Virus record (IMG/VR): IMGVR_UViG_3300019371_000256 | Location: 8,224 to 72,223 of that record | Length of the DNA stretch: 64,000 nt | Reading direction: 5' to 3' (one strand) | Source of the DNA: a virus | Lineage: Duplodnaviria > Caudoviricetes | Shown here: positions 1 through 64,000 of the stretch, piece by piece | How the letters are laid out: every line of letters begins with the position of its first letter | Position numbering within the stretch: the stretch's first letter is position 1 | Made by a program: the position numbers and the translations under genes | Notes under the pieces: generated by a model | What the model saw: the letters and a program-made list of their open reading frames with translations, nothing else | Database searches by the model: none | What the model was told of the DNA's origin: nothing

Positions 1-2
1 AG

Positions 3-1055
3 ATGGATTTTGAAATAGACTTTCCTGATATTTTGCCTTCCGATCAGATTGAGAAGCCGGTTATGATACAAAAACAGACCTTTGAAATAAATGTGGTGGA
101 TATGTTGTCTGGTGAGGAGCAGGAGAGCGTTGCGATATCGCAACAGGATGCGGATGTTAATAGTCAGGACTTTGAGGATAAACGAAGAGAAGAATGGTTG
201 ATCCGATGTGATGTCCTTAGAAAAATGTGCAATGCTCTTTGCGATATGCATTCCTATGGTCTGGAAAAAGATAATTACAGTATGACAGCAATTCAAAGAA
301 TATCAAGCGGATCCTATGGTTTTGGATTTGGCGATGACGGATCTGATCATTCAGAATATAACGTTGAATATAAGGAACCCAGGTACTACGTAGAGGAATT
401 TGATGGAATTGGAAACTGGGTATTTGAATCAGGTGAGATCGATCAGCAAATCTGGAATTTTAATGGCCGTGAATGGCATAATGCACATCCGGATCAGCAG
501 AAATTGGAAACCTCCCAGCTCGAAGATAAAGGATTTTATAATCCAGATGATGAAAAGAAAGTAGATGAATCTAACCCTGAAAATGTTATTGAACAACCAG
601 GAAGTGTACCGGAAGAGGACGAAACTGTACCTGTTTCTTCTGAAAACGTAATTGATGGAGAATATGAGGAAGTTCCGTCAGAACCGATAAAGCAGGAACA
701 GCCAGATCTTCCTATACTGAAGAACAATGAACAGCGCGCCGCTTTCATAGATGCCTATAAGACGTGGCCAATATGGATCGAGACCAAAGAAACAGGGGAA
801 AGGTACTACCGGTATGATTTATCGGAAAAGGCTGCCATTGTGGTAAAGGTATACTGGAAGCACTCATGGGAGAGTTATAAGGAATCTAAGAATTATGAAT
901 ACGGAGCAGAGCACTACTACCTTATGGGAGTGATGTCAGAATGGCATAACGGTAAAAATGCTTACGTGGAAGATGAGTCCAGGACATTTTATGAGTGTGG
1001 CACAAACCGATCTGCCCTAGTGGAATATTTGAAAGAATTTCAGAAAAAGCAATAG
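3..1055 (+). CDS. Hypothetical phage protein, acidic, probably 5'-truncated by the window edge
   Basis: 350-aa ORF from the window start, followed by phage early/late genes. Confidence 0.6.
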   Translation: MDFEIDFPDILPSDQIEKPVMIQKQTFEINVVDMLSGEEQESVAISQQDADVNSQDFEDKRREEWLIRCDVLRKMCNALCDMHSYGLEKDNYSMTAIQRISSGSYGFGFGDDGSDHSEYNVEYKEPRYYVEEFDGIGNWVFESGEIDQQIWNFNGREWHNAHPDQQKLETSQLEDKGFYNPDDEKKVDESNPENVIEQPGSVPEEDETVPVSSENVIDGEYEEVPSEPIKQEQPDLPILKNNEQRAAFIDAYKTWPIWIETKETGERYYRYDLSEKAAIVVKVYWKHSWESYKESKNYEYGAEHYYLMGVMSEWHNGKNAYVEDESRTFYECGTNRSALVEYLKEFQKKQ

Positions 1056-1078
1056 CGACAGGGTTGGAGGTGATTAAC

Positions 1079-2227
1079 TTGGGGATAGGAAGAAGTTGGA
1101 CTGCGGAGGAAGAATCCTACTTGGAAGATAAGTGGGGAACTATATCCATAAAGGGCATCGCAAAGAGTTTGAACCGGTCAGAGAATGCCGTTATTGTGAG
1201 AAGCCAGAGAATGGGATTGGGATCATTTTTATCATCAGGAGATTATATTACATGGAACCAACTGCAGATTGCTCTTGGAATGGGACTATCTGGAAGTGGA
1301 TACAAAATGATTTCCTGGGTACAGAACAGAGATTTCCCCTTACACACAAAGCGGATCAGGAACAATTCCTTCAAGGTTGTCTTTTTGGATGAGTTTTGGA
1401 TCTGGGCTGAGAAAAATAAGGCGTTCTTAGATTTTTCCCGGTTTGAACCCTATGCTCTCGGAGAAGAGCCTGCTTGGGTACAAGAAAAACGCCGGCAAGA
1501 TTATTCAGATCGGCTTCAAATCAAAAACGCTCCATGGACATCACATGAAGACGAAAAGCTGATCCGGCTTGTTAGAAAGCAGCGGTATGGATTTCGGGAA
1601 CTATCCCAGATGATGAAGAGAACCGAAGGAGCAATACAACGCCGTCTTACAGATTTGGGAATTAAGGACCGTCCGGTAAAAGCTGACAATCATACCAACT
1701 GGACTAATGAAGAGTTTTCTTTACTGGGGCAGATGATTATTGCAGGGAAAAAGTATGAACAGATGGCTGAAGTTATTGGCAAGTCGGTAAAAGCTATTCG
1801 TGGGAGGGTTTATCAGATGTATATTACCGAAAATTTGGACAAGATACGGGAAATGATCGGATCTGGCCCATGGGGATCTGGCAGACCGGAACGAAAGATT
1901 AAACAATATCTTCTCATGAACCTGGAAGAGAAAGCACAGACCAAGGAACTTATGACCAGACTGGCAGCTATCATTCGGAATCAGTATAAGCAAAACTTTG
2001 ATGATTGCGATTATTGGCAGAAAGACCTATGTCAGCACTGGGAGGGCTTCTGCATGGCGAGTGAAACGGATTGTGACAGCTGCGTGAATTTCCAACGGAT
2101 TAGGCTCCAGTATTGTAAACGCTGCGGAAAAGAGTTTTTGGAGCGGAAGGAAAATCTGTATTGTAAAGACTGTAGGGCTGCCAGAAAGAAACAGTATCTC
2201 AAGAAATTGGCAGTACTTGATAGATAA
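1079..2227 (+). CDS. Phage protein with repeated Myb/SANT-like W-T/S-x-E-E HTH units and a C-terminal Cys cluster
   Basis: GGAGGTG RBS then TTG at 1079; motifs WTAEEE, WTSHEDEKL, WTNEEF; C-terminal CKRC..CKDC. Confidence 0.6.
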   Translation: MGIGRSWTAEEESYLEDKWGTISIKGIAKSLNRSENAVIVRSQRMGLGSFLSSGDYITWNQLQIALGMGLSGSGYKMISWVQNRDFPLHTKRIRNNSFKVVFLDEFWIWAEKNKAFLDFSRFEPYALGEEPAWVQEKRRQDYSDRLQIKNAPWTSHEDEKLIRLVRKQRYGFRELSQMMKRTEGAIQRRLTDLGIKDRPVKADNHTNWTNEEFSLLGQMIIAGKKYEQMAEVIGKSVKAIRGRVYQMYITENLDKIREMIGSGPWGSGRPERKIKQYLLMNLEEKAQTKELMTRLAAIIRNQYKQNFDDCDYWQKDLCQHWEGFCMASETDCDSCVNFQRIRLQYCKRCGKEFLERKENLYCKDCRAARKKQYLKKLAVLDR

Positions 2228-2405
2228 AATCCCCTGAATAAGGGAGGTGCCGGTAAGATCGGGGGAATCCTACCGGCGGAAGTATGAAAAAAAGTATTTA
2301 TATTAAAAGGTTGTTTGCCTCTTTACAAGTATTAATATACCGGAGAATTGTGACGGGAGTTTGATGGTTCTGTGAAGATTTTGTGAGAGAAAGTTGTACA
2401 TTGAA

Positions 2406-2427
2406 AACTTTATATTGATAGTTAGTA
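2406..2427. repeat. L1: 22-bp inverted repeat of the cassette-1 terminator arm (2934-2955)
   Basis: AACTTTATATTGATAGTTAGTA is the exact reverse complement of TACTAACTATCAATATAAAGTT. Confidence 0.9.
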
Positions 2428-2443
2428 AGTATGGTGGTATTCT
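2415..2443 (+). promoter_or_regulatory. Putative sigma-A promoter of accessory cassette 1
   Basis: TTGATA-17 bp-TATTCT with extended TG; the -35 lies inside L1. Confidence 0.55.
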
Positions 2444-2581
2444 ACTATTGAAGGTTATTCATCTAAAGTGGGGGTTATGCAGTTAAACACCAGACATGCC
2501 TTGTATATTTGATACGTCTCGAAACTAATAACAGTCTAAACAAAGTTTAGGAACAAAGGTTGTATAGAATGGAGGGTATTT

Positions 2582-2821
2582 ATGTCAGATTGGGCAGGAG
2601 CCAATTCTTATAAAGATAAGAATATTTTAGAAACTTGTGATTATTGTGGTTGTGTATTTCGAATGGAAAACCAATTGCAGGATGGTCACAACGAATATGA
2701 AGAATACTATTGTCCGGAGTGCCGAAAAGAGTATAGAATTAGGGCAAGTCTTTCCCCAAGAGTGACTTTGGTTACTAAAAGAATAGACGGAAAATCAGAC
2801 CATTATAACAACAATAGATAA
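2582..2821 (+). CDS. Small zinc-ribbon protein (accessory gene)
   Basis: GGAGG RBS; CDYC and CPEC pairs. Confidence 0.75.
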   Translation: MSDWAGANSYKDKNILETCDYCGCVFRMENQLQDGHNEYEEYYCPECRKEYRIRASLSPRVTLVTKRIDGKSDHYNNNR

Positions 2822-2930
2822 GCTCATTTCAAACCTTGAAATACTATTCCACACGTTTAGTTAAAAATTTGTAATTTTTATACTTGTATTTCTAGCATAA
2901 TCCGAAACAAAAAAATAATTTTGAAAAGAA

Positions 2931-2967
2931 AACTACTAACTATCAATATAAAGTTGGTAGTTTTTTT
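2931..2967 (+). terminator. Intrinsic terminator R1
   Basis: AACTACTAAC-loop-GTTGGTAGTT followed by a T-run. Confidence 0.75.
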
Positions 2968-3037
2968 ATTGTCAAAAAGAGAGAAGTTAAAATGGCTATT
3001 TGAATTAGGATTTAAAAGAAAAATTGTTCCTTGATAA

Positions 3038-3066
3038 TTGAATATTGCTAGTTGGGGTGGTAAAAT
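3038..3066 (+). promoter_or_regulatory. Sigma-A promoter of the FRG cassette, overlapping inverted repeat L2 (3040-3055)
   Basis: TTGAAT-17 bp-TAAAAT with extended TG; GAATATTGCTAGTTGG is complementary (15/16) to 3836-3851. Confidence 0.7.
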
Positions 3067-3096
3067 AGATTATTAAATAGACAAAGAGGTGACTAT

Positions 3097-3828
3097 ATGA
3101 AGGAATATTTTATAAATTCATGGAATGAGTTTATGAGTGCTGTTTTAGAAATTTCCTTTGAGAATAAGGGATTTTGTTGGTATAGAGGACATAGAGAGAC
3201 AGGTTGGAAATTATTACCTTCTGTAAAAAGAGATCCTTTTAATCAAGGAGAAAATGAACAATATTTAGCTAATAATTTTTATATTGATGCAAGTCGTAGA
3301 ATAAGAGATAAGCCTAATAATAAAGCTGGATGGATTTCTCTCATGCAACACTATGGATTACCAACTAGGCTTTTAGATTGGTCAGAATCACCATTAATAG
3401 CACTATTTTTTGCTCTAGAAAATCAGGAAGGTTATTCTGAAAAAGATGCGATTGTATGGTCTTTAAATCCTGAAAAGTTAAATATCAACATGGATAACGA
3501 TAAATACCTATATCCAATGGATAGTTATACAGTTCAAAAATATATTGAGCCTGCTTTTTCAAAATGTACTGAACCCGATAATGTTATAGCTTGCTTCCCG
3601 GTAGAAAATGATTTGAGAATGTATGTTCAACAATCAGCATTTACAATTCATTCATCGAATTTACCACTTGAGGAATTTAAGTGTTCAGTTGATTTTTTAA
3701 ATAAAATTGTAATTTCGTCAAAAATAAAAAAAGAATTTAAATTACAACTTGAGATATGCGGATTCAAATTAAGTAACATATATCCAGATGTGGAGCATAT
3801 CTCAAAAGAATTAAAAAATAATTTTTAA
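3097..3828 (+). CDS. FRG domain protein
   Basis: WYRGH, LMQHYGLPTRLLDWSESPLIALFFA and R..QQS.FT motifs; low GC. Confidence 0.9.
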   Translation: MKEYFINSWNEFMSAVLEISFENKGFCWYRGHRETGWKLLPSVKRDPFNQGENEQYLANNFYIDASRRIRDKPNNKAGWISLMQHYGLPTRLLDWSESPLIALFFALENQEGYSEKDAIVWSLNPEKLNINMDNDKYLYPMDSYTVQKYIEPAFSKCTEPDNVIACFPVENDLRMYVQQSAFTIHSSNLPLEEFKCSVDFLNKIVISSKIKKEFKLQLEICGFKLSNIYPDVEHISKELKNNF

Positions 3829-3833
3829 ATACT

Positions 3834-3866
3834 AACCAACTATCAATATTCGGTAGTTGGTTTTTT
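3834..3866 (+). terminator. Intrinsic terminator R2
   Basis: AACCAACTA-loop-TAGTTGGTT followed by a T-run. Confidence 0.75.
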
Positions 3867-3888
3867 ATTACCCAAAAGGAGGAATATA

Positions 3889-4104
3889 TTGAGAAAATCA
3901 TCAAAAGACTGCAGAGCAGATAGAGCTAGCGTGAACAGTCGTATACAGGCCGAGGCGGATGAAGCTATAAAGGCGCCGCCGGTAATGAGCTTCAGCGCAA
4001 CAAATCCACCCTACGCATATACAAGCTCATGCCCGGATCCAAAGCGCAGGACTGGCCCAGCTTTTGCGGAATTACGGAGGAAGAAGGTGCAGCATGAGGC
4101 TTGA
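3889..4104 (+). CDS. Hypothetical phage protein
   Basis: AGGAGG RBS, TTG start, overlaps the next gene. Confidence 0.6.
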   Translation: MRKSSKDCRADRASVNSRIQAEADEAIKAPPVMSFSATNPPYAYTSSCPDPKRRTGPAFAELRRKKVQHEA

Positions 4105-4288
4105 AGAAAAACAGATAGTCACTGTCCAGATTTATCCAGGTAGGAAGTTTGGGACCATGATCGGCAGCAATGACGGTCTGATCGGGATACAGCTTAACAA
4201 TGGTGATTACATAGACGTACCCCAGGAGAGGGTGAGGATTGTGTCGGTAGAGGTGGAAAATGAAAAAGACGAAAATAGAATACAGTAA
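4094..4288 (+). CDS. Hypothetical phage protein
   Basis: ATG at 4094 overlapping the upstream ORF end; translationally coupled run. Confidence 0.6.
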   Translation: MRLEEKQIVTVQIYPGRKFGTMIGSNDGLIGIQLNNGDYIDVPQERVRIVSVEVENEKDENRIQ

Positions 4289-4448
4289 CAAGAAATGTCA
4301 ATGTTGTGGAAAGTTATATCCTCCCAAGACAGATCAGAAAAGATGTACTTGTAAGCAAGCTGGGTGGTTACTTGATTGGGGAACATGGCATGAGCCGAAA
4401 ATATTAGGCGTGAATCCAACAAATATACAACCGCCTGAAAAAAGTTGA
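4260..4448 (+). CDS. Small Cys-rich phage protein
   Basis: CQCC..CTC; GAGGTGG RBS. Confidence 0.6.
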   Translation: MKKTKIEYSNKKCQCCGKLYPPKTDQKRCTCKQAGWLLDWGTWHEPKILGVNPTNIQPPEKS

Positions 4449-4465
4449 TGGAGGAAATTTATTAT

Positions 4466-5452
4466 ATGAATCGGTCAAAAGTTGAATGGTGTGATCATGA
4501 ATGGAACCCAATAACCGGATGCTCTGACAAGTGCATCAAATGTACTTATACCAAGTTCATACGTGGCTTTGGTGGTGCTGATAGCAGATTTAATCTTTCA
4601 AAAACTCATATGTATAAGCAGGAAGGTGAGCTTTGCGTTTTAGAATCTGAATTCACCTCAGAAACAGGGTATAAAAGCGATTATCCATTTGGTATGTTGC
4701 CAACGTACCATCGATATAGATTAGGGCGTTTGGGTACCCTTAGTACCGGAAAGAATGTGCTTTGCGGTTCCATTGGTGAAATGTTTGGATATGAATCTTG
4801 GTGCTATAAAGAGATATTCGATGCTTGTAGATTGTATTCTCAAAACAACTATCTCTTCCTTTCATCAGAAATTGGATATAGTAAGCTGCTGCATACTTTG
4901 CCTGCGGAAGATAATATGTGGTACGGAAGTGTGATTTATAAAAAAGAAGACCCGGTATTTGCAAAAGAGGGATACCATTGCTTTCTTTACATTAACCCGA
5001 AAGAAGAGCTGGCTATGAATTTATTAGAATTAGATGTTCGGGTGGAATGGGTGGTTGTAGGTACCGGTGGCTGCAGGTATGGAAATAAAAAACAGATGCC
5101 TGAAAAGGAATGGATTGACAATATTATTAAATATACAGAAAGATTGAGCATCCCAATATTTATAGAATCTGCTATATGTCTGAAGTATCAGCTTCCACCT
5201 AGAAGAGAGTACCCGGATCAGTTGATGTGGAGTTCTGGCCGTCGGTATTTTGGGGAACTCAAGGAGAAAATGGTCGGTGTATGTGGAAAATGCAAACGAG
5301 AAGAATTAAAGCAGAATATGGTAGCTATATGTGGTCGAGTTCAGAGAGGGAAACAGCCACAACAAATGGGATATCTTTGTAAGGAATGCTTGGAGAAGGT
5401 ATGTGAGAAATACGATTTCAAAAATATTATAGGAGGTACCGCTAATGAGTAA
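4466..5452 (+). CDS. DUF5131 (Gp37/Gp68-like) radical-SAM-type phage protein with a C-terminal Zn finger
   Basis: KVEWCDHEWNPITGC, CxxxCxxC, WVVVG; C-terminal CGKC/CKEC. Confidence 0.8.
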   Translation: MNRSKVEWCDHEWNPITGCSDKCIKCTYTKFIRGFGGADSRFNLSKTHMYKQEGELCVLESEFTSETGYKSDYPFGMLPTYHRYRLGRLGTLSTGKNVLCGSIGEMFGYESWCYKEIFDACRLYSQNNYLFLSSEIGYSKLLHTLPAEDNMWYGSVIYKKEDPVFAKEGYHCFLYINPKEELAMNLLELDVRVEWVVVGTGGCRYGNKKQMPEKEWIDNIIKYTERLSIPIFIESAICLKYQLPPRREYPDQLMWSSGRRYFGELKEKMVGVCGKCKREELKQNMVAICGRVQRGKQPQQMGYLCKECLEKVCEKYDFKNIIGGTANE

Positions 5453-5741
5453 AAGAAGCTGCAGGAGAACCGAAGATGCAAAAATGATTCATGAGAAGGC
5501 GGTCAGGATGCGAAAAATGACTGATGAGCAACTTGTTCATTATGTGGAGGATCGCATCGCAAAAGCGGAGAGCGAAGGATATAACCGAATAAAAAAAGAT
5601 GCCAGTGGTGATCTGGATAATTCTACAGTGAAATATTTTTTAGATGGATTTAGACAGGTTCCTGGAGTAGGGAAAATTACATATAAGCGCCTGGTTGAGT
5701 ATGCAAAAGAAAATGGGTATATTCCTGAAGAACGATGTTGA
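5445..5741 (+). CDS. Hypothetical phage protein (C-terminal helix-hairpin-helix-like PGVGK)
   Basis: GGAGG RBS; VPGVGKITYKRL. Confidence 0.7.
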   Translation: MSKRSCRRTEDAKMIHEKAVRMRKMTDEQLVHYVEDRIAKAESEGYNRIKKDASGDLDNSTVKYFLDGFRQVPGVGKITYKRLVEYAKENGYIPEERC

Positions 5742-5840
5742 AAGTTAATCTATAAATTAAAAGAGGGTGCTTTCGCTCCCCTCCCTAACCAATATTATTG
5801 TAGCAGAGATGCATTTTAATAGCAAGGAGGAGTGTAAAGC

Positions 5841-6404
5841 ATGGATCAAAAGATTTTTATGATTAACGAGTTGGAGTTTGAACGAATGATGAAAGAGGCA
5901 GCAAAAATTGGGGCCACTACCGCGATAGAGAAATTAGGAGAAGAAAAGGCAAGGTATAAAAGAGAACTTGGAAAGAAGAAATTGCATAATACTGAGTTGT
6001 TAATGAGAAATTATCGGGTATTAAAGGTTCATACCGATAATTCCGTTTTTGATGCTGCTCATCTAAATGAATCCGCAGCGGATATCCTAATTAATATGAT
6101 GTCTCTAAAAGATGATGGAATGGTAGTTGAAAGTATTAAACGATCAGCAGAACGGACTGCTATTATGATGGCGCATATAGATGCAATGTTGGACTTATTT
6201 AAGCGATTGTGCGAGAGGTCCTGCAACGAACTACAAATGCGAAAATATGATGTATTATATCAACTTTATATTGCAGGAACTAACATGACCGTTAAACAGT
6301 TAGCGGAGCATTACAATATATCCAAAGAAAGTGTTTATGCGGATAAAAACTCTGCGATAAAGCAATTATCGGCTCTTCTGTTTGGAATTGATGCATTGAA
6401 ATGA
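5841..6404 (+). CDS. Phage late-gene transcriptional regulator (ArpU/RinA-like, C-terminal HTH)
   Basis: Position before the packaging genes; C-terminal sigma-4-like HTH (VKQLAEHYNISKESVY). Confidence 0.65.
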   Translation: MDQKIFMINELEFERMMKEAAKIGATTAIEKLGEEKARYKRELGKKKLHNTELLMRNYRVLKVHTDNSVFDAAHLNESAADILINMMSLKDDGMVVESIKRSAERTAIMMAHIDAMLDLFKRLCERSCNELQMRKYDVLYQLYIAGTNMTVKQLAEHYNISKESVYADKNSAIKQLSALLFGIDALK

Positions 6405-6411
6405 GGTTGTT

Positions 6412-7038
6412 ATGTATGAAGTTGCAAGATTATTAGATTTTGTACCAGGACCAGAAGGTACCGAGCTGAAATTATTAGTACCAAGGGTTAACCTAATGGA
6501 ACCTATAATCACTAAGGAGATTACTGAATGTGGGATCTGGCTTGATGATGGTCGACAAATAAGTGCAGCACAACGGAAAAAAATATATGCAATGTTCAAT
6601 GATATTTCTGAATGGACCGGATACAGTCCAAAGGAAACTCATGAGGTAATGAAGTATGAATACATAAAGTGTATTGGCTGTACTGAGTTTTCGCTAAGTG
6701 ACTGCAGTATGGATTTTGCACGTGATTTTATTAGCTTTCTTCTGGATTATGCATTAGCTCATGGTATGTGGTTATCAGATCATGGAATAGATCGAACTGA
6801 TGATATAGATAGGTATTTGTATTCCTGCCTGAAGCACAAGCGCTGCTGCGTATGTGGTAGGGCAGGAGAAACCCACCATGAGGACGCTATAGGCATGGGA
6901 AATAATCGAAAGAAAGTTGATGATTCGAAACACAAAAAAATATGTTTATGTAGAAAAGAGCATACTGAAGCACATACGATTGGTATGGCTACCTTTTCAA
7001 AAAAATACAAGGTATATGGAATCCTGTTTAATGAGTAA
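6412..7038 (+). CDS. Putative HNH-type phage nuclease (NinB/DUF968-like)
   Basis: ISAAQRKKIYA; CCVCG..ETHH; CLCRKEHTEAH. Confidence 0.7.
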   Translation: MYEVARLLDFVPGPEGTELKLLVPRVNLMEPIITKEITECGIWLDDGRQISAAQRKKIYAMFNDISEWTGYSPKETHEVMKYEYIKCIGCTEFSLSDCSMDFARDFISFLLDYALAHGMWLSDHGIDRTDDIDRYLYSCLKHKRCCVCGRAGETHHEDAIGMGNNRKKVDDSKHKKICLCRKEHTEAHTIGMATFSKKYKVYGILFNE

Positions 7039-7269
7039 AAATGGTTGCTAATGCTATCTTATGTCCATTGAGTTAAATTTGATAGATCGTATGTTTATAC
7101 AAGTAAATCCGTTATGGAATTAGGTTTAGCAATAGGGAAAAATGACGAATGTTATCGTTTTCGGTCATAAACTAAGGGTAAAATTTTTTGTTAACACCGT
7201 TTATCCGATATAGCATGTAAGAATGTACATTTACATTCAACAAAATATAGTTATTGATCTAAACATACA

Positions 7270-7299
7270 TTGACATTGCAAGATTAGTAATGTTAAAAT
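7270..7299 (+). promoter_or_regulatory. Sigma-A promoter of the PARIS-like operon
   Basis: TTGACA-18 bp-TAAAAT with extended TG. Confidence 0.65.
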
Positions 7300-7326
7300 G
7301 TAGAAAAATATAGGGGGGATGAAGAA

Positions 7327-8733
7327 ATGATTAAGTATTTTACGGTATATGGTCTATTTGGAAAGTTTAAAAATGAAATAGTTTTTAATGAAAAAGAAAA
7401 AATCACTTTATTAATTGGACCAAATGGATGTGGAAAAACTACTACATTAAAAATACTAAAATGTGTTTTTATGGATACTCTAAAAGAATTATGGAGATTT
7501 GACTTTGAGAAAATTGAAATAGGGATTGAAAATTCAATCATCAGGATTGAGACAGATAAGGAGTATCCCTATTTACAAAAAAAAATGAATAGAAACAACA
7601 AGACCTTCTCGATTCATGGCGTATTTAAAATTTTTTTGAATGATAAACCTATGGAATATGTATATTCTAGAAATACAGATAAGTATTTAGAAAGAAATTA
7701 TATAAAAAATCATTACTATGAAGATGAGATTAGTGAAATTACGAAATTTAATCCATATATTGAAAGGAGTATAATAAAGGAAGAATATAATGATACTTCT
7801 GCAGCAATTGAGTTGAATTTTCCTGAAGAAATAAAAGTACTATTAGAAAAAGTTAAAATCGATTTTGTTTCAACTAATAGATTACTAAAGATGGATATAG
7901 ACGAAAATATTCCTTTACGTGAATTGAGAAATCGTTTTCGCTATGAAAATATGGTTGAAGTATATTCAAATGAATTAGTTAAAATGATTAAAGATACATT
8001 ATCTGAATATGCTAATATATCACAAAAATTAGATGAAGCTTTTCCGGGAAAAATATTTGAAGCTTTAAAAAATAATATATATTATGATGAAGATAAAGAA
8101 TTAGTAGAAAAAAAAATTGAGGAAATTAATACTCTAAGAGAAAAACATATTAAAACGGGTATACTTGAGAGCAATGAAACTACAAAATACATTACAGATA
8201 GTATTGATACTGTTGATTCTAAAACATTGCCTATATTAAAGGTTTATTATAAAGATACAGAAGAAAAATTAAAATCTCTCAATGATTTGTCTGACCGTAT
8301 TTTATTGTTTATTGATTTGGTAAATAGAAAATTAATGTATGGTAAGCAGCTTATTATAACAAAAGAAAAAGGAATTCAAATAACAGATGAAAAAGGAATA
8401 CAAATAACAGAAGAAAAAGGAATACAAATAACAAAAGAAAAAGGAATTCAAATAACAGATAGAAAGAAGATAATAGAACTTTCCCAATTATCCTCTGGAG
8501 AGCAACAAGAGATAGTTTTACTGTATCGGCTTATATTTTCGTCAAATGAAAATCAGTTAATCTTAATTGACGAACCTGAAATTTCATTGCATGTAGCATG
8601 GCAGAGACAATTTGTTGATGACTTAAAGAAGATTATTGAATTAAATAAAATGAATATATTAATTGCTACACACTCACCTCAGATATTAAATGATTATTGG
8701 AATCTAACAGTAAAATTGGGTGAGGTAGAATAG
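7327..8733 (+). CDS. ariA: ABC/AAA_21-type ATPase, PARIS AriA-like
   Basis: Walker A GPNGCGKTT, signature LSSGEQQ, Walker B LILIDEPE, H-loop ATHSP; directly upstream of a DUF4435 gene. Confidence 0.8.
   Translation: MIKYFTVYGLFGKFKNEIVFNEKEKITLLIGPNGCGKTTTLKILKCVFMDTLKELWRFDFEKIEIGIENSIIRIETDKEYPYLQKKMNRNNKTFSIHGVFKIFLNDKPMEYVYSRNTDKYLERNYIKNHYYEDEISEITKFNPYIERSIIKEEYNDTSAAIELNFPEEIKVLLEKVKIDFVSTNRLLKMDIDENIPLRELRNRFRYENMVEVYSNELVKMIKDTLSEYANISQKLDEAFPGKIFEALKNNIYYDEDKELVEKKIEEINTLREKHIKTGILESNETTKYITDSIDTVDSKTLPILKVYYKDTEEKLKSLNDLSDRILLFIDLVNRKLMYGKQLIITKEKGIQITDEKGIQITEEKGIQITKEKGIQITDRKKIIELSQLSSGEQQEIVLLYRLIFSSNENQLILIDEPEISLHVAWQRQFVDDLKKIIELNKMNILIATHSPQILNDYWNLTVKLGEVE
8356..8460 (+). 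repeat. In-frame 24-bp tandem repeat (about 4.4 copies, IT[KDE]EKGIQ) in the ATPase
   Basis: ATAACA(A/G)A(A/T)GAAAAAGGAAT(T/A)CAA units at 8356, 8380, 8404, 8428 and a partial unit at 8452. Confidence 0.95.
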
Positions 8734-8734
8734 C

Positions 8735-9613
8735 ATGTTTGAACAAGAGATGAAACAGAGTCCTGTAGAATTAGCAGATGAAATCGGAATGATGTTATGT
8801 GGATTAGAAGATAAATTTATTCTTGTAGAAGGAGATTCTGATAAACGATTTTGGAATACATTACAAATTAGTAATAAAAAAAAGTATCGAATATACCTTG
8901 GTGCTAAAATAGATTCTAATAGTAACAAAGATTACGTAATTAATGTGCTAAAGTTATTATATGAAAGAAATATAGAAGCTAACATTATCGGAATTGTAGA
9001 TGCGGATTATGATTTTTTAGATGATATAAATGTCTCACTTAAAAGCTTATATTATTATAAATATAAAGACTTAGAGTTGACTCTGTTAAAGAGTCCTTCT
9101 TTGGATATAGTAAATGAATTGGTCTCATCAAATAAAAAAAGGAAGCCAACTTATGAATTATTAGAATTAATTCTTACAAAAACATATCCTCTAGGAATTC
9201 TAAGACTTGTTAATGAGAAGTATAATTATAACTTTGATTTTAAAGATATTAAATTTAAAAAGCTGTATGAAAAAACAGAGGAAGATTTTTTGAAATATTT
9301 TTGTGATTATACTAAACTACCTTTTGATGAGAGAAGTATCTTAATTGAAAGATATAAATATATTAAAAATAAAAATTACAGAAAGGAATATATTTGTAAC
9401 GGCCATGATGCATTAGAAATATTTAGTTTATTATTGAAACAAGAGATAGCTAATGAAAGTCATTGTGAGCATAATGGAGGTATACTATGTGAAATGTTAA
9501 TGTCATCATACCATCATATCCAATCATTAGAAAGTCATATCGATATAGAGTCATTCGATAATATAGTTATTTCATCAATAAAAACTAAAGAATTGAATAT
9601 ATTAATGACTTAA
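8735..9613 (+). CDS. ariB: DUF4435 TOPRIM-like nuclease, PARIS AriB-like
   Basis: ILVEGDSD, GIVDADYD and CNGHD motifs; operonic with the ABC ATPase. Confidence 0.8.
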   Translation: MFEQEMKQSPVELADEIGMMLCGLEDKFILVEGDSDKRFWNTLQISNKKKYRIYLGAKIDSNSNKDYVINVLKLLYERNIEANIIGIVDADYDFLDDINVSLKSLYYYKYKDLELTLLKSPSLDIVNELVSSNKKRKPTYELLELILTKTYPLGILRLVNEKYNYNFDFKDIKFKKLYEKTEEDFLKYFCDYTKLPFDERSILIERYKYIKNKNYRKEYICNGHDALEIFSLLLKQEIANESHCEHNGGILCEMLMSSYHHIQSLESHIDIESFDNIVISSIKTKELNILMT

Positions 9614-10143
9614 TAAAAAGATTATTTATAAAACATGATTAATATAGTTAATAGTGCTGAGTGCAAAATTAATTGATTACCAAATAAAGATTGTAAACTT
9701 ACAATGATTTTAAGCAAATCTAACCCTTTAGATAAATCGATTATTCTGGAATTAGGATGTACTGTAAAATATTTAAAACAAGAGTTGCTATATTATAAAT
9801 AATTTCATTTTAATTGAGAAAGTACTGTCCCGACGCTCGCATCCGTCAAAGACAGTATTAACCCCTTCCCAAAGGTTCGTTGTCGGGGTGGGGATAACAG
9901 CAGAGAAAGTCCAGGGTATCCGCCCTGGATTTTCTTGTCTTATTGTATCTCAATATTCCTCCCTGGTTGCCCGGTGCTGCTCTGACCAAGAATTTGATTG
10001 AGCTGCACTCTTTAACTTGTATTATTTTCCATTTATAATATAATAGATACAGAATTATTCATTTATTAATATGGTGGCATAGCTTAATATAATTGTAATA
10101 ATGGGAAGTTAGAGCATCAAGAGATGCGCTGGGGGATAAATGT

Positions 10144-13107
10144 ATGTACGAACAAGAATTTCAAAGAATTGTAGACGCCTCAAGAAACCATTCCTTAACA
10201 TTTTTTGTTGGCGCAGGTGTTTCGGCTCTATCCGGAGCTCCCTCCTGGAAAAAGTTAATCCAAGAAATTTGCTATAGGCTAAAACGTCCTATAAAAGAGG
10301 CGTATTCGTCAGATGAAAATTTGCAAATTCCTCAGATGTACTACTACTCTATTGAGAAAGATGATGATACGTATTATAGCTTTATCGAAGAGCTACTTAC
10401 CACTAATAACCTCCTACCAAATGAAGTTCACAAAGAATTGTTGAACTTCAATCCAAGCTCTTTTATAACAACAAACTTTGATAGCCTTATTGAGGAAGCT
10501 GCTATCCAATATTGTCAAAGCTTTAAGGTAGTTGCATGTGACGATGAAGTCTCAAGCATTAACGGCGACAGATATATATTGAAACTTCATGGTGACTTAA
10601 AGCATAAAAACATTGTATTTAAGGAAGAAGACTACCTAAATTATAGTGAGAATTTCAAATTAACTGAGACTCTGCTCAAGTCCATTTTTTCAACAAATAC
10701 AGTTGTTTTTATTGGATATGGTTTAAATGATTACAACATAAAGTTGATTCTCAATTGGGCAAAAACGCTATTAAAAGACCATTTTAATAAGCCTATCTTC
10801 ATTTATACTGGTGAAACTCCATTAAGTACCGAAGAACTCTTATATCAAAAATCAAAAGGATTATGCGTGATTGAATGTGAAAAAATAGTTAAGCACTCCA
10901 CTGATTATTTTACAAGATATATGTCTGTTCTAATGGCAATAAAAAAATCATCGGATTTATCTATCGATGGAAAAACAGAACAAGAGGCCTTTGGCATCCT
11001 ATATGAACTATTAGAACCTCTTGATAGATTGAATACTTTAAGAATCAGAGATGTTTATTCTAAATTAAAGCCTTATATAAGAATAAATGATGACGGAACA
11101 ATTTTGACTTCCCCTAGCGAAAGTATTCTGATTCAATACTTTTTTAAAATAAATATGATCTCCGTCGAAGAATATGAATCAATCCCTAAAGCTATACAAG
11201 AAAAGTATCAAGTTATTTTAAGAGTGTTTAGTAAAGCACAAATTGATAAAGTTGATATAGAACATAAGAGACACTTCTTTGCCAACAAGGAAGTTTACTT
11301 TGCTGATCCAAATTGTATAGGTTTTAATTATGAAAATATGTTTGCTTTTGCGTCAAAAAAGTATACTACAATTCGTGATAATTACAAAAAGGGATTCTAT
11401 CTTGCACGCTTAAAACAATATGACAAAGCATTCTATATGTTTGCTCAAATTGCTAATCAAGCATTTAAATCTAAGGATTACCTATTTTATTATCTTGCAG
11501 AAGTCAACTGTATCAATCTTCGTATAATTCTACGAAATGTAAATCAGTATTACAACTGTTATGACATCGAAAAAATTGATGCGACAGCTCCAAATACTGA
11601 TGACATCGAGCATTTGTTTGAAAAACTGCCAATTGAGTTTCAGAACCAATACATCAGCTTCAAAGATATACATTCAACAAATCTATTATACCAATATTCT
11701 TATGAGGCTTTTGCTGATGGTCAAAAGCTTCGGAATGCAATAGAGTCAAATTCAATAGAGTATGGTTTTACAAGCAGTGCAAAAGCAATGTGTAGAATTA
11801 ATGACTATTTACATTTCTTACTGGGTAATGGTATTGTTGTTGATCTTTTTGCTGAATTTAAAAATACTATTAATAACTTGATGTCTCTGCTTGTCTATAA
11901 GTATTCTGTGCAAGGTAAAAAAAATCTGCAAGATGAATTTTTCCTCGGCTCTACGCAAGAGGAGGTATATTTTGATGAAATAGATTTTTATTGTTTTGTT
12001 GAATGCTTTAGTAGCAATGAATTAATTCAGTTATTTAGTAAGCATAAAGTGAAAACAATCACATTTCAAAAAATTGATTTGGTTGAAAATGCAATAAATA
12101 ATATGCTGAAATATTATGAACAGCTAATAAAAAAGAACGCAAGTTTTACAGAAATTATAAATTTACAAAGGCAAATAAAGTCATGTTTAGCTTTGCTGCG
12201 ATATGTAGATATATCGCAGTCATTAGTTGAAACATTATGTCGGTTTCTTTTTAAATATGAATTCCGTGAAATACTGATCAATGATAAAATTTCATTTCTT
12301 TATTATCAATTATTATGCAAAGAAATGTATAGTGATGTAACCTCGAAAATAATTGAGGACAAGTTGCTTTTTTATATAGATTCTCAAATAAGGGCAATTG
12401 AGTCTTCAGAAAAATTTAATGAACCCTTGTCTAATAGTGGCCTTACCTATAGCAATTTGATCCACTACGTTGCTCCTAAAAATGAGCAATATCATTCACG
12501 TAGGGTAGCCATCCGAGTTTTGTATATTATTAAAAACAATATGACTGACATGGTTCCACATGTCTTAAAGGATTATTGGAACCATATCTCACCATATTCT
12601 CGATACAAAGTTACTACTTGGGTAAAGGAGAAATTAACATATTCTTTTAACTTTGATATGTTCACATTGCTAATTGAATGCAACGTAAAAATTGATAAAA
12701 AATTAATTGAATCCCTTATAGGATACTTACGGGATATAATTCAGAAAGAATCTATAGAATCAAAAAAAACAGAGATTTTTACACACTCCGAAAGAGATCT
12801 CTATAGGGAATTGAAACTGGTTGGATATTGGTGTTTGATAAAAAAACTTCGTAAAGATGATTTTAAAGCCTTTGTAGGTGTTAACGATTTTTTTGACTTC
12901 TTTTACCAATACGAAAAATTTGATTTTACTAAATTTGATGTATCGTGGCTTCTAAATCTTAATTTGCAAGCACTGAAAGCAATTGCAAATAACAAACTTG
13001 TTAAAGAAAAAATCAGATTTTCTATTGTGCATGTTTTGGATGAGGGAAATGTTTTAGATACAGATAAAATGAAATTATTAGACATATTAACACATCATTT
13101 TTGCTAA
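10144..13107 (+). CDS. dsr2: Defence-associated sirtuin (SIR2 NADase), DSR2-like, full length
   Basis: FFVGAGVS, ITTNFD, LKLHGD, VVFIGYGLNDYNI; about 990 aa; C-terminal FDFTKFDVSWL resembles the Bacillus DSR2 C-terminus as recalled. Confidence 0.85.
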   Translation: MYEQEFQRIVDASRNHSLTFFVGAGVSALSGAPSWKKLIQEICYRLKRPIKEAYSSDENLQIPQMYYYSIEKDDDTYYSFIEELLTTNNLLPNEVHKELLNFNPSSFITTNFDSLIEEAAIQYCQSFKVVACDDEVSSINGDRYILKLHGDLKHKNIVFKEEDYLNYSENFKLTETLLKSIFSTNTVVFIGYGLNDYNIKLILNWAKTLLKDHFNKPIFIYTGETPLSTEELLYQKSKGLCVIECEKIVKHSTDYFTRYMSVLMAIKKSSDLSIDGKTEQEAFGILYELLEPLDRLNTLRIRDVYSKLKPYIRINDDGTILTSPSESILIQYFFKINMISVEEYESIPKAIQEKYQVILRVFSKAQIDKVDIEHKRHFFANKEVYFADPNCIGFNYENMFAFASKKYTTIRDNYKKGFYLARLKQYDKAFYMFAQIANQAFKSKDYLFYYLAEVNCINLRIILRNVNQYYNCYDIEKIDATAPNTDDIEHLFEKLPIEFQNQYISFKDIHSTNLLYQYSYEAFADGQKLRNAIESNSIEYGFTSSAKAMCRINDYLHFLLGNGIVVDLFAEFKNTINNLMSLLVYKYSVQGKKNLQDEFFLGSTQEEVYFDEIDFYCFVECFSSNELIQLFSKHKVKTITFQKIDLVENAINNMLKYYEQLIKKNASFTEIINLQRQIKSCLALLRYVDISQSLVETLCRFLFKYEFREILINDKISFLYYQLLCKEMYSDVTSKIIEDKLLFYIDSQIRAIESSEKFNEPLSNSGLTYSNLIHYVAPKNEQYHSRRVAIRVLYIIKNNMTDMVPHVLKDYWNHISPYSRYKVTTWVKEKLTYSFNFDMFTLLIECNVKIDKKLIESLIGYLRDIIQKESIESKKTEIFTHSERDLYRELKLVGYWCLIKKLRKDDFKAFVGVNDFFDFFYQYEKFDFTKFDVSWLLNLNLQALKAIANNKLVKEKIRFSIVHVLDEGNVLDTDKMKLLDILTHHFC

Positions 13108-13208
13108 AGCCAATTATGATAACCGTTTTATGTATATAATAAATAGATTAAGTTAAGTATTGAGATTATTGAAAGTCATTACTTGCAGCATATACAGGGG
13201 GTAAATAC

Positions 13209-14180
13209 ATGGAAAAACGGTATCAAATTTTTGTAAGTTCGACATTTGAGGATTTAGTAGATGAGCGTAAGAGGGTCATAGAAACTATTTTAAATTTTAA
13301 TCATATTCCAGCTGGAATGGAGTTGTTTACTGCCTCTAACGATGAACAATTTGAATATATAAAAAAAATAATGCATAATTGTGATTATTATATTCTAATA
13401 GTTGGAGGCAGATATGGAACTATAAATCCAGATAAAGGTATAAGCTACACAGAGCAAGAATATCTTTATGCCTTGGAATTAGGTTTACCAATTTTAGCTT
13501 TTTTACATGAGACACCATATGATTTGCCATCCAAAAGAAGGGATGATGAGAATAGAATACTATTTGATGCATTTCTAAAAAAAGTTAAAACAGGTAAGAT
13601 GATTAAGTATTGGTCTAATATAGATAATTTGACTTCTTCAGTTTTACTAGGATTAAATTATGAATTTAATAATAATCCTAGGTTAGGTTGGGTGCGTGGC
13701 GGAGAAAGTAATAGTGCTGAACTTTTAAAACAAATTAATGATTTGAGGTTAGAAAAAGAGACGATAGAGAAGAAGTATATGGAAGTTAAAGAGACTCTTC
13801 ATGAAAACCAACCTAAATTTGAAAATTTAGCTGAAATGTCAGAGGTGTATACTGTCAGAGGAATAGAAATGGATGAAAATGGTGATAGCAATTTTTATGA
13901 GGATGATTTTGATTTTACTTGGAATGACATTTTTAAAGCAATTGGTCCGCACCTTAATCCTTGTGTAAAAAAAGACATATTTGAAAAAATCGTAAAGTGT
14001 AATCTTGGTTATTATGGTTTCGAAGGAATCAGAGATGAGTGTATACAAACTATTAGGATACAGTTATATGCGCAAGGTCTTATATATCAAGATACAATAT
14101 CAGGTAGCTTGCATATAGGTCTGACTCAAAAGGGAGAAGTATATCTATTGCAGATTATGACTATAAAGACGCAAAAGTAA
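13209..14180 (+). CDS. DUF4062 (TIR/NDT-like) domain protein
   Basis: RYQIFVSSTFEDLVDER, CDYYILIVGGRYG, SYTEQEY. Confidence 0.85.
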   Translation: MEKRYQIFVSSTFEDLVDERKRVIETILNFNHIPAGMELFTASNDEQFEYIKKIMHNCDYYILIVGGRYGTINPDKGISYTEQEYLYALELGLPILAFLHETPYDLPSKRRDDENRILFDAFLKKVKTGKMIKYWSNIDNLTSSVLLGLNYEFNNNPRLGWVRGGESNSAELLKQINDLRLEKETIEKKYMEVKETLHENQPKFENLAEMSEVYTVRGIEMDENGDSNFYEDDFDFTWNDIFKAIGPHLNPCVKKDIFEKIVKCNLGYYGFEGIRDECIQTIRIQLYAQGLIYQDTISGSLHIGLTQKGEVYLLQIMTIKTQK

Positions 14181-14192
14181 GAAAGGTTAGCT

Positions 14193-14654
14193 ATGGAATA
14201 TAATTATAATGATATATTGATACATGCAAATAAATTTTACAATATTTATTTAGAGATAGCAAAGAATAATGAAGATAAGGATGAGTATTCTTCCTATGCT
14301 GTCGAATTCGTAAATGGTACATTTACTTGTGAATTATATTTAAAAGCGTTATGTTTAAAACTGAATAAAAAGCATGCGCATGGTCATGACCTCAAGGACC
14401 TATTTATGTGTTTACCTGATGATTATAAGACTTTAATTGGGCAAAAAATGCATAAGGAAGACTATGCTTATCCTATATATCCGAATAAAGACTGTGTATT
14501 AGATACACTCTGGTACGAGTTTAGTAAAGGATTTATTGAATATCGATATGAATATGAAAAAGTGGGTAATGGTAAAAGGTTGATTATTTTTCCAAATCTG
14601 TTATCTGAATTTGCAACTATTTTAAAAGAGGTTACTGAAAGTATCTATTTATAA
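14193..14654 (+). CDS. Stand-alone HEPN-like protein
   Basis: FTCELYLKAL, GHDLKDLF, FIEYRY pattern. Confidence 0.6.
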   Translation: MEYNYNDILIHANKFYNIYLEIAKNNEDKDEYSSYAVEFVNGTFTCELYLKALCLKLNKKHAHGHDLKDLFMCLPDDYKTLIGQKMHKEDYAYPIYPNKDCVLDTLWYEFSKGFIEYRYEYEKVGNGKRLIIFPNLLSEFATILKEVTESIYL

Positions 14655-14790
14655 GTATAATTACAAAATAATTACATTGACACTACATATAACAGATGTT
14701 AGACTGTAAATGTAAAATTCTATCATATGTAAGGGGATTGCCGAAATGAAGACGGTAGTCCCTTTTTTGCTCCCCAGGAAGGAGCATAAG

Positions 14791-15291
14791 ATGTATATAA
14801 AGAATGTGGCAGTGGAAGAGTTGCAGGTGGCGGCATATAATCCTAGAAAGGACTTGAAACCAGAGGATGTTGAGTATCAAAGAATTAAAAAATCTTTAGA
14901 TAAGTTTGGCTGCGTTGAGCCTATTATCTGGAATGAAAAGACTGGTAACGTAGTTGGCGGACACCAAAGGCTGAGAATACTGATGGATGAAGGTGTAGAG
15001 GCAGTTGATGTCAGTGTGGTGAATCTTGATCCAATTGAGGAGAAGGCGCTTAATGTTGCACTGAATAAGATATCCGGTAATTGGGATATTGAAAAACTGA
15101 CAGATATAATGCAGGAGCTTGTAGAAAAAGACTATGCCTCGCTTACCGGATACAGTGAAAAAGAAATTGAGAAGCTAATTGATCAGGTGAATATTGATGC
15201 AACGATAAGCACTATGGGAGAGATAGATACGGCTGATTTCTCAGCGGATAACTTTAAAAATAAGTGCCCACGTTGTGGATTTCTTTATTAG
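14791..15291 (+). CDS. ParB/Srx N-terminal domain phage protein
   Basis: AYNPRK, FGCVEPIIWN, VVGGHQRL; RBS before ATG 14791. Confidence 0.85.
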   Translation: MYIKNVAVEELQVAAYNPRKDLKPEDVEYQRIKKSLDKFGCVEPIIWNEKTGNVVGGHQRLRILMDEGVEAVDVSVVNLDPIEEKALNVALNKISGNWDIEKLTDIMQELVEKDYASLTGYSEKEIEKLIDQVNIDATISTMGEIDTADFSADNFKNKCPRCGFLY

Positions 15292-15302
15292 GAAGGGGAT
15301 AT

Positions 15303-16319
15303 ATGTATAGACCTTGGAGCTTAAAAGAGATAGATAATATTCCCCGAAACGGCATTAAAGTATTTTCATGTTTTTCCTGTGGAGGTGGTTCCACTATGGG
15401 ATACAAGCTGGCCGGCTGTCAGGTGCTTGGTAATTGTGAAATAGATCAAAGGATTAATGAACTGTATAATAGAAATCATCATCCCTTATATTCATACAAT
15501 ATGGACATAAGGGATTTTGTTAAATTATCGGACAATGATCTGCCACCTGAATTATTTCAATTGGATATATTAGATGGATCGCCGCCATGTAGTGTGTTTT
15601 CAATGTCCGGGAACCGTGAGAACGACTGGGGGAAAGCCAAACGATTCCGGGAGGGCCAGGCAGCCCAAACGTTGGATGATTTGTTCTTTGAATTTATATC
15701 CGTCATTCGAAAATTAAAGCCAAAAGTATTCATAGCTGAAAATGTAAAAGGTATGCTACATGGCAGTGCAAAAGGTTATATAAGTGAGATCCTCAATAAA
15801 GTTGATGAAGCTGGATATAAAGTCCAGCTTTTTTGCTTAAATTCTGCCGTAATGGGCGTTCCACAGCGCCGTGAAAGAGTATTTTTTATTGGTCATAGAA
15901 AAGAGCTGCCATACTCAAAGTTGAATCTGGATTTTACCATGAGACCGATTCGCTTTGGAGAGATCAGGAGCTTAGCCGGTGGACCGGTTACTAAAGAGAC
16001 ATATCAACTTTTGAAGCACAAAACACCAACCGACCGCAATTTGGCTGATATCAATAACCGGCTGTTTAATAAACAGAGTAGATTTAATGCAGCTGTAGTT
16101 TGGGACAGCATTGTTTCGCCAACCATTACATCTAATGGTGATTTCCTGAGGGCTATCGACGACAGTAAATTTTCAGATATGGATTACATTAATTGCCAGA
16201 CGTTCCCTGTGGATTATGATTTTAATAAGACCAGCGTTCAATATGTATGTGGAATGTCTGTGCCACCGCTGATGATGAAGGAAATAGCAACTCAGATATG
16301 CAATCAGTGGTTTTTCTAA
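15303..16319 (+). CDS. Orphan DNA (cytosine-5)-methyltransferase
   Basis: Motif I FSCFSCGGG, motif IV GSPPC, ENVKG, QRRERVFF. Confidence 0.9.
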   Translation: MYRPWSLKEIDNIPRNGIKVFSCFSCGGGSTMGYKLAGCQVLGNCEIDQRINELYNRNHHPLYSYNMDIRDFVKLSDNDLPPELFQLDILDGSPPCSVFSMSGNRENDWGKAKRFREGQAAQTLDDLFFEFISVIRKLKPKVFIAENVKGMLHGSAKGYISEILNKVDEAGYKVQLFCLNSAVMGVPQRRERVFFIGHRKELPYSKLNLDFTMRPIRFGEIRSLAGGPVTKETYQLLKHKTPTDRNLADINNRLFNKQSRFNAAVVWDSIVSPTITSNGDFLRAIDDSKFSDMDYINCQTFPVDYDFNKTSVQYVCGMSVPPLMMKEIATQICNQWFF

Positions 16320-16352
16320 AACACAAAACAAACGATTGAGAGGTGGTGAGGA

Positions 16353-17114
16353 GTGAATGAAGTCAGGGCTCCAAATTATGAATTAGCCTTGATTGATTAT
16401 CAATCAGGCATGAAATATAAAGATATCGCCGAAAAGCATGGTGTTACCATTAATACCGTTAAATCATGGAAAACAAGATATAAGTGGTCCAAGGATAAAA
16501 AAAAAGGTGTGCACACAAAATCTGATAAGGTGTGCACACAAAAAGGTGGGCAACCAGGCAATAGAAATGCGGCTGGACACGGAGCACCGGCCATGAATAA
16601 AAACGCAGTTAAGCACGGACTCTTTAGCAAGTATCTGCCAGAGGAAACGTTGGCCATTGTTGAGGAGCTTCAGGAGAACGCATTGGACCCGGCGGATATT
16701 CTTTATGATAATATCCTCATGCAGCATGCAGCTATAATTAGGGCTCAAAGAATAATGTATGTGAAGAATCAGTCGGATCTGACTAAGGAGCTGAAGAAGG
16801 TTAAGACTTCAACAAGCGGTATGAGTGGGAAGAATAAATCCTCGGAGTTGGAGTATGAATTGCAATTTGCCTGGGATAAGCAGGCCAGTTACCTTCAGGC
16901 CCAGTCCAGGGCAATGCAGACGCTTACAACTATGCTTAAGCAGTTTAAGGAATTGACTGCTCCCGATGATGAGCGCAGAATGCGTTTGGAACTTATGCAA
17001 GTTGAACTTGAAAAACGTCGCAACGAGACAGATTCACTTGGCGGTGGTGAAAATGTAGTTGATGATTGGATTGATGCTGTTACCGGTGAAGATGAGGGGG
17101 ATGATGTTGATTGA
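16353..17114 (+). CDS. terS: Terminase small subunit
   Basis: N-terminal HTH (KYKDIAEKHGVTINTVKSWKTR), KGGQPGNRNA, KHGLFSKYLP; directly upstream of terL. Confidence 0.85.
   Translation: MNEVRAPNYELALIDYQSGMKYKDIAEKHGVTINTVKSWKTRYKWSKDKKKGVHTKSDKVCTQKGGQPGNRNAAGHGAPAMNKNAVKHGLFSKYLPEETLAIVEELQENALDPADILYDNILMQHAAIIRAQRIMYVKNQSDLTKELKKVKTSTSGMSGKNKSSELEYELQFAWDKQASYLQAQSRAMQTLTTMLKQFKELTAPDDERRMRLELMQVELEKRRNETDSLGGGENVVDDWIDAVTGEDEGDDVD
16504..16543. repeat. Two 17-bp direct repeats AAGGTGTGCACACAAAA, each with the 10-bp palindrome GTGTGCACAC, inside terS
   Basis: Copies at 16504-16520 and 16527-16543, 23 bp apart. Confidence 0.9.
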
Positions 17115-18550
17115 GAAAGGAATCCCTTCGTTGCGACGGTCGCAACAGTAAATCTTCTAAGCGCAGGGCATTTTTTAAGGAGCGAATTCCAATATACCGT
17201 AAAAATCCTGTTTTATTTGCTCAGGAGGTTCTTTTGTTTGAGCCTGATCCATGGCAGCAAGAGGCTCTTATGGATTTGGCTGAGCACCCGAAAGTAAGTA
17301 TTAAGTCTGGCCAGGGTGTCGGAAAAACCGGTATTGAAGCTGTAGCCCTTCTGTGGTTTTTAACATGTTTTCCATTTCCTCGAGTGGTTGCCACAGCTCC
17401 GACAAAACAGCAATTACATGACGTGTTGTGGTCTGAGGTATCCAAATGGCAGGAACGGGCTCCTCTGCTCCAGGAAATATTGAAATGGACTAAAACCTAT
17501 ATCTACATGAAGGGGCATGAGAAAAGGTGGTTTGCTACTGCCAGAACGGCAACCAAGCCGGAGAATATGCAAGGCTTCCATGAAGATAACATGCTTTTTA
17601 TCATAGACGAAGCTTCTGGTGTGGCTGATCCGATTATGGAAGCAATCCTGGGTACCCTGTCTGGAGGAAATAACAAGCTGCTTATGTGTGGCAATCCTAC
17701 CAGAACCAGCGGTACCTTTTATGATGCCTTTTATTCTTCCAGAAGGATGTATAAGTGCCATACGGTCTCATCAGAGGACAGTCCACGTACCAATAAAGAC
17801 AATATTAAGACATTGGTTGACCGGTTCGGATATGACAGTAATGTAGTCCGGGTACGTGTCCGGGGATTATTTCCGAAACAGGAAGATGATGTGTTTATTG
17901 CCCTGCAACTTTTGGATGCAGCAATTGAACTTGAAATAGATATGGAAGAGGAAAACGAGGAATACACCCCTGACCGCATTGATATAGGTGTGGACGTTGC
18001 CCGCTTTGGTAATGATAATACGGTAATAGCCCAGAAGATTGATAAGGTTATACCGGATCTCCTTGTCCGTCATGGACAGGATACGATGAAAACTGCCGGT
18101 GATATTGTTCGCATGTATCGGAGTTTACTTGAAAAATATCCGAAGTATGATAATTACATCTATGTCAAAATTGATGATACTGGTGTCGGTGGTGGTGTCA
18201 GTGACCGTCTGAAGGAGCTGCAAAGCGATCCGGAAGAGAAGCTGGAGAAACTGGTTGTTGTTCCTGTTAATTTCGCAAAGAAGGCACCAAAGACAAAGTC
18301 AGCCAGGTATTATGATGATATTGTAACTTGGATGTGGGCGAATGTACGTGACCTCTTGGAGAACAAAGAAGTTAAGCTGCCTGATGATTCAATCTTAGTC
18401 GGTGAATTCTCCACACGGAAGTATAATTTCCAGTCCAACGGTAAGCAGAGGCTTGAAAGCAAAGATGAATTGAAAAAGAGGGGATTAACTTCTCCGGACA
18501 GGGCGGATGCGGTTGCATTAGCCTGTATGCCAGTATTTAAAAAGAAATAA
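17111..18550 (+). CDS. terL: Terminase large subunit
   Basis: SGQGVGKT Walker A, IIDEASG Walker B, GVDVARFGND nuclease, SPDRADA. Confidence 0.95.
   Translation: MRKESLRCDGRNSKSSKRRAFFKERIPIYRKNPVLFAQEVLLFEPDPWQQEALMDLAEHPKVSIKSGQGVGKTGIEAVALLWFLTCFPFPRVVATAPTKQQLHDVLWSEVSKWQERAPLLQEILKWTKTYIYMKGHEKRWFATARTATKPENMQGFHEDNMLFIIDEASGVADPIMEAILGTLSGGNNKLLMCGNPTRTSGTFYDAFYSSRRMYKCHTVSSEDSPRTNKDNIKTLVDRFGYDSNVVRVRVRGLFPKQEDDVFIALQLLDAAIELEIDMEEENEEYTPDRIDIGVDVARFGNDNTVIAQKIDKVIPDLLVRHGQDTMKTAGDIVRMYRSLLEKYPKYDNYIYVKIDDTGVGGGVSDRLKELQSDPEEKLEKLVVVPVNFAKKAPKTKSARYYDDIVTWMWANVRDLLENKEVKLPDDSILVGEFSTRKYNFQSNGKQRLESKDELKKRGLTSPDRADAVALACMPVFKKK
17130..17146. repeat. Palindrome GTTGCGACGGTCGCAAC (copy 1)
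   Basis: Matches the palindrome at 40591-40609 except for the central base. Confidence 0.85.
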
Positions 18551-18572
18551 TTGTGGGAAGGAGGTAAAGATC

Positions 18573-20210
18573 TTGGAGGAAGTACAGGAGCAGGAAGAAA
18601 AAAAGCGTATCCATAATTCGGTTGTCATTAAAACCATATCAGAGGACCGTGTAGCTATTATGGAAAGCAAAGCGGTTGATGAAGATGAATTTCATGGACT
18701 GTATGAAGATGGGGCTGTTTTGGAACCGCTTTATAATCCGGAGCAGTTAACCCGGCTTTCCGAAAACAGCGATATCCTACAGCAATGCATAGATGCGTAT
18801 AAGACTAATATTGTGGGTTTTGGTGTAGACTTTGATTATGATATTGATGTGGATAAGCAGAATGAGAGCATTCAATCAGCTCTTGATAAAGAATGGACTA
18901 AGTATGAAAACTTCTTTAAATTCTGCAATTTTGATGAAAGCTATACAGAAATCATGAAAAAGGTTGTTGATGATAGGGAGCGTATCGGTTGGGGAACCTT
19001 AGAGGTTATAGAAGATGCTGTTGGCAGACCTGCAGGGCTGGAACATATACCGGCGCATAAAGTACGCTTATGTAAAAGGGAGAGGAAAGCCATTTCAGTA
19101 AAAACAATGGTTCCCAATGACAATGGAGAATTGATCGAAATTACTATCATGAAAAAATTCAGGAAGTTTGTTCAGATCGTGGATAGCCGGAAGGTATTCT
19201 TTAAAGAATTTGGAGATCCGAGAACATTGAATTGTAAAACAGGGTTGCATGATGAAGCCGCTGCGGATGAAGACAAAGCCACAAGCATTATCTTTTTTAA
19301 TATCTATTGTCCTTATACACCCTATGGTTTACCGAGGTACATAGGTCAGCTACTTAATGTTCAGGGAAACAGGAAGGCCGAAGAACTTAATTATACTTAT
19401 TTCATGGACGGCAGGCATATGCCAATGGCCATCATTGTAGAAAATGGAAAGTTGACAGATGAATCTATTCAAAATATATCCAATTCTAAAGGAGATAAAG
19501 CCAGGCATAAATATTTGATTCTGGAAGCTGAGGGAGCTGAAAAGACAGTATCAATAGGTGATGATGATGAAAAATCAAAGGTGAACATTCGGTTTGAGAA
19601 GCTTGCGGAAATGTTGGAAAAGGATGGACTGTTTCAAGATTACTGTAAAAATAATCGTGATAAAATTCGATCCGCTTTTCGATTGCATCCGATATATACC
19701 GGAGAGAGTCAGGACTACACCAGAGCCACAGCTGATACTGCAAGGCAGGTCACAGAAGAGCAGGTGTTCCAACCGGAGCGGGAGGACATCGCTTTCAAAT
19801 TTAACAACACTCTTAAGCGAGTACTGGAAATAAACCAGGTAAGCATGAAATTTGTGGCTCCTACCATATCGGATAAGGCAGAGATTGCTACAGCTATTGC
19901 ACCTTATGTACAGGCCGGCGCGGCATCACCGAATATGCTTATAGATGCCCTGGGAGATCTGCTTGGCAAGTCATTTGAGCCTTTTGAGGGTGAATGGGCT
20001 GATAAGCCCTTACAATTATTGCTTAAGGAAATGGAACTGGAAGCAAGTCAGAGTAATGGATATGGAAGTGAAGAACAAATAAATAATGGTTCTGTAGGGC
20101 AGGAAAATGACCAGAATACTATAGAAAAGTCTGAAAGCATTGAAAGTATAGTCGGGATATTAAAAGGCTTGCAAATAGCAATAGAGGAGGCGCTTACAGA
20201 TGAAGCCTAA
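18573..20210 (+). CDS. Portal protein (PBSX XkdE-like)
   Basis: Follows terL; YGLPRY, IRSAFRLHP..G, A..V.EEQVFQP. Confidence 0.9.
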   Translation: MEEVQEQEEKKRIHNSVVIKTISEDRVAIMESKAVDEDEFHGLYEDGAVLEPLYNPEQLTRLSENSDILQQCIDAYKTNIVGFGVDFDYDIDVDKQNESIQSALDKEWTKYENFFKFCNFDESYTEIMKKVVDDRERIGWGTLEVIEDAVGRPAGLEHIPAHKVRLCKRERKAISVKTMVPNDNGELIEITIMKKFRKFVQIVDSRKVFFKEFGDPRTLNCKTGLHDEAAADEDKATSIIFFNIYCPYTPYGLPRYIGQLLNVQGNRKAEELNYTYFMDGRHMPMAIIVENGKLTDESIQNISNSKGDKARHKYLILEAEGAEKTVSIGDDDEKSKVNIRFEKLAEMLEKDGLFQDYCKNNRDKIRSAFRLHPIYTGESQDYTRATADTARQVTEEQVFQPEREDIAFKFNNTLKRVLEINQVSMKFVAPTISDKAEIATAIAPYVQAGAASPNMLIDALGDLLGKSFEPFEGEWADKPLQLLLKEMELEASQSNGYGSEEQINNGSVGQENDQNTIEKSESIESIVGILKGLQIAIEEALTDEA

Positions 20211-21249
20211 GAGAAGAGCAGTTCTTCTATCCATAGTAAAATCAATCGAAGGAGTGCTTGAAAAAATAGATAAGGAAAATGAGGTATTCATAAATTCCTT
20301 TGATAACCTGACGAAAGAACAAAAGAAAATTGCATTAAAGGGATTGGAAGAGCTTGTGAAAAAACTCCAGGCTTTTTTTATTGCTCAAAAAAAGGATTAC
20401 ATAAAGGCCATGAAAGAGCTGCCTGCTTATCTTAAAAAGCGTAAGATCAAGTACCGGATAAACATAAAAAAGGCAGATGGCATTCCGGATGATATTTTAG
20501 ACCAGTTTGTTGAAGTGATAACGGATTTTGTTTTTGCAAATGACAAACGGAGAATAGAGCAGTTGGAGGAAATATATGCTGCGTATTCTGGTTCAGTATT
20601 CCCTGGGGTTGCTGAGATATGTGCCCGGTCCGTTGAAGGTTCTAAGCTTGGAAATGAACTGACATTGACAGATATGGCGGTAAAATGGTTGGAACAGCAC
20701 AAGATTAAATTTGCACAGGAAGTTACAGAATCTACCCACAATTCAGTTATAAGGTCCTTGAAAAATACACTCACTGGTGCCAATGGAATCATAAGCGGTT
20801 CAGAGGACTTGATTTCTGTTCTACCGGATTTTTTTAAACAAACAGGACTGAAGCAGAAAAGCAAAAACCTTACCAGTGTTACTGATGTTGACCTTTATAA
20901 CAAAATGTCCCAGGAGATCGAACAGCAGGCATGCTTTGAACATTACAGAGCCAGGAGGATAGCCAGAACAGAAACTATAAATGCCACGAATTCGGCAACT
21001 CTTGAGGGGTGGAGGCAAAGTGACGTAATAGGCGGTAAGCAATGGGTATGTGCCATGAGTGATAACAGCAGGAAATCTCATAAAAAAGCTAACGGCCAGA
21101 TTGTGGATGTTGATAAACCTTTTATGGTTGATGGTGAAAAACTCATGCATCCGGGAGATACCTCTATGGGAGCCAGTGCTGAAAATGTTATAAACTGCCG
21201 TTGTACCATGAAATCCGTACTGAAATATAAGATGAAAGGGAGGGGATAG
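20200..21249 (+). CDS. Minor head protein (Mu gpF / SPP1 gp7-like)
   Basis: RARRIARTET, KQW...SRKSH, HPGD...INCRC. Confidence 0.9.
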   Translation: MKPKRRAVLLSIVKSIEGVLEKIDKENEVFINSFDNLTKEQKKIALKGLEELVKKLQAFFIAQKKDYIKAMKELPAYLKKRKIKYRINIKKADGIPDDILDQFVEVITDFVFANDKRRIEQLEEIYAAYSGSVFPGVAEICARSVEGSKLGNELTLTDMAVKWLEQHKIKFAQEVTESTHNSVIRSLKNTLTGANGIISGSEDLISVLPDFFKQTGLKQKSKNLTSVTDVDLYNKMSQEIEQQACFEHYRARRIARTETINATNSATLEGWRQSDVIGGKQWVCAMSDNSRKSHKKANGQIVDVDKPFMVDGEKLMHPGDTSMGASAENVINCRCTMKSVLKYKMKGRG

Positions 21250-21251
21250 CC

Positions 21252-21704
21252 TTGGGTGATGTTATTTCAACTGTCATACCAATTGCCAAGGTGGATACTG
21301 TGACCAAGACAGTAATTGGTGTGGTTTACAAAGCGTCAAAGACGTTTGATGCCAATGGGAAACCATTAGACAATATTGACTCTCATGGAAATTGGGCAAC
21401 TGTGGAAGAAGTAAAAAAAGCTTGCCATAATTTTAATAAAAAGCTGCAGCAAAAGAAACTTATAGGAAAGGTCGGAATTGATAAGCAGCACAATGAAAAG
21501 CCGGGATACGGAGTTGTAATTGAAAGCTATATTGCAATGTCTGATATACCGGATATTAATGCTTCCCAAGGTGACTGGGTGGCTGCTGTTGAGGTTACCG
21601 ACAATGAATGCTGGAAGGAGATTGAGAAAGGTGAAATCGAAGGTTTTTCTATTGGCGGAACTGCAAAGATAGATACATCGAAAGGAGGTGAAAAAGGTGA
21701 TTAA
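21252..21704 (+). CDS. XkdF-like putative prohead protease
   Basis: GVVYK, VIESYI, GDWVAAV, IEGFSIGG. Confidence 0.8.
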   Translation: MGDVISTVIPIAKVDTVTKTVIGVVYKASKTFDANGKPLDNIDSHGNWATVEEVKKACHNFNKKLQQKKLIGKVGIDKQHNEKPGYGVVIESYIAMSDIPDINASQGDWVAAVEVTDNECWKEIEKGEIEGFSIGGTAKIDTSKGGEKGD

Positions 21705-22668
21705 AAAAATTATGAAAGCGGCAAAGCAGCCTGAAATCATACCTGGGGAAATGAGTGATATGGATATCGACATGATTTCCCTGGTGAGAAAAGGAGCAAA
21801 CGGTCAGAAAATTCAGATTTATAAGTCTGATGATTCAGATGAAACAGAAGGTGATGAGGAAGCACAAGGTCTTCTGGAGGTCTTGAAATTTTATTTCAAT
21901 AAAGGGAAAGTGCAAAAGGCAGATGAAGCAGCAAAACCGGCAGCGAAAATCCCCAAAAAGACCTTTTCCAGTATGATGGCTGTAAACGATATCACAGAAA
22001 ACATGTGGAGAGCGAATGACACATTACGCTCTGTTATGCGTGATATTATCAACAATGAAGAAATTACTGATAAGAAGGCAGCGTTATTGCAGGCTGTTGA
22101 TGAATATTCCGCCTATATGAAAGACAAGGTGAATGTTTCAACAATAGCCAAGAGCGCGGCCTTTTTTGATGTTCCGGAATCTGTTATTGAAAAGGCTGGG
22201 AAGAAAGTCTCCTCAAAAAATTTAACTGCACTTAGGGATGCACAAAAGGCTTTGTCAGCAGTTATTGAGGAAGCGGAAGGACCAAAGAATCCGGAAGATG
22301 ATCCGGATGAAGAAAAAAACAAGGAAGGCAACGAGAAACCTGGTGGTGAGAAGGAGGATGGAGAAGTGAAAAAAGAAGAATTGACTAATGTTATGAAAGA
22401 AGCTCTGGAGGATATCTTAAAGCCAATTGCAGAAAGGCTTGACAAGATTGAAAAGTCAGATACAGATGTGACTGAAGAGGAAGAAGCTGCAGAGGGAAAT
22501 ATTGCAGAGGTTGTAAAATCTGCAATATCAGAAGCCGTTAAACCAATTAATGAGAGACTTGAAAAGATTGAGAAATCCCGTGCCCTGCCCCGTAGTAAAG
22601 AAGGTGATGAACCGAATCAGGTTCAGAAATCGGAGGCAGGTATATATGACGGTTTTTTCGTTGAATAA
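21697..22668 (+). CDS. Capsid scaffold-like protein
   Basis: ISLVRKGAN motif, acidic and coiled-coil tail; between protease and capsid genes. Confidence 0.65.
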   Translation: MIKKIMKAAKQPEIIPGEMSDMDIDMISLVRKGANGQKIQIYKSDDSDETEGDEEAQGLLEVLKFYFNKGKVQKADEAAKPAAKIPKKTFSSMMAVNDITENMWRANDTLRSVMRDIINNEEITDKKAALLQAVDEYSAYMKDKVNVSTIAKSAAFFDVPESVIEKAGKKVSSKNLTALRDAQKALSAVIEEAEGPKNPEDDPDEEKNKEGNEKPGGEKEDGEVKKEELTNVMKEALEDILKPIAERLDKIEKSDTDVTEEEEAAEGNIAEVVKSAISEAVKPINERLEKIEKSRALPRSKEGDEPNQVQKSEAGIYDGFFVE

Positions 22669-22683
22669 GGAGGGAAAGAGAGC

Positions 22684-23607
22684 ATGAACAACAGAACATT
22701 ATTATCAAAAGCAGCGGTAGATACTTCAACGCTGGGAACTGGCGGCAAAATGAATGCGGAGCAGTCCACTCAGTTTATTACTTTTATGAAAGACTATTCT
22801 GTATTTTTAAGATCGGTTGATTTTATCACTATGCAGACCACCAGACGTGTATTGGAATATGGTGATATTTCAAGGAGAAATATGCGTAAGGCAAAAGAAA
22901 ATCAGGATAACCCGGCAACGGGCAGCTTCTCAACCAAACAGAGGGAGCTGAATGCGGTTGGTGTAATCATGCCTTACGATATTACTTTCCAGTTCATGAA
23001 GGAAAATATCGAAAAAGGAAACATCAATACAACTCTTGCTCAGCTGTTTGCCCAGCAGTTCGCAAATGACACCATTGATCTTGCTTTCAATGGCAATGAA
23101 ACCTCAACTGATGATTTCCTGAATATCAATAACGGTTGGGTTGCCATAGGGGAAGCAGATGGCGGAACCCATAAAATTGATAATGCAGGAATTACATCAA
23201 AAAGGGAACTTTTTAAAACGCTGCTCGGAGCTGTACCGAGCAAATACTTTCAGATGTATCAGCAGGAAGATAAGAGCCTCCTTAAGCTCCTGGTGTCTCA
23301 TAATGTCAACCGAGAGTATAAGGAAGAACTGACAGAAAGAAACACGGCTCTTGGTGACAGTCTTCTGATCAGCGGCAATCATGTGGCCTATGATGGATTT
23401 GAAATTATCCCGGTGGGCTTCCTTTCTGATGATGTACAGATGGTTACTCCACTGAAAAACCTGGCCTATGGCGTATATGGAGGAAACATTGAGACTTATC
23501 ATGATGTTGTACCAAGAAAAACACGCCATGAGTATACATTACTTGCTGACTTTGATTTTGAAATCCATAATCCTGATGTACTGGTTATGGGAAATAAGAG
23601 AACCTGA
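22684..23607 (+). CDS. Major capsid protein (XkdG-like)
   Basis: GGKMNAEQSTQFI, DLAFNG; position in the head cluster. Confidence 0.85.
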   Translation: MNNRTLLSKAAVDTSTLGTGGKMNAEQSTQFITFMKDYSVFLRSVDFITMQTTRRVLEYGDISRRNMRKAKENQDNPATGSFSTKQRELNAVGVIMPYDITFQFMKENIEKGNINTTLAQLFAQQFANDTIDLAFNGNETSTDDFLNINNGWVAIGEADGGTHKIDNAGITSKRELFKTLLGAVPSKYFQMYQQEDKSLLKLLVSHNVNREYKEELTERNTALGDSLLISGNHVAYDGFEIIPVGFLSDDVQMVTPLKNLAYGVYGGNIETYHDVVPRKTRHEYTLLADFDFEIHNPDVLVMGNKRT

Positions 23608-23621
23608 TAGGAGGGAACTTT

Positions 23622-24005
23622 ATGGGAAGAAAAGTAGAAGATAATCATAAGGTTGTAGTTGAAAATGAAAGCCCGGCTACAGATCTGATTCAACAGCAGG
23701 AAGAATTCACGTTTGAAGAAGAACCTGCGGCCGAACCGGAATCCAAAGAACCGGTTCAGCAGGAAGAGCCAGTAACCGAACCGGCCTCGGCATCAGAACC
23801 AGAAAAGAAAGAAGAGGAGAAAAAGGAAGAGCAGATACAGGAAGAGCAACCTAAGAAGAAACAGGCAGAATACTGGTTGATTCTCACAGGTGCGGCTTCC
23901 TATACTGGCTGCGGAATGCGTTTCTTTAAGAATCAGCCGACACTTGTTACGGATGACACAGCATGCAAAAAGCTTCTTTCTACAGGGCTTTTTGTATTGA
24001 AATAA
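23622..24005 (+). CDS. Small head-associated protein, Glu/Pro-rich with a C-terminal YqbF-like domain
   Basis: Low-complexity N-terminus; LTGAASY...F.KNQP. Confidence 0.55.
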   Translation: MGRKVEDNHKVVVENESPATDLIQQQEEFTFEEEPAAEPESKEPVQQEEPVTEPASASEPEKKEEEKKEEQIQEEQPKKKQAEYWLILTGAASYTGCGMRFFKNQPTLVTDDTACKKLLSTGLFVLK

Positions 24006-24376
24006 TGGAAGCGTATCTGACTGCCAATGATTTGAAAGCAGGCGGAGAATTTGAAGGTGTTGTGTTGGAAGAGGACATGGAGCAGTTATCTGATAAAACT
24101 CTGGAAAATCTGCTGAAAACAGGGAAGGAACTGATTGACGCATACTGCGGTATCTCATTTGATGATAAGATTCCCAATATGGTTAAGGTAGTAAATGCTC
24201 AGCTGGTCCCAGCTCTAATCCAGGATGATACCAAAAACAGTGAAAGTGTGGACGGATATTCTTATCAGAATAATCTGTCTGCCTTTTCCTCTATACTTTC
24301 AAAGCTTGATTTTCTGGTAATTGGTGGAAAAACAATTTCGGAGCGTAAAAGAAGCGTAAGGGCAAGGGTGATCTGA
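24005..24376 (+). CDS. Head-tail connector/adaptor
   Basis: ELIDAYCG, SESVDGYSY; ATG at 24005. Confidence 0.75.
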   Translation: MEAYLTANDLKAGGEFEGVVLEEDMEQLSDKTLENLLKTGKELIDAYCGISFDDKIPNMVKVVNAQLVPALIQDDTKNSESVDGYSYQNNLSAFSSILSKLDFLVIGGKTISERKRSVRARVI

Positions 24377-24377
24377 T

Positions 24378-24719
24378 GTGAGTATAGGAAGAATGCTGAT
24401 TCATAAATGCAATATCTATAAGCATGGTAATGAAAAAATCGGAAACTTTACTAAAAAAGTACCTAATATGAAAGCCTATGAAAACCAAAGGTGTAGATTT
24501 ATCCGGAAAAATTCAACTAATACAGAAGAAAATGGACGGGTAAAGGTAAATACATACTATGTTCTTATGCTTCCCAAAAGTGTATCAGTTGAAAATGGGA
24601 ACATTGTTTGCTGGATAGACAAAAAGGGGAAAGAGACATACCGTTTTAAGGTTGAAGAGCCATATTCTCCATCCGGAAAATACAATCGTGTTTCAATAGA
24701 ACGGGAAAGTGAGGCGTAA
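24378..24719 (+). CDS. Head closure protein (XkdH/YqbH-like)
   Basis: Synteny; MLIHKCNIY. Confidence 0.65.
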   Translation: MSIGRMLIHKCNIYKHGNEKIGNFTKKVPNMKAYENQRCRFIRKNSTNTEENGRVKVNTYYVLMLPKSVSVENGNIVCWIDKKGKETYRFKVEEPYSPSGKYNRVSIERESEA

Positions 24720-24722
24720 GAC

Positions 24723-25334
24723 ATGGAAGATGGGCTTTTTATTGATGGGTTAAATGAACTTGAAAAAAAGCTATTAAAAGCCGCTCAAAAGAATATGCCT
24801 GAGGTTATTCAGAACATTCTTGACACATTAGGAGAAGTTCTTATAAATGAGGCAAAAGATGTGCTGCAGAATGATGGAAGGCCGCATGCCAGGTATGCCA
24901 AAAAGACCAGGACGGTATCCAAAGGAAAAAATAAAGGAAAGACCAGGAATTATCTCCAGTTCAAAGGAACTGTCAATACAAATGCGATTGATTCGGGATT
25001 GTTATGGAATTCCTTGTCCAGAGGCAGCGCCGGTAATATATGGACCTTTTCAGGAAAAGCCGGGAAGTTTACTTTGTGTGTCGGATCCAGTGTCAAATAT
25101 GCCAGATACATCAATGATGGATATAAGGCAAAAAAGCATTGGGTACCTGGTACCATTGATGGCAGAGGAAAGTTCATATATCAGAAAGGTGCAAAAACCG
25201 GTATTATGGTTCATTCACATACTTATAAAGGTGTCAGGTACTTTGATATGGGCTTTGAAGAAATGCAGAAAGCTGCTCCGGAGGTCATAAGATACGAACT
25301 GGATAAGTTTAAGGAGGCCTTTGATAATGGATAA
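24723..25334 (+). CDS. HK97 gp10-like neck protein
   Basis: IDSGLLWNS, VGSSVKYA.YINDG, HWVPG. Confidence 0.8.
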   Translation: MEDGLFIDGLNELEKKLLKAAQKNMPEVIQNILDTLGEVLINEAKDVLQNDGRPHARYAKKTRTVSKGKNKGKTRNYLQFKGTVNTNAIDSGLLWNSLSRGSAGNIWTFSGKAGKFTLCVGSSVKYARYINDGYKAKKHWVPGTIDGRGKFIYQKGAKTGIMVHSHTYKGVRYFDMGFEEMQKAAPEVIRYELDKFKEAFDNG

Positions 25335-25833
25335 TTTACCGTTGCCAGAAAATAGGGCACTTTCGGATATTGTAAAAGAAGTTTTTGGTGATATCATGCA
25401 GTACCAAATAGATGTTCCTGAAAAATTTAAACGACCTTGTTTTCTTTTTATAAATCCGGATAAATCAACAAAAACTGAAGAACTAACAAAAACGTTGTAT
25501 AAGGAAACGAAAACATATGAAATTTACATGTATTGTGCAGAAGATGATGTTGACAGTTTGACATTGAATAAAGAAAAACTGATAGATTATCTTATGGGTT
25601 TGAAAAAGATACCAATACCAGATACAGAACGCTTTTTCACCATTGAAAGGGTTGCTGCAGATACCGATGATGTAAATTCTATGGTAGCCTTTATGATTGA
25701 GGTCTCCAGGGTGAGATCCCGGAGTTTAAGACGTAATCCGGTACCCAAGATACAGCATATTGTGAATAAAGTCAGTATTGAAGGGAGGAAAGCAGTAGAA
25801 GATGAACAGCAAAGCGGAATTCAGTCTGGATGA
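25327..25833 (+). CDS. Tail terminator-like protein
   Basis: Synteny between gp10-like and sheath genes; FKRPCF. Confidence 0.6.
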   Translation: MDNLPLPENRALSDIVKEVFGDIMQYQIDVPEKFKRPCFLFINPDKSTKTEELTKTLYKETKTYEIYMYCAEDDVDSLTLNKEKLIDYLMGLKKIPIPDTERFFTIERVAADTDDVNSMVAFMIEVSRVRSRSLRRNPVPKIQHIVNKVSIEGRKAVEDEQQSGIQSG

Positions 25834-25978
25834 GATATGCCAGAATTCAAAGGAGCTTTTAGGAGTCTATCCGGAAGTGATTTATGGAGCTCTTTTTACT
25901 TGTGATAAGAAAGAGAAATATTCCCTAGGAGAAGTGAGCCAGGCAATTGATGAATTTCTAAAAAAGGAGGTAAGGTAA
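25802..25978 (+). CDS. Small 58-aa tail-region protein not in the ORF track (MNSKAEFSLDEICQ...EFLKKEVR)
   Basis: GGGAGG RBS upstream, ATG 25802, TAA 25976-25978; contains the sheath-gene RBS. Confidence 0.7.
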   Translation: MNSKAEFSLDEICQNSKELLGVYPEVIYGALFTCDKKEKYSLGEVSQAIDEFLKKEVR

Positions 25979-25979
25979 C

Positions 25980-27401
25980 ATGTCAAGTGGAACATGGAAA
26001 CCGGGTGAAAGTAAGGAACGTACCGGATTATATAACTGGTTTGTATCCTTGGCAGCATCCAGAATAGATGCTACTAAGAAAGGGGTTGTCGGTATCCCGA
26101 TTAAGGCGGATTGGGGGCCTTGTAATCAGCTTACAATCTGTGAAGATGATTCAGCTATTATTTCCGCTTTTGGTACCGGCGGGACCGTATATTTAGCCCG
26201 GAGGGCTGCCAAGGGAGGGAAGCAATACAAACCATACCGGGTAATTTTATACCGTATGGCAACAGCCGAAGCAGAACAGGCAGTTGCTACTGTTGAAGGC
26301 AGTTTTAAGTTAATTGCCAAATACAAAGGTAGCAGAGGAAATCAGTTCAGGGCAGCTATCACAGAAAATATTCAGGATGAACAGTCAGTAAATCTTGCTA
26401 TCTATGAAGGAAGTTCTATGATAAGCAAGTATACAGCAAAAAAGACAAATGTAAATGCTTTGGTTGCCGCTATAAACAGTGATGATGAATCTCTGGTGAC
26501 TGCGGTCAAAACCGGTGATACAGAACTTGCGGTAACTGCATCCATATCCTTTTCTGGTGGTAATTCAGGAAGTGGTGTGAAGGTTGAGGATTACATAAGA
26601 GCTCTGGCAGCATTTGAAACCGCCTATCTAAATACAATCTCCATGGATGGTGTATGTGATGAATCATTGCTTACTACTGTGAAAAACTGGCAGAGCAGAG
26701 TATGGAATGCCGGGAAGATGATTCAGCTTGTCATTGGTGGGACACATGAAGATGATAAAGATCCGACCGTAGGGAATGCAAGGTCAAAAGCCTGCGATAA
26801 CTACGGTATTATAAACGGTATTGTTGGCGGTATTGATGCTGCCGGCAATATGTACTGTTCGGCAGAAATGGCACCGCAGATTGCCGGAGCAATAGCGGCG
26901 CTCCCCCTTAATAAAGCTATTACATATAAAGAGTTGGAAGATATTGTGAATGTTACAGCGGAATTGAGTGATACAGAAATCCGTGAAGCCACAACTGCCG
27001 GCTCTTTTGTTCTGTTCAAAGATACTGATCCTGAAACCTTTGAGGTCACTGTCAAAGTTGAGAGAGGCATTAATACTTTTACCAGTTTCACAGCTGAAGC
27101 AGGGGAAAAACTCCGGAAAATAAAAGCTATTTCTACAATGGCGGCCATTGATTACGATATTGGACGTTACGCCATGAAAAATGTATTGGGGGAGTTGGAT
27201 AACGATGGTGATGGCAGAGCAGCCTTGCTCAGTGGGATTTCCCAGTATCTTGAAACCCTGGCCGATCAGCACGTAATCAGTCCAGATATCCTTGTTGGGT
27301 TAAGTGAATCACTTGTCAGTGAAGGTGATACTGTTTATATGGAAACGCAGGCCCTGACAATTGATAAGATTGAACAGATCTTTAATAAGGTCTTTCTGTA
27401 A
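25980..27401 (+). CDS. xkdK: Tail sheath protein (XkdK-like)
   Basis: GVVGIPIKADWGP, AKYKGSRGN, GINTFT, KIKAIS. Confidence 0.9.
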   Translation: MSSGTWKPGESKERTGLYNWFVSLAASRIDATKKGVVGIPIKADWGPCNQLTICEDDSAIISAFGTGGTVYLARRAAKGGKQYKPYRVILYRMATAEAEQAVATVEGSFKLIAKYKGSRGNQFRAAITENIQDEQSVNLAIYEGSSMISKYTAKKTNVNALVAAINSDDESLVTAVKTGDTELAVTASISFSGGNSGSGVKVEDYIRALAAFETAYLNTISMDGVCDESLLTTVKNWQSRVWNAGKMIQLVIGGTHEDDKDPTVGNARSKACDNYGIINGIVGGIDAAGNMYCSAEMAPQIAGAIAALPLNKAITYKELEDIVNVTAELSDTEIREATTAGSFVLFKDTDPETFEVTVKVERGINTFTSFTAEAGEKLRKIKAISTMAAIDYDIGRYAMKNVLGELDNDGDGRAALLSGISQYLETLADQHVISPDILVGLSESLVSEGDTVYMETQALTIDKIEQIFNKVFL

Positions 27402-27420
27402 GAAGGGAGTGTTATAAGAC

Positions 27421-27852
27421 ATGGATGAAACCAAAGTTATAAATGGCTCTTACGGTGAGTGCCATTGTGAAGGAAAGTGGCTAACCAATATTTATAAAAT
27501 GTCAGCAGATATTGAGCCTTCCTATGGTGATGTGAAAATGTCCGGTAGTCGATGGACCGGTCAGAAGTTACTTGGCTTAAAAGGCTCAGGAAGTATATCT
27601 GGATATAAAATCACATCAGAGTTGGTAAAGAATGTGGCAAGAATCACAGATGATCGGAAGTCAGAGTATGTAACTGAACTGATTTCCAAGCTGGATGACC
27701 CGGAAGCGTATGGGTACGAGCGTGTCCGCCTGAAACATGTAAAGTTTTCAAAGATTCCTATTGTCGGTTGGGAAGTTGGTTCAATGGTGGAAGAAGAATG
27801 GCCATTTACCTTTGTTGGGGTGGAATGGTTGGATAAAATCGAAGAAAGTTAA
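27421..27852 (+). CDS. xkdM: Tail tube protein (XkdM-like)
   Basis: INGSYG, KLDDPEAYGYERV, EEEWPFTF. Confidence 0.9.
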   Translation: MDETKVINGSYGECHCEGKWLTNIYKMSADIEPSYGDVKMSGSRWTGQKLLGLKGSGSISGYKITSELVKNVARITDDRKSEYVTELISKLDDPEAYGYERVRLKHVKFSKIPIVGWEVGSMVEEEWPFTFVGVEWLDKIEES

Positions 27853-27857
27853 TATTT

Positions 27858-27882
27858 GCGGCTCTGCGGAGCCGCTATTTTT
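27858..27882 (+). terminator. Hairpin terminator after the tail tube gene
   Basis: GCGGCTC-TGCG-GAGCCGC followed by TATTTTT. Confidence 0.6.
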
Positions 27883-27896
27883 GAAAGGAGCACATT

Positions 27897-28391
27897 ATGA
27901 AAGAAAATAAAGCAGGATATGAAAACTTAGAGGATATGCCGGCAGATGCCTATGTGGAGCCTGTCACACAGACAGACGAGGATTTGTTGGAAGCTCTCCT
28001 TGGAACTCCGGATGGAGATGAAAAAAAGGTATACATGAAACGGTTCAACTCTTATTTTACTGTAAAGGCAATTTCCTCAGAAGAATATGGTCAGCTTGAA
28101 AAGCGCTGCAAGTATCCGGTTAAGAATCCACGTACACACCAGATTGAGGAGAAAACCGATCAGGATAAATTATCCAGTATGCTCATTTTAACAGCATGTA
28201 CAAAGCCCATCTGGAATAACCCTAAGTTGCTTGCCAAATACAGCACAGAGGATCCGACTAAAGTAATCCGTAAAAGGTTGTTAATCGGTGAGATTTCACA
28301 GCTCACAGAGGCCATTATGGACGTCTCTGGATTTGACGATGGGATGGAAGCAATAAAAAACTCATTAGCCGAGGCGGAGAAGCAGCAATAA
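27897..28391 (+). CDS. Tail assembly chaperone (XkdN-like, G-type)
   Basis: P..NNPKLL, LLIGEI..L...IMDVSGF; lies between tube and TMP genes. Confidence 0.85.
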   Translation: MKENKAGYENLEDMPADAYVEPVTQTDEDLLEALLGTPDGDEKKVYMKRFNSYFTVKAISSEEYGQLEKRCKYPVKNPRTHQIEEKTDQDKLSSMLILTACTKPIWNNPKLLAKYSTEDPTKVIRKRLLIGEISQLTEAIMDVSGFDDGMEAIKNSLAEAEKQQ

Positions 28392-28528
28392 TTCACAGAC
28401 TGCTTCAGGAGAGCAATTATACTCTTTTTCCTGATGAAATATATGCGAAGCCTCGTAACGTAAGGAATTTTATGTACGCCTCCCTGGAACTAACTATGAA
28501 GGATCGGAAGAAGCAGTCCAAAAAGTAA
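28355..28528 (+). other. Programmed -1 frameshift site (A AAA AAC) and GT-type extension of the tail chaperone
   Basis: Heptamer 28355-28361 in the correct register; -1 frame open (KLISRGGEAAIIHRLL...KQSKK) to TAA 28526-28528. Confidence 0.8.
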
Positions 28529-28558
28529 TTTCAAGAAAATAAGGAAGGGGGTGGAGGT

Positions 28559-31500
28559 GTGGAATTGAGTGCGGTTTTATCATTACGGGACCGGTTATCT
28601 GCTAAGATGAAAAAGGCAAGCGAAGGTGTTGGAGCAATGACAAAACGGGTTAATGAATCAAAGGAAGCCTTAGTCAGGATGTCTCAGTCACAGAATATTA
28701 ATATTTCTGCTCGTACCAATATTGCAGAGGTAATGCGAACTGCAAAGCTTGAAATGGCATCTTTGAAGAATACCATAGAAGAGAAAGAAATTGCTTTAAA
28801 GGTTCATTTAGATGATGGGCTCAATATGGATAAGATAGAAGAGCAGTTAAAGCATTTCAATGCTCTTGCAGAAACCGGAGAAGATATAATTCAAGGGTAC
28901 AGTAATAAGCTGGACACTTTAAAGCAAAAACAGGCTGAATTTACTGATAAGACTAAAGTAAATACGAAACTTGGTATTGAGCAATCTATTGATAGTTTAG
29001 AAAAAAAGCTAGCAGAAATAGAATCGGCAAAGCAGAAATTTACTGAGTGGCAAAAAATCCGAGCTGATTTCAGTGTTTTAGAAGAAGCCAGGTCAAAGCT
29101 GGCCGCAATGGAAAAGTCAGTAGAGGATTTGAATAAGACTAATGTAGCTGTCAGAGCCTATGTTGATTTCAAAGCCGATGCCCTGAAACAAGTCTACGAC
29201 ATTGATGAAAAACTAAAAAGCTTAGGTAAGAAGGTTATCACTCCTGTAATTGATCTGAAGGATAGGGTTACGAATAGGATAAAACCAATAACTTCCAGGT
29301 TAAAAGGCTTGGCCAGGCAAAAGGTTCAGCCATTGGCAGTTCTTAAAGACAAGGTTACAAATGCCGCCGGAAAGGTTCGCCAAAGATTAGCAAAGGTGGC
29401 CGGGACTGTAGCATATCCGGTGGTAAAGCTTAAGGATATGGCTTCCCCTCTTGTATCTAAGATTTCAGCGAAAATAAAAAAAGTGACGGGTAAGGTTTGG
29501 GCGGCCACTGTAAAAGTGATTGACAAGACCGGACCTGCTTTAAAGAAAATTGGTTCAGGTCTTAAGAGTGTTGCCGGTATTGCTGCGAAAGGCATTGTCA
29601 TTGGTGCTACAGTAGCCATGGCGGGAGCTACAGCGGCAACAGCAACCTCCATAAGTAAAGACCAGGCAATAAATTCTACCATGGCACAAACGGGCCAGAA
29701 GGATAAGGCAGAAATAAACAGCATAATGTCAAATCTCTATCGTGATAATATGGGCGAAGATTATGCTGATCTTGGGAAAAGCATATCTACTGTTGCTCAG
29801 ATATCCGGATCAACTGGTAAAGAATTAGAGGGTCTGACACACAATGCTTTGTTGCTTCGTGATACTTTTGAATTTGATGTAACTGAAAGTACACGATCTG
29901 CAAAAATGATGATGGACCAATTCGGCATATCCGGGGATGAGGCTTATAACCTGATTGCCCAGGGAGCACAAAAGGGTTTAAATAAAAATGGGGATCTTCT
30001 GGATACACTGAATGAGTATGGTACACATTTCAAGCAGATGGGATTTTCCAGTACAGAAATGATGAATATGCTGGTAAACGGAGCCCAAAGCGGTACCTTC
30101 TCTGTCGATAAGCTTGGTGATGCCATTAAAGAATTCGGAATAAGGTCAAAAGATGGAAGTGACGGTACTAAACAAGCGTTCAAGGATTTGGGACTGGATG
30201 CCAATCGGCTTACAAAAGATTTTGCGGCCGGGGGTGCCAAGGGAAAAGCGGCATTCCAAGAAGTAACCGCTGCGCTTGGAACCATGCAGGATCCGGTAAA
30301 GCAGAATGCTGCTGGTGTGGCTCTCTTTGGTACCATGTGGGAGGATCTGGGAGCTAAAGGCGTACTTTCCATGTCCCAGCTAAATGGTGAAATTCAAGGC
30401 GGTACAGATGCGCTGACAGAGATTAATAATATAAAGTATGATGATCTCGGAAGTGCCTTTGGAAGCTTAAAACGAACCTTTACAGATGCGGTTTTGGAAC
30501 CAATCGGGAAGAAGCTTACGCCGGTTGTATCAGATGCGGTAAATGTACTGAAAGGATTTGCGGGTAGGATTGGTAAAGCTATTGAATCAGGGGATACGTC
30601 TGAAATTGGAAACGTATTTAATGATATGATAGGTACTGGGGTTCAGGCTGTTCAAGATGGAGCACCTAAGATGATTAAAGCCTTGATCGGTGGTCTGGGT
30701 GGTTACCAGAAGATGATTAGACAGCAGGCGCCTTCTATTATAACAGCAGCAACTACTATAATCCTTACTCTTGTGCAGGGACTGACACAGGCAATGCCGG
30801 ATCTTGCGGAGACATCAATATCGATTCTGGAAAGCTTTACCCAGGGTATTTCAGGAAACCTGCCTATGATAATTCAGGCGGCGGTACAATTACTTACCAG
30901 TTTAATTCAAGGATTCGTAAGCATGCTGCCGGCCATACTTAACCTGGGATTGCAACTGCTCTTATCTTTGATACAGGGAATCGTACAAAGTTTACCACTG
31001 CTAATAGATTCAGCGGTTCAGATAGTTCTTAATCTACTTCAGTTCATTACTGATAATCTACCTATGATAATCCAGGCTGCCATTGATATTATAATGACAC
31101 TGGTACAGGCTTTAATTGACAATATCCCGGTATTGGTAGACGGAGCTATACAGATCATAACAGGACTGGTTAGCTTTATCATTGAGAATCTACCTATGAT
31201 ACTGGAAGCTGCAATACAGCTTGTGGTAGCTTTGGTGAATGGACTTATTTCCGCATTACCTACTTTGGTTGAGGGTGCCTTAAATTTGGTATCTGCAATT
31301 TGGGACACTTTGAAAGGGGTGGACTGGCTGCAGCTTGGCATTGATCTGATAAAGGGAATCGGGGAAGGCCTGTTAAGCGGAGTAAAGCAGATTGGTAGCA
31401 CCATAGGAAATGTTGCGGGCTCCATTGTAGGAAAATTCAAGAATTTCCTCGGAATACATTCCCCATCCCGGGTGATGAAAGCCGAAGTGGGATTTAATAT

Positions 31501-31936
31501 GGGTGCCGGTGTTGCGGAAGGTCTGAAAGATACTAAGGCTATGCTGAATAATGAAATAGAAAGCCTGACTGACGATATGACAGTTACCATGAGTGCGAAT
31601 ACTCCTGAGGTAGTGATACCGTCCATGAAGCCTTATCAGCTACCGGTTTCCGAAGAGTCTGAGAAGCCTTCCAAGCCAAAGAATCCTTCCAGTGGTAGTG
31701 ATGAATATTCAGGATTAGATATTGCACAGCCAATAAATAATAGCAATACATCAAATTCCTATAGTTCGTCTGCAGAAAGTAAGGTTGAGAAGAAATACTT
31801 TATTGAAAAGATAATCGAACACGTAGAGATAACAGGAGAGGGTGATGAAGATAGGCTGGTACAGAAGATACTGGCAGCATTAGCTGATGATATAGAAGAA
31901 ACCGCAGATAATATGGGAGAGGAGGCTGTTGATTGA
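28559..31936 (+). CDS. Tape measure protein
   Basis: 1125 aa; coiled-coil N-terminus, Ala/Gly-rich middle, 22-aa-type amphipathic repeats, LGIHSPSRVM. Confidence 0.95.
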   Translation: MELSAVLSLRDRLSAKMKKASEGVGAMTKRVNESKEALVRMSQSQNINISARTNIAEVMRTAKLEMASLKNTIEEKEIALKVHLDDGLNMDKIEEQLKHFNALAETGEDIIQGYSNKLDTLKQKQAEFTDKTKVNTKLGIEQSIDSLEKKLAEIESAKQKFTEWQKIRADFSVLEEARSKLAAMEKSVEDLNKTNVAVRAYVDFKADALKQVYDIDEKLKSLGKKVITPVIDLKDRVTNRIKPITSRLKGLARQKVQPLAVLKDKVTNAAGKVRQRLAKVAGTVAYPVVKLKDMASPLVSKISAKIKKVTGKVWAATVKVIDKTGPALKKIGSGLKSVAGIAAKGIVIGATVAMAGATAATATSISKDQAINSTMAQTGQKDKAEINSIMSNLYRDNMGEDYADLGKSISTVAQISGSTGKELEGLTHNALLLRDTFEFDVTESTRSAKMMMDQFGISGDEAYNLIAQGAQKGLNKNGDLLDTLNEYGTHFKQMGFSSTEMMNMLVNGAQSGTFSVDKLGDAIKEFGIRSKDGSDGTKQAFKDLGLDANRLTKDFAAGGAKGKAAFQEVTAALGTMQDPVKQNAAGVALFGTMWEDLGAKGVLSMSQLNGEIQGGTDALTEINNIKYDDLGSAFGSLKRTFTDAVLEPIGKKLTPVVSDAVNVLKGFAGRIGKAIESGDTSEIGNVFNDMIGTGVQAVQDGAPKMIKALIGGLGGYQKMIRQQAPSIITAATTIILTLVQGLTQAMPDLAETSISILESFTQGISGNLPMIIQAAVQLLTSLIQGFVSMLPAILNLGLQLLLSLIQGIVQSLPLLIDSAVQIVLNLLQFITDNLPMIIQAAIDIIMTLVQALIDNIPVLVDGAIQIITGLVSFIIENLPMILEAAIQLVVALVNGLISALPTLVEGALNLVSAIWDTLKGVDWLQLGIDLIKGIGEGLLSGVKQIGSTIGNVAGSIVGKFKNFLGIHSPSRVMKAEVGFNMGAGVAEGLKDTKAMLNNEIESLTDDMTVTMSANTPEVVIPSMKPYQLPVSEESEKPSKPKNPSSGSDEYSGLDIAQPINNSNTSNSYSSSAESKVEKKYFIEKIIEHVEITGEGDEDRLVQKILAALADDIEETADNMGEEAVD

Positions 31937-32574
31937 TATATAAAATATCGTTTGAAAATTTGAAAGACAGTATAATTTTACCGGTCAATCCCTCTGAACC
32001 GGTAATCAGCGGGGGTGGCAATAATTTTACGGATGTACAGGTTATTAAGGGTGGAGAACGTACCATAATCGGCAATAGTATGCTGCAAGTGGTGTCGTTC
32101 TCCTCTTTTTTTCCCAGAGATTATGATTCTTCCTATTGTAGTGTAGAAGATATACCGGATCCATGGGAAGCAGTAAAAAAAATAGAGAAATGGAGGAAGT
32201 CTGGCCAACCAGTAAAATTGCTGATAACTAAGACGGGTGTAAATATGTACGCTACAATCCGGAAGTTTGACTACAGGGAGAAAGGCGGGGAGCCAGGGGA
32301 TGTGTATTATGATATTGAATTTAAGGAGTTTAAATTTATAAAAATCCGGGAAGTAGTAAAAGAAGCACCTAAGGTACAGCAGCAATCGGACCGGCCGGAA
32401 ACCTCCACCACTGCAAAGACCTACACTGTTGTGAAAGGAGACAGCCTGTGGAATATAGCGAAAAAATTCTATGGAAATGGGGGCCAGTATACAAAAATAT
32501 TTAGTGCTAATAATCCTCCTATAAAGAATGCAAGCTTAATATCTCCGGGGCAGGTATTTACGATTCCGTCATGA
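31933..32574 (+). CDS. LysM-domain tail protein (XkdP-like)
   Basis: ILPVNPSE, GEPGDVYY; C-terminal LysM YTVVKGDSLWNIAKKFYG. Confidence 0.9.
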   Translation: MIYKISFENLKDSIILPVNPSEPVISGGGNNFTDVQVIKGGERTIIGNSMLQVVSFSSFFPRDYDSSYCSVEDIPDPWEAVKKIEKWRKSGQPVKLLITKTGVNMYATIRKFDYREKGGEPGDVYYDIEFKEFKFIKIREVVKEAPKVQQQSDRPETSTTAKTYTVVKGDSLWNIAKKFYGNGGQYTKIFSANNPPIKNASLISPGQVFTIPS

Positions 32575-33599
32575 AAGAATTATACAAAGAAAGGGAAAAG
32601 TATAAGGTTGCCGTTATTCAGGAAAATCTTATATCTTGGATTGAAGAGGCTGTCACTACCATGACTTGGGGTGGCAGCAAAGACGAAGCTTCCCGAACAC
32701 TTAATCTGGAAGTAACAAAGGTCAATGGAAAAACAGATTTCCCGAATGGGAGCGCCATTGTGATATATGATCTTGCGGACCAGGAACTCATGAGGTATAT
32801 CATCACTAAAAAAAGTAAAACCCGGAGTAGTACAGCAATAAAGTATACGGCCAGGGATGTTCGGTGGTGGCTCACACGCAGTAAAATGGACAAAAAGTTT
32901 GAGAACATGACTGCCAGTGAGATTATCTCAAGCTTGTGTAAAAGTTTAGGAATAAGTACAGGAACCATTGCGGATACAGGTGTTAAATTTTCTGTTCTGC
33001 ATTTTATAAAAAAAAGTCCCTGGGACATGATTGTCATTGCGCTTACAGAAACCAGGAAACAAAGTGGAAAGCGGTATACAACCCGTGTTAAAAATGGAAA
33101 CCTGGAACTTATTGAAAAGTGTAAGCAGACAGTACAATGGGTGATTGAGGAAGGGGCAAATCTACTGGATGCATCTTATGATGAAAGCATTGAATCCACT
33201 TATACACAGGTTAAGGTAGTTGGAAAGAATTCCAAAGGCAATGAAATATCAGCGATTCAAAAGAATGAAGGAGCTCAAAAGCTTTATGGTGTGATGCAGG
33301 AATACATAAGTCAAAGTGACAAAATGACACAGGCGGAAGTGAATGCAATAGCAGTTCAAAAATTGAAAGAGCTGTCAGTCATGCAGAAAAGCGGAACAAT
33401 AAAAACCTTTGGATTAGATGATGTAGAAACCGGAACAGGGATATATGTAATTGACAATGAAACCGGTTTGGTAGGCGGATTTTATGTCGAATCAGATAGT
33501 CATACATATAGCAATGGATATCATGAAATGAGCCTTACTTTGGCCTGGACTGATGAATTACCGGAAATTGAATATGAGGCTCCAAAAGAATCAACGTAA
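32571..33599 (+). CDS. Baseplate hub (XkdQ/YqbQ-like)
   Basis: WGGSKDEASRTL, ASYDESIE, YGVMQ; synteny. Confidence 0.85.
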   Translation: MKELYKEREKYKVAVIQENLISWIEEAVTTMTWGGSKDEASRTLNLEVTKVNGKTDFPNGSAIVIYDLADQELMRYIITKKSKTRSSTAIKYTARDVRWWLTRSKMDKKFENMTASEIISSLCKSLGISTGTIADTGVKFSVLHFIKKSPWDMIVIALTETRKQSGKRYTTRVKNGNLELIEKCKQTVQWVIEEGANLLDASYDESIESTYTQVKVVGKNSKGNEISAIQKNEGAQKLYGVMQEYISQSDKMTQAEVNAIAVQKLKELSVMQKSGTIKTFGLDDVETGTGIYVIDNETGLVGGFYVESDSHTYSNGYHEMSLTLAWTDELPEIEYEAPKEST

Positions 33600-33619
33600 C
33601 CATAGGAAAGGGTGATAAT

Positions 33620-33880
33620 ATGAGTGCGGAAGCAGCGAGAATAATAAAAAAAATCTCTGGAAAGAAAACTGCCAGTGGGCTTGATATCATGTTAGGAACA
33701 GTAAAGGCGGTTTCTCCTCTTACTGTAAAGTTTGATGATGTGAGTTTTGATATATCTGCAGGACTATTAGTAAATCCGGATATCAATCTTCGTGAGGGGC
33801 TTAAAGCAGGGGAAAGGGTAGCCGGTGTTCCTGTGGGGGGAACACAGTATCTTATTTTATGTAAGGCGGTGGCAGCTTAA
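33620..33880 (+). CDS. XkdR/DUF2577-like spike protein
   Basis: GTVKAVSPLTV; synteny. Confidence 0.75.
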   Translation: MSAEAARIIKKISGKKTASGLDIMLGTVKAVSPLTVKFDDVSFDISAGLLVNPDINLREGLKAGERVAGVPVGGTQYLILCKAVAA

Positions 33881-34338
33881 TGGGAATCTTACCTCAATCA
33901 TCTGAAATAAGTAATACTACTGTAAAAACTTATAAAGACAGTTTGCTGGGGAAACACACATTTAAGTTTGATTTTGAAAAGAATGAGTTTGTCACCGATG
34001 TTATGGATAATGTTATTACCACTAGTAATGCCAATGAAATATTAGAGCAGGTAATTAATAAAATTCTCCATGATCGTAGATATAAAAACCTCATTTATCC
34101 GAAATCATATGGGAATGAAATAGACCTTATATTAAATCAGGATGACCCATATGAAGTCGTGGAGTGTGAATTACGCAGGGTTTACATAGAAGCATTGGAA
34201 TACCATCCAATGATTGAAAGCATAAGTGATTTCTCGGCCAGTTATGAAGGAGATACGATTACATGTAAATTTGTTGTGAATGGAGTGGACGGTACCAGCG
34301 TCCAAGTAGTAAAGGAGCTGAATTATGTCACTACCTGA
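33880..34338 (+). CDS. XkdS/DUF2634-like baseplate protein
   Basis: FDFEKNEF, RY..LIYPKSYG.E, EAL. Confidence 0.8.
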   Translation: MGILPQSSEISNTTVKTYKDSLLGKHTFKFDFEKNEFVTDVMDNVITTSNANEILEQVINKILHDRRYKNLIYPKSYGNEIDLILNQDDPYEVVECELRRVYIEALEYHPMIESISDFSASYEGDTITCKFVVNGVDGTSVQVVKELNYVTT

Positions 34339-35488
34339 TTTTGATTTTATTAAAATGATCCAGGATGGATCTTTGGACGTGATTGAATGGTTGGCAGCTC
34401 AAAACGAGGAAACCATACGAGAAAGAGTTTATGAACGGGTGCCTGAAGGCTTGGATGTCTCAGTCGGAAGCTATGAATATGATGCCATAGAGCCAACTAA
34501 CGCAGAATTTGCAGTGGCTTATTTTATGCTGCGTAATGTGATTTTACTTGCGTTTCCCCAATATTCTTTTGGTCAATGGCTTACCCTGTCCGCCGCCGCC
34601 CATGGAGTATATCGAAAGGCTGCCACTTATGCAAGCGGAAATATTTTAATTCAGGGAGCCATTGGAACTGCAATACCGGCCGGGACCAAATTCTCAAACA
34701 GTATTCCTTCCGGATCTGCCTTAAGTGTTAAATATTATACTTCAAAAGAGTATTCGGTAATTGGAAGTGATAGCCAGGTAGAAATTGAGGTTACTGCTGA
34801 TGAAATAGGCTCTGCCGGTAATGCTCAGGCTGGGGAAATAAATTTAAACCTGGCTGACATTCAAAATCTTACCTCTATCGGCAATGTCTCCGCTTTTACA
34901 AATGGAGTGGATGAAGAGAGTGATGATTCATTACTTACCCGGCTGCTTGATAAGGTCAGAAATCCCACCAGTGGAGGAAATAAAAACGATTACAAACAGT
35001 GGGCGAAAGAAATATCCGGAGTTGTTGAAGTGGAAGTAATACCGCTTTGGAATGGTCCGGGAACAGTTCAGGTTATTATTATTGGGGAAGGCGGTTCCCC
35101 TATTCCTGATTTGGTTTCGGTTGTAAAGGAGCATCTGGATCCTGCGGACCATGAAGGGGAAGGAGAGGGGCGGGCTCCCATCGGAGCGGTAGTTACTGTG
35201 ATTACTACAGAGAACTACGCTATCCGGATCGATATTAACGATTTGGAATTTGAAAGTGGATACAGCCTTTTAAATACTCGACAAGCTATTATTGAAGCAG
35301 TAAAGAAAGAAATTTCCAAGGTGAGCATTGGAGGTTTGGTGAGGATACATTATGTAGAGGATGCAATAAAGCATGTAACAGGCGTAAAGGATTTCGGAAA
35401 TGTGTTTCTTAATCAATCTAGTACCAATATGCAAGTACCGGCGCATTTAAAACCGTCAGCTGGGGAGGTGTATTTCGATGGAAATTAG
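34325..35488 (+). CDS. Baseplate J-like protein (XkdT)
   Basis: GVDEESDDSLLTR, GGNKNDYKQWA, PLWNGPGTV, APIGA. Confidence 0.9.
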   Translation: MSLPDFDFIKMIQDGSLDVIEWLAAQNEETIRERVYERVPEGLDVSVGSYEYDAIEPTNAEFAVAYFMLRNVILLAFPQYSFGQWLTLSAAAHGVYRKAATYASGNILIQGAIGTAIPAGTKFSNSIPSGSALSVKYYTSKEYSVIGSDSQVEIEVTADEIGSAGNAQAGEINLNLADIQNLTSIGNVSAFTNGVDEESDDSLLTRLLDKVRNPTSGGNKNDYKQWAKEISGVVEVEVIPLWNGPGTVQVIIIGEGGSPIPDLVSVVKEHLDPADHEGEGEGRAPIGAVVTVITTENYAIRIDINDLEFESGYSLLNTRQAIIEAVKKEISKVSIGGLVRIHYVEDAIKHVTGVKDFGNVFLNQSSTNMQVPAHLKPSAGEVYFDGN

Positions 35489-36404
35489 CCGCTCTGAAGA
35501 AATGCTTAAATATGTTGAAGGGTATTACCGGGAAAGCAAATATTATCTGGCTCAGAACAGTGCCAAAGGTGAGGAACTTAATATCATCCATGCGATATTG
35601 GAGGATCTGCCCAATCAGTTTAACCCGCAGACAGCTACGTGGGGCCTTAGATTATGGGATGAATTACTGGAAATTGACGGAGGAATTCAGACCGTTGAGG
35701 ATCACAGGGCAAAAGTGATGATGAAACTGATTGCCTTGCCAAGAATTACACCTATTTCCTTGGAAAGACTGATAAAAAGTATTGCAAAAGCAAATGTGGA
35801 TATTATCCGGAACGTGGCACCGTATACTTTTCAAATCCGAGTGAGAGAAGATAGCCTTGACTGCAACAGCAACTTAATACGGCAAATCGTAGAAGATTAC
35901 AAGGAAGCACATATGGCATTTCACCAGGCGTATTATCTAGGGCACATTGTTTCAAAAGAACGTATTTATTTAAAAACTTTACATCGCATAACAATGTATT
36001 GGTTCCTTGAAGCGTGGCTTTTAAATGGGGCACATTCTCTAAACGGAGAGATGAAATTAGGATTTATATATCCAATGTATAATCTTTTAGTATGCAACCG
36101 TATTTCAGTAGTAATTTCTGAGCGTTTTTATACAAAGACTATGCGGAATACCTTTATAGTGAAAACAACTGAAAAAGCCAAAGTTAGAGGCAGTATACGG
36201 CCTATTTTTAGCTGGTGGAATGGGGGCCTAAATAGAAAGCCAGATTATAAGACGAGGTCAACAAATCGGATTGATGTGATTAATCCAGAGAGAGTATCCT
36301 CTCCAGTGGTAACTATTTCACATAATTTATGGCATTTAGATGGTTCTGTTATGTTAGATGGCAGCCGAACGCTGGATGCATACCAAATTAAGGAGGTTTT
36401 ATAA
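35478..36404 (+). CDS. XkdU/YmfQ (DUF2313)-like baseplate wedge protein with C-terminal W-x-L-[DN]-G repeats
   Basis: QFNPQTATWGL..W; WLLNGAHSLNG and WHLDGSVMLDG. Confidence 0.8.
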   Translation: MEISRSEEMLKYVEGYYRESKYYLAQNSAKGEELNIIHAILEDLPNQFNPQTATWGLRLWDELLEIDGGIQTVEDHRAKVMMKLIALPRITPISLERLIKSIAKANVDIIRNVAPYTFQIRVREDSLDCNSNLIRQIVEDYKEAHMAFHQAYYLGHIVSKERIYLKTLHRITMYWFLEAWLLNGAHSLNGEMKLGFIYPMYNLLVCNRISVVISERFYTKTMRNTFIVKTTEKAKVRGSIRPIFSWWNGGLNRKPDYKTRSTNRIDVINPERVSSPVVTISHNLWHLDGSVMLDGSRTLDAYQIKEVL

Positions 36405-36406
36405 TA

Positions 36407-36787
36407 ATGGCAGAAAGTATTGTTACAGATATTGCAAAAGAAAAAATGCTGAAGGCAAGGGCAGGAGTTTCACCCTTACCACCTATTGTTGGGATGGCTT
36501 TTGGGGATGGGGCTAAAAATGTTTCGGGTGGAATAATTGCTCCAACCGCAAATCAAACAGCTTTGAACAATGAATTACTTAGAAAATCAAATGACAGTTG
36601 CAAAGAAATTACTAAATTAATTTATCGTTATTCTTGCACATTAGATGAAGGCGAATTGGCCAATAAATTTATAAATGAAATAGCCTTGTATGATTCTGAT
36701 GGAGATTTGATAGCGATAAAGACTTTCTTAGATAAGGGAAAAGATTCTGATCAAGAAATGGTATTTGAGATAGATGATACATTTTAA
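36407..36787 (+). CDS. Tail fibre attachment/collar-like protein
   Basis: MAFGDG, INEIALYDSDGDLIAIKTF..K.KD. Confidence 0.75.
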   Translation: MAESIVTDIAKEKMLKARAGVSPLPPIVGMAFGDGAKNVSGGIIAPTANQTALNNELLRKSNDSCKEITKLIYRYSCTLDEGELANKFINEIALYDSDGDLIAIKTFLDKGKDSDQEMVFEIDDTF

Positions 36788-36799
36788 AAGGAGGAGTTT

Positions 36800-37618
36800 A
36801 TGGCTGATTTTGAAATTGAAAAAGAGTATAGGGAACAACTGCGGAAATTAGAAACAACAGATCCTGCCCATGCTGACCTATTTAATTCAACGTTTTCAAC
36901 ATTAATAAATAATGATGCATACCTCAACGAGCAGAATAACAAAATCAAACAACCAGAATTTGATGATTCTGGCAGCGTAGATGAAATAAAAGACTTCCCA
37001 TCATTTTTATCATCTATGGTATCTAAGATGAGTATATTTAAGTTTTTTTCAGATTTGAAAGCTGGATTAAAATTTGTATTACATACAGGGCAAATAGTCA
37101 ATAACTGTGTTACGGACCGGTCAGACCTTCCAGGTTCGGCACATAATGATAAGGTTTTGATGGATAAATATTTGGCGTTAAGTAGTGATTTAAGTGAACG
37201 GCTTTTCTTTGGTGCTGGTACTGCGTTGCAAGCAAAGAACGGTACGACGTGGTACAGATTACAAATTAATCCTGATAATTCAACAGGTGTTTTTAAGTCT
37301 ATCGATAATGGTACCACATGGCCAATTTTTGAAAGATTTATAACAGAATCTGGATCAGTTAAAATAAAGAGTGGGTACATAAACATTGCAACGACTGCTT
37401 CTTACGGCAATGAATACCAGGGATCTATGTCCATTCCATCTATCATTTCAGCTTTTAGTCTTACAGATAAAACGGTTTTGACAGTCATTTGTCGGGGAGG
37501 CAATCTTATATCAGATGGTGCAATTGTCCCAAAACATGGTTCAGACGGTTCTATATTTACACTCTCTGGTGCTGTGTCGGGTACATACAGGATGCATTTC
37601 GATATACTTTATAAATAA
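36800..37618 (+). CDS. Tail fibre: constant N-terminus (36800-37180) plus the currently expressed cassette 1 (37181-37618)
   Basis: LETTDPAHADLFN..LINND N-terminal fibre motif; crossover site encodes LSSDL. Confidence 0.85.
   Translation: MADFEIEKEYREQLRKLETTDPAHADLFNSTFSTLINNDAYLNEQNNKIKQPEFDDSGSVDEIKDFPSFLSSMVSKMSIFKFFSDLKAGLKFVLHTGQIVNNCVTDRSDLPGSAHNDKVLMDKYLALSSDLSERLFFGAGTALQAKNGTTWYRLQINPDNSTGVFKSIDNGTTWPIFERFITESGSVKIKSGYINIATTASYGNEYQGSMSIPSIISAFSLTDKTVLTVICRGGNLISDGAIVPKHGSDGSIFTLSGAVSGTYRMHFDILYK
37180..37192 (+). repeat. Shufflon crossover site A (AAGTAGTGATTTA)
   Basis: In frame within the fibre gene (S-S-D-L). Confidence 0.85.
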
Positions 37619-37625
37619 TGATTAA

Positions 37626-37886
37626 TTAAATCCATGACCTCCACTGATTTCCCCAGCGCATACGATGTTTAAAGTCATTATTCCAGTCAAAGAATAGCTG
37701 GATACCACTCGGACCATTATTAAATATGATGATAATTCCATCTTTCCCCGTTGGCGTTTTTGTACTTCCGTCATTTCGTATGTCAATAGTAGCAATTTGC
37801 GTCTCCCGTAAATTATCCAGAGTTATAAGTGAACCATCTCCAATGGAATAGTTATTATATGGGAGGATGCTCGTTAAATCACTACT
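37626..37886 (-). other. Silent tail-fibre C-terminal cassette 2 (86 aa, SSDLTSILPYNN...RMRWGNQWRSWI), absent from the ORF track
   Basis: Open frame from site B to TAA, no start codon or RBS; knob-like C-terminus ending W-x-x-W. Confidence 0.85.
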
Positions 37887-37887
37887 T
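37875..37887 (-). repeat. Shufflon crossover site B (AAGTAGTGATTTA on the - strand)
   Basis: Identical to site A, inverted. Confidence 0.85.
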
Positions 37888-37982
37888 TATTAAAAAGATG
37901 GTAATAAACAAAATATTGTAATATTTTCCTTTTAAGTCTATAATTAAAAATGGATAAATAATCTGTATAGGGGGAATTATGT

Positions 37983-38867
37983 ATGTTTAAAAAGAAAAAT
38001 ACGATAGGGTTTATAATCGGAGCATTAGCAATAATTACTGTAGCAATAACTAACAACACGAATAGTTATGCAAAAAGTGATTTTGCCGTAACAACAAGGG
38101 ATGAATCTATTGAATATAATGGAGTTACATATAAAAGAATTCAAGTTGATGGTGGAGATTTATCAGGTTCAAGGCAACCTAATGTGGCGGTAGATGTTGG
38201 GTATGGGGATAGAACATATTGGGCGTTAACAAATGAGCATAGTCAGCTTGTGTATGTAATAGCTGACAAAATCACCTTGCAAGATGAAAACACAGAACAA
38301 GTTACTTCTGAGGGACGTTATTATAGTGATGAGGCAAAAGTACCTGGCACTGAAAGGTCAGACTTAGATGAAGGACATGTCATAGCAGATAGTCTTGGTG
38401 GAGTTTCGAATGCATACAATATAACACCACAAGATAGCACTTTAAATCGCCATGGAGATCAAGCCTATATGGAGAAAGTGATTCGTGATGCAGGTGGTTG
38501 TGAACATTTCATAGCTACTATCACATATCCAGATACTTCAACTCAAATTCCGTCACATTATCATTATGAATATATACTCAAAGGGAATGCGGTTGTAGAT
38601 GATTTTGATAATATAAATCCTGACGAAGTTAATAAAGCACAAGCAGATAAACAACAAAAAGAATCAAATGTAACAAGTGGAAATAATAATTCTAGTGAAT
38701 CTAGTATAAATGAACAAGAGGAACTGAAAAAGATAGATACTAATGGCAATGGTAAAGTTACAATAGCCGAAGCAAAAGCAGCTGGATACAAAATGCCAAT
38801 CTATTCAACTCATTGGTTGTATAAATATATGGATGACCGAGATGGAGATGGTATGGTAGGAGAATAA
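37983..38867 (+). CDS. Secreted DNA/RNA non-specific endonuclease (streptodornase-like) with a C-terminal Ca-binding-like motif
   Basis: Signal-peptide-like N-terminus; DEGHVIADSLGG, NITPQ..TLNR; DTNGNGKVT and DRDGDG. Confidence 0.85.
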   Translation: MFKKKNTIGFIIGALAIITVAITNNTNSYAKSDFAVTTRDESIEYNGVTYKRIQVDGGDLSGSRQPNVAVDVGYGDRTYWALTNEHSQLVYVIADKITLQDENTEQVTSEGRYYSDEAKVPGTERSDLDEGHVIADSLGGVSNAYNITPQDSTLNRHGDQAYMEKVIRDAGGCEHFIATITYPDTSTQIPSHYHYEYILKGNAVVDDFDNINPDEVNKAQADKQQKESNVTSGNNNSSESSINEQEELKKIDTNGNGKVTIAEAKAAGYKMPIYSTHWLYKYMDDRDGDGMVGE

Positions 38868-38880
38868 TAGTCATGTTAAT

Positions 38881-38907
38881 AGGAGCCGTAAGGCTCCTGT
38901 TTTTTTA
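38881..38907 (+). terminator. Terminator after the DNase gene
   Basis: AGGAGCC-GTAA-GGCTCCT followed by a T-run. Confidence 0.8.
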
Positions 38908-38925
38908 TAAAGAAAGGAGTTCTTA

Positions 38926-39663
38926 ATGGAAAAAGTTAAAATAGGAGATAAGGAACTATTCTATGATATCCAAGAGATTCTTCCCATTAATACACATGTT
39001 TTGCGTATCGTTTTTGCTAACTCACTGCCTGCAAGTTACGGAGACATTACTACGTATACAGCTGGGGGAATTGAAGGAGTTACGCTTACTGGTTACGATA
39101 CAGTTTATCGTGATGAGGGCAAGACAGTTTATTTAAGCAATGATAAAAGTGTTTATATACCAGTGGAAACCTCTACCGGGCCTATGGATCCACCGGAACC
39201 ACATTCCCCCACTATGAAGGAACTAAAGGCATCAAAGCTTAGGGAAATATCGGCCGCCTGTGAAAAGTCAATCTATGCAGGAGTAGATGTTAATTTAGCT
39301 GATGGAGTAATAGAACATTTTTCCCTTACTGAACACGATCAGCTCAATTTGTTCGGAAAACAAATCCAGGTGTCAGCAGGTGTAGAGAAAATAGAATACC
39401 ATTCAGATGGTATGCCATGCCGATATTATAATGCTGCTGATATGCAGACTATAATTTCGGCAGCTATGTGGCATGTATCTTACCATACTACATATTGTAA
39501 TGCACTTAATATATGGATATCCGGGATTGAGCAAGCAGGGGATCTGGAAACTATTTCCTATGGGGTGGAAGTTCCCGAGGCTTACCAATCGGACGTACTT
39601 AAAGCATATTTTATACAGAAGGCTGCCATGACGGAAGGAGAAAGAGATGAAACAGCAAGCTAA
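38926..39663 (+). CDS. Tail-fibre-associated phage protein (DUF4376-like C-terminus)
   Basis: EHFSLTEHDQLN, YHSDG.PCRYY, SYHTTY.N. Confidence 0.7.
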   Translation: MEKVKIGDKELFYDIQEILPINTHVLRIVFANSLPASYGDITTYTAGGIEGVTLTGYDTVYRDEGKTVYLSNDKSVYIPVETSTGPMDPPEPHSPTMKELKASKLREISAACEKSIYAGVDVNLADGVIEHFSLTEHDQLNLFGKQIQVSAGVEKIEYHSDGMPCRYYNAADMQTIISAAMWHVSYHTTYCNALNIWISGIEQAGDLETISYGVEVPEAYQSDVLKAYFIQKAAMTEGERDETAS

Positions 39664-40063
39664 ATACATATTTTTATTAGTGTCCGGTGGATTTATGTAC
39701 AGCATTATAGAAATTTTATATCGGGGGTATACCCACTGGACCATGTTTATTTTGGGCGGTTTATGTTTTATATGTCTAGGGTTAATTAATGAGTTGATTC
39801 CTTGGAGTACGCCACTCTGGAAGCAGATGCTTATTGGTATGGCTATAATTACATGCTTGGAGTTTATAACTGGGTGTATAGTCAATATATGGCTTGGGTG
39901 GGGCATTTGGGATTACAGTAATTTGCCAGGTAATATATTTGGCCAGATTTGTCCTCAGTTCACTTTCTTATGGTTTTGGATAAGCGCTGCCGGGATAATA
40001 TTAGACGATTGGCTTAGATATTGGCTTTTTGAAGAAGAACGGCCACATTATAAATTAATATAG
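39647..40063 (+). CDS. Multi-pass membrane protein (putative ABC-permease-like family common in such prophages)
   Basis: IEILYRGYTHWTMF.LGG, LEFITG.IVN, WDYSNLPGN..GQIC. Confidence 0.75.
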   Translation: MKQQAKYIFLLVSGGFMYSIIEILYRGYTHWTMFILGGLCFICLGLINELIPWSTPLWKQMLIGMAIITCLEFITGCIVNIWLGWGIWDYSNLPGNIFGQICPQFTFLWFWISAAGIILDDWLRYWLFEEERPHYKLI

Positions 40064-40078
40064 GAGGATAAGGTTACG

Positions 40079-40384
40079 TTGACTTTTTGGGATTATGTAA
40101 AAGAGTCTTGGCCGGGATGGGTGTGTTCAGCAGCTGTCCCGGCCATCATTTATTTATATACACAGGTTATGGCCAGCCGTAATGGCGTAAGAGCCCTTTT
40201 GAGAGCAGAAATAATAAGAGTGTATAACAAGTATCATGATGATTTAAAGTATTGTCCAATTTATGTTAAACAATCCATGGAGGATATTTATAAACAGTAT
40301 CATGCTCTGAAAGGTAATGGAGTTGGTACAAAGCTTTATGAAGAAATTATGGAATTACCAACAGAAAAAGAGGAGGAAAATTAA
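40079..40384 (+). CDS. Holin-associated / hemolysin-like small membrane protein
   Basis: One N-terminal TM; ALLRAEI, YHALKGNG.GT. Confidence 0.65.
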   Translation: MTFWDYVKESWPGWVCSAAVPAIIYLYTQVMASRNGVRALLRAEIIRVYNKYHDDLKYCPIYVKQSMEDIYKQYHALKGNGVGTKLYEEIMELPTEKEEEN

Positions 40385-40588
40385 ATGAACAATGAAAAGA
40401 TTTTAAAGTGGGTAAGAGCTGCAGGGGTAAGAGCAGTTAAGACAATGGCGCAGACGGCCATTGCAACCATTGGGACTACAGCGGTAATGTCTGGGGTAGA
40501 TTGGATTATGGTAGGATCAGCAACGGCACTGGCCGGGATTCTTTCTATACTTACATCGGTGGCTGGGCTACCGGAATTAAAAGATTAA
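40385..40588 (+). CDS. Holin (r1t-like)
   Basis: AAGVRAVKTMAQTA; SILTSVAGLPE. Confidence 0.9.
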   Translation: MNNEKILKWVRAAGVRAVKTMAQTAIATIGTTAVMSGVDWIMVGSATALAGILSILTSVAGLPELKD

Positions 40589-40590
40589 TT

Positions 40591-40609
40591 TGTTGCGACC
40601 GTCGCAACA
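40591..40609. repeat. Palindrome TGTTGCGACCGTCGCAACA (copy 2)
   Basis: Perfect 9-bp arms around one base; related to 17130-17146. Confidence 0.85.
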
Positions 40610-40663
40610 CTATGGACCTGGGACATCCTGGGTCCTTTTTCTATTGAAAGGAAGGGGAATATC

Positions 40664-41536
40664 ATGATTAGTAATTGTGGACATGACGAAAATGGAAAAT
40701 ACACAGGTGGTAAAGCCGGGGATCAGACTGGTGGAGAGTACGCAGTAATTAATTGGTATAACCGTCCATGGGCCTGTGTGTTAAGGTATCCAGATATTAA
40801 TGTAGGGTTAAAGATTGCGGAGATTTCTAAAGCTGCAGCAATTAATAATAACGTGGGTTATGATCAGGGACAGAGACTTACATATTACAACTGCTTACGA
40901 GCTGTAAATTGGGATCCTGCTAAGATCATAACTCCATGTGAGGGTGACTGTAGTGCAACAACGGCAGCAAATGTGATTGCCGCCGGAAATCTATTAGGTT
41001 TTAGTAAGTTAAAATCTATCAATCCATCAAACACTACATCGACATTGCGTAAGGCTCTTGTTGCAGTAGGATTTGAACTTTTGACAGACAGCAAGTACCT
41101 TACAGGTGATAACTATTTGCTTCCGGGAGATATTCCACTATATGATGGACATCACGTAGCAGTTAACCTTGATTATGGATCAGAAGTTAAGCCAGCAGAA
41201 GAGAAGAAATCCGGCTGGATAAAAATAACAGATGGATGGATGTATTATAATGGTGATACCGATTTGCCGGTTCGTAATGATTGGGTAGAGGATCAGAGCA
41301 AGTGGTACTGGTTTAACGCGGCCGGGATCATGGTCACGAATACCTGGTATCAGTATAATGCTGCATGGTATTATTTAGGACCGGATGGGGCTATGTGCCA
41401 GTCACAGCTTGTGGAGAATTCCGGGAAGATTTATGCAGTGGACACAGATGGAAAAATGGTTACAGGTGAAATTTTGTTATCTACTTTGAGCGACGGGACG
41501 CTGCAGTACAAAGGTTTAATAGGAGACGGCAAGTAA
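40664..41536 (+). CDS. Endolysin (NlpC/P60-CHAP-like catalytic domain plus cell-wall-binding repeats)
   Basis: GDCS Cys and GHHVA His; WYWFNAAGIM and WYYLGPDGAM repeats. Confidence 0.85.
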   Translation: MISNCGHDENGKYTGGKAGDQTGGEYAVINWYNRPWACVLRYPDINVGLKIAEISKAAAINNNVGYDQGQRLTYYNCLRAVNWDPAKIITPCEGDCSATTAANVIAAGNLLGFSKLKSINPSNTTSTLRKALVAVGFELLTDSKYLTGDNYLLPGDIPLYDGHHVAVNLDYGSEVKPAEEKKSGWIKITDGWMYYNGDTDLPVRNDWVEDQSKWYWFNAAGIMVTNTWYQYNAAWYYLGPDGAMCQSQLVENSGKIYAVDTDGKMVTGEILLSTLSDGTLQYKGLIGDGK

Positions 41537-41730
41537 TATTACTTTGAACCCAGAACCGGTCATTAACTGTAATGCGCTATGTATGTTTCAAATCATGATG
41601 GGGTGCAGTATATAGGTACATTTTAATTAATGTTGGCGGGCTCTTGTCCTGAGTCCGCCATTAAAAGTACTTTTCAATTTTAGGGTCGTATGGTATTATA
41701 GTTAAGTAGAGTGGCAGAAAGAGAGGCCAC

Positions 41731-41916
41731 ATGAGTAGTAATAATAACTGTCTGAAAGCAATCAATTTAATTCATTTCGATGGCAAATCAATTAGTCTAA
41801 ATAATGTATGTATGTCTCATACAATTTTTCAAGAAAACCAAGTTTTACAAGCAGCAATCTACGGTGATATGATAGTTATAACTTCAGCAATGGAAGAAGA
41901 AAAAGAAAGTAATTAA
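41731..41916 (+). CDS. Small hypothetical accessory protein
   Basis: GAGAGG RBS and an upstream TGGTATTAT -10-like box. Confidence 0.5.
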   Translation: MSSNNNCLKAINLIHFDGKSISLNNVCMSHTIFQENQVLQAAIYGDMIVITSAMEEEKESN

Positions 41917-42040
41917 TTTGTATTATAGCCACTCTACTTAAATTTTACTTTAATATACAAAATTGATTTTTTAAAGTAATAAGATTATAATAAAAAAACG
42001 ATTTTAAACTGAATATCAATTATATAATAATCAAATTTAT

Positions 42041-42730
42041 TTGGAGGAAGTTTATATGGATAAAGAGTTAATTAATACCGAGAATATTGATGAAATATCA
42101 ATAAAAAGAATAATTGATGGTTTAACAGGTTTTATATCTGGAAGTAAGGCAGACTATGCACACTCAGCAAATAGATTATTGAAAAGCCTATTTGCTCATG
42201 ATTTTTTATTTCAGTTACAAAAAGAATGGGATAAATATGTCGATAGAGGTAATATTGACTTAGATTATAAAAAATCAAAGCCATTCTTAAATAGTTTATC
42301 TGAATTAATGGACTATCTTGATACGGATTTACCAAATGATGAGATAGCTCTAACTTTAAAAAAGTTATTCTTTATACCAGCTTTTAAAGACTATTACAAA
42401 GAAGACAAGCTTTTAGCAATTGAATATATGAAAATAATAAGAAAGTTAACGCCAGGTGAAATGGTGGTTTTGTTTACAGCATATAATAATGTTGGAATAA
42501 GTACAGACAGTGCTTCAAAATGGTTGGAAATAATTGCAGAGAAATCCACTCTGAAATATACAGAACTAGTAGAGCTGCATGAAAAGAAATTAATTGATTT
42601 AAATCTGATTACAAAACGTAAATATGAGGATAATAGTGGATTATGGGTTGGAAAATATTCTCGCTTAACAAGTTTGGGGTATAACTTATGTCATTTCATA
42701 AAATTGTATGATGAATTTAATGAGAGATAA
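42041..42730 (+). CDS. Low-GC accessory protein, possibly Abi-alpha/DUF4393-like (C-terminal wHTH)
   Basis: IIRKLTPGEMVVL and RLTSLGYNLC resemble that family; likely start is ATG 42056 after GGAGG. Confidence 0.45.
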   Translation: MEEVYMDKELINTENIDEISIKRIIDGLTGFISGSKADYAHSANRLLKSLFAHDFLFQLQKEWDKYVDRGNIDLDYKKSKPFLNSLSELMDYLDTDLPNDEIALTLKKLFFIPAFKDYYKEDKLLAIEYMKIIRKLTPGEMVVLFTAYNNVGISTDSASKWLEIIAEKSTLKYTELVELHEKKLIDLNLITKRKYEDNSGLWVGKYSRLTSLGYNLCHFIKLYDEFNER

Positions 42731-42813
42731 AAAATTGTATTGAATCCTTATACTAATAATGAAATACAACTTTATTTTTTGGTGGTATTTCATTATTAGT
42801 GTAAGGATTTATA

Positions 42814-43830
42814 TTACGGTACATATTTTCTATGGGCTTCCTGTACGGTGGCTTTGGCAATAGCTGCATAGCACTGCTTTGTTGTGTCCAGTTGGACGTG
42901 CCCTAATTTCTCGGCCACAAGTTCCAGAGGAGCCCCCTTATTAATCATATCTGTGCCAACGGTGCGTCGGAAAACATGAGGCGTTAATTTGACTGCAGCA
43001 AGATCATTGTCTCTATTCTTGATTCGTTTTAATATATTTCTTACTGTGCTACTACTTACACGGTTATGAGGTTTTTGATTTGTTACAAATAAAGCCTGGT
43101 TATTATCGGTACGGCTTTTAAGATACCGTTCTAAATGAACCTTTGCTTGGCCGTTAAAATACACCTCTCTTTCCTTACGTCCTTTTCCGTATACAATGGC
43201 TTTCATATCGGAAAAATCAACATCATTGATATTTAAGCGGCAAAGCTCAGATACCCGTATCCCAGAGGAATATAGTAAATCGCATAATGCTAATTCCATT
43301 TCATTTTTGCAGGCGCAGCGAACCTCTTCCCGCTGTTCAGCTTTAAGGGTCGGACCTATACGACGTTCTACTTTGGTTTCTTTTAGCTTTTTGGCTGGGT
43401 TATCAGGTAGCATATCCTCTTCATATAGCCAACCGAAGAAGCTCCTCATGCATATTAGCTTACTATTATATGTACGATCTTTCCATTTTCGAAAAAGTTT
43501 TCCGTATGCAAGATAACCTTTTAGATCTGAATATGATATTTCAATAATATTTTTATTTATATAATCAAGCATATTTTGAAGATTATTTTTATAATTTGCA
43601 ATACTGGCATCAGTGCATCCGTCAAGCTTCATTTGTATTAGATATTGTCTTAAATATTCTTCCGTACAATCAATTTTGGTAGATAAACCTGTTCTGGCCT
43701 CTTCTTTAATTAATTTATAATTTCCTAAATACATATATATGAGTAATTTTGTTTCGTGTATTTTTTCTGTTTTTATTATCCCTGCTATTTCAAACTGCAA
43801 TACTAAATCATTTATAACATTTTCTTCCAT
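42814..43830 (-). CDS. Tyrosine recombinase (XerD-like); candidate shufflon invertase
   Basis: LYSSGIRVSEL (R), VYGKGRKER (K), TPHVFRRT (HxxR), LGHVQLDTT..Y (H, Y); adjacent to sites C and D. Confidence 0.92.
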   Translation of the reverse strand: MEENVINDLVLQFEIAGIIKTEKIHETKLLIYMYLGNYKLIKEEARTGLSTKIDCTEEYLRQYLIQMKLDGCTDASIANYKNNLQNMLDYINKNIIEISYSDLKGYLAYGKLFRKWKDRTYNSKLICMRSFFGWLYEEDMLPDNPAKKLKETKVERRIGPTLKAEQREEVRCACKNEMELALCDLLYSSGIRVSELCRLNINDVDFSDMKAIVYGKGRKEREVYFNGQAKVHLERYLKSRTDNNQALFVTNQKPHNRVSSSTVRNILKRIKNRDNDLAAVKLTPHVFRRTVGTDMINKGAPLELVAEKLGHVQLDTTKQCYAAIAKATVQEAHRKYVP

Positions 43831-43855
43831 GGTGCACCCCTGTAAACTTATTACA

Positions 43856-43920
43856 GTTAGAATATAACCATTATCGTTATATTAGAGAAAAAGTTAGAAT
43901 ATAACACATTCCGTTATTCC
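43856..43920. promoter_or_regulatory. Two GTTAGAATATAAC-N7-GTTAT boxes upstream of the recombinase
   Basis: 13-bp direct repeat at 43856 and 43893, each forming an imperfect ATAAC-N7-GTTAT palindrome. Confidence 0.55.
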
Positions 43921-43933
43921 GGGATTTTGTTTT

Positions 43934-43946
43934 AAATAGTGATTTA
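43934..43946 (+). repeat. Shufflon crossover site C (AAATAGTGATTTA)
   Basis: 12/13 identical to A and B; in frame (N-S-D-L) with cassette 3. Confidence 0.85.
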
Positions 43947-44468
43947 ATGTATAAAGGTAATGCCAATGATTTAGATACGTTAATCAATGAAGAATACACT
44001 GATAAGGTTATAACAAACAGTTATAATTACTCCTCCACGGGAGTGCCAGAAAACTCAAGCGGATATGTTATTACATACTACAGGACACCTGCCAGCGTAT
44101 TACAAAATTTATATACTTTCACAGGGAACTGTTATACAAGGCGCAGAGACATTAATACAACACCTACATGGGTAAAACTCCCATCAAATGAAGATTTAGA
44201 AAACAAATTATCTACCAATGCTTTTTACATTACGAATATAAAGACTTTAGCTGATTTGTATTCCGCCTATGCCAGTGGTATCATATTTGTTTATAATAGT
44301 ACTGGAAATGTCCCAAGTTATGGTAGTGGAATTATATTACGATGTTCAAACTCTAACTTTAAACTCTTACTTGTAGATGATGATACTGATGCAATGTATC
44401 TATGGTCATTAACGGGTGCGGCTGGAACAGCTCTAATAATTAGTGCGAATAAAACCAAGGTTATTTAA
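43935..44468 (+). other. Silent tail-fibre cassette 3 (177 aa, two knob-like units)
   Basis: NSDLMYKGNANDLD...; no RBS before ATG 43947; NSYNYSSTGVP..YTRR...W pattern. Confidence 0.8.
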
Positions 44469-44475
44469 TGATCAT

Positions 44476-44790
44476 TTATGCTATCATCTTCCAGGCAAGC
44501 CAGCTTAGGTATCCATAAAAATGATTTCTGTAATATACATTGTTCCTTTTGATATCAAACAGTATTTGAACTCCGTGAAAACTTACTTTGGATAAAATAG
44601 GATAAGTGTTGAATGAAAATACGAATACCGCTTCTCCTCCTGTCGCTCCAGAAATGGAAGGACCATTGGTGATATCTAAAACATACGAAAAATAAAATCC
44701 GCTGGTTATAGCATTTAAATCTAAATTCTCAGTATAGGGTGGAGAAATCATTAATTTGGGAAGTAATGTTTGTGCACCTAAATCACTATT
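44476..44790 (-). other. Silent tail-fibre cassette 4 (104 aa)
   Basis: Open frame NSDLGAQTLLPK...DLNAITSGFY...NGP...VYYR...WLAWKMIA. Confidence 0.8.
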
Positions 44791-44791
44791 T
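44779..44791 (-). repeat. Shufflon crossover site D (AAATAGTGATTTA on the - strand)
   Basis: Identical to site C, inverted. Confidence 0.85.
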
Positions 44792-44899
44792 TATGGCATA
44801 ACAAAGATATTAAAAAAAGTTAAATAATCAATAATTGTTGTAAATTCCCTTATTTAAAATTATAATGTTGATATATTACTAATAAGGAGCAATTGTACA

Positions 44900-45844
44900 A
44901 TGAGTAATCTGTTTGTTTTTGGTAATGGTTTTGATTTGGCTCATGGTTTTGATACAAGCTATGATGATTTTAAAATATGGCTTAGTGAAAAATATGATGA
45001 ATCATCAGATTCGTATGAGTCGTTTCCTAAATACAACACTAATTATAAAAGGTTTGAATCATTTAGTTTTGAAAGCATGTCTTATTTTTTCTATAATCTT
45101 ATTTACAATGTAGTTGGTAGTGATTGGAGACAATTTGAAGCAGCATTGTCAAAACTTGATTGGGTTTCAATAATCGAAAATGAATGTTATGGCAGTAATT
45201 ATAAAGAACGAATGTTCCAAGCTGAGGATATAGCTGTACAAATAAGAGATTTTGCTCACGTTTTAAAAGATAGTCTATTTAAAAGTTGGGCTGAGGAAAT
45301 TGACATTTCACACCCTAAGTCAATTTCAGAAGAACTTATAGGATTGATTGATAATGAACATGATTATTTCTTGAATTTCAATTATACTGATACACTTGAA
45401 AAACACTATAATATCAATAATGTTTGCCATATACACGGACAATCTTCTAAACATGATAGTTTGATCGTGGGACATTCGGGAAAAGATAAAATAGAGTTTG
45501 ATAGCTATTTGACTATTACTTATTCTTACATTCGACAGATTTATGAAGATTATCGAAAAGATACTAAAAACATATATAAAAAGCACATGGATTTTTTTAA
45601 TAAATTATATAATAATAATATTACTAATATTTATATACACGGTTTTTCATTTTCAGATGTTGATATGTTTTACTTAAAAAAAATCGCACTAAAACTAGAT
45701 ACTTCTGTGGTACGTATTCATCTACATAGCTATTTAGAGGAGGACTTTGAAGGCTTCAAAAAGAAACTCATTAGATGTGGATTCCATAATATTAACATTA
45801 TACAGTTTAGATTATCTGATATCAATGATGTATGTGAGATATGA
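44900..45844 (+). CDS. abiH: AbiH-family abortive infection protein
   Basis: LFVFGNGFDLAHG..TSY..F, FLNFNYTDTLE, HIHG, IHGFSFSDVD. Confidence 0.85.
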   Translation: MSNLFVFGNGFDLAHGFDTSYDDFKIWLSEKYDESSDSYESFPKYNTNYKRFESFSFESMSYFFYNLIYNVVGSDWRQFEAALSKLDWVSIIENECYGSNYKERMFQAEDIAVQIRDFAHVLKDSLFKSWAEEIDISHPKSISEELIGLIDNEHDYFLNFNYTDTLEKHYNINNVCHIHGQSSKHDSLIVGHSGKDKIEFDSYLTITYSYIRQIYEDYRKDTKNIYKKHMDFFNKLYNNNITNIYIHGFSFSDVDMFYLKKIALKLDTSVVRIHLHSYLEEDFEGFKKKLIRCGFHNINIIQFRLSDINDVCEI

Positions 45845-46017
45845 AACTAGGAGGCGGAAAATTCTGTCTCCTTTTTAATAAAAAATTACTATTTATTTTG
45901 GCAGTCTTAATTTGATATAAGAATTACTTATTGCTATAACCTATTCCGTGATTATATAACATTTTACCATCGGTTTTATCAACTGATGGTAAAGTATAAC
46001 GGAAGGAGCAATTACAT

Positions 46018-46278
46018 ATGATAAAAATTTTACTCTCTTCAAGGCTAGGTGACCGAAAATGGACACAAGCAGATTTGGCGCGAAAAACAGGTATTCGGCC
46101 AACGACAATTTCGGAGCTGTACCATGAGATGGTAGAAAGAGTAAACTTAGAACATTTGGATCTGATTTGCGAAGCATTAGACTGCGATCTCAGCAACTTA
46201 ATTGTATATGAACCAAATAAAGAGCCAAAAATTGTACATACCATTAATGGGTCACCTAAGCCAAAGGACATAAAGTGA
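46018..46278 (+). CDS. XRE/Cro-C1 HTH transcriptional regulator
   Basis: WTQADLARKTGIRPTTISELY; LDLICEALDC. Confidence 0.9.
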   Translation: MIKILLSSRLGDRKWTQADLARKTGIRPTTISELYHEMVERVNLEHLDLICEALDCDLSNLIVYEPNKEPKIVHTINGSPKPKDIK

Positions 46279-46357
46279 TATGTCTCAAAAGGATGCGTTG
46301 TTTGATCAGCGCATCCTTTTTGTTGTATTACTTCCTTTTATATGATATATTAATAGC

Positions 46358-46561
46358 GGTGACACCCAAATGGCACCCATATGTTGAAAATGCTATTGAT
46401 ATTGTACGGAATGAGCGGTTAAATTGAACGTATTATAGCATATGTGTACGCTAACGATTACCGGTCAATATTGAGTTTGAATAAAAAATTTGAGCCCGCA
46501 AAGCCTTATAAAATAAGGATTTGTGGGCTCTCTTTATGTCGTTTGGTACTATTTTGGTATT
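46358..46561. other. Putative att junction: core ATTGAGTTTGAATAA (46470-46484) with arm-like repeats on both sides
   Basis: Core reads I-E-F-E-stop like the 3' end of guaA; GACACCCAAATGGCACCCAT on the left; hairpin 46492-46530 and TTTGGTACTATTTTGGTATT on the right. Confidence 0.55.
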
Positions 46562-46897
46562 ATGTAACACGTCATTGAACGAATAGTTAAATAACTTCTT
46601 TCAAATAACTATATGATTTACTTGAGAGAATTAAGTTATTTGTTTCTTTTATTTCATTTGCCATTTAATTAGATATTAGATGATGGTATTTCTATACTAT
46701 GTACAAGCATGTCTCTTATCTTTTTTAATTCAAGAAGCCTATTATACTCTTTTGGTGAAAAAATTTCTTTTAGGTTATTTGAAATAAAGAGTATTTTGGA
46801 TCTCGGGTTTTGAGAATATAGCCTCTTATCTGTAGAAGAAAAGGTGGAGCTCCTTGCAATAGCAGATTGTGCTGATTCCTCAGATATTATGTGACTA

Positions 46898-47134
46898 GTG
46901 AAACAGTATTTTCAGGAGATTGGTCATGATTACAGTATCAATGAAGTTATGGAGGAATCGGATGCGGTCTACGATGGATTCAGAGAAATTTGTATCGGAA
47001 AGAATGCTGAACGGATATGTAATAAGCTACAGAGAGAGGATCTATCATACAGGTATCTGACGGTGTCTGAGAAGTCTAGGTTACTTGAATTTAGGCTAGA
47101 TGATAATCCTTGTTACTTCATGCAGTTGTTTTGA
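46898..47134 (+). CDS. Hypothetical protein or gene fragment
   Basis: 78-aa GTG-start ORF without a clear RBS. Confidence 0.3.
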   Translation: MKQYFQEIGHDYSINEVMEESDAVYDGFREICIGKNAERICNKLQREDLSYRYLTVSEKSRLLEFRLDDNPCYFMQLF

Positions 47135-47383
47135 AGAAATTAGGTGTTGATATGGATTTTGATGAGCAATATGAGGATTATCAGAAGGTTTATGAAACAG
47201 GACTAGAATTGCAGAATAAAGATAGGGTGAAAGACAGGGAACGATAAGTTTACTTGTCTTTATAACTATTTCCTATTAAATCATATGTAAGAAGTCGAAA
47301 TTTGGTTGCTAATATGACAATTTAGCGATACTATATTTGTAGTTGTGTATAAACTGAAAGTTAAACAGTTCGGAGGAAAATGT

Positions 47384-47568
47384 ATGTCTGAAATTATTGA
47401 AAATGGTCGAGTTTAGAAGAAACAGCAGAGTATCTAGGCGTAACAAAAGATACCATAAGAAACTGGATTAAGAAGGCAGATATACCAGCACATAAAGTGG
47501 GTAGACTATGGAAGTTTAAGTTATCTGAAGTAGATGCCTGGGTAAAAAGTGGCAAGGGTGCGCTGTAA
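47384..47568 (+). pseudogene. Excisionase-type/MerR-like HTH protein with a frameshift
   Basis: GGAGG RBS, MSEIIE, then an A-run near 47400 one base short; the other frame gives KWSSLEETAEYLGVTKDTIRNWIKK...KFKLSEVDAWVKSG. Confidence 0.8.
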
Positions 47569-47621
47569 GACCGGATTTTAGGACAGGTAATAAGAGAAAA
47601 TTATGATGAGATTACTATATA

Positions 47622-49112
47622 TTGGAGGATACAACGTTGATAACAGGCGAAGTGAGAAATAAGATAGATAAAATATGGACAGACATGTGGGCAGGAGGAG
47701 TAACGAATCCTTTGACAGTAATTGAACAGATTACATATCTGATGTTTATTCGCTCTTTGGATGAAAAAGAATTAGAGAATGAAAGCTTTGAAGCACTGGC
47801 AAGAGAAAAGATGGAAAAAATCTTTCCACAAGATGAAAATGGTCAATCCATGCGATGGAGCAGATTCAAAGATAAAGACGCCAGAGAAATATTTGAAATT
47901 ATTGGACAAAAGGTATTTCCATTTATTAAAAGTTTGAATGGTAATAATGCATCCGCATTCTCTAGATATATGGAAAATGCGATGTTTATGATTCCTACAC
48001 CACAAATTTTGCAGAAGATCATTACTGGATTGGAAGATTTGTACGAGCATGATTTGACAGGGCTTGATATGCAAGGTGATCTCTACGAATATATGCTGGA
48101 CAAACTTGCTACCGCGGGGCAAAATGGTCAGTTTCGTACACCAAAGCATATAAGAGAACTGATGGTGCAATTGGTAAATCCAACACCAGATGATACCATC
48201 TGTGATCCGGCTTGTGGAACAGCGGGATTCTTAGTATCGGCATCTGAATATATCAGAAAGAACTTTGAAGGGACTATGACAAGTGAGCAATGGGAGCATT
48301 TTGACAAAGGAGCATTTTCGGGATTTGATACGGACACAACAATGCTTCGTATCTCTGCAATGAATCTGATGCTTCATTCCATTAGTAATCCTGATATTGA
48401 TTACAAAGATAGTGTATCAAAACAGAATGAGATTATTTCAAAATATACGGTGTGCCTTGCAAATCCACCATTTGCAGGAACTGTAGATTCAGAGAGTATT
48501 AATGACAATCTGAAAGCAATCTGTAGTACCAAAAAGACAGAGCTTCTATTTGTGGCATTATTCCTTCGTATGCTAAAAAAGGGTGGAAGATGTGCATGTA
48601 TCGTACCAGATGGAGTTTTATTTGGTAATTCAAAAGCTCATAAAGAGTTAAGAAGAGAACTTGTTGAAAATCAACATTTACAAGCAATCATATCTATGCC
48701 GAGTGGAGTATTTAAGCCATATGCAGGGGTATCAACCGCAGTTTTGGTATTTACAAAGACAGATGATGGTGGAACGGATAAAGTCTGGTTCTATGATATG
48801 AAAGCGGATGGAAAGAGTCTGGACGATAAACGTCAGGATACGGATAAAAATGATATTCCTGATATTTTAGAACGCTGGAATCATTTAGAATTAGAAACGG
48901 ACAGAGTAAAAACAGAACAATCCTTTTTTGTAACAAAGAAGGAGATTGAGGAAAATGAATATGATCTGTCGATTAATAAGTATAAAGAAGTAGTCTATGA
49001 AAAGGTAGAGTACGATTCATCAGAAGTGATTATGGAACGAATTGATAAAATTGATGAAGAAATTGTTGTACTGAAAGCGGAATTGAAAACATTATTAAAT
49101 TTAGATTTGTAG
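47622..49112 (+). CDS. hsdM: Type I R-M methyltransferase subunit
   Basis: GQFRTP, DPACGTAGFL, NPPF; intact. Confidence 0.95.
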   Translation: MEDTTLITGEVRNKIDKIWTDMWAGGVTNPLTVIEQITYLMFIRSLDEKELENESFEALAREKMEKIFPQDENGQSMRWSRFKDKDAREIFEIIGQKVFPFIKSLNGNNASAFSRYMENAMFMIPTPQILQKIITGLEDLYEHDLTGLDMQGDLYEYMLDKLATAGQNGQFRTPKHIRELMVQLVNPTPDDTICDPACGTAGFLVSASEYIRKNFEGTMTSEQWEHFDKGAFSGFDTDTTMLRISAMNLMLHSISNPDIDYKDSVSKQNEIISKYTVCLANPPFAGTVDSESINDNLKAICSTKKTELLFVALFLRMLKKGGRCACIVPDGVLFGNSKAHKELRRELVENQHLQAIISMPSGVFKPYAGVSTAVLVFTKTDDGGTDKVWFYDMKADGKSLDDKRQDTDKNDIPDILERWNHLELETDRVKTEQSFFVTKKEIEENEYDLSINKYKEVVYEKVEYDSSEVIMERIDKIDEEIVVLKAELKTLLNLDL

Positions 49113-49114
49113 GG

Positions 49115-50269
49115 ATGATTGATATGGAGATTAAAAAACTTAAAGATATAAATGAATATTCTAGCCAAAGTGTAAATCCTTCAAAATCGCCAGATATTGT
49201 ATTTGAAGTTTATAGTGTACCAAGTCATGCAGACAACAAACCAGAGTATCTTCGCGGTGATGAAATTGGTTCAACAAAAGTAGTTATTGAAGAAGGTGAT
49301 ATTTTGCTATGTAAAATAAATCCAAGGATTAATAGAGTCTGGGTTGTAGATAAATCGTCTGAACATTTGAGTGTTGCTTCATCTGAGTGGATAGTAGTTA
49401 GAAGTAAAGAAAATAATCCAGAGTATTTGGCGTGGTATTTTAGATCTGATGGATTTAAAACTCGTATGAATAGTGGTTTGACTGGAATTGGTGGATCATT
49501 AACACGAGCACAGCCAAAGCGAGTAGCAGATTATCCAGTTCCAATTAGAGAAAGAAAAGAACAAGATGAAATAGTATTAGTTTTAAATAAAGTAAATAAA
49601 ATAATAGATAGCAGAAAAGAACAGTTAGAACAGATGGATAACCTAATCAAATCCCGATTTGTCGAGATGTTTGGGGATCCTTTAAGTAATCCAATGGGCT
49701 GGGAAGAAGTTGTTATTACAGAGCTGTGCGAGAAAATATGCGGTGGTGGTACACCTTCAAAATCTCATCCAGAGTATTTCGTGGGGCGTATTCCTTGGGT
49801 GTCACCGAAAGATATGAAATCTATGGTTATTAGAGATAGTCAAGATCATATAACTGAAGAGGCCATTAAGAATAGCTCAACGAAGATTATTCCAGAAAAC
49901 TCGGTACTTATGGTAATAAGGAGTGGTATTTTAAAACATACACTTCCTGTTGCTATTAATGCAGTGCCTGTGACTATTAACCAAGATATGAAAGCTTTTA
50001 TTCCAGGGAAAAAAATACTTACAACATTTTTGATGAACTACTTTAAAGCGATAGAACCAGATGTATTAAGCGGTGTAAGAGGAGTAACGGCTGATAATAT
50101 CGATTTCAAAGATTTTCAAAAAAGACTGGTAATTTTACCACCAATTGAAATTCAGAAGCAATTTGCCAACTTCGTCCAACAAGTCAACAAATTGAAAATT
50201 GAAGTACAGAAATCATTGGATGAAGCGCAGGTATTGTTTGATTCGTTGATGCAAGAGTATTTTGAGTGA
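49115..50269 (+). CDS. hsdS: Type I R-M specificity subunit
   Basis: Two TRDs; SRFVEMFGDP, GGGTPS, PPIEIQKQFA. Confidence 0.92.
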   Translation: MIDMEIKKLKDINEYSSQSVNPSKSPDIVFEVYSVPSHADNKPEYLRGDEIGSTKVVIEEGDILLCKINPRINRVWVVDKSSEHLSVASSEWIVVRSKENNPEYLAWYFRSDGFKTRMNSGLTGIGGSLTRAQPKRVADYPVPIRERKEQDEIVLVLNKVNKIIDSRKEQLEQMDNLIKSRFVEMFGDPLSNPMGWEEVVITELCEKICGGGTPSKSHPEYFVGRIPWVSPKDMKSMVIRDSQDHITEEAIKNSSTKIIPENSVLMVIRSGILKHTLPVAINAVPVTINQDMKAFIPGKKILTTFLMNYFKAIEPDVLSGVRGVTADNIDFKDFQKRLVILPPIEIQKQFANFVQQVNKLKIEVQKSLDEAQVLFDSLMQEYFE

Positions 50270-50291
50270 TAAGATAAGGAAAGCTATTGCC

Positions 50292-51697
50292 ATGACAAAT
50301 GAATATGAAGAACAGAATGCATATAAAAAAGCATGAAATTGTTTGTACGATTTTGTAAAGATATGAATATCACAACTAAGGAGCAACTTTCAAACTTTAC
50401 TTTCGAAGAAATTCCTTCTGAATATAAATATAAATATAAATATGGAGCCTCTGATGAAATCAGAGCTTCTGATGATCCTGATAATACACAAATAATAAAT
50501 GCTATTTATATAATTTTATGGGGAGAATTTTTTGATATAAGAGATAAGAAAGATGTTGGTTCTTAGTCTGATAGTAAAAAAATAGAAGGTAGTCAGTCAT
50601 CATACAGAGGCGACACAATGAATAGTTTTTGTTCTATGTTTGGAAGTGATGATACAGGATGGAATAGAATGAAGCATATTCTAGGTGTGGAAATCGATAA
50701 TGACTGGTCTGATATAATAAAATTTAGAAAAATTTATCATACATTAGGAAATTTTTTACTTATTCCAAATAGAAAAAATGTAAATAGAGTAAAAGGTACC
50801 TCTGGCAGACTAACAGACAGTTTTGAGACACTTTTATCAAATGCATATATGTACTATAATGAAAAAGAAAATGGAACAAATAAGCTTATTATGTGTGGTT
50901 ATAGAAAGGTTTTTGAAGAAAATATAGAATACAAGAATACATATAATGAAGATTTTTTGTTTAAATTAAAATATTTTATTTGCAAGATTATTATTATAAT
51001 GAAGGAAAGCCAACAGTCAAGTTTAAATTTAGTTTCAGAAGGGAAAAAAGGCTTAGCTGATTATGTATCTACAAATTTGAATACTGATGAATATTATACA
51101 CGAAGTCATTTGCAAAAATTGGATATCATACAGACGGTTGGTTCGGCTTCTTGGTTAGGCATAATTAATGACAAAGATTTATTTCAGGAAAGCTTGGATT
51201 GGTTTCGAGGATATATAAATTTTATTTGTGAAAAGATAGGATATGAGTTGCTTTACCAAATGATCGACAATTGTAGAAGTATAAATGAAAATAAAGATTC
51301 ACAATTAGAAGCGTCATTGTGTTATGGAACATGTATGTATATTTGTTCATTTATTGAAAAAATATTAAAAATAATATACATAGAACTAAAAAGAGAAATA
51401 GAATATATTCCAATTGAAAATATAACTTTAGGGGAATTGCTATCAGACGGGAATTCATTGTATGCGGAAATGTTAGGAGAATATCAATTAAAGCATTTAA
51501 GATATTTTCTATTGACAGACGGCGATAAAAAAATTGGTACAAATTATCGTAATTCACTGGCACATTATAGTTCAATTACTTCTGAGAATATTAATATGTT
51601 TCTTGTTGGAAAACTAATGTTTCTTTTTACAAATATAATAACATCATTTTTTCATTACTTTTTTATGAAACAAAGTGAAGAAAATATAGATAATTAG
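50292..51697 (+). pseudogene. Interrupted nuclease-like + HEPN (DUF4209-like) gene between hsdS and hsdR
   Basis: ORFs 50333-50566 and 50618-51697 are in frame across TAG 50564-50566; possible frameshift near 50330; YRGDTMNSF, HTLGNFLLIP and C-terminal NYRNSLAH (RxxxxH). Confidence 0.65.
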
Positions 51698-51707
51698 GGG
51701 AGGATAT

Positions 51708-54700
51708 ATGTCAAACTTCGAATTCTTAACATCAAAAACAGAATATGAGCTTTTTGCAGTAGCGTGCGTTGAGGCGGAGAAGGTCTTGACATCATCACCT
51801 GCCATGAGTGCAGTAGGAGCTAGAAAAGCATTAGAACTTGCTGTGAAATGGGTATATTCCGCTGATAACTCAATTTCTATCCCGTACAAAGATAACTTAC
51901 AATCATTGATTCATGAACCAAGTTTTCGTTTTGCCTTGGATAGTAAGACATGGGGCAAGATGCCATTTATCATTAAATTAGGTAATTTGTCAGTACATAC
52001 GGATAAGAAGGTGTCAAAAAGTGACGCTGTTTTATCATTACAAGGTTTGTTTGAATTTGTAGAGTGGATTGATTACTGTTACGGAAATGATTATCAGGAA
52101 CGTAACTTTGATGAAAAACTGATTCCAGGTGAAAAAGTCGCTGTTGATGTATCAAAAATCAAAGAGCAGGAGAGTTTACTTTCTGAAAAGGAAAGTGAAA
52201 TCAAAGCCTTAAGAGAGAAAATTGAGGCGATGTCTGCTACCTATACTGCTGAAAAAGGGCAGCATAAAGAAGAAAGAACTTTTACTGCGAAAGATTTATC
52301 GGAGTTTAAGACGAGAAAAAGATACATTGATGTAGATTTAAAATTGTTAGGTTGGGATTTTGACCATGATGTAAAAGAAGAATTTGAAGTACAAAATATG
52401 GATGGAAAATCAGGTCAGATGTGATATGCTGACTATGTTTTGTTTGGCAAAGACGGTCTTCCATTGGCGATTATAGAAGCAAAGAGGACAAGCAAAGACC
52501 CGAATATCGGAAGGCAGCAGGTTTTGCTTTATGCCAAGTCTTTAGAAGAGCGTTATGGACGCCGTCCTATGATGTTTACCACGAATGGGTTTGAAACCTA
52601 TTTCTGGGATGATGAAAGCTATCCTCAGAGAAAAGTCAGCAGTATTTTTTCCAAAAATGATTTGCAGAAGTTGATGAATCGAAGACAAGAGAGAAAAGAT
52701 TTATCAACCATTCGCATAGATGATAAGATTACCGATCGCTATTATCAGAAAGAAGCGATCAGAGCAGTATGTGACAGTTTGGTGCAGGGGCATAGAAAAA
52801 ATCTTCTCGTGATGGCAACTGGTACAGGCAAGACCAGAACCGCTTCCAGTTTGACAGATGTATTGTCAAGAGGGGGCTATGTTACCAACGTTTTATTTCT
52901 TGCCGACAGAACGGCATTAGTAAAACAGGCAAAAGATGATTTTAAAAATTATCTTCCAGATATGAGCCTTTGTAATTTGCTGTCCAATAAGGAGGATAAG
53001 AATGCAAGAATCATTTTTTCTACCTATCCAACTATGTTAAATGTCATTGATTCGGAAAAGACAGAGGATGGACAGCGATTATTTTCTCCATCCCATTTTG
53101 ATCTGATCATAGTAGATGAAGCACATAGAAGTATCTTTAAGAAATATCGTACCATTTTTGAATACTTTGATTCAATTGTTGTAGGATTAACTGCTACGCC
53201 AAAAACAGATGTCGATAGAAATACCTATGATTTTTTTGAAATGGAACATGGGGTTCCGACCTATGCATATGACTATGAAACTGCTGTGAATCATGATTAT
53301 GTGCTGGTGCCATATTTTAACATTGAAACATCAACGAAATTCTTAGAGGAAGGAATTTCATACGAAGAGTTGGATGAAAAAGATAAAGAACGTTACGAAG
53401 ATGATTTCGGTGATGATGAAGGAAATATGCCAGAATTTGTGCCTTCACCTACCATGAATAAATTTGTATTTAACGAAAAGACAGTGGATTTAGTGTTGCA
53501 GGATTTGATGGAAAATGGAATCAAGGTTGAGGGCGGAGATCGAATTGGAAAAACAATCATTTTTGCTCAGAACAAGACTCATGCTGAATTTATTTTAGAA
53601 CGATTCAATAAATTATATCCAAAGCTGAAAGGTGGATTTGCAAAGCGCATTACTTGCGAAGATACCTACGCCCAGTCTGTCATTGATGAATTCAAGATTG
53701 CGAATAAGCCACCATATATTGCAGTTTCTGTCGATATGATGGATACCGGTATCGATGTACCAGAAGTAGTCAATCTTGTATTCTTTAAGAAAGTGCGCTC
53801 AAAGACAAAGTTCTGGCAGATGATAGGACGTGGAACCAGACTGTGCAAAGACCAGACTTTTGTTGACAGACAGGATGGAGAGTATACAGATAAAAAGAGA
53901 TTTTATATTTTTGATTACTGTGGAAATTTTGAGTATTTCCGTGAAAATAAAGAAGGTATTGAAGTAAAAGATACAGAAAGTTTGAGCGAAAAGAGTTTTA
54001 GCAAAAGAGTCCGATTGATACAAAATCTTCAATCATCAGATTTCTTAGGAACGGAATACCAGAACTGGAGAAGTGAGCTTGTAAGTACTGTGCTACAGCA
54101 AGTACAGTCACTCAACAAAGAACTGGTTGCTGTACACATGCAACTTCGTCATGTGGAAAAATTCGAAAAGCAAGAAGCATTTACTTGTATCTCAGAACAG
54201 GATTATCATGATTTGTCCAGGCATGTAGCACCATTGGTAACGATGGATGATAAAGATGAGTATGCAAAGCGATTTGATAATCTGATGTACGGCTTGATGA
54301 TTGCTCAGATGGAGATGTTACCAGGATTTAAGAAAGCGAAAAATCAGGTCTACACATTGATGGGAGCATTGGAACAAAAAGCAATTATTCCTAAGATTAA
54401 AGAAAAACTTTCTTTGATTCAGACGGTAACAACAGATGAGTTCTGGGCTTCTGGTGATATTTTGCTTTTTGAAAAGATTCGAGAGGAATTAAGAGATTTG
54501 ATTAAACTTACAGTGGATGAGGGCACTGGTAAACGCCCGATTATGACAAGTCTTGCAGATCCTATTCTATCTAGAAAAGAAGGCGATATATTAGATGCAG
54601 CATATGATTTTGAAGATTACCGGTTAAAAGTGAATCGATACATAGAACAACATAAAGATCATATTGCAATCTGGAAGCTTCGAAATAATGTAAAACTGGA

Positions 54701-55076
54701 ATCGGGAGACTATCAGGCACTCGAAAGCATCTTTACAAAAGAACTGGGCGATGAAGAAGATTACAAACGAGAGTTCGGAGATACACCATTTGGTCTTCTT
54801 ATCCGTAAGATAGCAAAGCTTGAGCATGAAGCTGCGATGAAAGCATTTTCTAAGTTTATCAATGATGAATCATTGAACCAACAGCAGATTGTTTTTGTGA
54901 AAAAGATTGTGGATTATGTGGAGCAGAATGGATACATAGAAAATATAACGGAACTGATGAAACCGCCGTTTGATAAACCAATGAGCTTTGTGAAGCTGTT
55001 TGATAGTAAGAGGCAGGCTGAGATTGTGAAGTTGGTGAATGAGATTAAGGAAAATGCTGTGGAAGTGGCGGGGTAA
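51708..55076 (+). pseudogene. hsdR: Type I R-M restriction subunit interrupted by an in-frame TGA (52422-52424)
   Basis: ...GQM-TGA-YADYVLFGKDGLPLAIIEAKR; MATGTGKT, DEAH, QMIGRGTR motifs otherwise intact. Confidence 0.9.
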
Positions 55077-55122
55077 GGTTGATTTAAAATTCTCATCAGT
55101 GGAATTACAGGAGGAATACAGT

Positions 55123-55735
55123 ATGTGTGATAATGAAAACATATTTATTAATGCTGTTTTAAAAAGAAAAGAAGAGAATAAAAAAGCTTTTTCTTGGCTT
55201 ATGGAAGAAAAACTCTATTCTCTTATTGGAAGTATTTTGCGGTTGGAATTGGATTCATTGATTCGTGTGGCTTATTTAAATTCTATTAATGATATAAATC
55301 AAATGGAGTGTTTGCTTGCACAGTTTAATGCTGGTAAAAGATGGAAGAATGAGAAGCAACTTATCACTGATAGGGCAATGTTAAATAATGTTATGTGGAA
55401 TTTAGGATTGGGGTGGGCGCAACCAATTTATGATATATGTTGTGCTTTTATTCATCATTCACCATATCACGATTGGGGTGAGATTGAGCCAACAAGAGCT
55501 ATATCTGATTTAGAAAGAAGCAGCAGGAGTTAAGAGTTATTTTGGAGAACAACTTGTAGAATTTGGATTTCCGGTGGATGCAATCAAACGTATAGAAGAG
55601 AAGAACAGTAAATTAATTACGCTTAATACAGAATCAACAAAAAAATACGTAGTTAGTAATTTACAAAAAATTTTATCTGTATTGGATGAATATGAGAAAA
55701 AACTTATGGAAAATGCTTTAAAGTCGATTTTGTAA
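55123..55735 (+). pseudogene. Hypothetical gene with a frameshift near 55516
   Basis: GGAGG RBS, ATG 55123; after DLE the next frame stays open (EAAGVKSYFGEQL...LKSIL) to TAA 55733-55735. Confidence 0.6.
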
Positions 55736-55751
55736 TGAGCGAGAAAGGTAG

Positions 55752-56252
55752 TTGGTATTTTTATTAATTTTGAACAGAGAAATATTATCAACAGACAACC
55801 AATTTTACATATCCGAAAATATTAAAATAGATCAAAAAATGTTTAACATATCAGAATATATCTATTTTAAGAAAAATAGATGCAACCCAATTCAGATTAG
55901 TGTTTACGAAGATAAAATGTATGTCTGGAATGATGGTGTTATGCCTATGAACTTAACATCTACCGAAAAGTTATTTCAAAAGCATTCTTCAAAACCATAC
56001 AATCCAAAACTGGCTGATATCTTTTTTAAGAGCGGTATGATTGAAGCGTGGGGGCGTGGATTTGATAAAATCAAAGAAGCATGTCAGAAGTATGATGGCC
56101 CATTGCCAGAATATGATATAAGCGAAGATGGGATTATAGTTCTTTGTAAGGCTTGTGGGAGATATCTGGATTTATTATATGGTAAACCAGAAGTAAATAA
56201 TTCGCTCTCTTCAAATGAGCGAAAAACAACGAACAATAAAAAACAAAGGTAG
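55752..56252 (+). pseudogene. Fragment of an AlbA/HATPase_c_4 (RecG-C-like) regulator
   Basis: PIQISVYEDKMYVWNDG, SKPYNPKLA.IFFKSGMIEAWGRG; N-terminal domain and HTH missing. Confidence 0.7.
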
Positions 56253-56558
56253 TTAAAGTAGTAATACTAAAGATAACTTCTGAATCATATAAGTCCCCAT
56301 CAATTATTTGAAATTATTTTTGAAATAATTGACGCAATTAAAAGATAAAACTATGGAACTAATTACTGATTTTGAGAAATTAAGCAAAGCGATTTTGAAA
56401 AAATATGAAGGCAACAGCATAACAATGGGAATTCAGGTTGCAGATTATCGTCAAAGTGAAGCTAGAGAATATATGTTAAATTATTTGAATCATTTGATTC
56501 ATTTGATTCAGTTAATTATGGGTAGGGTGGTTTAATTAGTCAATGAGGTAAAAGTACA

Positions 56559-57494
56559 ATGATTGAGTTTAGTAATTTTTCAAAAGGGCAAGAGGATTTC
56601 TTTCTTGTGAAATTTATAGATGATAATAAGGATGAGATTAACATTTTATTTGATGGGGGGATTAGCTCAAAAAAATGTTTAGAACATATAAGAGATGATG
56701 TCAACGGAAAAGTGGATTATATTATATTAACACATATAGATCAGGATCACATAAAAGGTTTATTAAAGTTGTATACTAAGGCAGAGGATTATAATCTGAA
56801 AAGTAAGTTAAACGATACCGTCTTTGTATATAACAGATTTGTAAATGGACTAGTATCATATAATCAAGCGGAAGCATTTGAAGAAATGATACAAGGAAGG
56901 GAAATTATTTGTTCTTATAAAGAGTATCAATACAATTCTGGAAATGCAATTTTTTTAAGCGCTGAACAAAGAAGAAAACTTCCTAAAAAAGAAAAAAATC
57001 AAATCTATATTACCTTTTTGTCGCCAACAGATCGTAAAGAAATAGAACCACTCTATGACTACTATCAACAGTATAAGGAAAAGAGCAAGAATCCAAGTGG
57101 AAACGCATACGTGGTAAATAAAAGCTCTATTATGTGTCTTGTTGAATATGAGGAGTCATTATTACTAATGGCGGGTGATGGATATTTTAAAGATATTCTT
57201 CCTACGATTAAAATTCTTACTGGTTCACAGACAATATGCCCGATTTCAAAGAATGCACTAATAAAAATTTCACATCACGGCTCTTCAGAAAATAATGAAG
57301 GTCTTGATGAAATCATAAGAATAATACCATGTGATAAATTTGTACTTACAAATGTGGAGGAAGCTCTTCGAGATAAAAAAAATTCTGTTAAAGTAGATGA
57401 TGACATTATAAAGTTGTCACAGACAAAATCTGTTTATAGTAATTCGGACTACAATGGGCTAAAGATAACGAGAGAACAGAGTATAAGTTTATAA
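56559..57494 (+). CDS. MBL-fold (ComEC/Rec2-like) hydrolase
   Basis: LFDGG, THIDQDHIKG, LLMAGDG, KISHHGS. Confidence 0.9.
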   Translation: MIEFSNFSKGQEDFFLVKFIDDNKDEINILFDGGISSKKCLEHIRDDVNGKVDYIILTHIDQDHIKGLLKLYTKAEDYNLKSKLNDTVFVYNRFVNGLVSYNQAEAFEEMIQGREIICSYKEYQYNSGNAIFLSAEQRRKLPKKEKNQIYITFLSPTDRKEIEPLYDYYQQYKEKSKNPSGNAYVVNKSSIMCLVEYEESLLLMAGDGYFKDILPTIKILTGSQTICPISKNALIKISHHGSSENNEGLDEIIRIIPCDKFVLTNVEEALRDKKNSVKVDDDIIKLSQTKSVYSNSDYNGLKITREQSISL

Positions 57495-57536
57495 ATAATA
57501 TTATAATTCAAAAGAAGAAATGGGGACAAGAACAGT

Positions 57537-60500
57537 ATGGATATTAATCAAAATATTGTCAGAATCCGAACAGCTATGCAAATGGGAACAGGGATAATAT
57601 ATCCTTGCGAACCAAGAAATGGAAATCTTGGAGAACATAATTATATTATTTTTACAAATAAGCATTTGGTAAGTGATATTCCATTGTCAAGGAGTGAACG
57701 AAATGGAGAAGATCTTCTAAAGTATTTTCAGTTTGATATTTACGATAAAGAGGGTAGAAAATTAGAGATTAGTTCAGGACAAATGGATAAGGATAAAATC
57801 AGCGCTGAATTATTTTATACTTCCCTCAAAAACGAAAAGTTAGAAGAAGTGAGCCCAAACATGAATTGTGTGGAAGACATTGCAGTGATACTGTTGTCTT
57901 TTCATCGAGATATTGATCTTGATTTAGAAACAAGACTTTTGTGGGGAGGGGAAGAAATTGATAGCATCTGCATGGAAGGATTTCCGGAAGTATTATCAGA
58001 CAATGATATTTCATCGAAGCTATTAGTGAAAGGAATCTATAAACCGGTTTTCCCGTCAAACTCTAGAATAGGAGTGTTCCAAATTACAGACGATTATCAT
58101 TGGTATAACAATTATAAGGATTATCGGCTGTTTCAAGGTTTTTCGGGAAGTCCGATTTTTCAGAAGCTTCATGACAGAGGAGTACGTCTTTTAGGGATGA
58201 ATCAGTCTGTTTTAAATATTGAAAACGGCGAAAATCCTTTTAAGCTTATGTACTATTATAAAATGCCTTTTATACTGGAATATTTACGAGAACAGGGATG
58301 TATTTTGTTTAGTAGAGAGAAGGATGAATCTGTAAAGATTCGATGGATTGCAGAGGATAATAGTAATGGTGATGCAATTACTGTTAATCAGCCGGCAGGT
58401 GGAAAAACTACTGAGCTGACACTACTATTATTAGGGGCAAGTGGTGCGGGTAAATCATCTTTTGTAAAAAGTTTTTTACTTCATTCTAAATATATAGATT
58501 CCACAAATGATGGACAGACAACGAGATCCAGTGTTATTTATGATATAAGTAAGTATCAGGAGAAACCAATAGCAAAAATCAAGTTTTTAAACCAAAAAAA
58601 ATTTGTTCAGTGCATGAAGTTTTTGAATTATCATAATTATTTGTATCAGCTGTGTTTGTCTGCATTTGGCGAACAAAAGGAAAAATCACTGGAAGGATAT
58701 TTGAGGTATTTTTGTTATGATTATTCCGTACAATTCACTAAAGATAACCCGGAATTAGAAAGTAAGATAAAAGAATGCAATACGAAAATTAATAATCTTT
58801 TTTATGAAAAGGTTAAAAAATTAAATAGAGAAGACATGGAGTACAGATACTATATAGATAATTTGGAAAAGTTGTGTGAGGAGATACTTCAGTTGAAGTT
58901 TAGTGAAAACAAGCATTGGAACGGATCATTTGTTTTCAGTCAAACGGAATTTTTTAAGACATTAGAAGAGCAAGAGAAACTCAAAAGTCGATTTTTCAAA
59001 ATGTTAGATTCGGTAGAAGGCTTTTTTGATAAGTCTGAGTTTGCTTTTTTAAATGACATCAAAGATGCGGGACATTCTGCAGAAAGCGATTCATTGTATC
59101 GTGAATTAGAACTGGAGGAAAATCAGGGTCTACTAGACTTATCAAAATCAATTCAAGGTTATTTTGAAGAATATTATAAGAAGATGCACCGTGAAATTAT
59201 AAAAAAAATAATTGCAAAGTATCTAATGAAATCCAAATCCTATGAAGTGGAATTGCAGTTGGATGAGTTATTTGAACAGAAGATTTTATTAACGTATGCA
59301 TTACAGAAAAAGGGAAACTTTTCATTAACAGGGATGGTTGATTCAGTGACTATAAGTGACAGTATATCGAATGAGTATGCATTTATATTTGATGATTTAA
59401 AAATTGATAAACTTAAAATGATAGATACCTATGGATTAGATCATGCAGACTGGAATGCAGACAAAAAAAGTGTTCTTAGCAATATGGTTTACAATCTAAA
59501 TGAGGAAGATATTCTAAAATTTGATTCTAATCTAGCAGTAGTATATGTAAAAAAGCTTGATTCGGGCAATCCAACAGAATTACATAATATAATTCCGGCT
59601 GTTTTTGAATTAATCCCTATGGCACCTATTTATTGTGTATTTACAGGACTGGATATTTTTGTGGGATCAGATATTAACAAATTTAAGTCAGTAGAGCATT
59701 ATTTTAGAAATAATAGAGAGCCCAAGAACTATGGATATATTGAGAGCGTGGTATTTGAGGAAGAAATAAAGAATATCTTTAGTAAAAAAAATGCTGAATA
59801 TGTAGATAGTTTATACTCTACAATGAAGAATAATCTTATTGCTATTTGTTCAGATGAGAATACTGTAAAAAGCTATTTTAATCTTTATGCGAATAATAGA
59901 GATGAAGTGTATAAATTATTGACTTCTATTTCTATGAATGAATATTCCAATATGGTAATTATACCGGAGGATGTAATAGCTGAAATTGATTTAAACAAAA
60001 ATGCTATTAAAAATTTTTTAGGAAACGTATTTGAGATTGCCAATGTAGATTGGACAAGAATCCATTGGAAAACTGCGCAGGCTAATTTTACTCGAATTTC
60101 TGGACAGTCAGAGTTAGGCTATTGGGGAACATTTCCACATCAGTGGAATCAGCTGTTTCATATGGGATATACCAGCACAGTGATAAACTCAAAAGGTGAC
60201 ATTTTAGGGATCTCTAAGAAACTGAAAAAAGAGGTTGCGTCAGCATTAGATTCCTGCATTAGAGATATGGAGTATTTATTCTTAGGAGATCCAAAAAGTC
60301 TAAGTGGATTCAAGGATGGAGACTCTAAGTTTCGGAAACTACTAGAAAAAATGTATGACTTAGGTTATAAATCAGGTACATATAAAATTAATCCGTTTGA
60401 TTTATATGAAAAAAAAGAACTTTTGGGTAAGATGAAAAGTAAAGGGGAGCGAGATATTGAAAAGCAACGGATTAAAGAAGAACAAGAAGAAAGATTGAAG

Positions 60501-60785
60501 AAAGCGTATGGCGATACAGGTGATAGAGATCTTGAAAAAACGTTCTTGATTGATATTTGTAATTTTTCGAAGGGATTTGATTATATTTCGAATGAGTTAT
60601 GTGATTTATTCATTGAGTCTTTGAAGAAACAAATTAATATTACAAATACAAAAAAAGCAGAATGTATGATTAAAATAAACAGAGAATTTATAGCAGAATA
60701 TTTGGATGCAAAATACAAGTTTGAATCTAAATATAATAATGTAAAATTTGAGACACTAATCAAGGCATATATTGATGCAAAATAA
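57537..60785 (+). CDS. Trypsin-like serine protease fused to a dynamin-like P-loop GTPase
   Basis: Triad FTNKH / EDIAV / GFSGSP; G1 GASGAGKS, G2 QTTR, G3 DTYG, G4-like FTGLD; long helical regions. Confidence 0.8.
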   Translation: MDINQNIVRIRTAMQMGTGIIYPCEPRNGNLGEHNYIIFTNKHLVSDIPLSRSERNGEDLLKYFQFDIYDKEGRKLEISSGQMDKDKISAELFYTSLKNEKLEEVSPNMNCVEDIAVILLSFHRDIDLDLETRLLWGGEEIDSICMEGFPEVLSDNDISSKLLVKGIYKPVFPSNSRIGVFQITDDYHWYNNYKDYRLFQGFSGSPIFQKLHDRGVRLLGMNQSVLNIENGENPFKLMYYYKMPFILEYLREQGCILFSREKDESVKIRWIAEDNSNGDAITVNQPAGGKTTELTLLLLGASGAGKSSFVKSFLLHSKYIDSTNDGQTTRSSVIYDISKYQEKPIAKIKFLNQKKFVQCMKFLNYHNYLYQLCLSAFGEQKEKSLEGYLRYFCYDYSVQFTKDNPELESKIKECNTKINNLFYEKVKKLNREDMEYRYYIDNLEKLCEEILQLKFSENKHWNGSFVFSQTEFFKTLEEQEKLKSRFFKMLDSVEGFFDKSEFAFLNDIKDAGHSAESDSLYRELELEENQGLLDLSKSIQGYFEEYYKKMHREIIKKIIAKYLMKSKSYEVELQLDELFEQKILLTYALQKKGNFSLTGMVDSVTISDSISNEYAFIFDDLKIDKLKMIDTYGLDHADWNADKKSVLSNMVYNLNEEDILKFDSNLAVVYVKKLDSGNPTELHNIIPAVFELIPMAPIYCVFTGLDIFVGSDINKFKSVEHYFRNNREPKNYGYIESVVFEEEIKNIFSKKNAEYVDSLYSTMKNNLIAICSDENTVKSYFNLYANNRDEVYKLLTSISMNEYSNMVIIPEDVIAEIDLNKNAIKNFLGNVFEIANVDWTRIHWKTAQANFTRISGQSELGYWGTFPHQWNQLFHMGYTSTVINSKGDILGISKKLKKEVASALDSCIRDMEYLFLGDPKSLSGFKDGDSKFRKLLEKMYDLGYKSGTYKINPFDLYEKKELLGKMKSKGERDIEKQRIKEEQEERLKKAYGDTGDRDLEKTFLIDICNFSKGFDYISNELCDLFIESLKKQINITNTKKAECMIKINREFIAEYLDAKYKFESKYNNVKFETLIKAYIDAK

Positions 60786-60794
60786 AGATCAAAA

Positions 60795-61189
60795 GTAAGC
60801 GCAACATAATCTACCGTCGTGCTAATTGATTTTTTTTGCTGTAAAATAAGGACAGTTGTAGTAATTCACTCTAAGTTCTGTTCTTGAACAACAAAGGTTG
60901 TAGCATTTCATTGCTATTTCACTTCAAACTTTTGTATCATTTTACTCCATATTTTCTTGGAGGATTTTAAAATATGACAAAAGCTCAAAAAGATGAATAC
61001 TGGATGGATTGCATCCAGCAGTGCCGCGTAAGTGGCTTATCTGATTACGCCTGGTGCAGTCAGAATGGGATACCTACCAGCTCTTTCTATTACAACATAA
61101 AGCGGCTGAGGAAGAAAGCATCTATGATTCCTGAAGTCATCAGCGTCATTAGTGAATTTGAACGGCTCAATGAGTATCTCGCCCTCTGA
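60795..61189 (+). mobile_element. tnpA: IS66-family left-end remnant with truncated tnpA (60974-61189)
   Basis: GTAAGCGC terminus at 60795; WMDCIQQCRVSGLSDYAWCSQNGI..SSFYY; 3' end replaced by unrelated sequence. Confidence 0.75.
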
Positions 61190-61334
61190 AGAAACGGCAG
61201 CGGCGAAATTCAGGTAATAGATAGAATTAGAGCGTATTATCAGAAGTATTTGGAATTGTTTTATCGTAAGTAAATAGGAACTATTAAACTGAATGAAATA
61301 TAATATATGAAATTTTAATAAAGGAGGAATTAGA

Positions 61335-62597
61335 ATGTTAATTGAATGTGAGAATTTGAGCTTTAAAGAATATAGTGAATCTGGTTATAAGATGACGGAA
61401 GAAGAAATTGATAAGAAATATCAAGATGGGGAATTAAGAATAATAACGGAGCAGGGAAGGTATCCATTACAGAACATAATAGATATTTTAAGTAAAAATA
61501 TTCAATTTAATCCAGAATATCAGAGAAGGAGAGTTTGGACAAATGTTCAAAAATCAAGACTGATTGAGTCTTTTATAATTAACGTACCAATTCCACCAGT
61601 TTTTTTATATGAAATAGATTATTCTAAATATGAAGTGATGGATGGTTTGCAAAGATTGTCGACAGTATATGATTATTATACTGATAAATTTAAACTTGAG
61701 GGATTGGAAATTTGGAAAGAGTTAAATGGTATGACGTATAGTCAATTGCCTAATAAGGTTAAAAGTGGTATTGACAGAAGATATATTTCTACAATAGTTA
61801 TTTTAAAAGAAACTGCTAAAAATTCAGAAGAAGAGCAGATTCTAAAAAAGTTTGTTTTTGAGAGATTGAATACGGGGGGAACTAAACTAACGGATCAGGA
61901 AACAAGAAATGCATTATATAATGGACCAATGAATCAATTGTGTATGAAAATAGCAGATGAGTGTTCGGATTTGCATAAACTTTGGAACATAGCTCCTTTT
62001 AAGCCAGCAGATTTAATAAAGCAAGCCAATTTAGAAAATGCTGAAGATGAAGATAATGGTGAAACAGATGATGAAAGTTCAAATAAGAACATAAAGACAT
62101 ATATTAGAATGGAAGATGTTGAGTTGGTATTAAGATTTTTTGCATATCGTCAATTAGAGGAAAATCCGGCAACCAAGGTTAAAGACATATTGGATTTATA
62201 TTTGAAAGAGGCTAATAAACAGTATGATGAAAATACAATTAATGAACTAGAAAAAATATATTATAAAGTATTATACTTAGCGGATAAAGTTTTTGATGTA
62301 AAAGCATTTTCTATGTATACAAAGAAGAAAAATGGAGAATATTCATGGAATAAATCGCCATCAAAACTGGTATATGATCCAATGCTAAATGCATTGTCTG
62401 ATTATATTGATAATGTTGATATGGTAAGAATTCTAGTCATTTATAAAGATGAAGTGATTAAAAAAATTGAAGAAATGTTTGTTAACAATACAAAAGATTT
62501 TAATGGGAGAAACAATAATAAAAGTGATGTTATAAGACGAAAAGCTTTTTATAAAGGAATTTTTGATTCAGTTATACAGGAGCATGCTAATGAATGA
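61335..62597 (+). CDS. DUF262 (GmrS/ParB-like) domain protein
   Basis: NPEYQRRRVW, SRLIESF, VMDGLQRLST, FERLNTGG.KLT.QE.RNA. Confidence 0.9.
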   Translation: MLIECENLSFKEYSESGYKMTEEEIDKKYQDGELRIITEQGRYPLQNIIDILSKNIQFNPEYQRRRVWTNVQKSRLIESFIINVPIPPVFLYEIDYSKYEVMDGLQRLSTVYDYYTDKFKLEGLEIWKELNGMTYSQLPNKVKSGIDRRYISTIVILKETAKNSEEEQILKKFVFERLNTGGTKLTDQETRNALYNGPMNQLCMKIADECSDLHKLWNIAPFKPADLIKQANLENAEDEDNGETDDESSNKNIKTYIRMEDVELVLRFFAYRQLEENPATKVKDILDLYLKEANKQYDENTINELEKIYYKVLYLADKVFDVKAFSMYTKKKNGEYSWNKSPSKLVYDPMLNALSDYIDNVDMVRILVIYKDEVIKKIEEMFVNNTKDFNGRNNNKSDVIRRKAFYKGIFDSVIQEHANE

Positions 62598-63549
62598 TAT
62601 TATTGAGTTGAGAGACGAATTTCTGAAACAGATAAACAAACTTTTGAACTATGTGAAATTACTTAATGATGATGAGAAAGCATACTACAGAAATAATCAA
62701 GAAATTTTATACGTTGGGATAATAAATAGGTCATATAGTTTGTGGGAAACATTTAATAAAGACTTACTATATGCATATTACCTTTTGATGAAAGATACTT
62801 TAATTAGAGAGGGGAATTTAGTTCAAAGGCTTAAACTGTATGAATTACCTGGATATATATTTGAAGATGGAACTTATGATAATATCAAAAACTCTATAAA
62901 CTTTGAACTGAAGAAGGATTTTATCACATATACAGGTAAAAATATGGATACATCTCAATTGAAGTCGTTATACGGAAGGTTTGACATAAAAATTGATAAT
63001 AAATTAGCCAATAGCAAGGTTATTAGAGAATTTCTAACTGATAAGGAAAGTTTATTCCAAATAAATGATATAAATAAAAGCCATGTAGATCAGGCATTGA
63101 GCAGATTAATTCAAGAGAGAAATATAGTTTCGCATTATTCAACAATAGATGACTATCAAAATCTCGAGACAGTAAAAATATGGATTGAATTTTATCAAGT
63201 TGTTGCAAAGGAATTGAGTAAAATTGTATGCTGTAATTATTTAAATACTGTTTGTACTAATGCAGAACAACTGGGTAAATATGTAGGATTTTACAAGAAA
63301 AAAAATTTACTTTTAATTGATGTCAACAGTGATATAGCAGTAACAAATAATTCATATATCGGCTTAGCTAATCAGGATACATTAGAACAAGTATTAATAC
63401 CTGTTAGTTTTATGGTTAATGATAATTGTGTTGAGCAGGTAACGAAAAACGATAAAGCAGGTATACAGTTATTATCGATTTTTGATAATGAGTGGAACAT
63501 TAAGCCTACAAGTAACTTAATTGTATTGGATAAAGAATTGTTTCGATAA
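62590..63549 (+). CDS. HEPN protein (MAE_28990-like) with a C-terminal extension
   Basis: YSLWETF, LIQERNIVSH (RxxxxH); overlaps the DUF262 stop. Confidence 0.75.
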   Translation: MNDIIELRDEFLKQINKLLNYVKLLNDDEKAYYRNNQEILYVGIINRSYSLWETFNKDLLYAYYLLMKDTLIREGNLVQRLKLYELPGYIFEDGTYDNIKNSINFELKKDFITYTGKNMDTSQLKSLYGRFDIKIDNKLANSKVIREFLTDKESLFQINDINKSHVDQALSRLIQERNIVSHYSTIDDYQNLETVKIWIEFYQVVAKELSKIVCCNYLNTVCTNAEQLGKYVGFYKKKNLLLIDVNSDIAVTNNSYIGLANQDTLEQVLIPVSFMVNDNCVEQVTKNDKAGIQLLSIFDNEWNIKPTSNLIVLDKELFR

Positions 63550-63641
63550 TAATAAGGTGAAAATAATACATAAACTTATAGTTTAAAATGAGGATGCTAG
63601 ATAATACGTGATACCACCATGATACACAAAGCTGATTATAC

Positions 63642-63940
63642 GTAAATGGTAAATAACTAGTCCAGGTCAATAAGTTCGCCGCCCGATTGGGGCGGCGGTA
63701 AATTTACTGAATTTTTAGTTTTCTACAACGATCTGGCAATTTCTTTGACCAAGGCATTAATTCTGCCAATTTGTTTTCTGGAACATTACTTCTTGGATAG
63801 TGCATTAACTGCTCTAGCAGATATAAAAAATATTCATACGGTTTAAGATTATTCGCTTTTGCTGTTTCAGCAATACTATATAAGGCAGCGCTAGCCGCTG
63901 TACCGTTCTTCAAATCCATGATGTGCCAGTTGTGTTTACC
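63642..63940 (-). mobile_element. tnpC: IS66-family right-end remnant with tnpC C-terminal fragment
   Basis: GKHNW...ASAALYSIAETAKANNLKPYEYF...ELMPW; GTAA terminus at 63642. Confidence 0.8.
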
Positions 63941-64000
63941 GTAAGCGCTTAATAAAATAATGCCTTCAAAATTAAAAACAGGATCAGTTATAATAACCAT
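63941..64000 (+). mobile_element. Probable terminus of another IS66-like element interrupting tnpC
   Basis: GTAAGCGC at 63941, exactly where tnpC similarity stops; same 8-mer as at 60795. Confidence 0.5.

Follow-up and report, generated by a model that had tools for sequence, protein, structure and literature searches.

Complementary promoter and terminator modules frame single-gene accessory cassettes in temperate phages of Lachnospiraceae

Temperate phages of Lacrimispora and other Lachnospiraceae carry a large family of single-gene accessory (“moron”) cassettes, and two members of this family lie next to each other in the prophage DNA analyzed here, a 64,000-nt stretch to which we refer as “the window”. 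The layout consists of an L promoter module of ~60 nt, a single cargo gene preceded by a ribosome-binding site of its own, and an R terminator module of ~50 nt. L and R have in common a near-invariant 16-nt motif, CCAACTATCAATATTC, which occurs in opposite orientations in the two modules and approaches 2 bits per position in both. Our best explanation, which we put forward tentatively, combines mobile cassettes of a standard build, antitermination by L:R pairing in RNA, and use of the modules as homology for recombination. Literature searches found no paper describing the cassette family, in line with the statement in the initial annotation that no named system has such a design.

If termination at the complementary ends does switch with promoter origin, the regulatory design would be new as well as very simple. 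It would account for the presence of terminator-bearing accessory genes in essential operons of temperate phages without cost to lytic growth, it would represent a portable, protein-free answer to moron polarity, reused around at least 45 gene families, and it could be usable as a ready-made insulator in synthetic biology. Whatever the mechanism, the conserved L/R modules serve as a sequence tag that marks single-gene cargo in Lachnospiraceae phages. Most of this accessory cargo has no known function, and part of it is defense-like. The tag offers a cheap route by which candidate anti-phage or host-modifying genes can be mined from gut and environmental Clostridia.

Two neighboring cassettes in the window

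All features described here are on the + strand. The type-1 L module of cassette 1, L1 (2406–2443), consists of a repeat arm at 2406–2427 and a predicted promoter, TTGATA-17-TGgTATTCT (2415–2443), with its −35 element at 2415–2420 and its extended −10 element at 2435–2443. A 5′ leader of ~135 nt precedes cargo 1 (2582–2821), an ORF for a 79-aa, zinc-ribbon-like protein with a CxxC...CxxC pattern, for which domain searches returned sub-threshold zinc-ribbon matches only. The type-1 R module, R1 (2930–2967), is a predicted terminator hairpin with a 5′ arm at 2930–2941, a loop at 2942–2951, a 3′ arm at 2952–2963, and a T-run at 2961–2967 (T7); its repeat arm is at 2934–2955. The hairpin has 9–12 bp, a 10-nt loop, and a predicted energy of −8.4 kcal/mol; it was overlooked by the terminator scan solely because of the size of its loop.

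In cassette 2, the type-2 L module, L2 (3003–3066), reads AATTAGGATTTAAAAGA...ATTGTTCCTTGATAATTGA, followed by the repeat arm at 3040–3055. The predicted promoter is TTGAAT-17-TGgTAAAAT (3038–3066), with the −35 element at 3038–3043 and the extended −10 element at 3058–3066. In the family alignment, this type of module is kept over ~60 nt in >40 cassettes; as read from the alignment, TTGAnAn heptads are present in it, and the 11-mer TTGATARTTGR occurs a second time. Cargo 2 (3097–3828) encodes a 243-aa FRG-domain protein (Pfam FRG PF08867, E = 2e-25; PADLOC PDC-S15, E = 6e-49), and is by these matches a candidate single-gene anti-phage defense protein. The R2 module (3834–3882) includes a terminator detected by the terminator scan (3834–3862, with a T-run at 3861–3866), the hairpin of which is a near-perfect palindrome centered on AATATT; the repeat arm is at 3836–3851. 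The conserved tail of R2, ATTACCCAAAAGGAGG, provides the ribosome-binding site for the phage gene that follows (TTG start, 3889), and this tail and gene are also found behind ~20 other cassettes.

The complementarity between the ends of cassette 1 is longer than that in shuffled sequence. L1 (2406–2427) and R1 (2934–2955) are reverse complements at 22 of 22 positions, and L2 (3040–3055) and R2 (3836–3851) are complementary at 15 of 16, as initially annotated; the non-cognate pair of L1 and R2 matches at 19 of 21, so that the best partner of each L is its cognate R. In 200 dinucleotide-preserving shuffles of positions 1500–5000, the longest perfect inverted repeat was 9–16 nt (median, 11), against the observed 22 nt. 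The initial annotation had also placed L over a sigma-A-type promoter and R on the 5′ arm and loop of an intrinsic terminator; both assignments are borne out, by consensus promoter matches at both L arms and by a hairpin with a T-run at both R arms. The cassettes have a GC content of 24–35%, compared to ~40–50% for the prophage backbone. Elsewhere in the genome, the 16-nt motif occurs at chance level only. A large defense island (window positions 7039–14680) lacks L/R modules, so the frame is not general to every moron of this phage. A blastn search with window positions 2200–4000 found no match among 50,697 phage records, and an Rfam search gave nothing at the gathering score or at E ≤ 1.

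A family of cassettes with a common frame

A search of related genomes for L/R pairs, as proposed in the initial annotation, gathered 75 distinct L...R pairs; their sources are prophages of Lacrimispora/Lachnospiraceae, among them the second prophage of this genome, and viral contigs. The first collection scans used a 15-mer and returned mostly chance matches in unrelated phyla, which were removed by a context filter; the hosts are mostly Lacrimispora. An assembly artifact is unlikely, because the modules are present in isolate genomes. Each L–R interval is occupied by one ORF, of 66–454 aa. The cargo is diverse, with 45 unrelated clusters among the first 57 cassettes and a variety of Pfam domains; a few cassettes carry defense-like cargo (FRG/PDC-S15, PDC-S31, Mrr, HEPN, DUF4062). 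Both the window cassettes and the family alignment place a predicted promoter and a predicted terminator around a single accessory gene.

The motif keeps its sequence while its setting changes. It is found in three registers of the R hairpin: in R2 it lies in the stem, whereas R1 and R3 have most of it in the loop. In L, it is found in two promoter registers. In every case, L is upstream of the −10 element, and the 5′ side of the hairpin is covered by the motif. One subclass, to which cassette 1 of the window belongs, has an L/R match lengthened to 20–22 nt. Inside R, a −10-like hexamer with the right spacing for an antisense promoter is present in 26% of cassettes, against a background of 14%, and is not conserved; an antisense promoter at this place was therefore rejected.

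One reading of this constancy is that the motif is the operator of a DNA-binding regulator, which would repress the promoter at L and would act at R as a roadblock or by looping to L. An operator would fit the invariance of the sequence, which goes beyond mere complementarity, the overlap of the motif with the −35 element or the spacer in both promoter architectures, and the heptads and second 11-mer copy of the L2 module. However, it provides no reason for a second site on the 5′ side of a terminator hairpin; moreover, the motif lacks palindromic symmetry of its own, the rest of the prophage, e.g., the immunity region, has no additional sites, and no candidate regulator was identified. We regard an operator as improbable.

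Cassettes are gained and lost as units

Comparison of alleles shows that L, cargo, and R come and go together, as a single unit, within phage operons whose genes are tightly packed. Empty-site alleles, for which the initial annotation had suggested a search, were found: L419, L425, L446, and L413 are empty at the site that is filled in L213. The L213 insert reaches ~24 nt beyond L and ~27 nt beyond R, and the conserved modules likewise extend past the repeats. Filled and empty sites show no target-site duplication, only 2–3 nt of microhomology that varies between sites, and the insertion boundary itself differs from site to site (L432 compared to L304/L396). L and R modules occur in at least seven backbone contexts and in tandem arrays, where each junction keeps a complete R, spacer, and L, with 75–90 nt from R to the next L. 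In other metagenomes, contigs are deep over the L/R modules and diverge exactly at 2425–2427 and 2928–2931.

These patterns bear on the proposal, also made in the initial annotation, that L and R are the ends of a MITE- or integron-like mobilization system. Mobility in the general sense stands, given the at least 45 cargo families, the at least seven contexts, the arrays, and the empty alleles; the specific mechanism is not supported, given the boundaries, the lack of target-site duplication, the lack of solo or hybrid sites and of circle junctions, and array junctions that retain full modules in place of one attC-like site. Transposition of the MITE/TIR kind was rejected on the subterminal position of the repeats and the missing duplication. 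Site-specific insertion (Campbell or integron-like) was rejected: neither hybrid solo sites, i.e., the left part of L joined to the right part of R, nor palindromic circle junctions occur in 408 loci, and a scan of viral_contigs for TGAATATTCGGTAGTTGG returned only 4 unrelated chance matches.

In its strict sense, the idea is that the motif copies are DNA ends on which a dedicated enzyme acts, be it a recombinase, a transposase, or a nuclease, to move cassettes or stimulate their exchange. An invariant sequence present in inverted orientation at both ends would be expected of such a system, as would gain and loss by the unit, the many types of cargo, and the several insertion contexts; in addition, the arm-AATATT-arm arrangement of R2 resembles in sequence, and in sequence only, the core site of a tyrosine recombinase. 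Nevertheless, the conserved DNA and the insertion boundaries lie well past the repeats, the boundaries vary without duplicating the target, and arrays retain full modules in place of hybrid sites. No transposase or recombinase is encoded among 51 cargo proteins, and the motif does not rise above chance elsewhere in the genome. We give this reading a rather small chance.

The inverted repeats might also be inversion sites of a phase-variable inverton that flips the gene with its −10 element. Such an element would have a promoter-bearing segment between inverted repeats, as seen here, and a flipped TTGATA would face a weak antisense −10 element. Against this, the ORF reads from L to R in all 57 of 57 cassettes, strand-changing joints are absent from four metagenome runs, and a limited check found no invertase gene nearby in the window. 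With cargo never inverted and no such joints, the inverton is disfavored and very improbable.

L and R vary together mostly by class

The initial annotation had proposed that L and R co-vary cassette by cassette. The three cassettes of this genome do show it, but over a set of 74 cassettes it does not extend to the core. In that set, the advantage of cognate over non-cognate L/R pairs is confined to two flanking positions, by which chassis classes are told apart, and the covariation is mostly a class-level property of two or three chassis types. Several core variants lack compensation. A CAACAT variant of R creates an A·C mismatch in ~7 cassettes; L has a 1-nt deletion in L404, L302, and L230; and in L422, L084, L119, and L362, the R loop lacks the motif while L retains it. 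Compatibility of mismatches with G·U pairing gave no signal, since CAGTAT is compatible and CAACAT is not, and the two cancel. At position −1 of type-1 cassettes (T or C), a tally by eye gave 10 TT, 2 CC, and 3 mixed pairs, with no clear association. In cassette 1 of the window, L and R share the same rare T-to-A change, at a position that is T in ~73 of 74 cassettes.

One rival account is that the symmetry has no function of its own, and that L and R are the promoter and terminator of a chassis shuffled by recombination, for which the promoter-early stem-loops (PeSLs) of T4-type phages offer a precedent (PMC2839356, PMC4122927). L would then derive from half of a near-palindromic terminator, with frequent homologous exchange maintaining uniform modules. 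Because R2 is near-palindromic, half of it automatically resembles L; in addition, L362 has a terminator with a flipped loop, and L391 has a perfect palindrome. The uncompensated core variants and the persistence of cassettes with a motif-less R agree with this account, and the R-spacer-L junctions and variable boundaries fit homologous exchange. It leaves unexplained, however, why the motif persists across three hairpin registers, even as an unusually large loop of 10–12 nt, and across two promoter registers, and why L fits the 5′ arm of R better than does R’s own 3′ arm. The shared T-to-A change in cassette 1 also stands against it. We consider a functionless symmetry unlikely.

A proposed model for antitermination by L

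In the explanation that we tentatively prefer, the inverted motif acts at the level of RNA. Transcripts from the cassette promoter would start 3′ of L, and therefore the R hairpin would form and they would stop. Termination at R would shield the downstream lytic genes from moron transcription in the lysogen. Transcripts arriving from the upstream phage operon would include L, and L could form 16–22 bp with R, taking up its 5′ arm and loop, as opposed to the 9-bp, G·U-containing hairpin. This pairing would block or undo the terminator, or would yield a substrate for RNase III. Since the terminator would be undone or cleaved, the inserted cassette would be non-polar in lytic growth. The L/R modules would double as portable homology by which phages exchange cassettes through recombination, in a PeSL-like manner, and this exchange would hold the motif uniform across cassettes.

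Sequestration of R by L is plausible, and agrees with the anatomy of the cassettes and with predicted equilibrium folds. First, L is a perfect Watson–Crick complement at the site where the 3′ arm of R has a G·U pair. Second, the neighboring genes are only ~25 nt apart in empty alleles, so transcription has to cross R; the R T-run is followed within ~10 nt by the ribosome-binding site from which the adjacent phage gene is translated. Third, the median predicted energies are −27 kcal/mol for the L:R duplex, −10.7 kcal/mol for the hairpin, and −7.6 kcal/mol for controls; the L1:R1 duplex reaches −29.2 kcal/mol. Fourth, in minimum-free-energy folds of read-through RNA, L:R is paired and the terminator is lost in 54 of 64 cassettes, while shuffling L preserves the terminator in all 64. 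For cassette 1 of the window, the terminator is lost in the predicted fold of the read-through RNA and kept in that of its own transcript; for cassette 2, whose 15/16 pairing includes a C·U mismatch, it is kept, as it is in 10 of the 64 cassettes overall.

Several points count against the RNA model: (i) the folds describe equilibrium, and pairing over 260–1450 nt must kinetically outrun a local hairpin; (ii) pairing alone does not demand an invariant sequence; (iii) core variants are uncompensated; (iv) some predicted folds, including that of window cassette 2, keep the terminator. In arrays, the preceding R, ~90 nt upstream of each L, could act as a competitor for L. Alternatively, polarity could be overcome by a processive antiterminator that acts phage-wide, with no need for L:R pairing. 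The specific proposition that the cassette is an insulator sensing promoter origin, with a long-range (0.3–1.5 kb) RNA duplex stopping its own transcripts and letting those of the phage operon pass, is one that we regard as possible and somewhat doubtful.

Relationship to known systems

The closest known analogues are PeSLs and lambdoid morons. The PeSLs of T4-type phages were described by Arbiol et al. in 2010 (PMC2839356) and by Comeau et al. in 2014 (PMC4122927). PeSLs are short, conserved promoter-plus-terminator repeats that bracket variable genes, mostly of unknown function; they lie at sites of indels or replacements between related phages, have been proposed as portable homology for modular shuffling, and have been shown experimentally to form mini-circles (PMC2839356, PMC4122927). 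In the Lacrimispora cassettes, too, conserved promoter and terminator repeats border variable genes at indels and replacements. However, each PeSL combines its elements in one composite unit, the stem-loop being in or beside the promoter, and belongs to virulent myoviruses of Gram-negative hosts, whereas the cassettes have promoter and terminator modules at opposite ends of the gene and belong to temperate Lachnospiraceae phages. Moreover, an inverted 16–22-nt motif joins the cassette ends, and complementarity between a promoter and its own terminator is not described for PeSLs.

Morons were reportedly described in lambdoid prophages (HK97/HK022) by Juhala, Hendrix, and co-workers. They are autonomous promoter-gene-terminator units of deviant base composition, inserted where related phages have the two flanking genes side by side, and prophage expression is expected of them. 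The window cassettes are similar in their predicted promoter and terminator and their low GC content, and L213, compared to its empty alleles, shows a cassette of the family as an insert. In contrast to classical morons, which have individual, unrelated promoters and terminators, one frame with complementary ends is reused around dozens of genes.

At the RNA level, attenuators provide a parallel: the 5′ arm of a terminator can pair with an upstream complement, which excludes the hairpin, and the partners are within tens of nucleotides in a leader. In lambda sib retroregulation, the fate of an RNA is set by its source promoter, i.e., by read-through or termination. The cassettes resemble both in that the upstream L can, in silico, pair with the terminator 5′ arm and exclude the hairpin (54/64; control, 0/64). 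They differ from attenuators in that the predicted partners are separated by 260–1450 nt, with a translated gene in between, and promoter origin, not a ligand or ribosome, would set the switch.

Integron cassettes are promoterless, have one attC per junction (R″/R′ consensus), and need the IntI integrase and attI. The two systems have in common single-gene units that carry very diverse cargo, form tandem arrays, and end 3′ in a conserved imperfect palindrome. Unlike integron cassettes, each Lacrimispora cassette has its own promoter module, and R, spacer, and L are kept in arrays; as read from the sequence, ACCAAC/GTTGGT is one base short of RYYYAAC/GTTRRRY, and the R″/R′ consensus is unmet. 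MPME of mycobacteriophages, Correia elements of Neisseria, and MITEs have terminal repeats, target-site duplications, and constant content; Correia elements have promoter and terminator activity, and their transcribed repeats are RNase III substrates. As in these elements, short inverted repeats bound a small unit at variable sites, but the cassette repeats are subterminal, no duplication was seen, and the content is unlike in nearly every copy.

Transcription and the region upstream of cassette 1

In a fecal metatranscriptome (word share, 0.07), a single 191-nt contig matches positions 2629–2819, inside cargo 1, with 100% identity. This is a weak sign of transcription and is silent on transcript ends. 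Directly upstream, a conserved non-coding region (2228–2405, + strand) runs into L1. It contains a GC hairpin (2250–2278) and three TGTGA repeats, and had no match in Rfam. The region has 91% identity to the second prophage of the same genome (contig C15), and matches less strongly to 19 of the 400 other genomes of this family; it also precedes type-1 cassettes in L304, L338, and L422.

Complementary ends of two cassettes

Two low-GC cassettes lie within 2228–3890, in a prophage backbone of ~40–50% GC. Each consists of an L module (promoter), one cargo gene, and an R module (terminator). The initial annotation had described inverted repeats joining the two modules, and a repeat search of the window bore this out: the arms of cassette 1, L1 (2406–2427) and R1 (2934–2955), are perfectly complementary over 22 nt, and those of cassette 2, L2 (3040–3055) and R2 (3836–3851), match at 15/16 positions, whereas the longest perfect inverted repeat in 200 dinucleotide shuffles was ≤16 nt (median 11). 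The non-cognate arms L1 and R2 match at 19/21 positions. Each L arm is overlapped by a promoter-like site that, by sequence match, has an extended −10 element. A terminator scan called R2, and R1 is a predicted terminator, with a 10-nt hairpin loop and a T7 run. The 12-nt core, AACTATCAATAT, has five exact copies in the 4.5-Mb host genome: three in the window cassettes, one serving as L in another prophage (contig C15), and one chance copy inside a gene. In this second prophage, L again follows the conserved upstream region, the cargo is another gene (for a TIGR04076 protein), and R is one base off the core.

A cassette family with diverse cargo

The cassettes are a family, not a local oddity. 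Pattern scans of genome contigs and viral contigs turned up numerous loci in which an L-type site precedes an R-type site, and context filtering left 75 unique L/R pairs. Most of the hosts that carry a name are Lacrimispora species; the others are related Lachnospiraceae. Among the 57 cassettes collected first, every L–R interval is occupied by a single ORF of 66–454 aa, always reading from L to R; that the repeats mark an inverton is very improbable. The 57 cargos form 45 unrelated clusters. Pfam matches include DUF2971, Mrr_cat, His_Phos_1, DUF4062, FRG, HEPN, MazG, and GIY-YIG, with the majority of cargos having no Pfam match; a few have counterparts among the PADLOC candidates (PDC-S31, three; PDC-S15, one). 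In the window, cargo 1 encodes a zinc-ribbon-like protein of 79 aa, and the protein of cargo 2 carries an FRG domain (Pfam, 2e-25) and matches the candidate defence family PDC-S15 (6e-49). The 5′ leader of cassette 1 (2444–2581) runs ~135 nt ahead of its 79-codon gene, unusually long against the 20–60 nt of most cassettes.

Module anatomy

In the family alignment, the L module spans ~60 nt, its type-2 form being AATTAGGATTTAAAAGA-nnn-ATTGTTCCTTGATAATTGA-ATATTGATAGTT-GG-n-ATGGTATAAT, and the R module reads CC-AACTATCAATAT-TCGGTAGTTGG-T6-ATTGCCCAAAAGGAGG, its 3′ end being the ribosome-binding site of the next phage gene. At array junctions, a conserved spacer of ~60–75 nt separates R from the next L. 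There are two classes of L and three of R, which combine (class names, not the window arms) as L2–R2 (36), L2–R3 (15), L1–R1 (14), L1–R2 (4), L1–R3 (2), and L2–R1 (1). The 16-nt motif common to L and R is constant though the structures around it vary. In class R2, it forms the 5′ arm of the hairpin; in R1 and R3, whose stem is ACTAC(C/T)AAC/GTTGGTAGT, most of it lies inside an unusually large loop of 10–12 nt; in L, the −35 element is either TTGATA within the motif or TTGAAT at its edge. Because the motif is the same while the surrounding R hairpin and L promoter structures differ, the comparison argues for a function of the motif itself. It might serve as the operator of a regulator, though this is quite unlikely.

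Type-2 L modules generally, and 3030–3055 of the window, have TTGA phased every 7 nt (TTGAYAA TTGAATA TTGATAG TTGG). The 11-mer TTGATARTTGR occurs twice in the L2 module, as direct copies 14 nt apart, and in R once inverted and once direct. One collected locus, L362, has a terminator with a flipped loop (3611–3650; CCAACTATC-GAATATT-GATAGTTGG), such that R bears L-type sequence on the sense strand; 6 nt are inserted in its L, and the complementarity of L and R shrinks to ~9 nt. L391 (minus strand, ~896) has a longer perfect palindrome of this flipped-loop sequence, with unreadable orientation.

Type-1 cassettes are directly preceded by a conserved non-coding region of ~175 nt (2228–2405 in the window), which features a GC hairpin (GCCGGTAAGATCGGGGGAATCCTACCGGC) together with three copies of TGTGA and matches nothing in Rfam. 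Prophages of 19 of the 400 sampled genomes of the family have it; loci carrying it are the window, the C15 prophage (L051), L032, L033, L052, L304, L338, and L422. It may contain a promoter used by the phage, a site for a regulator, or an element for antitermination.

Gain, loss, and proposed exchange

The initial annotation had also proposed a MITE- or integron-like system of cassette mobilization. Gain and loss of the unit, with diverse cargo and empty alleles, was found; the proposed mechanism fits poorly. A scan based on the conserved gene that follows R2 recovered ~20 empty alleles and ~20 filled ones whose cargos all differ. Four empty alleles (L419, L425, L446, and L413) read ...AAACGAAGATTTTCA-T-AAGGAGG..., and at this point, L213 carries L, cargo, and R as a single block extending from ~24 nt left of the L motif to ~27 nt right of the R motif, with no target-site duplication relative to those four. 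Comparing L432 with L304 and L396 places the left boundary elsewhere. Transposition is a poor fit: there is no target-site duplication, boundaries vary between sites, and the insert overshoots the L/R motifs. So is integron-type recombination, since neither hybrid solo sites nor circle junctions were found among the collected loci and viral contigs. That L and R are DNA ends for a dedicated enzyme is unlikely.

The overall pattern fits gain, loss, and exchange by recombination through the conserved modules, as has been proposed for the promoter-early stem-loops (PeSLs) of T4-type phages (PMC2839356, PMC4122927), which the L/R cassettes resemble in this respect. In contigs from other metagenome samples, L and R modules occur at high depth and depart from the window sequence exactly at 2425–2427 and 2928–2931; other cargos therefore lie between the same modules in those samples. 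The cassettes occupy at least seven backbone contexts, two directly after tRNA genes. On viral contigs L303 and L383, the tRNA gene 3′ end (GGTTCGATTCCC and GGTTCGAATCC, respectively) lies 70 nt upstream of L, and the cassette starts directly after it. A same-genus genome (G395; L032, 1653–1700) lacks a cassette at the cassette-1 position and has TTGAAAATTAAGTATTGGTACTTGGTATTTTATTGTCC, resembling the left of L fused to the right of R, with a small hairpin and then a T-run. This sequence may be the scar of a deletion or else a proto-site; a deletion might proceed via AATATTGA, 8 nt that recur as a direct repeat in L and type-1 R because AATATT is palindromic.

Proposed read-through of the R terminator

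Where the site is empty, ~25 nt separate the phage genes on either side; where it is filled, the terminator lies ~10 nt ahead of the next gene's ribosome-binding site, leaving no space for a promoter. Phage transcription must therefore cross R. Since L would lie upstream of the cassette's own start, only transcripts from upstream would carry it, and pairing of L with R in read-through RNA would remove the terminator, answering the polarity problem. The complementary ends suggest a regulatory switch set by transcript origin, a reading that we consider possible but short of probable. L is a perfect Watson–Crick complement of the R 5′ side, whereas the 3′ arm of R itself forms a G.U pair there. 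Predicted energies have a median of −27 kcal/mol for the L:R duplex, compared to −10.7 for the hairpin. In minimum-free-energy folds of read-through RNA, which are equilibrium predictions only, L:R pairs and the terminator is lost in 54/64 cassettes, while with shuffled L, it is kept in 64/64. In the window, cassette 1 is predicted to switch and cassette 2 is not.

Against this model stand the kinetics of pairing across 0.3–1.5 kb, the invariance of the motif sequence, and uncompensated L/R variants. The covariation of L with R noted in the initial annotation is real in this genome; across the family, it argues only weakly for selection on pairing. Positions −1 and +13, the chassis-class positions, are the only ones at which cognate pairs outmatch non-cognate pairs; core positions match at equal rates. 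Uncompensated changes are common: CAACAT in R (~7 cassettes), CAGTAT in R (G.U-compatible), a C in the window's own L2, and a 1-nt deletion in the L of L404, L302, and L230. In L357, the R hairpin compensates internally and L does not; in L422, L084, L119, L349, and L362, the R loop has lost or flipped the motif and L has kept it. Symmetry of L and R without function has a small chance of being the explanation. The same rare T-to-A change in both arms of cassette 1, where ~73/74 cassettes have T, does point to one event favouring L/R matching.

Relation to known elements and neighbouring genes

The L/R cassettes are a real, widespread variant of the theme of PeSLs and morons (autonomous accessory gene units in prophages), and apparently one undescribed so far. 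The PeSL papers were the sole analogue found in the literature, with nothing on the L/R family; Rfam gave no match, and blastn of 2200–4000 found no similar DNA in 50,697 phage records.

A larger AT-rich defence island in the window (7039–14680; AAA_15/AAA_21 ATPase and others) has no L/R modules or comparable promoter/terminator inverted repeat. Just upstream of the conserved non-coding region, 995–2227 encodes a 410-aa protein whose helix-turn-helix segments resemble those of Myb, GcrA, and sigma-70 region 4; it is absent from the corresponding position in the C15 prophage. Directly after R2, an ORF of 71 codons (3889–4104; TTG start, ~50% GC) with no family match in Pfam or NCBIfam is the conserved right neighbour of ~20 different cassettes and ~20 empty sites.

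What the first reader, a model, noticed from the sequence alone, without database searches (positions are those of the whole stretch)
36800..44791. Split tail-fibre shufflon: four 13-bp sites, three silent receptor-binding cassettes and a tyrosine recombinase
Seen in sequence: AARTAGTGATTTA occurs at 37180 (+, inside the fibre gene), 37875 (-), 43934 (+) and 44779 (-), always in the frame encoding [S/N]-S-D-L. It heads four different C-termini of 145, 86, 177 and 104 aa; three have no RBS, and cassette 2 is absent from the ORF track. A complete tyrosine recombinase sits next to site C. Established analogues are Mu Gin and P1 Cin (serine invertases, two states) and the R64 Rci shufflon (tyrosine recombinase, asymmetric sites). 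Inference: multi-state host-range switching by inversion, here with the cassette pairs split about 6 kb apart instead of contiguous.
Basis: partly seen in the sequence, partly recalled or inferred. Interest (0 to 1): 0.85.

Follow-up and report, generated by a model that had tools for sequence, protein, structure and literature searches.

The report
Split tail-fibre shufflon in a prophage
A prophage of a Lacrimispora bacterium carries four interchangeable tips for its tail fibre, swapped by DNA inversion at a 13-base site by a dedicated tyrosine recombinase. Close relatives caught in other arrangements show the switch is real, but it is a new variant of a known kind, not a new kind.

Summary
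AARTAGTGATTTA occurs exactly four times in the window (0.03 expected) and five times in the 4.5 Mb genome. It always reads [S/N]-S-D-L and heads four unrelated C-terminal cassettes.

- The 338-aa recombinase is a second, arm-less XerC/D-like enzyme. Its R-K-H-R-H-Y residues are intact.
- The prophage has its own arm-type integrase at the guaA end.
- Near-identical relatives are other isomers, with breakpoints at the site:
  - L062 has the fibre fused to cassette 4 (102/104 aa).
  - L054 and L057 have it fused to a cassette-3 relative. L054 carries the lysis-recombinase segment inverted; L057 carries it forward.
  - L039 and a remnant in G028 hold cassette 1 in the distal locus.
- Recombinases 40-69% identical keep the same layout. 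Their sites vary only in the central bases.

The closest known system is the Rin shufflon of Bifidobacterium and Eggerthella prophages, then Min of p15B and Rci of R64. What is new here:
- the host family (Lachnospiraceae);
- the site;
- convergent cassette pairs split by 6 kb that holds the lysis genes and the recombinase gene.

This scan has noted the same family on other DNA (e1-5795736, e1-5842403, e1-1999397).

The parts
36407..36787 (+). Tail-collar fibre N-terminal domain protein (126 aa). It is a separate ORF here but is fused to the fibre in many homologues.
   Evidence: Pfam PF12571 and PHROG 1780; alignment A1
36800..37618 (+). Expressed tail-fibre gene (272 aa): constant codons 1-127, then site A and cassette 1
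   Evidence: It follows Baseplate_J, Mu gp48 and the collar protein. Homologues are conserved up to ...KYLALSSD and diverge after it.
37180..37192 (+). Crossover site A (AAGTAGTGATTTA), read as S-S-D-L inside the fibre gene
37181..37618 (+). Cassette 1 (145 aa including SSDL), currently expressed
   Evidence: It is 83% identical to a silent distal cassette in L039 and 99% identical to one in the G028 remnant.
37626..37886 (-). Cassette 2 (86 aa), silent, preceded by TAA TAA
   Evidence: It is 44% identical to the C-terminal end (residues 301-382 of 390) of the full-length fibre homologue P0123.
37875..37887 (-). Crossover site B (AAGTAGTGATTTA)
37888..43933 (.). Middle segment M (6046 bp), lying between inverted sites B and C. 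Genes: secreted endonuclease 37983-38867, DUF4376 protein 38926-39663, CmpB-like membrane protein 39647-40063, 101-aa ORF 40079-40384, r1t-type holin 40385-40588, endolysin 40664-41536, ORFs 41731-41916 and 42041-42730, and the recombinase gene.
   Evidence: Pfam. M is found inverted relative to the fibre in L054 and forward in L057, L062 and L039.
42814..43830 (-). Tyrosine recombinase (338 aa), XerC/D-like, with no arm-binding domain: the proposed invertase
   Evidence: Pfam PF00589, PF13495 and PF02899. Catalytic R192, K219, H285, R288, H311 and Y321 by alignment to 1a0p and 4a8e. Homologues co-occur with the same site family.
43934..43946 (+). Crossover site C (AAATAGTGATTTA)
43935..44468 (+). 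Cassette 3 (177 aa), silent. Knob-like fibre tip.
   Evidence: ESM Atlas: pyocin knob domain clusters score 0.95-0.96, and structure TM is 0.5-0.6 to knob, XkdV and tail-fibre tips. A shorter relative is expressed on the fibre in L054 and L057.
44476..44790 (-). Cassette 4 (104 aa), silent, preceded by a TAA stop
   Evidence: It is fused in frame to the fibre constant part in L062 (102/104 aa, intact 231-aa ORF). It is 37% identical to the C-terminus of the 355-aa protein P0244.
44779..44791 (-). Crossover site D (AAATAGTGATTTA)
44465..44478 (.). Tail-to-tail junction palindrome TTAATGATCATTTA between cassettes 3 and 4. It may be a second site class, or only overlapping stop codons.
   Evidence: The same element lies at the junctions in L039 (two), G007 (two) and L056.
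46470..46484 (+). attR core ATTGAGTTTGAATAA, a duplicate of the guaA 3' end. It marks the right end of the roughly 58 kb prophage, so all four sites lie inside it.
   Evidence: The arm-type integrase lies next to guaA at L044:5697-7067.

Best explanation
This is a multi-state DNA-inversion switch (shufflon) for the tail-fibre tip of a roughly 58 kb temperate myovirus-like prophage of a Lacrimispora species. The fibre gene has a constant 127-codon head that ends at a 13-bp crossover site, read as S-S-D-L. Four unrelated C-terminal cassettes each begin with the same site in the same frame. They lie as two convergent pairs (A-B and C-D), 6 kb apart. An arm-less XerC/D-like tyrosine recombinase is encoded inside the intervening segment and recombines sites in inverted orientation. 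A x B flips 0.7 kb and puts cassette 2 on the fibre. A x D flips 7.6 kb, puts cassette 4 on the fibre and inverts the lysis-recombinase segment M. A further flip of the local pair then gives cassette 3. B x C flips M alone. Because the sites alternate +,-,+,-, the allowed moves are a flip of each of the three segments and a flip of the whole. That gives 16 isomers and 4 fibre variants (inference from the geometry). Strand exchange falls within TAGTGATTTA: the variable third base (R) stays with the outer flank in every recombinant junction seen. Shown here: the sites, frames and cassettes; the intact catalytic residues; a separate integrase; natural isomers in close relatives; and conservation of the recombinase-plus-site pairing. 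Inferred: that this protein catalyses the exchange, that it happens in this strain, and that the cassettes change host recognition.
For: 1. Site statistics. Four exact copies against 0.03 expected in the window, and one other copy in the genome.
2. A second recombinase. A canonical integrase with arm-binding and SAM_3 domains lies beside guaA. The att core is duplicated at window 46470-46484, so the 338-aa enzyme is not the integrase. No serine recombinase gene lies on this contig.
3. Natural isomers.
- L062: recombinase 97% aa; flanks 92-95% nt to the window and cassette 4 itself 97.8%. It has constant part - site - cassette 4 as an intact ORF.
- L054 and L057: 99.5% identical to each other over 806 nt, up to the second site. 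Beyond it, L054 continues into a moron, the recombinase (same strand as the fibre) and an Amidase_2 endolysin on the opposite strand. L057 continues into M in forward order.
- L039: recombinase 88% aa, tail module 95% nt. It holds the cassette-1 homologue in the distal locus beside the recombinase.
- G028: keeps attR, the XRE gene (98.8% aa) and the cassette 1/2 pair (99.6% nt) in the distal position. Cassette 1 is on the XRE side, as A x D followed by B x C predicts.
4. Family conservation.
- G007 (Lacrimispora sphenoides, 57% identity): four TAAATAGCAATTTA sites, arranged pair - recombinase - pair, with one site in the fibre.
- G449 (40%): four TAAGTAGGGATTT sites read as L-S-R-D-L, same layout.
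- G461 (69%): the only two exact copies in the genome form an inverted pair in the fibre gene, 23 kb from the recombinase.
- G463, G465, G466 (61-62%): two or three inverted pairs each, against 0-1 control hits.
- Within each genome the central bases are the same at every site (G007 AGCA, G449 AGGG). The AGTG class seen here recurs only in the recombinase's closest relatives (72-97% identical).
5. The cassettes look like fibre tips.
Against: No reads from this strain could be examined, so inversion here, now, is not shown. All isomer evidence comes from relatives and short metagenome contigs, and L054 and L057 are assumed, not proven, to be one phage type. The recombinase has not been assayed. 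About 70%-identical homologues sit between the replication and packaging modules, with no site within 10 kb. Two whole viral records showed no site at all (G462, G464), so the family may have other roles too. The A x D state turns the holin and endolysin against the late operon, which looks costly. Nothing here explains how deletion between the directly oriented sites A-C and B-D is avoided.
Confidence: 0.82

Rival explanations
1. A relic. The system worked in the ancestors of this prophage but is frozen in this strain, because the recombinase is not expressed or is inactive. The three silent cassettes are then only stored DNA.
For: There is no direct evidence of inversion in this genome. G028 shows that such loci do decay into remnants. 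An earlier follow-up in this scan (e1-1999397) reported a decayed switch in another phage.
Against: All four sites are exact. The six catalytic residues are intact. All four cassettes are open. Relatives 92-99% identical differ by clean site-bounded rearrangements, which means recent activity.
Confidence: 0.1
2. The rearrangements among relatives come from general or illegitimate recombination at a conserved coding motif (N-S-D-L) during modular fibre evolution, not from this recombinase.
For: Fibre homologues in the database diverge at this same boundary even where no site or recombinase is evident. Mosaic exchange of tail-fibre modules is common (established knowledge).
Against: Thirteen bases are too few for RecA-type exchange (established knowledge). 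Silent, start-less cassettes in inverted pairs have no use without inversion. The site co-occurs with one recombinase clade across unrelated tail types, and its central bases differ between the more divergent lineages. Inversion of M alone (L054 against L057) is not a fibre-module exchange.
Confidence: 0.04
3. The 338-aa recombinase has another main job, such as dimer resolution, control of late genes or mobilising a satellite, and an unlinked invertase flips the fibre segments in trans.
For: Many homologues sit before the small terminase gene, far from any fibre. Invertases that act in trans are known (Mpi of Bacteroides, cited in PMC6109161).
Against: No small serine invertase is present; the six PF00239 hits all lie in open frames of 472-569 aa on other contigs. 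In G461 the recombinase before the terminase gene is still paired with a unique inverted site pair in the fibre. Pair - recombinase - pair is conserved down to 40% identity.
Confidence: 0.04

Closest known systems
Rin shufflon of Bifidobacterium breve/longum and Eggerthella lenta prophages (PMC6109161; PMC8778435)
   Same: A phage-encoded, arm-less XerD-like tyrosine recombinase, distinct from the prophage's own lambda-type integrase. Short asymmetric crossover sites lie at the junction of a constant N-terminal part and several dissimilar, start-less C-terminal cassettes of the receptor-binding protein. There are several isomers, and how deletion between direct sites is avoided is equally unexplained.
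   Different: The host phylum is Bacillota (Lachnospiraceae), not Actinomycetota. The site is 13 bp, AARTAGTGATTTA, not the 11-bp TTCCCTAACCC. Rin cassettes lie contiguously between Rc and rin. Here they form convergent pairs, each bounded by two sites, split by 6 kb that carries the lysis genes and the recombinase gene, so switching to the distal pair inverts those genes. In relatives the recombinase can lie 21-46 kb from the sites. Sequence relatedness to Rin was not tested.
Min multiple-inversion system of plasmid-prophage p15B, and the two-state Gin (Mu) and Cin (P1) systems
   Same: Tail-fibre C-termini are exchanged by site-specific inversion. Min has several sites and many isomers. In the simple systems the cassettes are a convergent pair, as in each pair here.
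   Different: Those use small serine invertases with an enhancer and Fis (established knowledge). Here the enzyme is a tyrosine recombinase, and no serine invertase gene is in the prophage.
R64 / IncI shufflon (Rci acting on sfx sites in pilV)
   Same: A tyrosine recombinase. Several short asymmetric sites in which only the core and one side are conserved. Inversion only. A constant N-terminus with alternative C-termini of an adhesin.
   Different: The target there is a conjugative-pilus adhesin on a plasmid, with contiguous segments. Here it is a phage tail fibre, with the segments split by essential phage genes.

Membership tests
Tyrosine-invertase shufflon of a phage receptor-binding protein (Rin-like kind) | Tyrosine recombinase with an intact R-K-H-R-H/W-Y set and no arm-type DNA-binding domain | tested here: met
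   Pfam finds only SAM-like and catalytic domains. R192, K219, H285, R288, H311 and Y321 align to XerD 1a0p and the XerC-like 4a8e.
Tyrosine-invertase shufflon of a phage receptor-binding protein (Rin-like kind) | A separate canonical integrase serves integration of the same prophage | tested here: met
   A 456-aa integrase with Arm-DNA-bind_4 and SAM_3 domains lies next to guaA. The att core is duplicated at window 46470-46484.
Tyrosine-invertase shufflon of a phage receptor-binding protein (Rin-like kind) | Short repeated sites, rare elsewhere in the genome, at the junction between the constant N-terminus and each variable C-terminal cassette, in both orientations | tested here: met
Tyrosine-invertase shufflon of a phage receptor-binding protein (Rin-like kind) | Cassettes are start-less, mutually dissimilar C-termini of a tail receptor-binding protein | tested here: met
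   No pairwise similarity. Knob-like features for cassette 3. Cassettes 2 and 4 match C-termini of longer fibre-type proteins. No structure model could be made.
Tyrosine-invertase shufflon of a phage receptor-binding protein (Rin-like kind) | Alternative arrangements exist, with breakpoints inside the sites | tested here: met
   Shown between close relatives: L062, L054 against L057, L039, and G028.
Tyrosine-invertase shufflon of a phage receptor-binding protein (Rin-like kind) | The recombinase catalyses inversion at these sites | not testable with these tools
   This needs an inversion assay. Support here is only co-occurrence of recombinase and site.
Tyrosine-invertase shufflon of a phage receptor-binding protein (Rin-like kind) | Sequence orthology of the recombinase to Rin itself | not tested
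The best deposited phage hits are under 38% identical over 80% or more of the protein (one partial match, 44.5% over 62%), and Bifidobacterium was not among the organisms named in the output.
Serine-invertase fibre switches (Gin/Cin/Pin/Min) | A small serine recombinase (Resolvase domain) encoded beside the invertible segment | tested here: not met
   The six PF00239 hits in the genome all lie in open frames of 472-569 aa and are all on other contigs.
R64-type shufflon (Rci/sfx/pilV) | The target is the pilV adhesin of a conjugative type IV pilus on a plasmid | tested here: not met
   The target follows Baseplate_J, Mu gp48 and the tail-collar protein in a chromosomal prophage.

The most novel reading that the evidence does not exclude
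The sites may serve more than a private inversion switch. They could be the currency of a natural recombinase-mediated cassette exchange network among Lachnospiraceae phages. In this reading each fibre tip is a unit bounded by a directional crossover site at its 5' end and, at its 3' end, a palindromic-spacer site with the same arms (AAAT-GATC-ATTTA). Single cassettes or pairs could then be swapped between co-resident phages. The same enzyme and site are also used to swap non-fibre segments, such as the site-bounded replaceable segment between head genes in siphophages L040-L042. A corollary is that flipping the middle segment makes lysis competence phase-variable.
Probability: 0.2. Interest if true: 0.8.

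Novelty: new variant of a known kind. Interest (0 to 1): 0.55.

Why it matters
Host range is the main limit on what gut and environmental phages can infect. This locus, with its relatives, shows that a whole clade of Lachnospiraceae phages carries a programmable set of receptor-binding tips, driven by a recombinase family with a short, conserved and readable site. That gives a simple sequence rule for finding such switches in metagenomes: the recombinase clade plus inverted A[AG]TAGNNATTTA pairs. It also explains why assemblies break or disagree at fibre genes. And it offers a compact tyrosine invertase with lineage-specific spacers for study. The split geometry raises a question not posed by the Rin or Min systems: what happens to lysis and to recombinase expression when the switch turns those genes around.

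Tried and rejected
The only structural evidence is the Atlas's own model of cassette 3.
- Deposited phages. Megablast of the 8.6 kb region against deposited phages found nothing. tblastn of the recombinase gave nothing above 38% identity over 80% or more of the protein.
- Cassette families. Pfam and PHROGs found no family for any cassette. A word-based search for longer homologues of cassette 4 found none. The exhaustive search then found one C-terminal match.
- L006. It first looked like a counter-example, with no site within 10 kb of a 69%-identical recombinase. Scanning the whole genome found the site pair 23 kb away.
- Loci without sites. L037 (G250, 46% identity) showed no recognisable site. 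Most IMG/VR loci showed none within the fetched flank. The records G462 and G464 showed none at all.
- Prophage integrase idea. Rejected: a separate integrase and the att core were found.
- Mu-like transposable phage idea, raised by the gp48 hit. Dropped for the same reason.
- Promoter scan. Promoter-like sites were not more frequent than in shuffles (46 against 50.4). Nothing is therefore claimed about promoters of the lysis genes.

Full report
**Observation.** AARTAGTGATTTA occurs exactly at 37180 (+), 37875 (-), 43934 (+) and 44779 (-).
- Shuffles of the window expect 0.03 copies, and none of 100 reached four.
- The 4.53 Mb genome has one more copy, 176 kb away. Base composition alone predicts about 1.7 per genome.
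- Read as AGT/AAT AGT GAT TTA, the sites head open frames of 145, 86, 177 and 104 aa.
- The four frames show no similarity to each other.
- Cassettes 2 and 4 follow an in-frame stop. Cassette 3 has no start at the site.
- The two cassettes of each pair converge, with 7 bases between their stop codons.

**Setting.**
- The genus is Lacrimispora. One homologue, P0054, lies on a 3,640,211-base contig, the same length as contig C2 of G007, and is named Lacrimispora sphenoides; G007 is in the same genus as the window.
- The window carries the late half of a temperate myovirus-like prophage: tape measure, Baseplate_J, Mu gp48-like protein, a 126-aa tail-collar N-domain protein, then the 272-aa fibre.
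- Upstream of the window, next to uvrA and guaA, lie a 456-aa integrase with an arm-binding domain, CI-type repressors and RecT/YqaJ genes.
- The last 15 bases of guaA, ATTGAGTTTGAATAA, recur at window 46470-46484. An arm-type repeat lies beside each copy.
- The prophage therefore spans about 58 kb and ends at about 46484. All four sites, the 338-aa recombinase, AbiH (44900-45844) and an XRE gene (46018-46278) lie inside it.
- The 338-aa protein is thus a second recombinase. It has XerC/D architecture and R192, K219, H285, R288, H311 and Y321 in place.
- No serine recombinase gene lies on this contig.

**Between the pairs.** Segment M (37888-43933) holds these genes:
- a secreted endonuclease with a terminator-like site just after it;
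- a DUF4376 protein;
- a CmpB-like membrane protein;
- a 101-aa ORF;
- an r1t-type holin;
- an endolysin with choline-binding repeats;
- two small ORFs;
- the recombinase gene, on the opposite strand.

**Relatives caught in other states.**
- *L039.* This Logan contig has a recombinase 88% identical and a tail module 95% identical in DNA. It has four sites in the same layout. Its fibre carries a different cassette. The cassette-1 homologue (83% aa) sits silent in the distal locus beside the recombinase.
- *G028.* This genome of another species of the genus keeps only the right end: the attR core, the XRE gene (98.8% aa) and the cassette 1/2 pair at 99.6% DNA identity. The pair is in the distal position, with cassette 1 on the XRE side. 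That is the arrangement expected after A x D followed by B x C. The outer site there carries A at the variable third base, as site D does here.
- *L062.* This IMG/VR contig has a recombinase 97% identical. The fibre constant part is joined in frame at the site to cassette 4 (102 of 104 residues), giving an intact 231-aa ORF. A new 96-aa partner cassette follows, then the outer flank of site B, and then M in forward order at 94% identity.
- *L054 and L057.* These two ENA contigs have accessions 43 apart. They are 99.5% identical over 806 bases: the fibre constant part, a cassette-3 relative, its partner and the second site. They part exactly at that site, where the third base differs (G against A). 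L057 runs on into M in forward order. L054 runs into a membrane-protein moron, the recombinase on the same strand as the fibre, and an Amidase_2 endolysin on the opposite strand. That is M inverted.

These are the junctions that the inversion model predicts. They also place strand exchange within TAGTGATTTA.

**The family.** The pairing of recombinase and site holds well beyond close relatives.
- *G007* (57% identity): four TAAATAGCAATTTA sites, arranged pair - 135-aa ORF - recombinase - pair. One site lies in a fibre of a different type and is read N-S-N-L.
- *G449* (40%): the same layout, with TAAGTAGGGATTT read L-S-R-D-L.
- *L056*, Lacrimispora amygdalina (58%): one pair directly before the recombinase.
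- *G461* (69%): the recombinase lies before the small terminase gene. The only two exact site copies in the genome form an inverted pair in the fibre gene 23 kb away.
- *G463, G465, G466* (61-62%): two or three inverted pairs each, 4-25 kb apart and up to 46 kb from the recombinase, against 0-1 control hits. In two of these contigs the second pair is separated from the fibre by tail genes.

Split pairs and action at a distance are therefore family traits. Within each genome the central bases are the same at every site (G007 AGCA, G449 AGGG). The AGTG class seen here recurs only in the recombinase's closest relatives (72-97% identical).

Caveats: many homologues of about 70% identity showed no site within the fetched 10 kb. 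Two whole viral records showed none at all.

**What the cassettes are.**
- Cassette 3 resembles pyocin-knob and tail-fibre tip clusters, both by language-model features (0.95-0.96) and by the Atlas's own model (TM 0.5-0.6).
- Cassette 2 is 44% identical to the last 82 residues of a full-length fibre homologue.
- Cassette 4 is expressed on the fibre in L062 and matches the C-terminus of a 355-aa protein.
- In 574 database homologues the conserved part ends at ...KYLALSSD, and everything after it differs.

**Mechanism.** The sites alternate +,-,+,-. The permitted inversions are a flip of pair 1, of M, of pair 2, or of the whole A-D span. That gives 16 isomers and four fibre variants (inference). 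Reaching the distal pair inverts the holin, endolysin and recombinase genes relative to the late operon, and L054 shows that this state exists in nature. How expression copes with it is open. So is how deletion between the direct pairs A-C and B-D is prevented, as for Rin.

**Comparison with known systems.**
- The closest is the Rin shufflon (PMC6109161; also reported in Eggerthella, PMC8778435). Enzyme type, logic and open questions are the same. Host phylum, site and geometry differ.
- Min, Gin and Cin use serine invertases.
- Rci acts on pilV.
- A survey of programmed inversions found tail fibres and tyrosine recombinases enriched at such loci, but its text names no Clostridia or Lachnospiraceae (PMC9881135).
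- Earlier notes of this scan describe the same family on other DNA.

**Verdict.** It is a new variant of a known kind. Confidence in the mechanism is 0.82, and interest is 0.55.

Noticed in passing
window 44465-44478 and 37613-37625; L039 9445-9460 and 14230-14245; L031 12022-12038 and 14451-14467; L056 about 9611-9625: The tail-to-tail junction of many cassette pairs is a palindrome, (A)AATGATCATTTA. It has the same arms as the crossover site but a palindromic GATC centre. It could be a second, orthogonal site class, or only overlapping double stop codons. In the own genome the exact 12-mer occurs three times, once here.
   Followed up: partly
L040 17540-18433; L041 8396-8960; L042 8015-8579: In siphophages with a 72%-identical recombinase placed before the terminase gene, an inverted pair of AATAGTGATTT sites lies between the Phage_min_cap2 and scaffold genes. 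The outer flanks are 100% identical between samples, while the enclosed 0.5-0.9 kb is unrelated or diverged. This is a site-bounded replaceable segment that is not a fibre.
   Followed up: partly
L044 5582-5674 and window 46359-46484: The prophage is integrated at the 3' end of guaA. The core is ATTGAGTTTGAATAA, with the arm-type repeat GTGACACCCAAATGACACCC near both ends. The same repeat occurs in the G028 remnant.
   Followed up: partly
window 43855-43917: Two copies of GTTATATTCTAACT (read on the minus strand), 37 bases apart, lie between the recombinase start codon and site C. They are conserved in L054. They may be operator or promoter elements of the recombinase gene.
   Followed up: no
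window 37983-38867; L054 894-1670; window 44900-45844: Variable morons lie at the edges of the invertible segments. A secreted NS-type endonuclease is present here but absent from L039 and L057. A 258-aa membrane protein lies next to the recombinase in L054. AbiH lies between site D and the XRE gene here, where L039 has a different 234-aa ORF.
   Followed up: partly
L032 13820-15175 (G028:C2): A prophage remnant in another Lacrimispora species keeps only attR, the XRE gene and one cassette pair with both sites. It lies next to decayed hsdR fragments. No close recombinase homologue is found in that genome (best 37% over two thirds of the protein).
   Followed up: yes
window 36407-37618: The fibre is encoded as two ORFs here, the collar N-domain (126 aa) and the fibre (272 aa), 12 bases apart with an RBS between them. 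In many homologues of 390-440 aa the two are one protein.
   Followed up: no
window 42743-42809: [quoted passage not shown] It is probably a two-way terminator between convergent genes.
   Followed up: no
window 7327-16319 and 47622-55076: Defence genes cluster in the window. Inside the prophage's early region: an AAA_15/AbiEii-like ATPase, a 987-aa SIR2 protein, DUF4062 and a C5 methylase. Beyond attR: a type I restriction-modification system with an extra gene between hsdS and hsdR.
   Followed up: no

Follow-up and report, generated by a model that had tools for sequence, protein, structure and literature searches.

How can a temperate phage with one expressed tail-fibre gene draw on alternative tips when two of its four variable C-termini lie about 6 kb away, past the lysis genes? 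The question is raised by a locus in a 64,000-nucleotide stretch of viral DNA (the window); the locus lies inside a 58-kb myovirus prophage of a 4.5-Mb bacterial genome, and the phage is a temperate Lachnospiraceae-type myovirus of a gut bacterium. The locus is very probably a multi-cassette tail-fibre shufflon in which the lysis genes separate an expression pair (A/B) from a distal storage pair (C/D); a 338-aa recombinase would carry out the exchange, perhaps at two classes of site. A probable attR core at 46470..46484 (+), repeating the guaA 3′ end, places sites C and D inside the prophage.

The 13-bp sequence AARTAGTGATTTA is present in four exact copies in the window, at 37180-37192 (+, site A, the crossover site of the expression locus), 37875-37887 (−, site B), 43934-43946 (+, site C) and 44779-44791 (−, site D), against a chance expectation of 0.012-0.024 (Markov orders 1-5), and the rest of the 4.5-Mb genome holds a single further exact match, which heads no open frame. 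Read from base 2, each site encodes [S/N]SDL and opens 145 (A), 86 (B), 177 (C) or 104 (D) codons. Only site A lies within a gene that has a ribosome-binding site (RBS); sites B and D have an in-frame stop immediately upstream, and site C is preceded by 10 codons with no start. The first-pass annotation had described these four sites with their strands, frame and C-termini, three of the latter without an RBS and the second missing from the list of open reading frames, all of which we could reproduce. The site consensus is AART-AGTG-ATTTA (arms and spacer). When 41 sites were aligned, positions -1 to 11 were invariant except for R/Y/R while the flank varied, part of this conserved pattern being the pattern used in the search; the resulting asymmetry, with the core and right arm conserved and the left variable, is like that of R64 sfx. 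A degenerate direct copy of the site is found at 45882-45894, separated from site D by an AbiH moron (44900..45844, +).

The expressed fibre gene (36800..37618, +) follows the baseplate J, Mu gp48-like and tail-collar genes and encodes 272 aa, made up of a 127-codon constant part and the cassette c1 (37181..37618, +, 145 aa); its homologues share the N-terminal part and diverge past the site. Three further cassettes are silent: c2 (37626..37886, −, 86 aa), which has a homologue on contig C35 (54% aa identity), c3 (43935..44468, +, 177 aa), the C-terminal half of which is homologous to the expressed tip of relative L047 and for which a search for a longer homologue found none, and c4 (44476..44790, −, 104 aa). 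None of the four cassettes could be assigned to a family in Pfam, PHROG or NCBIfam, and alignment of c4 against PDB sequences gave no match. Structure prediction of the cassettes, a check proposed in the first-pass annotation, succeeded in part: c4 is modelled as a knob-like domain resembling phage and pyocin fibre knobs (pLDDT 72; VIA Z 5.4-6.9, moderate), with all of the top 8 structural matches being fibres or tailspikes and the best BFVD match a tail fibre (E 7e-4), but the whole-fibre single-sequence model reached a pLDDT of only 36, and the Atlas leads for c1, c2 and c3 were all <0.9.

The complete tyrosine recombinase noted earlier beside site C is borne out. This XerC/D-like protein (42814..43830, −, 338 aa) matches PF00589 over its full length (E 8e-33), retains the catalytic residues R192, K216, H285, R288, H311 and Y321, is arm-less and aligns with XerA/XerD up to its C-terminal end; it is distinct from the 456-aa prophage integrase, and no close homologue was found among 400 family genomes. 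Upstream of the gene stand two operator-like TATAAC-N7-GTTAT boxes (43861..43920), kept in relatives L046 and L317, and a related box at 45935 precedes a Cro/C1-type HTH gene (46018..46278, +; retained in L046 and G028), whose product is a candidate regulator of the recombinase. A search for the box pattern in viral contigs gave no matches. The upstream boxes were also considered as crossover sites and ruled out, since their spacers differ between copies and relatives.

Between the two cassette pairs lie a moron for a non-specific nuclease/EF-hand protein (37983..38867, +), directed away from site B, missing from L046 and replaced in L047; a terminator-like hairpin (38878..38901, +), with a similar one in both L046 and L047; and a middle block (38926..41536, +) of a DUF4376 tail protein, 138-aa and 101-aa genes, an r1t-type holin and an endolysin.

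Comparison with relatives shows that the cassettes have moved. Phages that are 93-96% identical to the window across the tail module hold its cassettes at other sites, also across the 6-kb split, as the first-pass annotation had anticipated for homologous prophages. The silent c4 is the expressed tip at site A in L021 and L317 (~98% nt), the switch lying inside the site; the expressed c1 is silent at site C in L046 (87.5% nt); G028 carries the c1|c2 pair in the distal slot (c1 at D; 99.6% over the pair), adjoining the HTH gene and attR; and L047 has a c3-like tip at site A. Site A is likewise where the window diverges from L021, L046 and L047. Since the lysis block between the pairs is inverted in none of the four split lineages (window, L046, L047 and L317), exchange across the split needs two crossovers. 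The movement across the split supports the multi-state switching proposed at first, with inversion as its presumed route; single A-D or B-C inversions were not seen, only net doubles. No joints between sites were found in contigs of four runs, contigs being prone to drop rare forms, and no alternative junction was present in contigs of the source run (a single contig at depth 16) or of a second run of the same strain. Of nine L317-lineage contigs on record, the six that were compared all share one A/B state. Even between close relatives most cassettes are different, which leaves room for moves that are old or that took place between phages.

We infer the following mechanism. The 338-aa recombinase would act on the AART-AGTG-ATTTA sites, so that the constant fibre part of 127 residues receives any one of the four tips, giving fibres of 272, 213, 304 or 231 aa. 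A single A-B flip would replace c1 by c2, while c3 or c4 would require two crossovers to enter the fibre gene: A-D followed by B-C would exchange whole pairs, and A-D followed by a junction-junction crossover would exchange one cassette and re-pair the remaining ones. After a single crossover of this kind the lysis block would be reversed relative to late transcription, a state that is probably not propagated.

The junction-junction step draws on the 3′ ends of the cassettes, where the first-pass annotation had overlooked a probable second class of site. Where two cassettes meet tail to tail, the junction bears the same AAAT..ATTT arms as the 5′ site around another spacer. J1 (37616..37627) is a degenerate candidate 3′ site with spacer TGATTA and 2 mismatches, the candidate J2 (44466..44477) has the palindromic spacer TGATCA and 1 mismatch, the two differing by one spacer base, and in run X3 an extra A at J2 restores the consensus. 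With up to one mismatch the motif is found in 15/18 junctions, as compared with 1/80 convergent junctions of the host, the motif having been defined on the same set in which it was first counted (~4-5 lineages). Stop-preserving shuffles (500) yielded it in at most 2/18, and held-out junction sets contained it in 8/20 and 3/6 cases, against a background of 0.2% per 41 nt. Matches from a scan with the exact junction 14-mer were mostly unrelated and were left out of the counts. In addition, for 5/7 re-paired cassettes the homology passes through the motif and ends within 2 bp. The shared arms, together with this loss of homology, suggest a second site class, and we lean slightly towards 3′ junctions that would permit single-cassette exchange in this way. 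In engineered recombinase-mediated cassette exchange, a cassette flanked by heterospecific sites, which share their arms but not their spacers, can be swapped cleanly through two crossovers; that system is man-made, whereas its counterpart here is read from sequence only. Whether one recombinase would likewise use two mutually orthogonal classes of site, alike in their arms and unlike in their spacers, one at the 5′ and the other at the 3′ cassette end, giving a natural exchange between the fibre gene and slots 6 kb to tens of kb away that does not leave the intervening genes inverted, is in our judgement evenly balanced.

A less probable reading, but one with appreciable weight, keeps the shufflon and denies the junction motif a recombining role: it would be an inherited overlap of stop codons, or a binding site at which no crossover takes place, and re-pairing there would simply be the sole break that leaves both cassettes whole. 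Its core T[GA]AT[CT]A indeed consists of two abutting stops, the junctions are so short that an intact re-pairing has to break there, and the motif is missing from both G106 junctions and from all 23 junctions of the YSD/xSD group. However, the hexamer serves as the stop of at most one cassette in most of the 18 junctions and of neither in several, its AAA/TTT flanks equal the 5′ site arms, and it is common to unrelated cassettes and phages, including the held-out sets.

The route of exchange is a separate matter. Instead of two successive inversions, the same enzyme and sites could bring in distal cassettes through paired crossovers that involve two phage genomes, either copies under replication or those of co-infecting relatives, or through circles that are cut out and inserted again; we regard this as the less likely route. 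The uninverted middle block of all four split lineages would fit such a route, as would G105, which carries one cassette twice in copies 84% identical, and c4, in which the window and L317 agree at 97.8% when the fibre N-part and the recombinase are at 91-94%. Compact relatives speak on both sides. The recombinase and a pair are lost or doubled in L063, L065, L066 and L064, but assembly across a mixture of isoforms may have produced these forms. L136 and L128, 98% identical, differ by an inverted middle, a state found in 6/37 compact relatives; inversion thus does occur in the family, and our earlier notion that the middle never inverts anywhere in it was dropped. L062, 99.9% identical to L050/L070, has its pairs swapped. 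We retain successive inversions as the more probable route.

It is very improbable that the distal pair survives as the inert remnant of a formerly compact shufflon and that relatives came to differ through ordinary mosaic recombination between phages: contigs of this strain show no switching and cassette sets vary widely between relatives, but three full-length relatives keep the same split layout with four intact sites and open cassettes, the breakpoints of rearranged alleles fall in the 13-bp sites, which are too short for homologous recombination, and the recombinase is intact, with 83-94% identity at the DNA level. Equally improbable is that the sites are recombined by the 456-aa integrase or by some Xer-like protein of the host and that the adjoining enzyme is incidental, for although the closest recombinase homologues (60-70%) are encoded in late-early regions, a long way from any fibre gene, their phages bear same-armed sites at those fibre genes, other members of the clade start within ~100 bp of a site, and the att core is unlike the 13-bp sites. 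An earlier view of these homologues as lacking sites was accordingly abandoned. Across phages of the clade, sites have the same arms with AGCA or GGCG spacers, and most arrangements are split or dispersed, the distance to the enzyme reaching tens of kb; a reversed-pattern control gave 0 matches, and no site was found on the G108 fragment.

As for known systems, the first-pass annotation named Gin, Cin and Rci; the closest system, absent from that list, is the Rin shufflon of Bifidobacterium prophages (PMC6109161), compared here by its published description; Rin-like systems also occur in Eggerthella clade 1 prophages (PMC8778435). Both Rin and the present locus have a phage-encoded, arm-less XerD-like tyrosine recombinase apart from the prophage integrase, and a short asymmetric site inside the receptor-binding gene that heads each start-less variable C-terminus. 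In Rin the cassettes form one contiguous array that lies between constant gene and recombinase, and only a single class of site is present. Here the pairs lie 6 kb apart around lysis genes, a separation that reaches tens of kb in relatives, the site is unlike rix, the host group is another, and the junctions are candidates for a second class of site. R64 Rci/sfx (PMC11852207) shares the tyrosine recombinase and the tail-to-tail pairs between inverted sites, but it is contiguous, with fixed segment pairs, and targets the pilus adhesin PilV on an IncI plasmid instead of a phage fibre gene; Rci also has an additional C-terminal domain, unlike the enzyme here. Mu Gin, P1 Cin and the multi-cassette p15B Min (summarised in PMC6109161) also switch tail-fibre C-termini by inversion; their enzymes are serine invertases and their segments are contiguous. 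The BV01-like Phocaeicola shufflon (PMC13596623, preprint) is likewise a several-cassette system of a gut temperate phage, with activity seen in reads, but occupies a compact 1.7-kb locus with another site in a Bacteroidota host. The pneumococcal tvr locus (PMC6265443) resembles ours in that one tyrosine recombinase, TvrR, serves two repeat types with modules flanking its gene; it reassorts hsdS domains, which are excised and reintegrated at direct repeats, and its description does not present the two repeats as a single pair of arms combined with two spacers. In the literature, covered mainly outside subscription papers, we found no description of this recombinase/site family, the split layout or a 3′ site class. 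What is apparently new is the junction motif with the arms of the 5′ site, the principle of a multi-cassette phage shufflon being already known from Rin.

Taken together, these results indicate that the receptor-binding tips of gut Lachnospiraceae phages can take more forms than a two-state flip provides, presumably with an effect on host range. Neither the storage slots nor the enzyme have to lie next to the fibre gene, and searches that require adjacency will therefore miss such systems. The family is common (>100 loci found), and the fibre gene breaks metagenome assemblies: 16/109 fibre contigs stop no more than 100 bp from site A, whereas the next bins hold 0-2, and the end of the G102 contig coincides with the last base of its own site A. 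Should the junction be a second site, the locus would represent in nature what engineered cassette exchange does by design, and its recombinase would have at least 4 natural spacer variants.

Motif matching placed the four 13-bp sites where the first-pass annotation had them, at window 37180(+), 37875(−), 43934(+) and 44779(−) (sites A to D), whereas only about 0.02 such sites would be expected in the window by chance; four of the five exact matches in the whole genome (G000) fall in this one 7.6-kb stretch. The [S/N]SDL frame indeed opens 145, 86, 177 and 104 codons at these sites, and a gene with a ribosome-binding site (RBS) surrounds only site A, which heads the expressed C-terminal cassette c1; cassettes c2 to c4, at B, C and D, are silent. 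The neighbouring recombinase (42814–43830, minus strand) is complete, as had been claimed, and is XerC/D-like with every catalytic residue present.

The locus forms the end of the tail module in a myovirus prophage (sheath, baseplate J, Mu gp48-like, tail collar) that encodes a separate 456-aa integrase. Since the guaA 3′ end is repeated at C5:377581 and at window 46470–46484, the prophage spans about 58 kb, with C and D inside, and named homologues point to a Lachnospiraceae-type host. The gene order is constant fibre, A, c1|c2, B, nuclease moron, terminator, DUF4376, holin, endolysin, a 229-aa gene, the recombinase (minus strand), C, c3|c4, D, AbiH, HTH and attR. A 28-bp inverted repeat at 42743–42809, between the converging 229-aa gene and recombinase, is probably a two-way terminator. 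TATAAC-N7-GT boxes stand upstream of the recombinase (43861–43920) and of the HTH gene (45935–45955); in the related contigs L046 and L317 and in sequencing run X3 their arms are kept and their spacers vary, while other members of the recombinase clade have LexA-like boxes in their place. The endolysin (40664–41536) has a catalytic domain that differs among close relatives, ELLD in the window and Amidase_2 in L021/L317. Just past attR, 47622–55076 holds type I restriction-modification-like genes (translations inspected by eye), leftovers of which occupy the equivalent position in genome G028.

The permuted cassettes to be sought in homologous prophages were found, with window cassettes at other sites in L021/L317, L046 and G028. 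In L021/L317 (93–96% nucleotide identity to the window), the common constant region is joined to c4, silent in the window (97.8%), and the G at site position 3 remains with the left flank, which puts the crossover in the last 10 bases of the site. L046 shares the split layout, and there c1, expressed in the window, is silent at site C (87.5%); the C-terminal half of c3 has a homologue in the expressed tip of L047. In G028 a 3-kb remnant of this same prophage (L323, G028:C2:13800–16900) comprises the 3′ end of the integrase, a moron, the c2|c1 pair, HTH and attR; its distal slot, adjoining the HTH gene and attR, is occupied by the c1|c2 pair (99.6%). The middle block between the two pairs is forward in all four lineages that retain it, and in L046 nothing but a hairpin and an RBS separates B from DUF4376. 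Read-through is thus probably needed for the lysis block, and single A–D or B–C inversions would then be selected against. The 77-kb relatives (L307, L309, L310, L313) have a third cassette slot directly upstream of the portal gene, about 20–25 kb from the fibre; one of the sites is in the reading frame of a tiny ORF that starts with ATG.

In this strain, no alternative arrangement at the sites was seen in the source run, which gave one unbroken contig; a second run showed an unchanged state at A when contigs were compared, and the L317-lineage contigs mutually agree in state. Among compact phages, whose recombinases belong to other clades than the window's, L062 differs from L050/L070 by swapped pairs with the recombinase in place (99.9% identical), and L136 from L128 by an inverted recombinase (98% identical). 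Sixteen of 109 contigs terminate within 100 bp of site A, versus 0–2 in later bins. Switching activity at the family level is clear. We regard a shufflon with long-range exchange as the probable reading of the locus. The compact relatives L062–L067 include forms without, or with two copies of, the recombinase and one pair, which either reflect true deletions or arose where the assembly ran through mixed isoforms.

The tail-to-tail junctions of the cassettes carry the motif AAAT-[GA]AT[CT]-ATTT, the arms of the 5′ site around a different spacer; the window's own copies are c1|c2 (37616–37627, 2 mismatches) and c3|c4 (44466–44477, 1 mismatch). Within one mismatch the motif occurs at 15 of 18 junctions, a partly circular count with some 4–5 lineages behind it, compared with 1/80 host convergent junctions, 1/17 AT-rich ones, 0/23 in the YSD/xSD group and at most 2/18 in 500 stop-preserving shuffles. 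Held-out junctions gave 8/20 in other recombinase clades and 3/6 in later finds, against a background of 0.2%. The core can act as two abutting stops, yet there are several junctions where it serves neither cassette as a stop. For seven homologous cassettes with changed partners, homology runs through the motif and is lost within 2 bp in five and ends at the left arm in two; in L147, from another group, the break lies within a related palindrome. The shortness of the junctions makes breakpoint position by itself weak evidence, and motif conservation is the stronger argument for a second site class. Tyrosine recombinases require matching spacers, which would restrict a junction to pairing with another junction. 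An A–D crossover followed by a junction–junction crossover would move one cassette to a new partner with the middle forward, the state seen in L317 and L046 relative to the window. On balance we lean slightly towards a functional second class. The YSD-site subgroup (L049, L050, L057) has a different palindromic junction with spacer TCATGA, and re-pairing occurs there.

In a quick tree the recombinase falls in a well-supported clade of 16, which associates with these sites in a way that suggests a link. In L046, L002/L156 and L041 the clade recombinase begins next to a site; in others it lies in late-early regions of phages that nonetheless have sites with these same arms: two or three slots are scattered over each of G103, G104, G105 and G109, G101 has a pair 19 kb away, G106 carries a third spacer at its four split sites, and the G102 contig breaks exactly at site A. 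A split or dispersed layout is thus characteristic of the clade.

Variable morons abut B, C or D, pointing away from the site in every case (window 37983 and 44900; L047:1305; L317:15993–16769; L046:15982; L323:10733). D and a degenerate direct site copy at 45882–45894 on the minus strand flank the AbiH moron (region 44779–45894); at this position G028 lacks that moron and has two tandem site copies 17 bp apart. The recombinase may capture morons. G000 has two more cassette pairs, at C20:102037–102889 and C35:530–1280, with NSNL-type sites, junction-like motifs and no recombinase nearby; C35 also has an SOS-like box. The two contigs end within the same downstream gene, and the pairs are possible substrates in trans.

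The locus is none of Gin, Cin or Min. It works on a principle like that of R64 Rci/sfx (PMC11852207) and of the Rin shufflon (PMC6109161, PMC8778435), although it is not Rin in the strict sense, and the tvr locus offers a precedent, with a single tyrosine recombinase acting on repeats of two types (PMC6265443). A literature search found no paper on this family, on any split layout or on a 3′ site class. The observation is real, and the locus is a known kind of system in a new form.

Fold assignment gave none for c1–c3. The c4 model (pLDDT 72) has pyocin or phage fibres or tailspikes as its best eight structural matches (Z 5.4–6.9), P0131 is a full-length fibre ending in a c4 homologue, and H-type lectin domains occur among the tips of related fibres. 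P0134 has a c4-like domain, then an internal NSDL and another domain, a layout suggesting that tips could be stacked through the site. We infer that the exchange of tips serves host-range switching.

Follow-up and report, generated by a model that had tools for sequence, protein, structure and literature searches.

Several prokaryotic defence systems share an effector module in which an MBL-fold hydrolase is paired with a trypsin-fold protease. Work published in 2025 demonstrated, for Avs, Hachiman, Lamassu and DRT systems, that the pair consists of a pro-nuclease and its activating protease; the module is on record for Avs1/Avs2/Avs4, Hachiman (HamMAB), Lamassu/ABC-3C, DRT, SPARTA and Dsr2 systems (PMC12799240; PMC12642450; 10.1101/2025.09.03.673762). 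In the published mechanism the protease is activated by oligomerisation and cleaves the MBL at Ile sites in two loops, yielding a Zn-dependent dsDNA nuclease (PMC12799240; PMC12642450; 10.1101/2025.09.03.673762). One survey of trypsin-MBL systems counts '20 uncharacterized' sensor types. Conflict systems with peptidases among their components are known in which TRAFAC GTPases serve as switches (PMC7159879), and Eleos (LeoA/LeoBC) is a defence-island system that relies on large dynamin-type GTPases.

Our study examined a two-gene locus in a 64 000 nt window, this being the whole stretch of viral DNA analysed. The first gene encodes an MBL-fold hydrolase and the second a trypsin-fold protease fused to a large GTPase (P0002). 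Taking the evidence as a whole, we consider it somewhat probable that the locus is an abortive-infection-type anti-phage system, in which the known effector module is joined to an apparently undescribed controller.

Results

Both genes lie on the same strand, are separated by 42 nt and are each preceded by a GAGG/GGGG-type ribosome-binding site (Table 1). Their ORFs have exactly the coordinates given by an earlier, sequence-only reading of the window, which had described an intact two-gene operon. That description held: both genes align end to end with their relatives and dN/dS, estimated against a single homologue of 85 % identity, was 0.17–0.32, so that both look intact and under constraint.

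Table 1. Features of the MBL and protease/GTPase genes (window positions; aa, amino acid residues)
Feature	Position	Strand	Basis
MBL-fold hydrolase, 311 aa, predicted ComEC-like pro-nuclease effector	56559..57494	+	PADLOC, Pfam, AF2, Foldseek
MBL metal-binding motif H59-I-D61-Q-D63-H64	56733..56750	+	invariant in alignment A3
V99-S100, candidate protease cut site in low-confidence MBL loop	56853..56858	+	conservation, pLDDT, published Ile-Ser sites
Protease/GTPase ORF (P0002), 1082 aa	57537..60785	+	
Trypsin-fold serine protease domain, aa 1-284	57537..58388	+	invariant triad, profile matches
Catalytic triad H43, D114, S203	57663-57665, 57876-57878, 58143-58145	+	invariant in 53 relatives
G domain part 1, aa 285-352: strand b1, P-loop, switch I, b2-b3 hairpin	58389..58592	+	alignments A1/A4, model topology
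P-loop/G1, G300-S308, G300-ASGAGKSS	58434-58460	+	conserved in A1 and A4
G2/switch I, D325-GQTTR	58509-58526	+	conserved in A1 and A4
Helical insert inside G domain, aa 353-562	58593..59222	+	AF2 helices, model positions 69-278
G domain part 2, aa 563-715: G3, KKLD 672-675, G4	59223..59681	+	A4 conservation, model strand order
G3, D630-TYG	59424-59435	+	D630, T631, G633 invariant in A4
G4, F702-TGLD	59640-59654	+	model topology; D706 invariant in A4
All-helical C-terminal region, aa 716-1082 + stop, presumed stalk/sensor part	59682..60785	+	model helices positions 421-797

The MBL matched the MBL models of three characterized systems in PADLOC, namely LmuA (hydrolase) of Lamassu (1e-29, over its full length), RTasMBL of DRT (1e-21) and Avs1a (1.5e-15), and it also matched Pfam Lactamase_B. 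Its AF2 model (pLDDT 86) had the ComEC MBL domain 9ic4 as top Foldseek match (6e-8); some relatives of this protein bear the name ComEC/Rec2 in databases. The motifs THIDQDH and HHGS, picked out in the sequence-only reading, are present, and H59, D61, D63, H64, D207 and H239-H240 (followed by G) were invariant in an alignment of 30 MBL sequences (A3). Two loops of the model were of lower confidence, residues 91-100 (pLDDT 65) and 171-180, and it is here that Avs-type relatives have long insertions. The 22 GTPase-linked MBLs compared all have I or V at position 99, followed by an invariant S100, giving a conserved (I/V)-S dipeptide in a flexible loop, a feature possibly shared with the module. 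Published MBL cut sites lie between Ile and Ser (PMC12642450, PMC12799240), and by analogy we infer a candidate cut site at I/V99-S100; conservation across the 22 sequences located no clear second site. The counterparts of the two gating loops of Avs- and Hachiman-type MBLs are, however, much shorter in this protein than in the characterized examples (A3), and zymogen gating is therefore putative for this MBL clade.

The protease domain of P0002 has the full serine-protease triad previously ascribed to it, with H43, D114 and S203 (in GFSG) invariant across 53 full-length relatives. Over this domain the family profile matched glutamyl endopeptidases and HtrA/DegQ in the PDB, and five relatives matched Trypsin_2 (best 1.8e-7). 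As in the known module, Lamassu and Avs2 protease models were matched: for stand-alone proteases from split-gene loci the PADLOC LmuA protease matches were at 8e-12 and 1.7e-6 and that to the Avs2 (N-terminal) model at 0.0027, and P0076 matched the LmuA protease model at 2.7e-11.

Beyond the protease, P0002 comprises a P-loop GTPase with a helical insert of ~210 aa and a helical C-terminus of ~370 aa. The G1–G4 motifs proposed from the sequence proved to be real and conserved (G300-xSGxGKSS, T328/T329, D630-TxG and T703-xxD706). Model topology indicates that the true G4 is F702-TGLD, its D706 being present in every one of 54 relatives, distant ones among them. A candidate G4 at KKLD 672-675 was rejected, since it lies where strand b4 ends and is shared by close relatives only. 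The G4 motif has Gly where most GTPases have Lys, which makes guanine specificity uncertain. Conservation extends to E501 of the insert motif GFFxxxEFxFL (100 % of the 54 relatives) and to N787 and G861 of the C-terminal region, both invariant; there are also shorter relatives without part of the insert. The AF2 model of the NTPase part (pLDDT 89) predicted the long helical regions with high confidence, in keeping with the helical stalks of the sequence-only reading.

Structural comparison of this model by VIA-align returned TRAFAC GTPases only among the top 50 matches of each search (Z 11–14). The best and longest alignments were to mitofusins and IniA (Z 13.3–13.8, 222–308 residues), those to mitofusins reaching into the C-terminal helices as far as model residue ~754. 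The top six Foldseek entries were all bacterial dynamin-like proteins (DLPs) (E 2e-4 to 3e-3, probability 0.97–0.99), and the alignments to BDLP and SynDLP spanned 630–950 columns. Together the best Foldseek and VIA-align matches include BDLP, SynDLP, Campylobacter DLP1/2, IniA and LeoA, as well as MFN1/2 and Fzo1. In P0002, as in these proteins, the G domain is large and carries additional elements between G2 and G3, and distant sequence segments come together in long helical bundles; the flavours of its GxxxxGKSS, GxxTR, DxxG and TxLD motifs also resemble those of dynamins. In contrast to them, it has the ~210-aa helical domain inside the G domain and the N-terminal protease, and no membrane paddle or transmembrane segment was found.

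The designation 'dynamin-like' given to P0002 from sequence was accordingly upheld in part. The TRAFAC fold stands, with dynamin-like proteins and mitofusins as best matches, but on the G domain alone GIMAP7 (Z 13.4–13.7), Toc33, Roc and G-alpha are about equal in Z, and Pfam Dynamin_N was matched weakly by 15 of the 54 members, the best score being 26.0 bits against a cut-off of 27. Toc34 was the best PDB sequence-profile match (1.5e-5), over the P-loop and a DTxGL...YxxRLD stretch. The much larger helical architecture of P0002 differs from GIMAP/AIG1, Toc34 and septin GTPases and better fits dynamin-like proteins; nonetheless, its membership of the dynamin superfamily is tentative, the GIMAP/Toc/septin clade being the alternative. 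The DO-GTPases (PMC7159879) differ as well, for the P0002 system has no GAP1 partner, zinc ribbons or Walker-B glutamate, the hallmarks of DO-GTPases.

The model does indicate that the NTPase of P0002 is a TRAFAC GTPase, and neither a STAND nor an SMC/ABC protein. This bears upon two alternatives in which the locus belongs to a named system. AVAST type 1 shares with it both the effector pair and the gene order, and the locus could be an ordinary AVAST type 1 or 2 system with a divergent STAND NTPase: the MBL matches Avs1a models and P0002 has a weak match to Pfam nSTAND1 (E 0.005, residues 295-349). That match, however, covers the P-loop alone, the MBL reaches 68.8 bits where the NCBIfam Avs1a equivalog NF041809 requires 420, and P0002 matches no Avs model in PADLOC. 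The fold searches gave GTPases only, and domain-profile searches of P0002 recognized no ligand-binding, TPR or other repeat sensor domain. A NACHT/NB-ARC-type STAND core, which the sequence-only reading had named as one finding that would undo its proposal, was rejected, since the model aligns to TRAFAC GTPases and DxxG and TxxD are present; we regard an ordinary Avs system as extremely improbable.

Alternatively, the locus might be a Lamassu/ABC-3C system of hydrolase and protease, with P0002 as an LmuB-like SMC/ABC ATPase composed of a Walker A, a coiled-coil insert and a Walker B. The best PADLOC matches of the MBL and of the stand-alone proteases are indeed LmuA models, the P-loop, long helical insert and hhhhD strand superficially resemble a split ABC head, ABC_tran is weakly matched on the P-loop, and a published survey has an 'ABC-like' class of trypsin-MBL systems. 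Against this, P0002 matched no LmuB or SMC model, its ABC family matches were confined to the P-loop, and no ABC, SMC or Rad50 chain appeared in the top 50 of either VIA-align search or among the listed Foldseek matches. Its core has GTPase topology with DxxG and TxxD motifs, and has neither the signature motif nor the Walker-B Glu. An LmuB identity was thus rejected, and the Lamassu assignment is very unlikely.

Eleos resembles this locus as a defence-island system, but has neither protease nor MBL, while the window locus has no second GTPase gene to form the paired GTPase genes seen there. The PADLOC LeoA and LeoBC models did not match P0002 at E ≤1, and the sole match in the family was to a distant relative (P0194, 3.9e-4), limited to the P-loop.

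The MBL gene lay directly upstream of the protease/GTPase in 10/10 other loci, in fused and split forms, the protease being a separate gene in three of these, and the linkage of all three components persisted down to about 25–30 % identity. This conserved association was one of the checks proposed with the sequence-only reading, and neither it nor the test for a STAND core refuted the proposal. The family is rare: a set of 1.84 billion proteins contained 158 representatives, and 2 carriers occurred among 399 genomes of the class; searches of the phage and plasmid collections found no copy of the system. In 3/4 loci examined, more distant family members, here stand-alone GTPases, come immediately after a caspase gene. 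The constant partner of the GTPase therefore appears to be a protease, which suggests a GTPase family dedicated to the control of proteases.

In the window the pair is flanked by AbiH, type I restriction–modification (R-M), an NsnA/GmrSD-like gene and a HEPN gene, and is thus within a defence island, as first read. The neighbours had been called decayed, which applies to hsdR (in-frame stop at 52422-52424) and to a stretch (55752-56252) that is a HATPase_c_4 fragment only, but hsdM, hsdS, AbiH and the NsnA-like gene look whole. Elsewhere, BREX lies upstream of the pair at one locus (L001), and other loci feature a Tn7-like element with a SIR2 gene, a YobI ATPase, recombinases and IS elements. 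Three loci (L002/L003, L012 and partly L013) are surrounded by housekeeping genes and lack any further defence gene in their vicinity.

These last loci, together with ComEC as the closest solved fold of the MBL and the ComEC/Rec2 names of some relatives, would agree with a non-immune role, either as a module with which a mobile element enforces addiction or competes, or as a processing protease and ComEC-like nuclease for DNA uptake or turnover. However, the MBL and protease fall in clades with an experimentally shown defence role (PMC12799240, PMC12642450), the system is uncommon and patchily distributed, and R-M, BREX, Abi and SIR2 genes and transposon cargo adjoin the system in most loci. 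There is also no membrane channel domain, which ComEC needs. A non-immune role is therefore improbable in our judgement.

Discussion

Our preferred reading is that of an anti-phage system, in which gene 1 would encode a ComEC-like nuclease of the MBL fold that is synthesised as an inactive precursor, and gene 2 a large GTPase of the dynamin/mitofusin type, with helical stalks, to which a trypsin-fold endopeptidase is fused. An infection cue would be sensed by the GTPase-stalk part, which would then undergo nucleotide-dependent dimerisation or oligomerisation and bring the N-terminal protease domains together, rendering them active. The protease would cut the loops masking the MBL active site, probably after I/V99, and the freed Zn-dependent nuclease would degrade the DNA of the infected cell. 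The zymogen logic and the activation by oligomerisation are taken by analogy from the Hachiman and Avs work, in which the published order of activation of the protease-MBL pair is the order proposed here (PMC12799240, PMC12642450, 10.1101/2025.09.03.673762). The trigger, the anti-phage role and the function of the GTPase as sensor or switch are our own inferences.

With the effector half unchanged, the GTPase might instead not sense infection at all, and could be a threshold or timer switch, a monitor of nucleotide levels, or a membrane-acting co-effector like other bacterial dynamins. As a nucleotide monitor, bound GTP would keep the protease off until GTP loss in infection, or hydrolysis, releases it; a parallel is trypsin-HamAB, in which ATP inhibits until its hydrolysis is stimulated by DNA (10.1101/2025.09.03.673762). 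That immune TRAFAC GTPases are generally described as switches, and that P0002 has no recognizable ligand-binding or repeat domain, point the same way. On the other hand, E501, N787 and G861 are invariant although they are not part of the nucleotide site, a sign that the protein may have a second functional surface under conservation. The co-effector version is opposed by the finding that P0002 has no hydrophobic or transmembrane stretch suited to membrane insertion outside a core strand of the G domain, although it may still bind membranes through amphipathic segments. Overall we hold a non-sensing GTPase to be unlikely.

The infection-sensing system that we favour is new in part. The MBL and trypsin effector half is already known, characterized and widely shared, and the novelty first claimed for the hybrid as a whole does not extend to it. 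By contrast, the GTPase partner of the pair appears to be undescribed. PADLOC v2.0.0 assigned no system to P0002, and the papers on the trypsin-MBL pair that were searched make no mention of a GTPase or dynamin; the partners in the known systems are STAND, helicase, ABC/SMC, RT, Argonaute or Dsr2 proteins (PMC12799240; PMC12642450; 10.1101/2025.09.03.673762). In the literature and defence databases searched, no dynamin-like GTPase was found as the controller of such a pair, although the '20 uncharacterized' sensor types of the survey may include the GTPase-linked pair.

In a wider and more tentative proposal, to which we give somewhat less than an even chance, this unnamed family of dynamin/mitofusin-like GTPases, mostly from Bacillota, is a dedicated immune switch that licenses proteases, with one branch tied to the trypsin-like protease and MBL and a sister branch to caspase-like proteases. 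If true, the trypsin-MBL module would thereby gain its first sensor of the GTPase class, and the family would represent a prokaryotic counterpart of the eukaryotic immune dynamin-like GTPases (Mx, GBP, IRG and GIMAP), wired directly to proteolytic cell death.

Results

Integrity and conservation of the gene pair

A two-gene operon had been proposed at 56559-60785 by the sequence-only reading, and both open reading frames were recovered with exactly these limits, each preceded by a purine-rich ribosome-binding site: P0001, an MBL-fold hydrolase, and P0002, a trypsin-fold protease/GTPase fusion. The genes are separated by 42 nt and the system comprises two genes in 4.2 kb. Both proteins aligned with their relatives over full length, and a codon-level comparison with one metagenomic homologue of 85 % identity gave dN/dS values of 0.17-0.32 across all parts, which indicates that the pair is intact, as that reading had held, and under constraint. 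Consensus promoter and terminator scans were uninformative in this AT-rich DNA. Compared with the homologue at L021:653-3931 (window 57537-60782), dS was lowest in the protease domain (0.09), intermediate in the GTPase and C-terminus (0.30-0.33) and highest in the partial MBL (0.51); in this single pair, such uneven synonymous divergence suggests recombination between modules.

A search of 1.84 billion cluster representatives returned 158 relatives of P0002 at E <= 1e-3, and the organisms, where named by the source, were Clostridia and one Chengkuizengella. Among 399 scored genomes sampled from the class of the host, two were carriers, one being the host itself, and tblastn of P0002 against phage and plasmid collections gave no match. 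The pairing was found to be conserved, with an MBL of the same clade directly upstream in all ten other loci having upstream DNA (L001, L002/3, L004, L005, L006, L007, L012, L013, L014 and L016/17), and this linkage held down to about 25-30 % identity of the large protein. In L004, L007 and L012 the protease has a gene of its own, placed between those of the MBL and the GTPase, and the fusion is therefore a variable state of one three-part system. Related loci were accompanied by genes of defence or of mobile elements, namely BREX genes (PglZ, BrxL; L001), a methyltransferase, DUF4062 and DUF2971 (L004), a recombinase and a ResIII-DUF3427 helicase (L005), IS110, an AAA_21 ATPase and RadC (L006), or a YobI ATPase, a resolvase and TnsA (L007), while L002, L012 and, for the most part, L013 have plain housekeeping surroundings. 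The Clostridium yunnanense copy is closely followed, at L013:9987-11288, by a gene for a 433-aa reverse transcriptase (RVT_1).

Genomic surroundings

The pair lies, as proposed, in a defence island with AbiH, type I restriction-modification, an NsnA/GmrSD-like gene and a RiboL-PSP HEPN gene around it. The last two may form a separate two-gene defence unit (61335-63549). The decay that had been ascribed to the neighbours was seen in hsdR, where the in-frame stop falls just upstream of the YADYVL...EAK nuclease motif, and in the HATPase_c_4 fragment, which is probably the remnant of a once longer regulator; hsdM, hsdS, AbiH and the NsnA-like gene appear whole.

Coordinates of the gene pair, its neighbours in the window and the stand-alone GTPases of related loci
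Feature	Location	Strand	Remarks
AbiH	44900-45844		In the defence island with the pair
hsdM	47622-49112		Type I R-M
hsdS	49115-50269		Type I R-M
359-aa ORF	50618-51697		Between hsdS and hsdR; weak DUF6994 match, without PADLOC family
hsdR	51708-52424 and 52440-55076		Type I R-M; split by a single in-frame stop (52422-52424); pieces of 238 aa (with DUF4145) and 878 aa share frame
HATPase_c_4 fragment	55752-56252		166 aa; no other domain
68-aa ORF	56329-56535		Directly upstream of the MBL; without family match
P0001, MBL	56559-57494	Same as P0002	311 aa
P0002, protease/GTPase	57537-60785	Same as P0001	1082 aa
NsnA/GmrSD_N-like gene	61335-62597		Downstream of the pair; PADLOC NsnA 4e-61
RiboL-PSP HEPN gene	62563-63549		328 aa; overlaps the NsnA/GmrSD-like gene
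P0194 module	L008:1440-4387		Peptidase_C14 and GTPase; inside a type I R-M/AbiE island
P0190 module	L018:4054-7163		Peptidase_C14 and GTPase; unannotated region
P0216 module	L020:4088-7199		Peptidase_C14 and GTPase; Tn7-like cargo, adjoins the SIR2 protein of PADLOC candidate PDC-S65
P0180 with helicase gene	L010:140-3805		P0180 (656 aa) directly after a DEAD/ResIII helicase gene, short contig

The MBL and the protease

Pfam Lactamase_B matched P0001 barely above threshold. Three PADLOC models of defence MBLs matched it far better: the Lamassu LmuA hydrolase (1e-29, full length), RTasMBL from a DRT (1e-21) and Avs1a (1.5e-15). The NCBIfam Avs1a equivalog scored 68.8 bits against a cut-off of 420, and we therefore regard P0001 as a relative of Avs1a, but not as an Avs1a. 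An alignment of 30 MBL sequences held D13, D32, H59, D61, D63, H64, S100, N187, S190, D207, H239, H240 and G241 invariant. The AlphaFold2 model of P0001 was confident (pLDDT 86, pTM 0.89), and among solved structures it matched best the nuclease (MBL) domain of ComEC (9ic4, 6e-8) and next the phosphorylcholine esterase Pce, the same relatives that published papers give for trypsin-associated MBLs. Searches of the PDB by sequence alone, with single MBL and protease sequences, were of no use, returning Apyc1 (0.014) and a spurious RecF match. The least confident part of the model is the loop at residues 91-100 (pLDDT 65), ending in an (I/V)99-S100 dipeptide that is kept in 22 of 22 GTPase-linked MBLs; at this position the insertion is longer in Avs-type relatives. 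A second loop, residues 171-180, is short and no second cut site could be assigned there.

Residues 1-284 of P0002 form a trypsin-fold serine protease, and the full catalytic triad noticed in the sequence-only reading proved to be H43, D114 and S203 (in GFSGSP), invariant among 53 full-length relatives. Among PDB entries the family profile matched glutamyl endopeptidases of the V8 type as well as HtrA/DegQ, and five relatives reached Trypsin_2 (best 1.8e-7). The stand-alone protease genes of L004 and L007 matched the PADLOC LmuA protease model (1.7e-6 and 8e-12, respectively), as well as the Avs2 N-terminus.

The putative controller has a GTPase fold, best placed near dynamins and mitofusins

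The class of the NTPase was the key question, since a STAND identity would make this locus an ordinary Avs. Sequence databases gave only a P-loop for this part, with weak matches to nSTAND1, ABC_tran, RsgA and MMR_HSR1. Residues 285-1082 were modelled from a 93-sequence alignment (pLDDT 89, pTM 0.90). Foldseek against the PDB placed bacterial dynamin-like proteins on top (SynDLP 7zw6, 2.3e-4, probability 0.99; BDLP 2j69, 3e-4; Campylobacter DLP; IniA), ahead of dynamins and Mx from eukaryotes as well as G-alpha, GIMAP7 and LeoA. An exhaustive VIA-align search over 48,161 representative chains returned TRAFAC GTPases for all of the best 50 matches (Z 11.2-13.7), including mitofusin-2 (Z 13.7, 236 residues aligned), GIMAP7 (13.4, 180), IniA (13.3, 222), Toc33 (12.9, 202) and SynDLP (11.8, 279). 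A second-look VIA-align search put mitofusin-1 at the top (Z 13.8), with 308 residues aligned up to model residue 754 and thus into the C-terminal helices. STAND, ABC and SMC chains were not among the matches listed by Foldseek or by either VIA-align search.

The G1-G4 motifs that had been claimed were borne out, with conserved G1 (G300-ASGAGKSS), switch I (D325-GQTTR) and G3 (D630-TYG), while G4 was assigned by strand order in the model to F702-TGLD, the D706 of which stays invariant down to the most distant relatives. At 672-675, KKLD has the appearance of a textbook G4, yet it lies at the end of β4, is kept in the close family only and aligns with the YxDRLD box of Toc34, the best PDB sequence-profile match (1.5e-5); it is not the predicted G4. 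We take GxxTR and TxLD to resemble dynamin switch I and G4. Two features are unusual: a helical domain of ~210 aa (residues 353-562, with invariant Glu501), inserted between the β2-β3 hairpin and the strands leading to G3, and an all-helical C-terminus of ~370 residues, in which N787 and G861 are invariant. No TM-like segment was found in P0002. In a language-model atlas, residues 285-1082 fall close to clusters labelled 'virulence effector SrfC' (PF10139; 0.95), and SrfC may be distantly linked to the GTPase family; Pfam PF10139 (SrfC/Virul_Fac) matched nothing in this genome or in control genomes.

On the modelled structure the GTPase fold is firm. Dynamin/mitofusin-like is its best-supported placement, although not an exclusive one, as the G domains of GIMAP, Toc and Roc proteins tie on Z; Pfam Dynamin_N gave weak matches in 15 of 54 members, all below the cut-off. 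A first candidate was a Lamassu hydrolase-protease system whose LmuB would be SMC-like, given the PADLOC LmuA match of the MBL and, in P0002, a long helical insert behind the Walker A; it was dismissed after the fold searches and motif analysis. The same evidence dismissed the STAND/Avs reading.

Sister modules linked to caspases

Other loci carry more distant members of the GTPase family as stand-alone proteins (about 700-730 aa, E 1e-5 to 1e-11 to P0002). A caspase-like Peptidase_C14 gene (280-313 aa) lies directly upstream in three of the four examined, with the GTPase gene directly 3' or overlapping; the fourth, P0180, has a weak Pfam DLP_helical match (3.3e-4). No MBL was seen in these four loci (L008, L018, L020 and L010), and the stand-alone GTPases have no PADLOC family. 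As the partner is trypsin-like in the MBL loci and caspase-like in the sister loci, the constant partner of the GTPase family is a protease, of varying class.

Discussion

The effector half of this system is already known. Tuck et al. (PMC12799240) showed for the trypsin-MBL module that the nuclease exists in a gated pro-form, that it is cleaved behind conserved Ile residues, and that dimerising the protease artificially suffices for activation. Evans et al. (PMC12642450) described a dsDNA nuclease that depends on Zn and is cleaved twice, at Ile|Ser sites, with the module fused to sensors of 29 STAND families, Hachiman, four ABC-3C types, two DRTs, a retron, SPARTA, Dsr2 'and 20 uncharacterized types'. 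Huang et al. (10.1101/2025.09.03.673762) reported Argonaute and 'ABC-like' partners and a protease inhibited by ATP. The protease-activated MBL nuclease is now recognised as a plug-in effector for many sensors, namely STAND, helicase, SMC, RT and Argonaute. The terms 'GTPase' and 'dynamin' are absent from these three texts, the supplements of PMC12799240 hold no GTPase, dynamin, Clostridium or Butyrivibrio entries, and a literature search combining GTPase or dynamin with trypsin/MBL found no paper. The new part is apparently the controller class, a large dynamin-like GTPase that appears to be undescribed, although the architecture may be hidden among the 'uncharacterized' or 'ABC-like' types of the published surveys. 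The sequence-only interpretation of a candidate new defence system was largely right, with a novelty narrower than claimed.

A role of the pair in phage defence is our proposal. P0001 would be synthesised as a pro-nuclease with little or no activity, and on an infection cue the GTPase-stalk part of P0002 would dimerise or oligomerise in a nucleotide-dependent way. Dynamin-type and GIMAP-type G domains normally work in this manner, and for dynamin-type proteins the step depends on GTP. In P0002 it would juxtapose the N-terminal proteases, which would cut the MBL loops, with (I/V)99-S100 in loop 91-100 as a candidate site, and the freed nuclease would destroy DNA and abort the infection. Experiments on homologous modules are the source of the zymogen logic, of the cut after Ile and of the activation through oligomerisation; support for MBL gating at this locus is indirect, coming from the low model confidence of the loop, its conserved dipeptide and the longer Avs-type insertion.

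The system is compact and intact, and so directly testable. If a large GTPase does control the module, this would be a mechanistically different input from the known sensors. The caspase-linked sister family is an interesting generalization beyond the trypsin-MBL module. Since caspases are the partners of this GTPase family there, the family may stand for a general 'GTPase licenses protease' principle of bacterial immunity, which, if true, would have its parallel in animal and plant immune GTPases.
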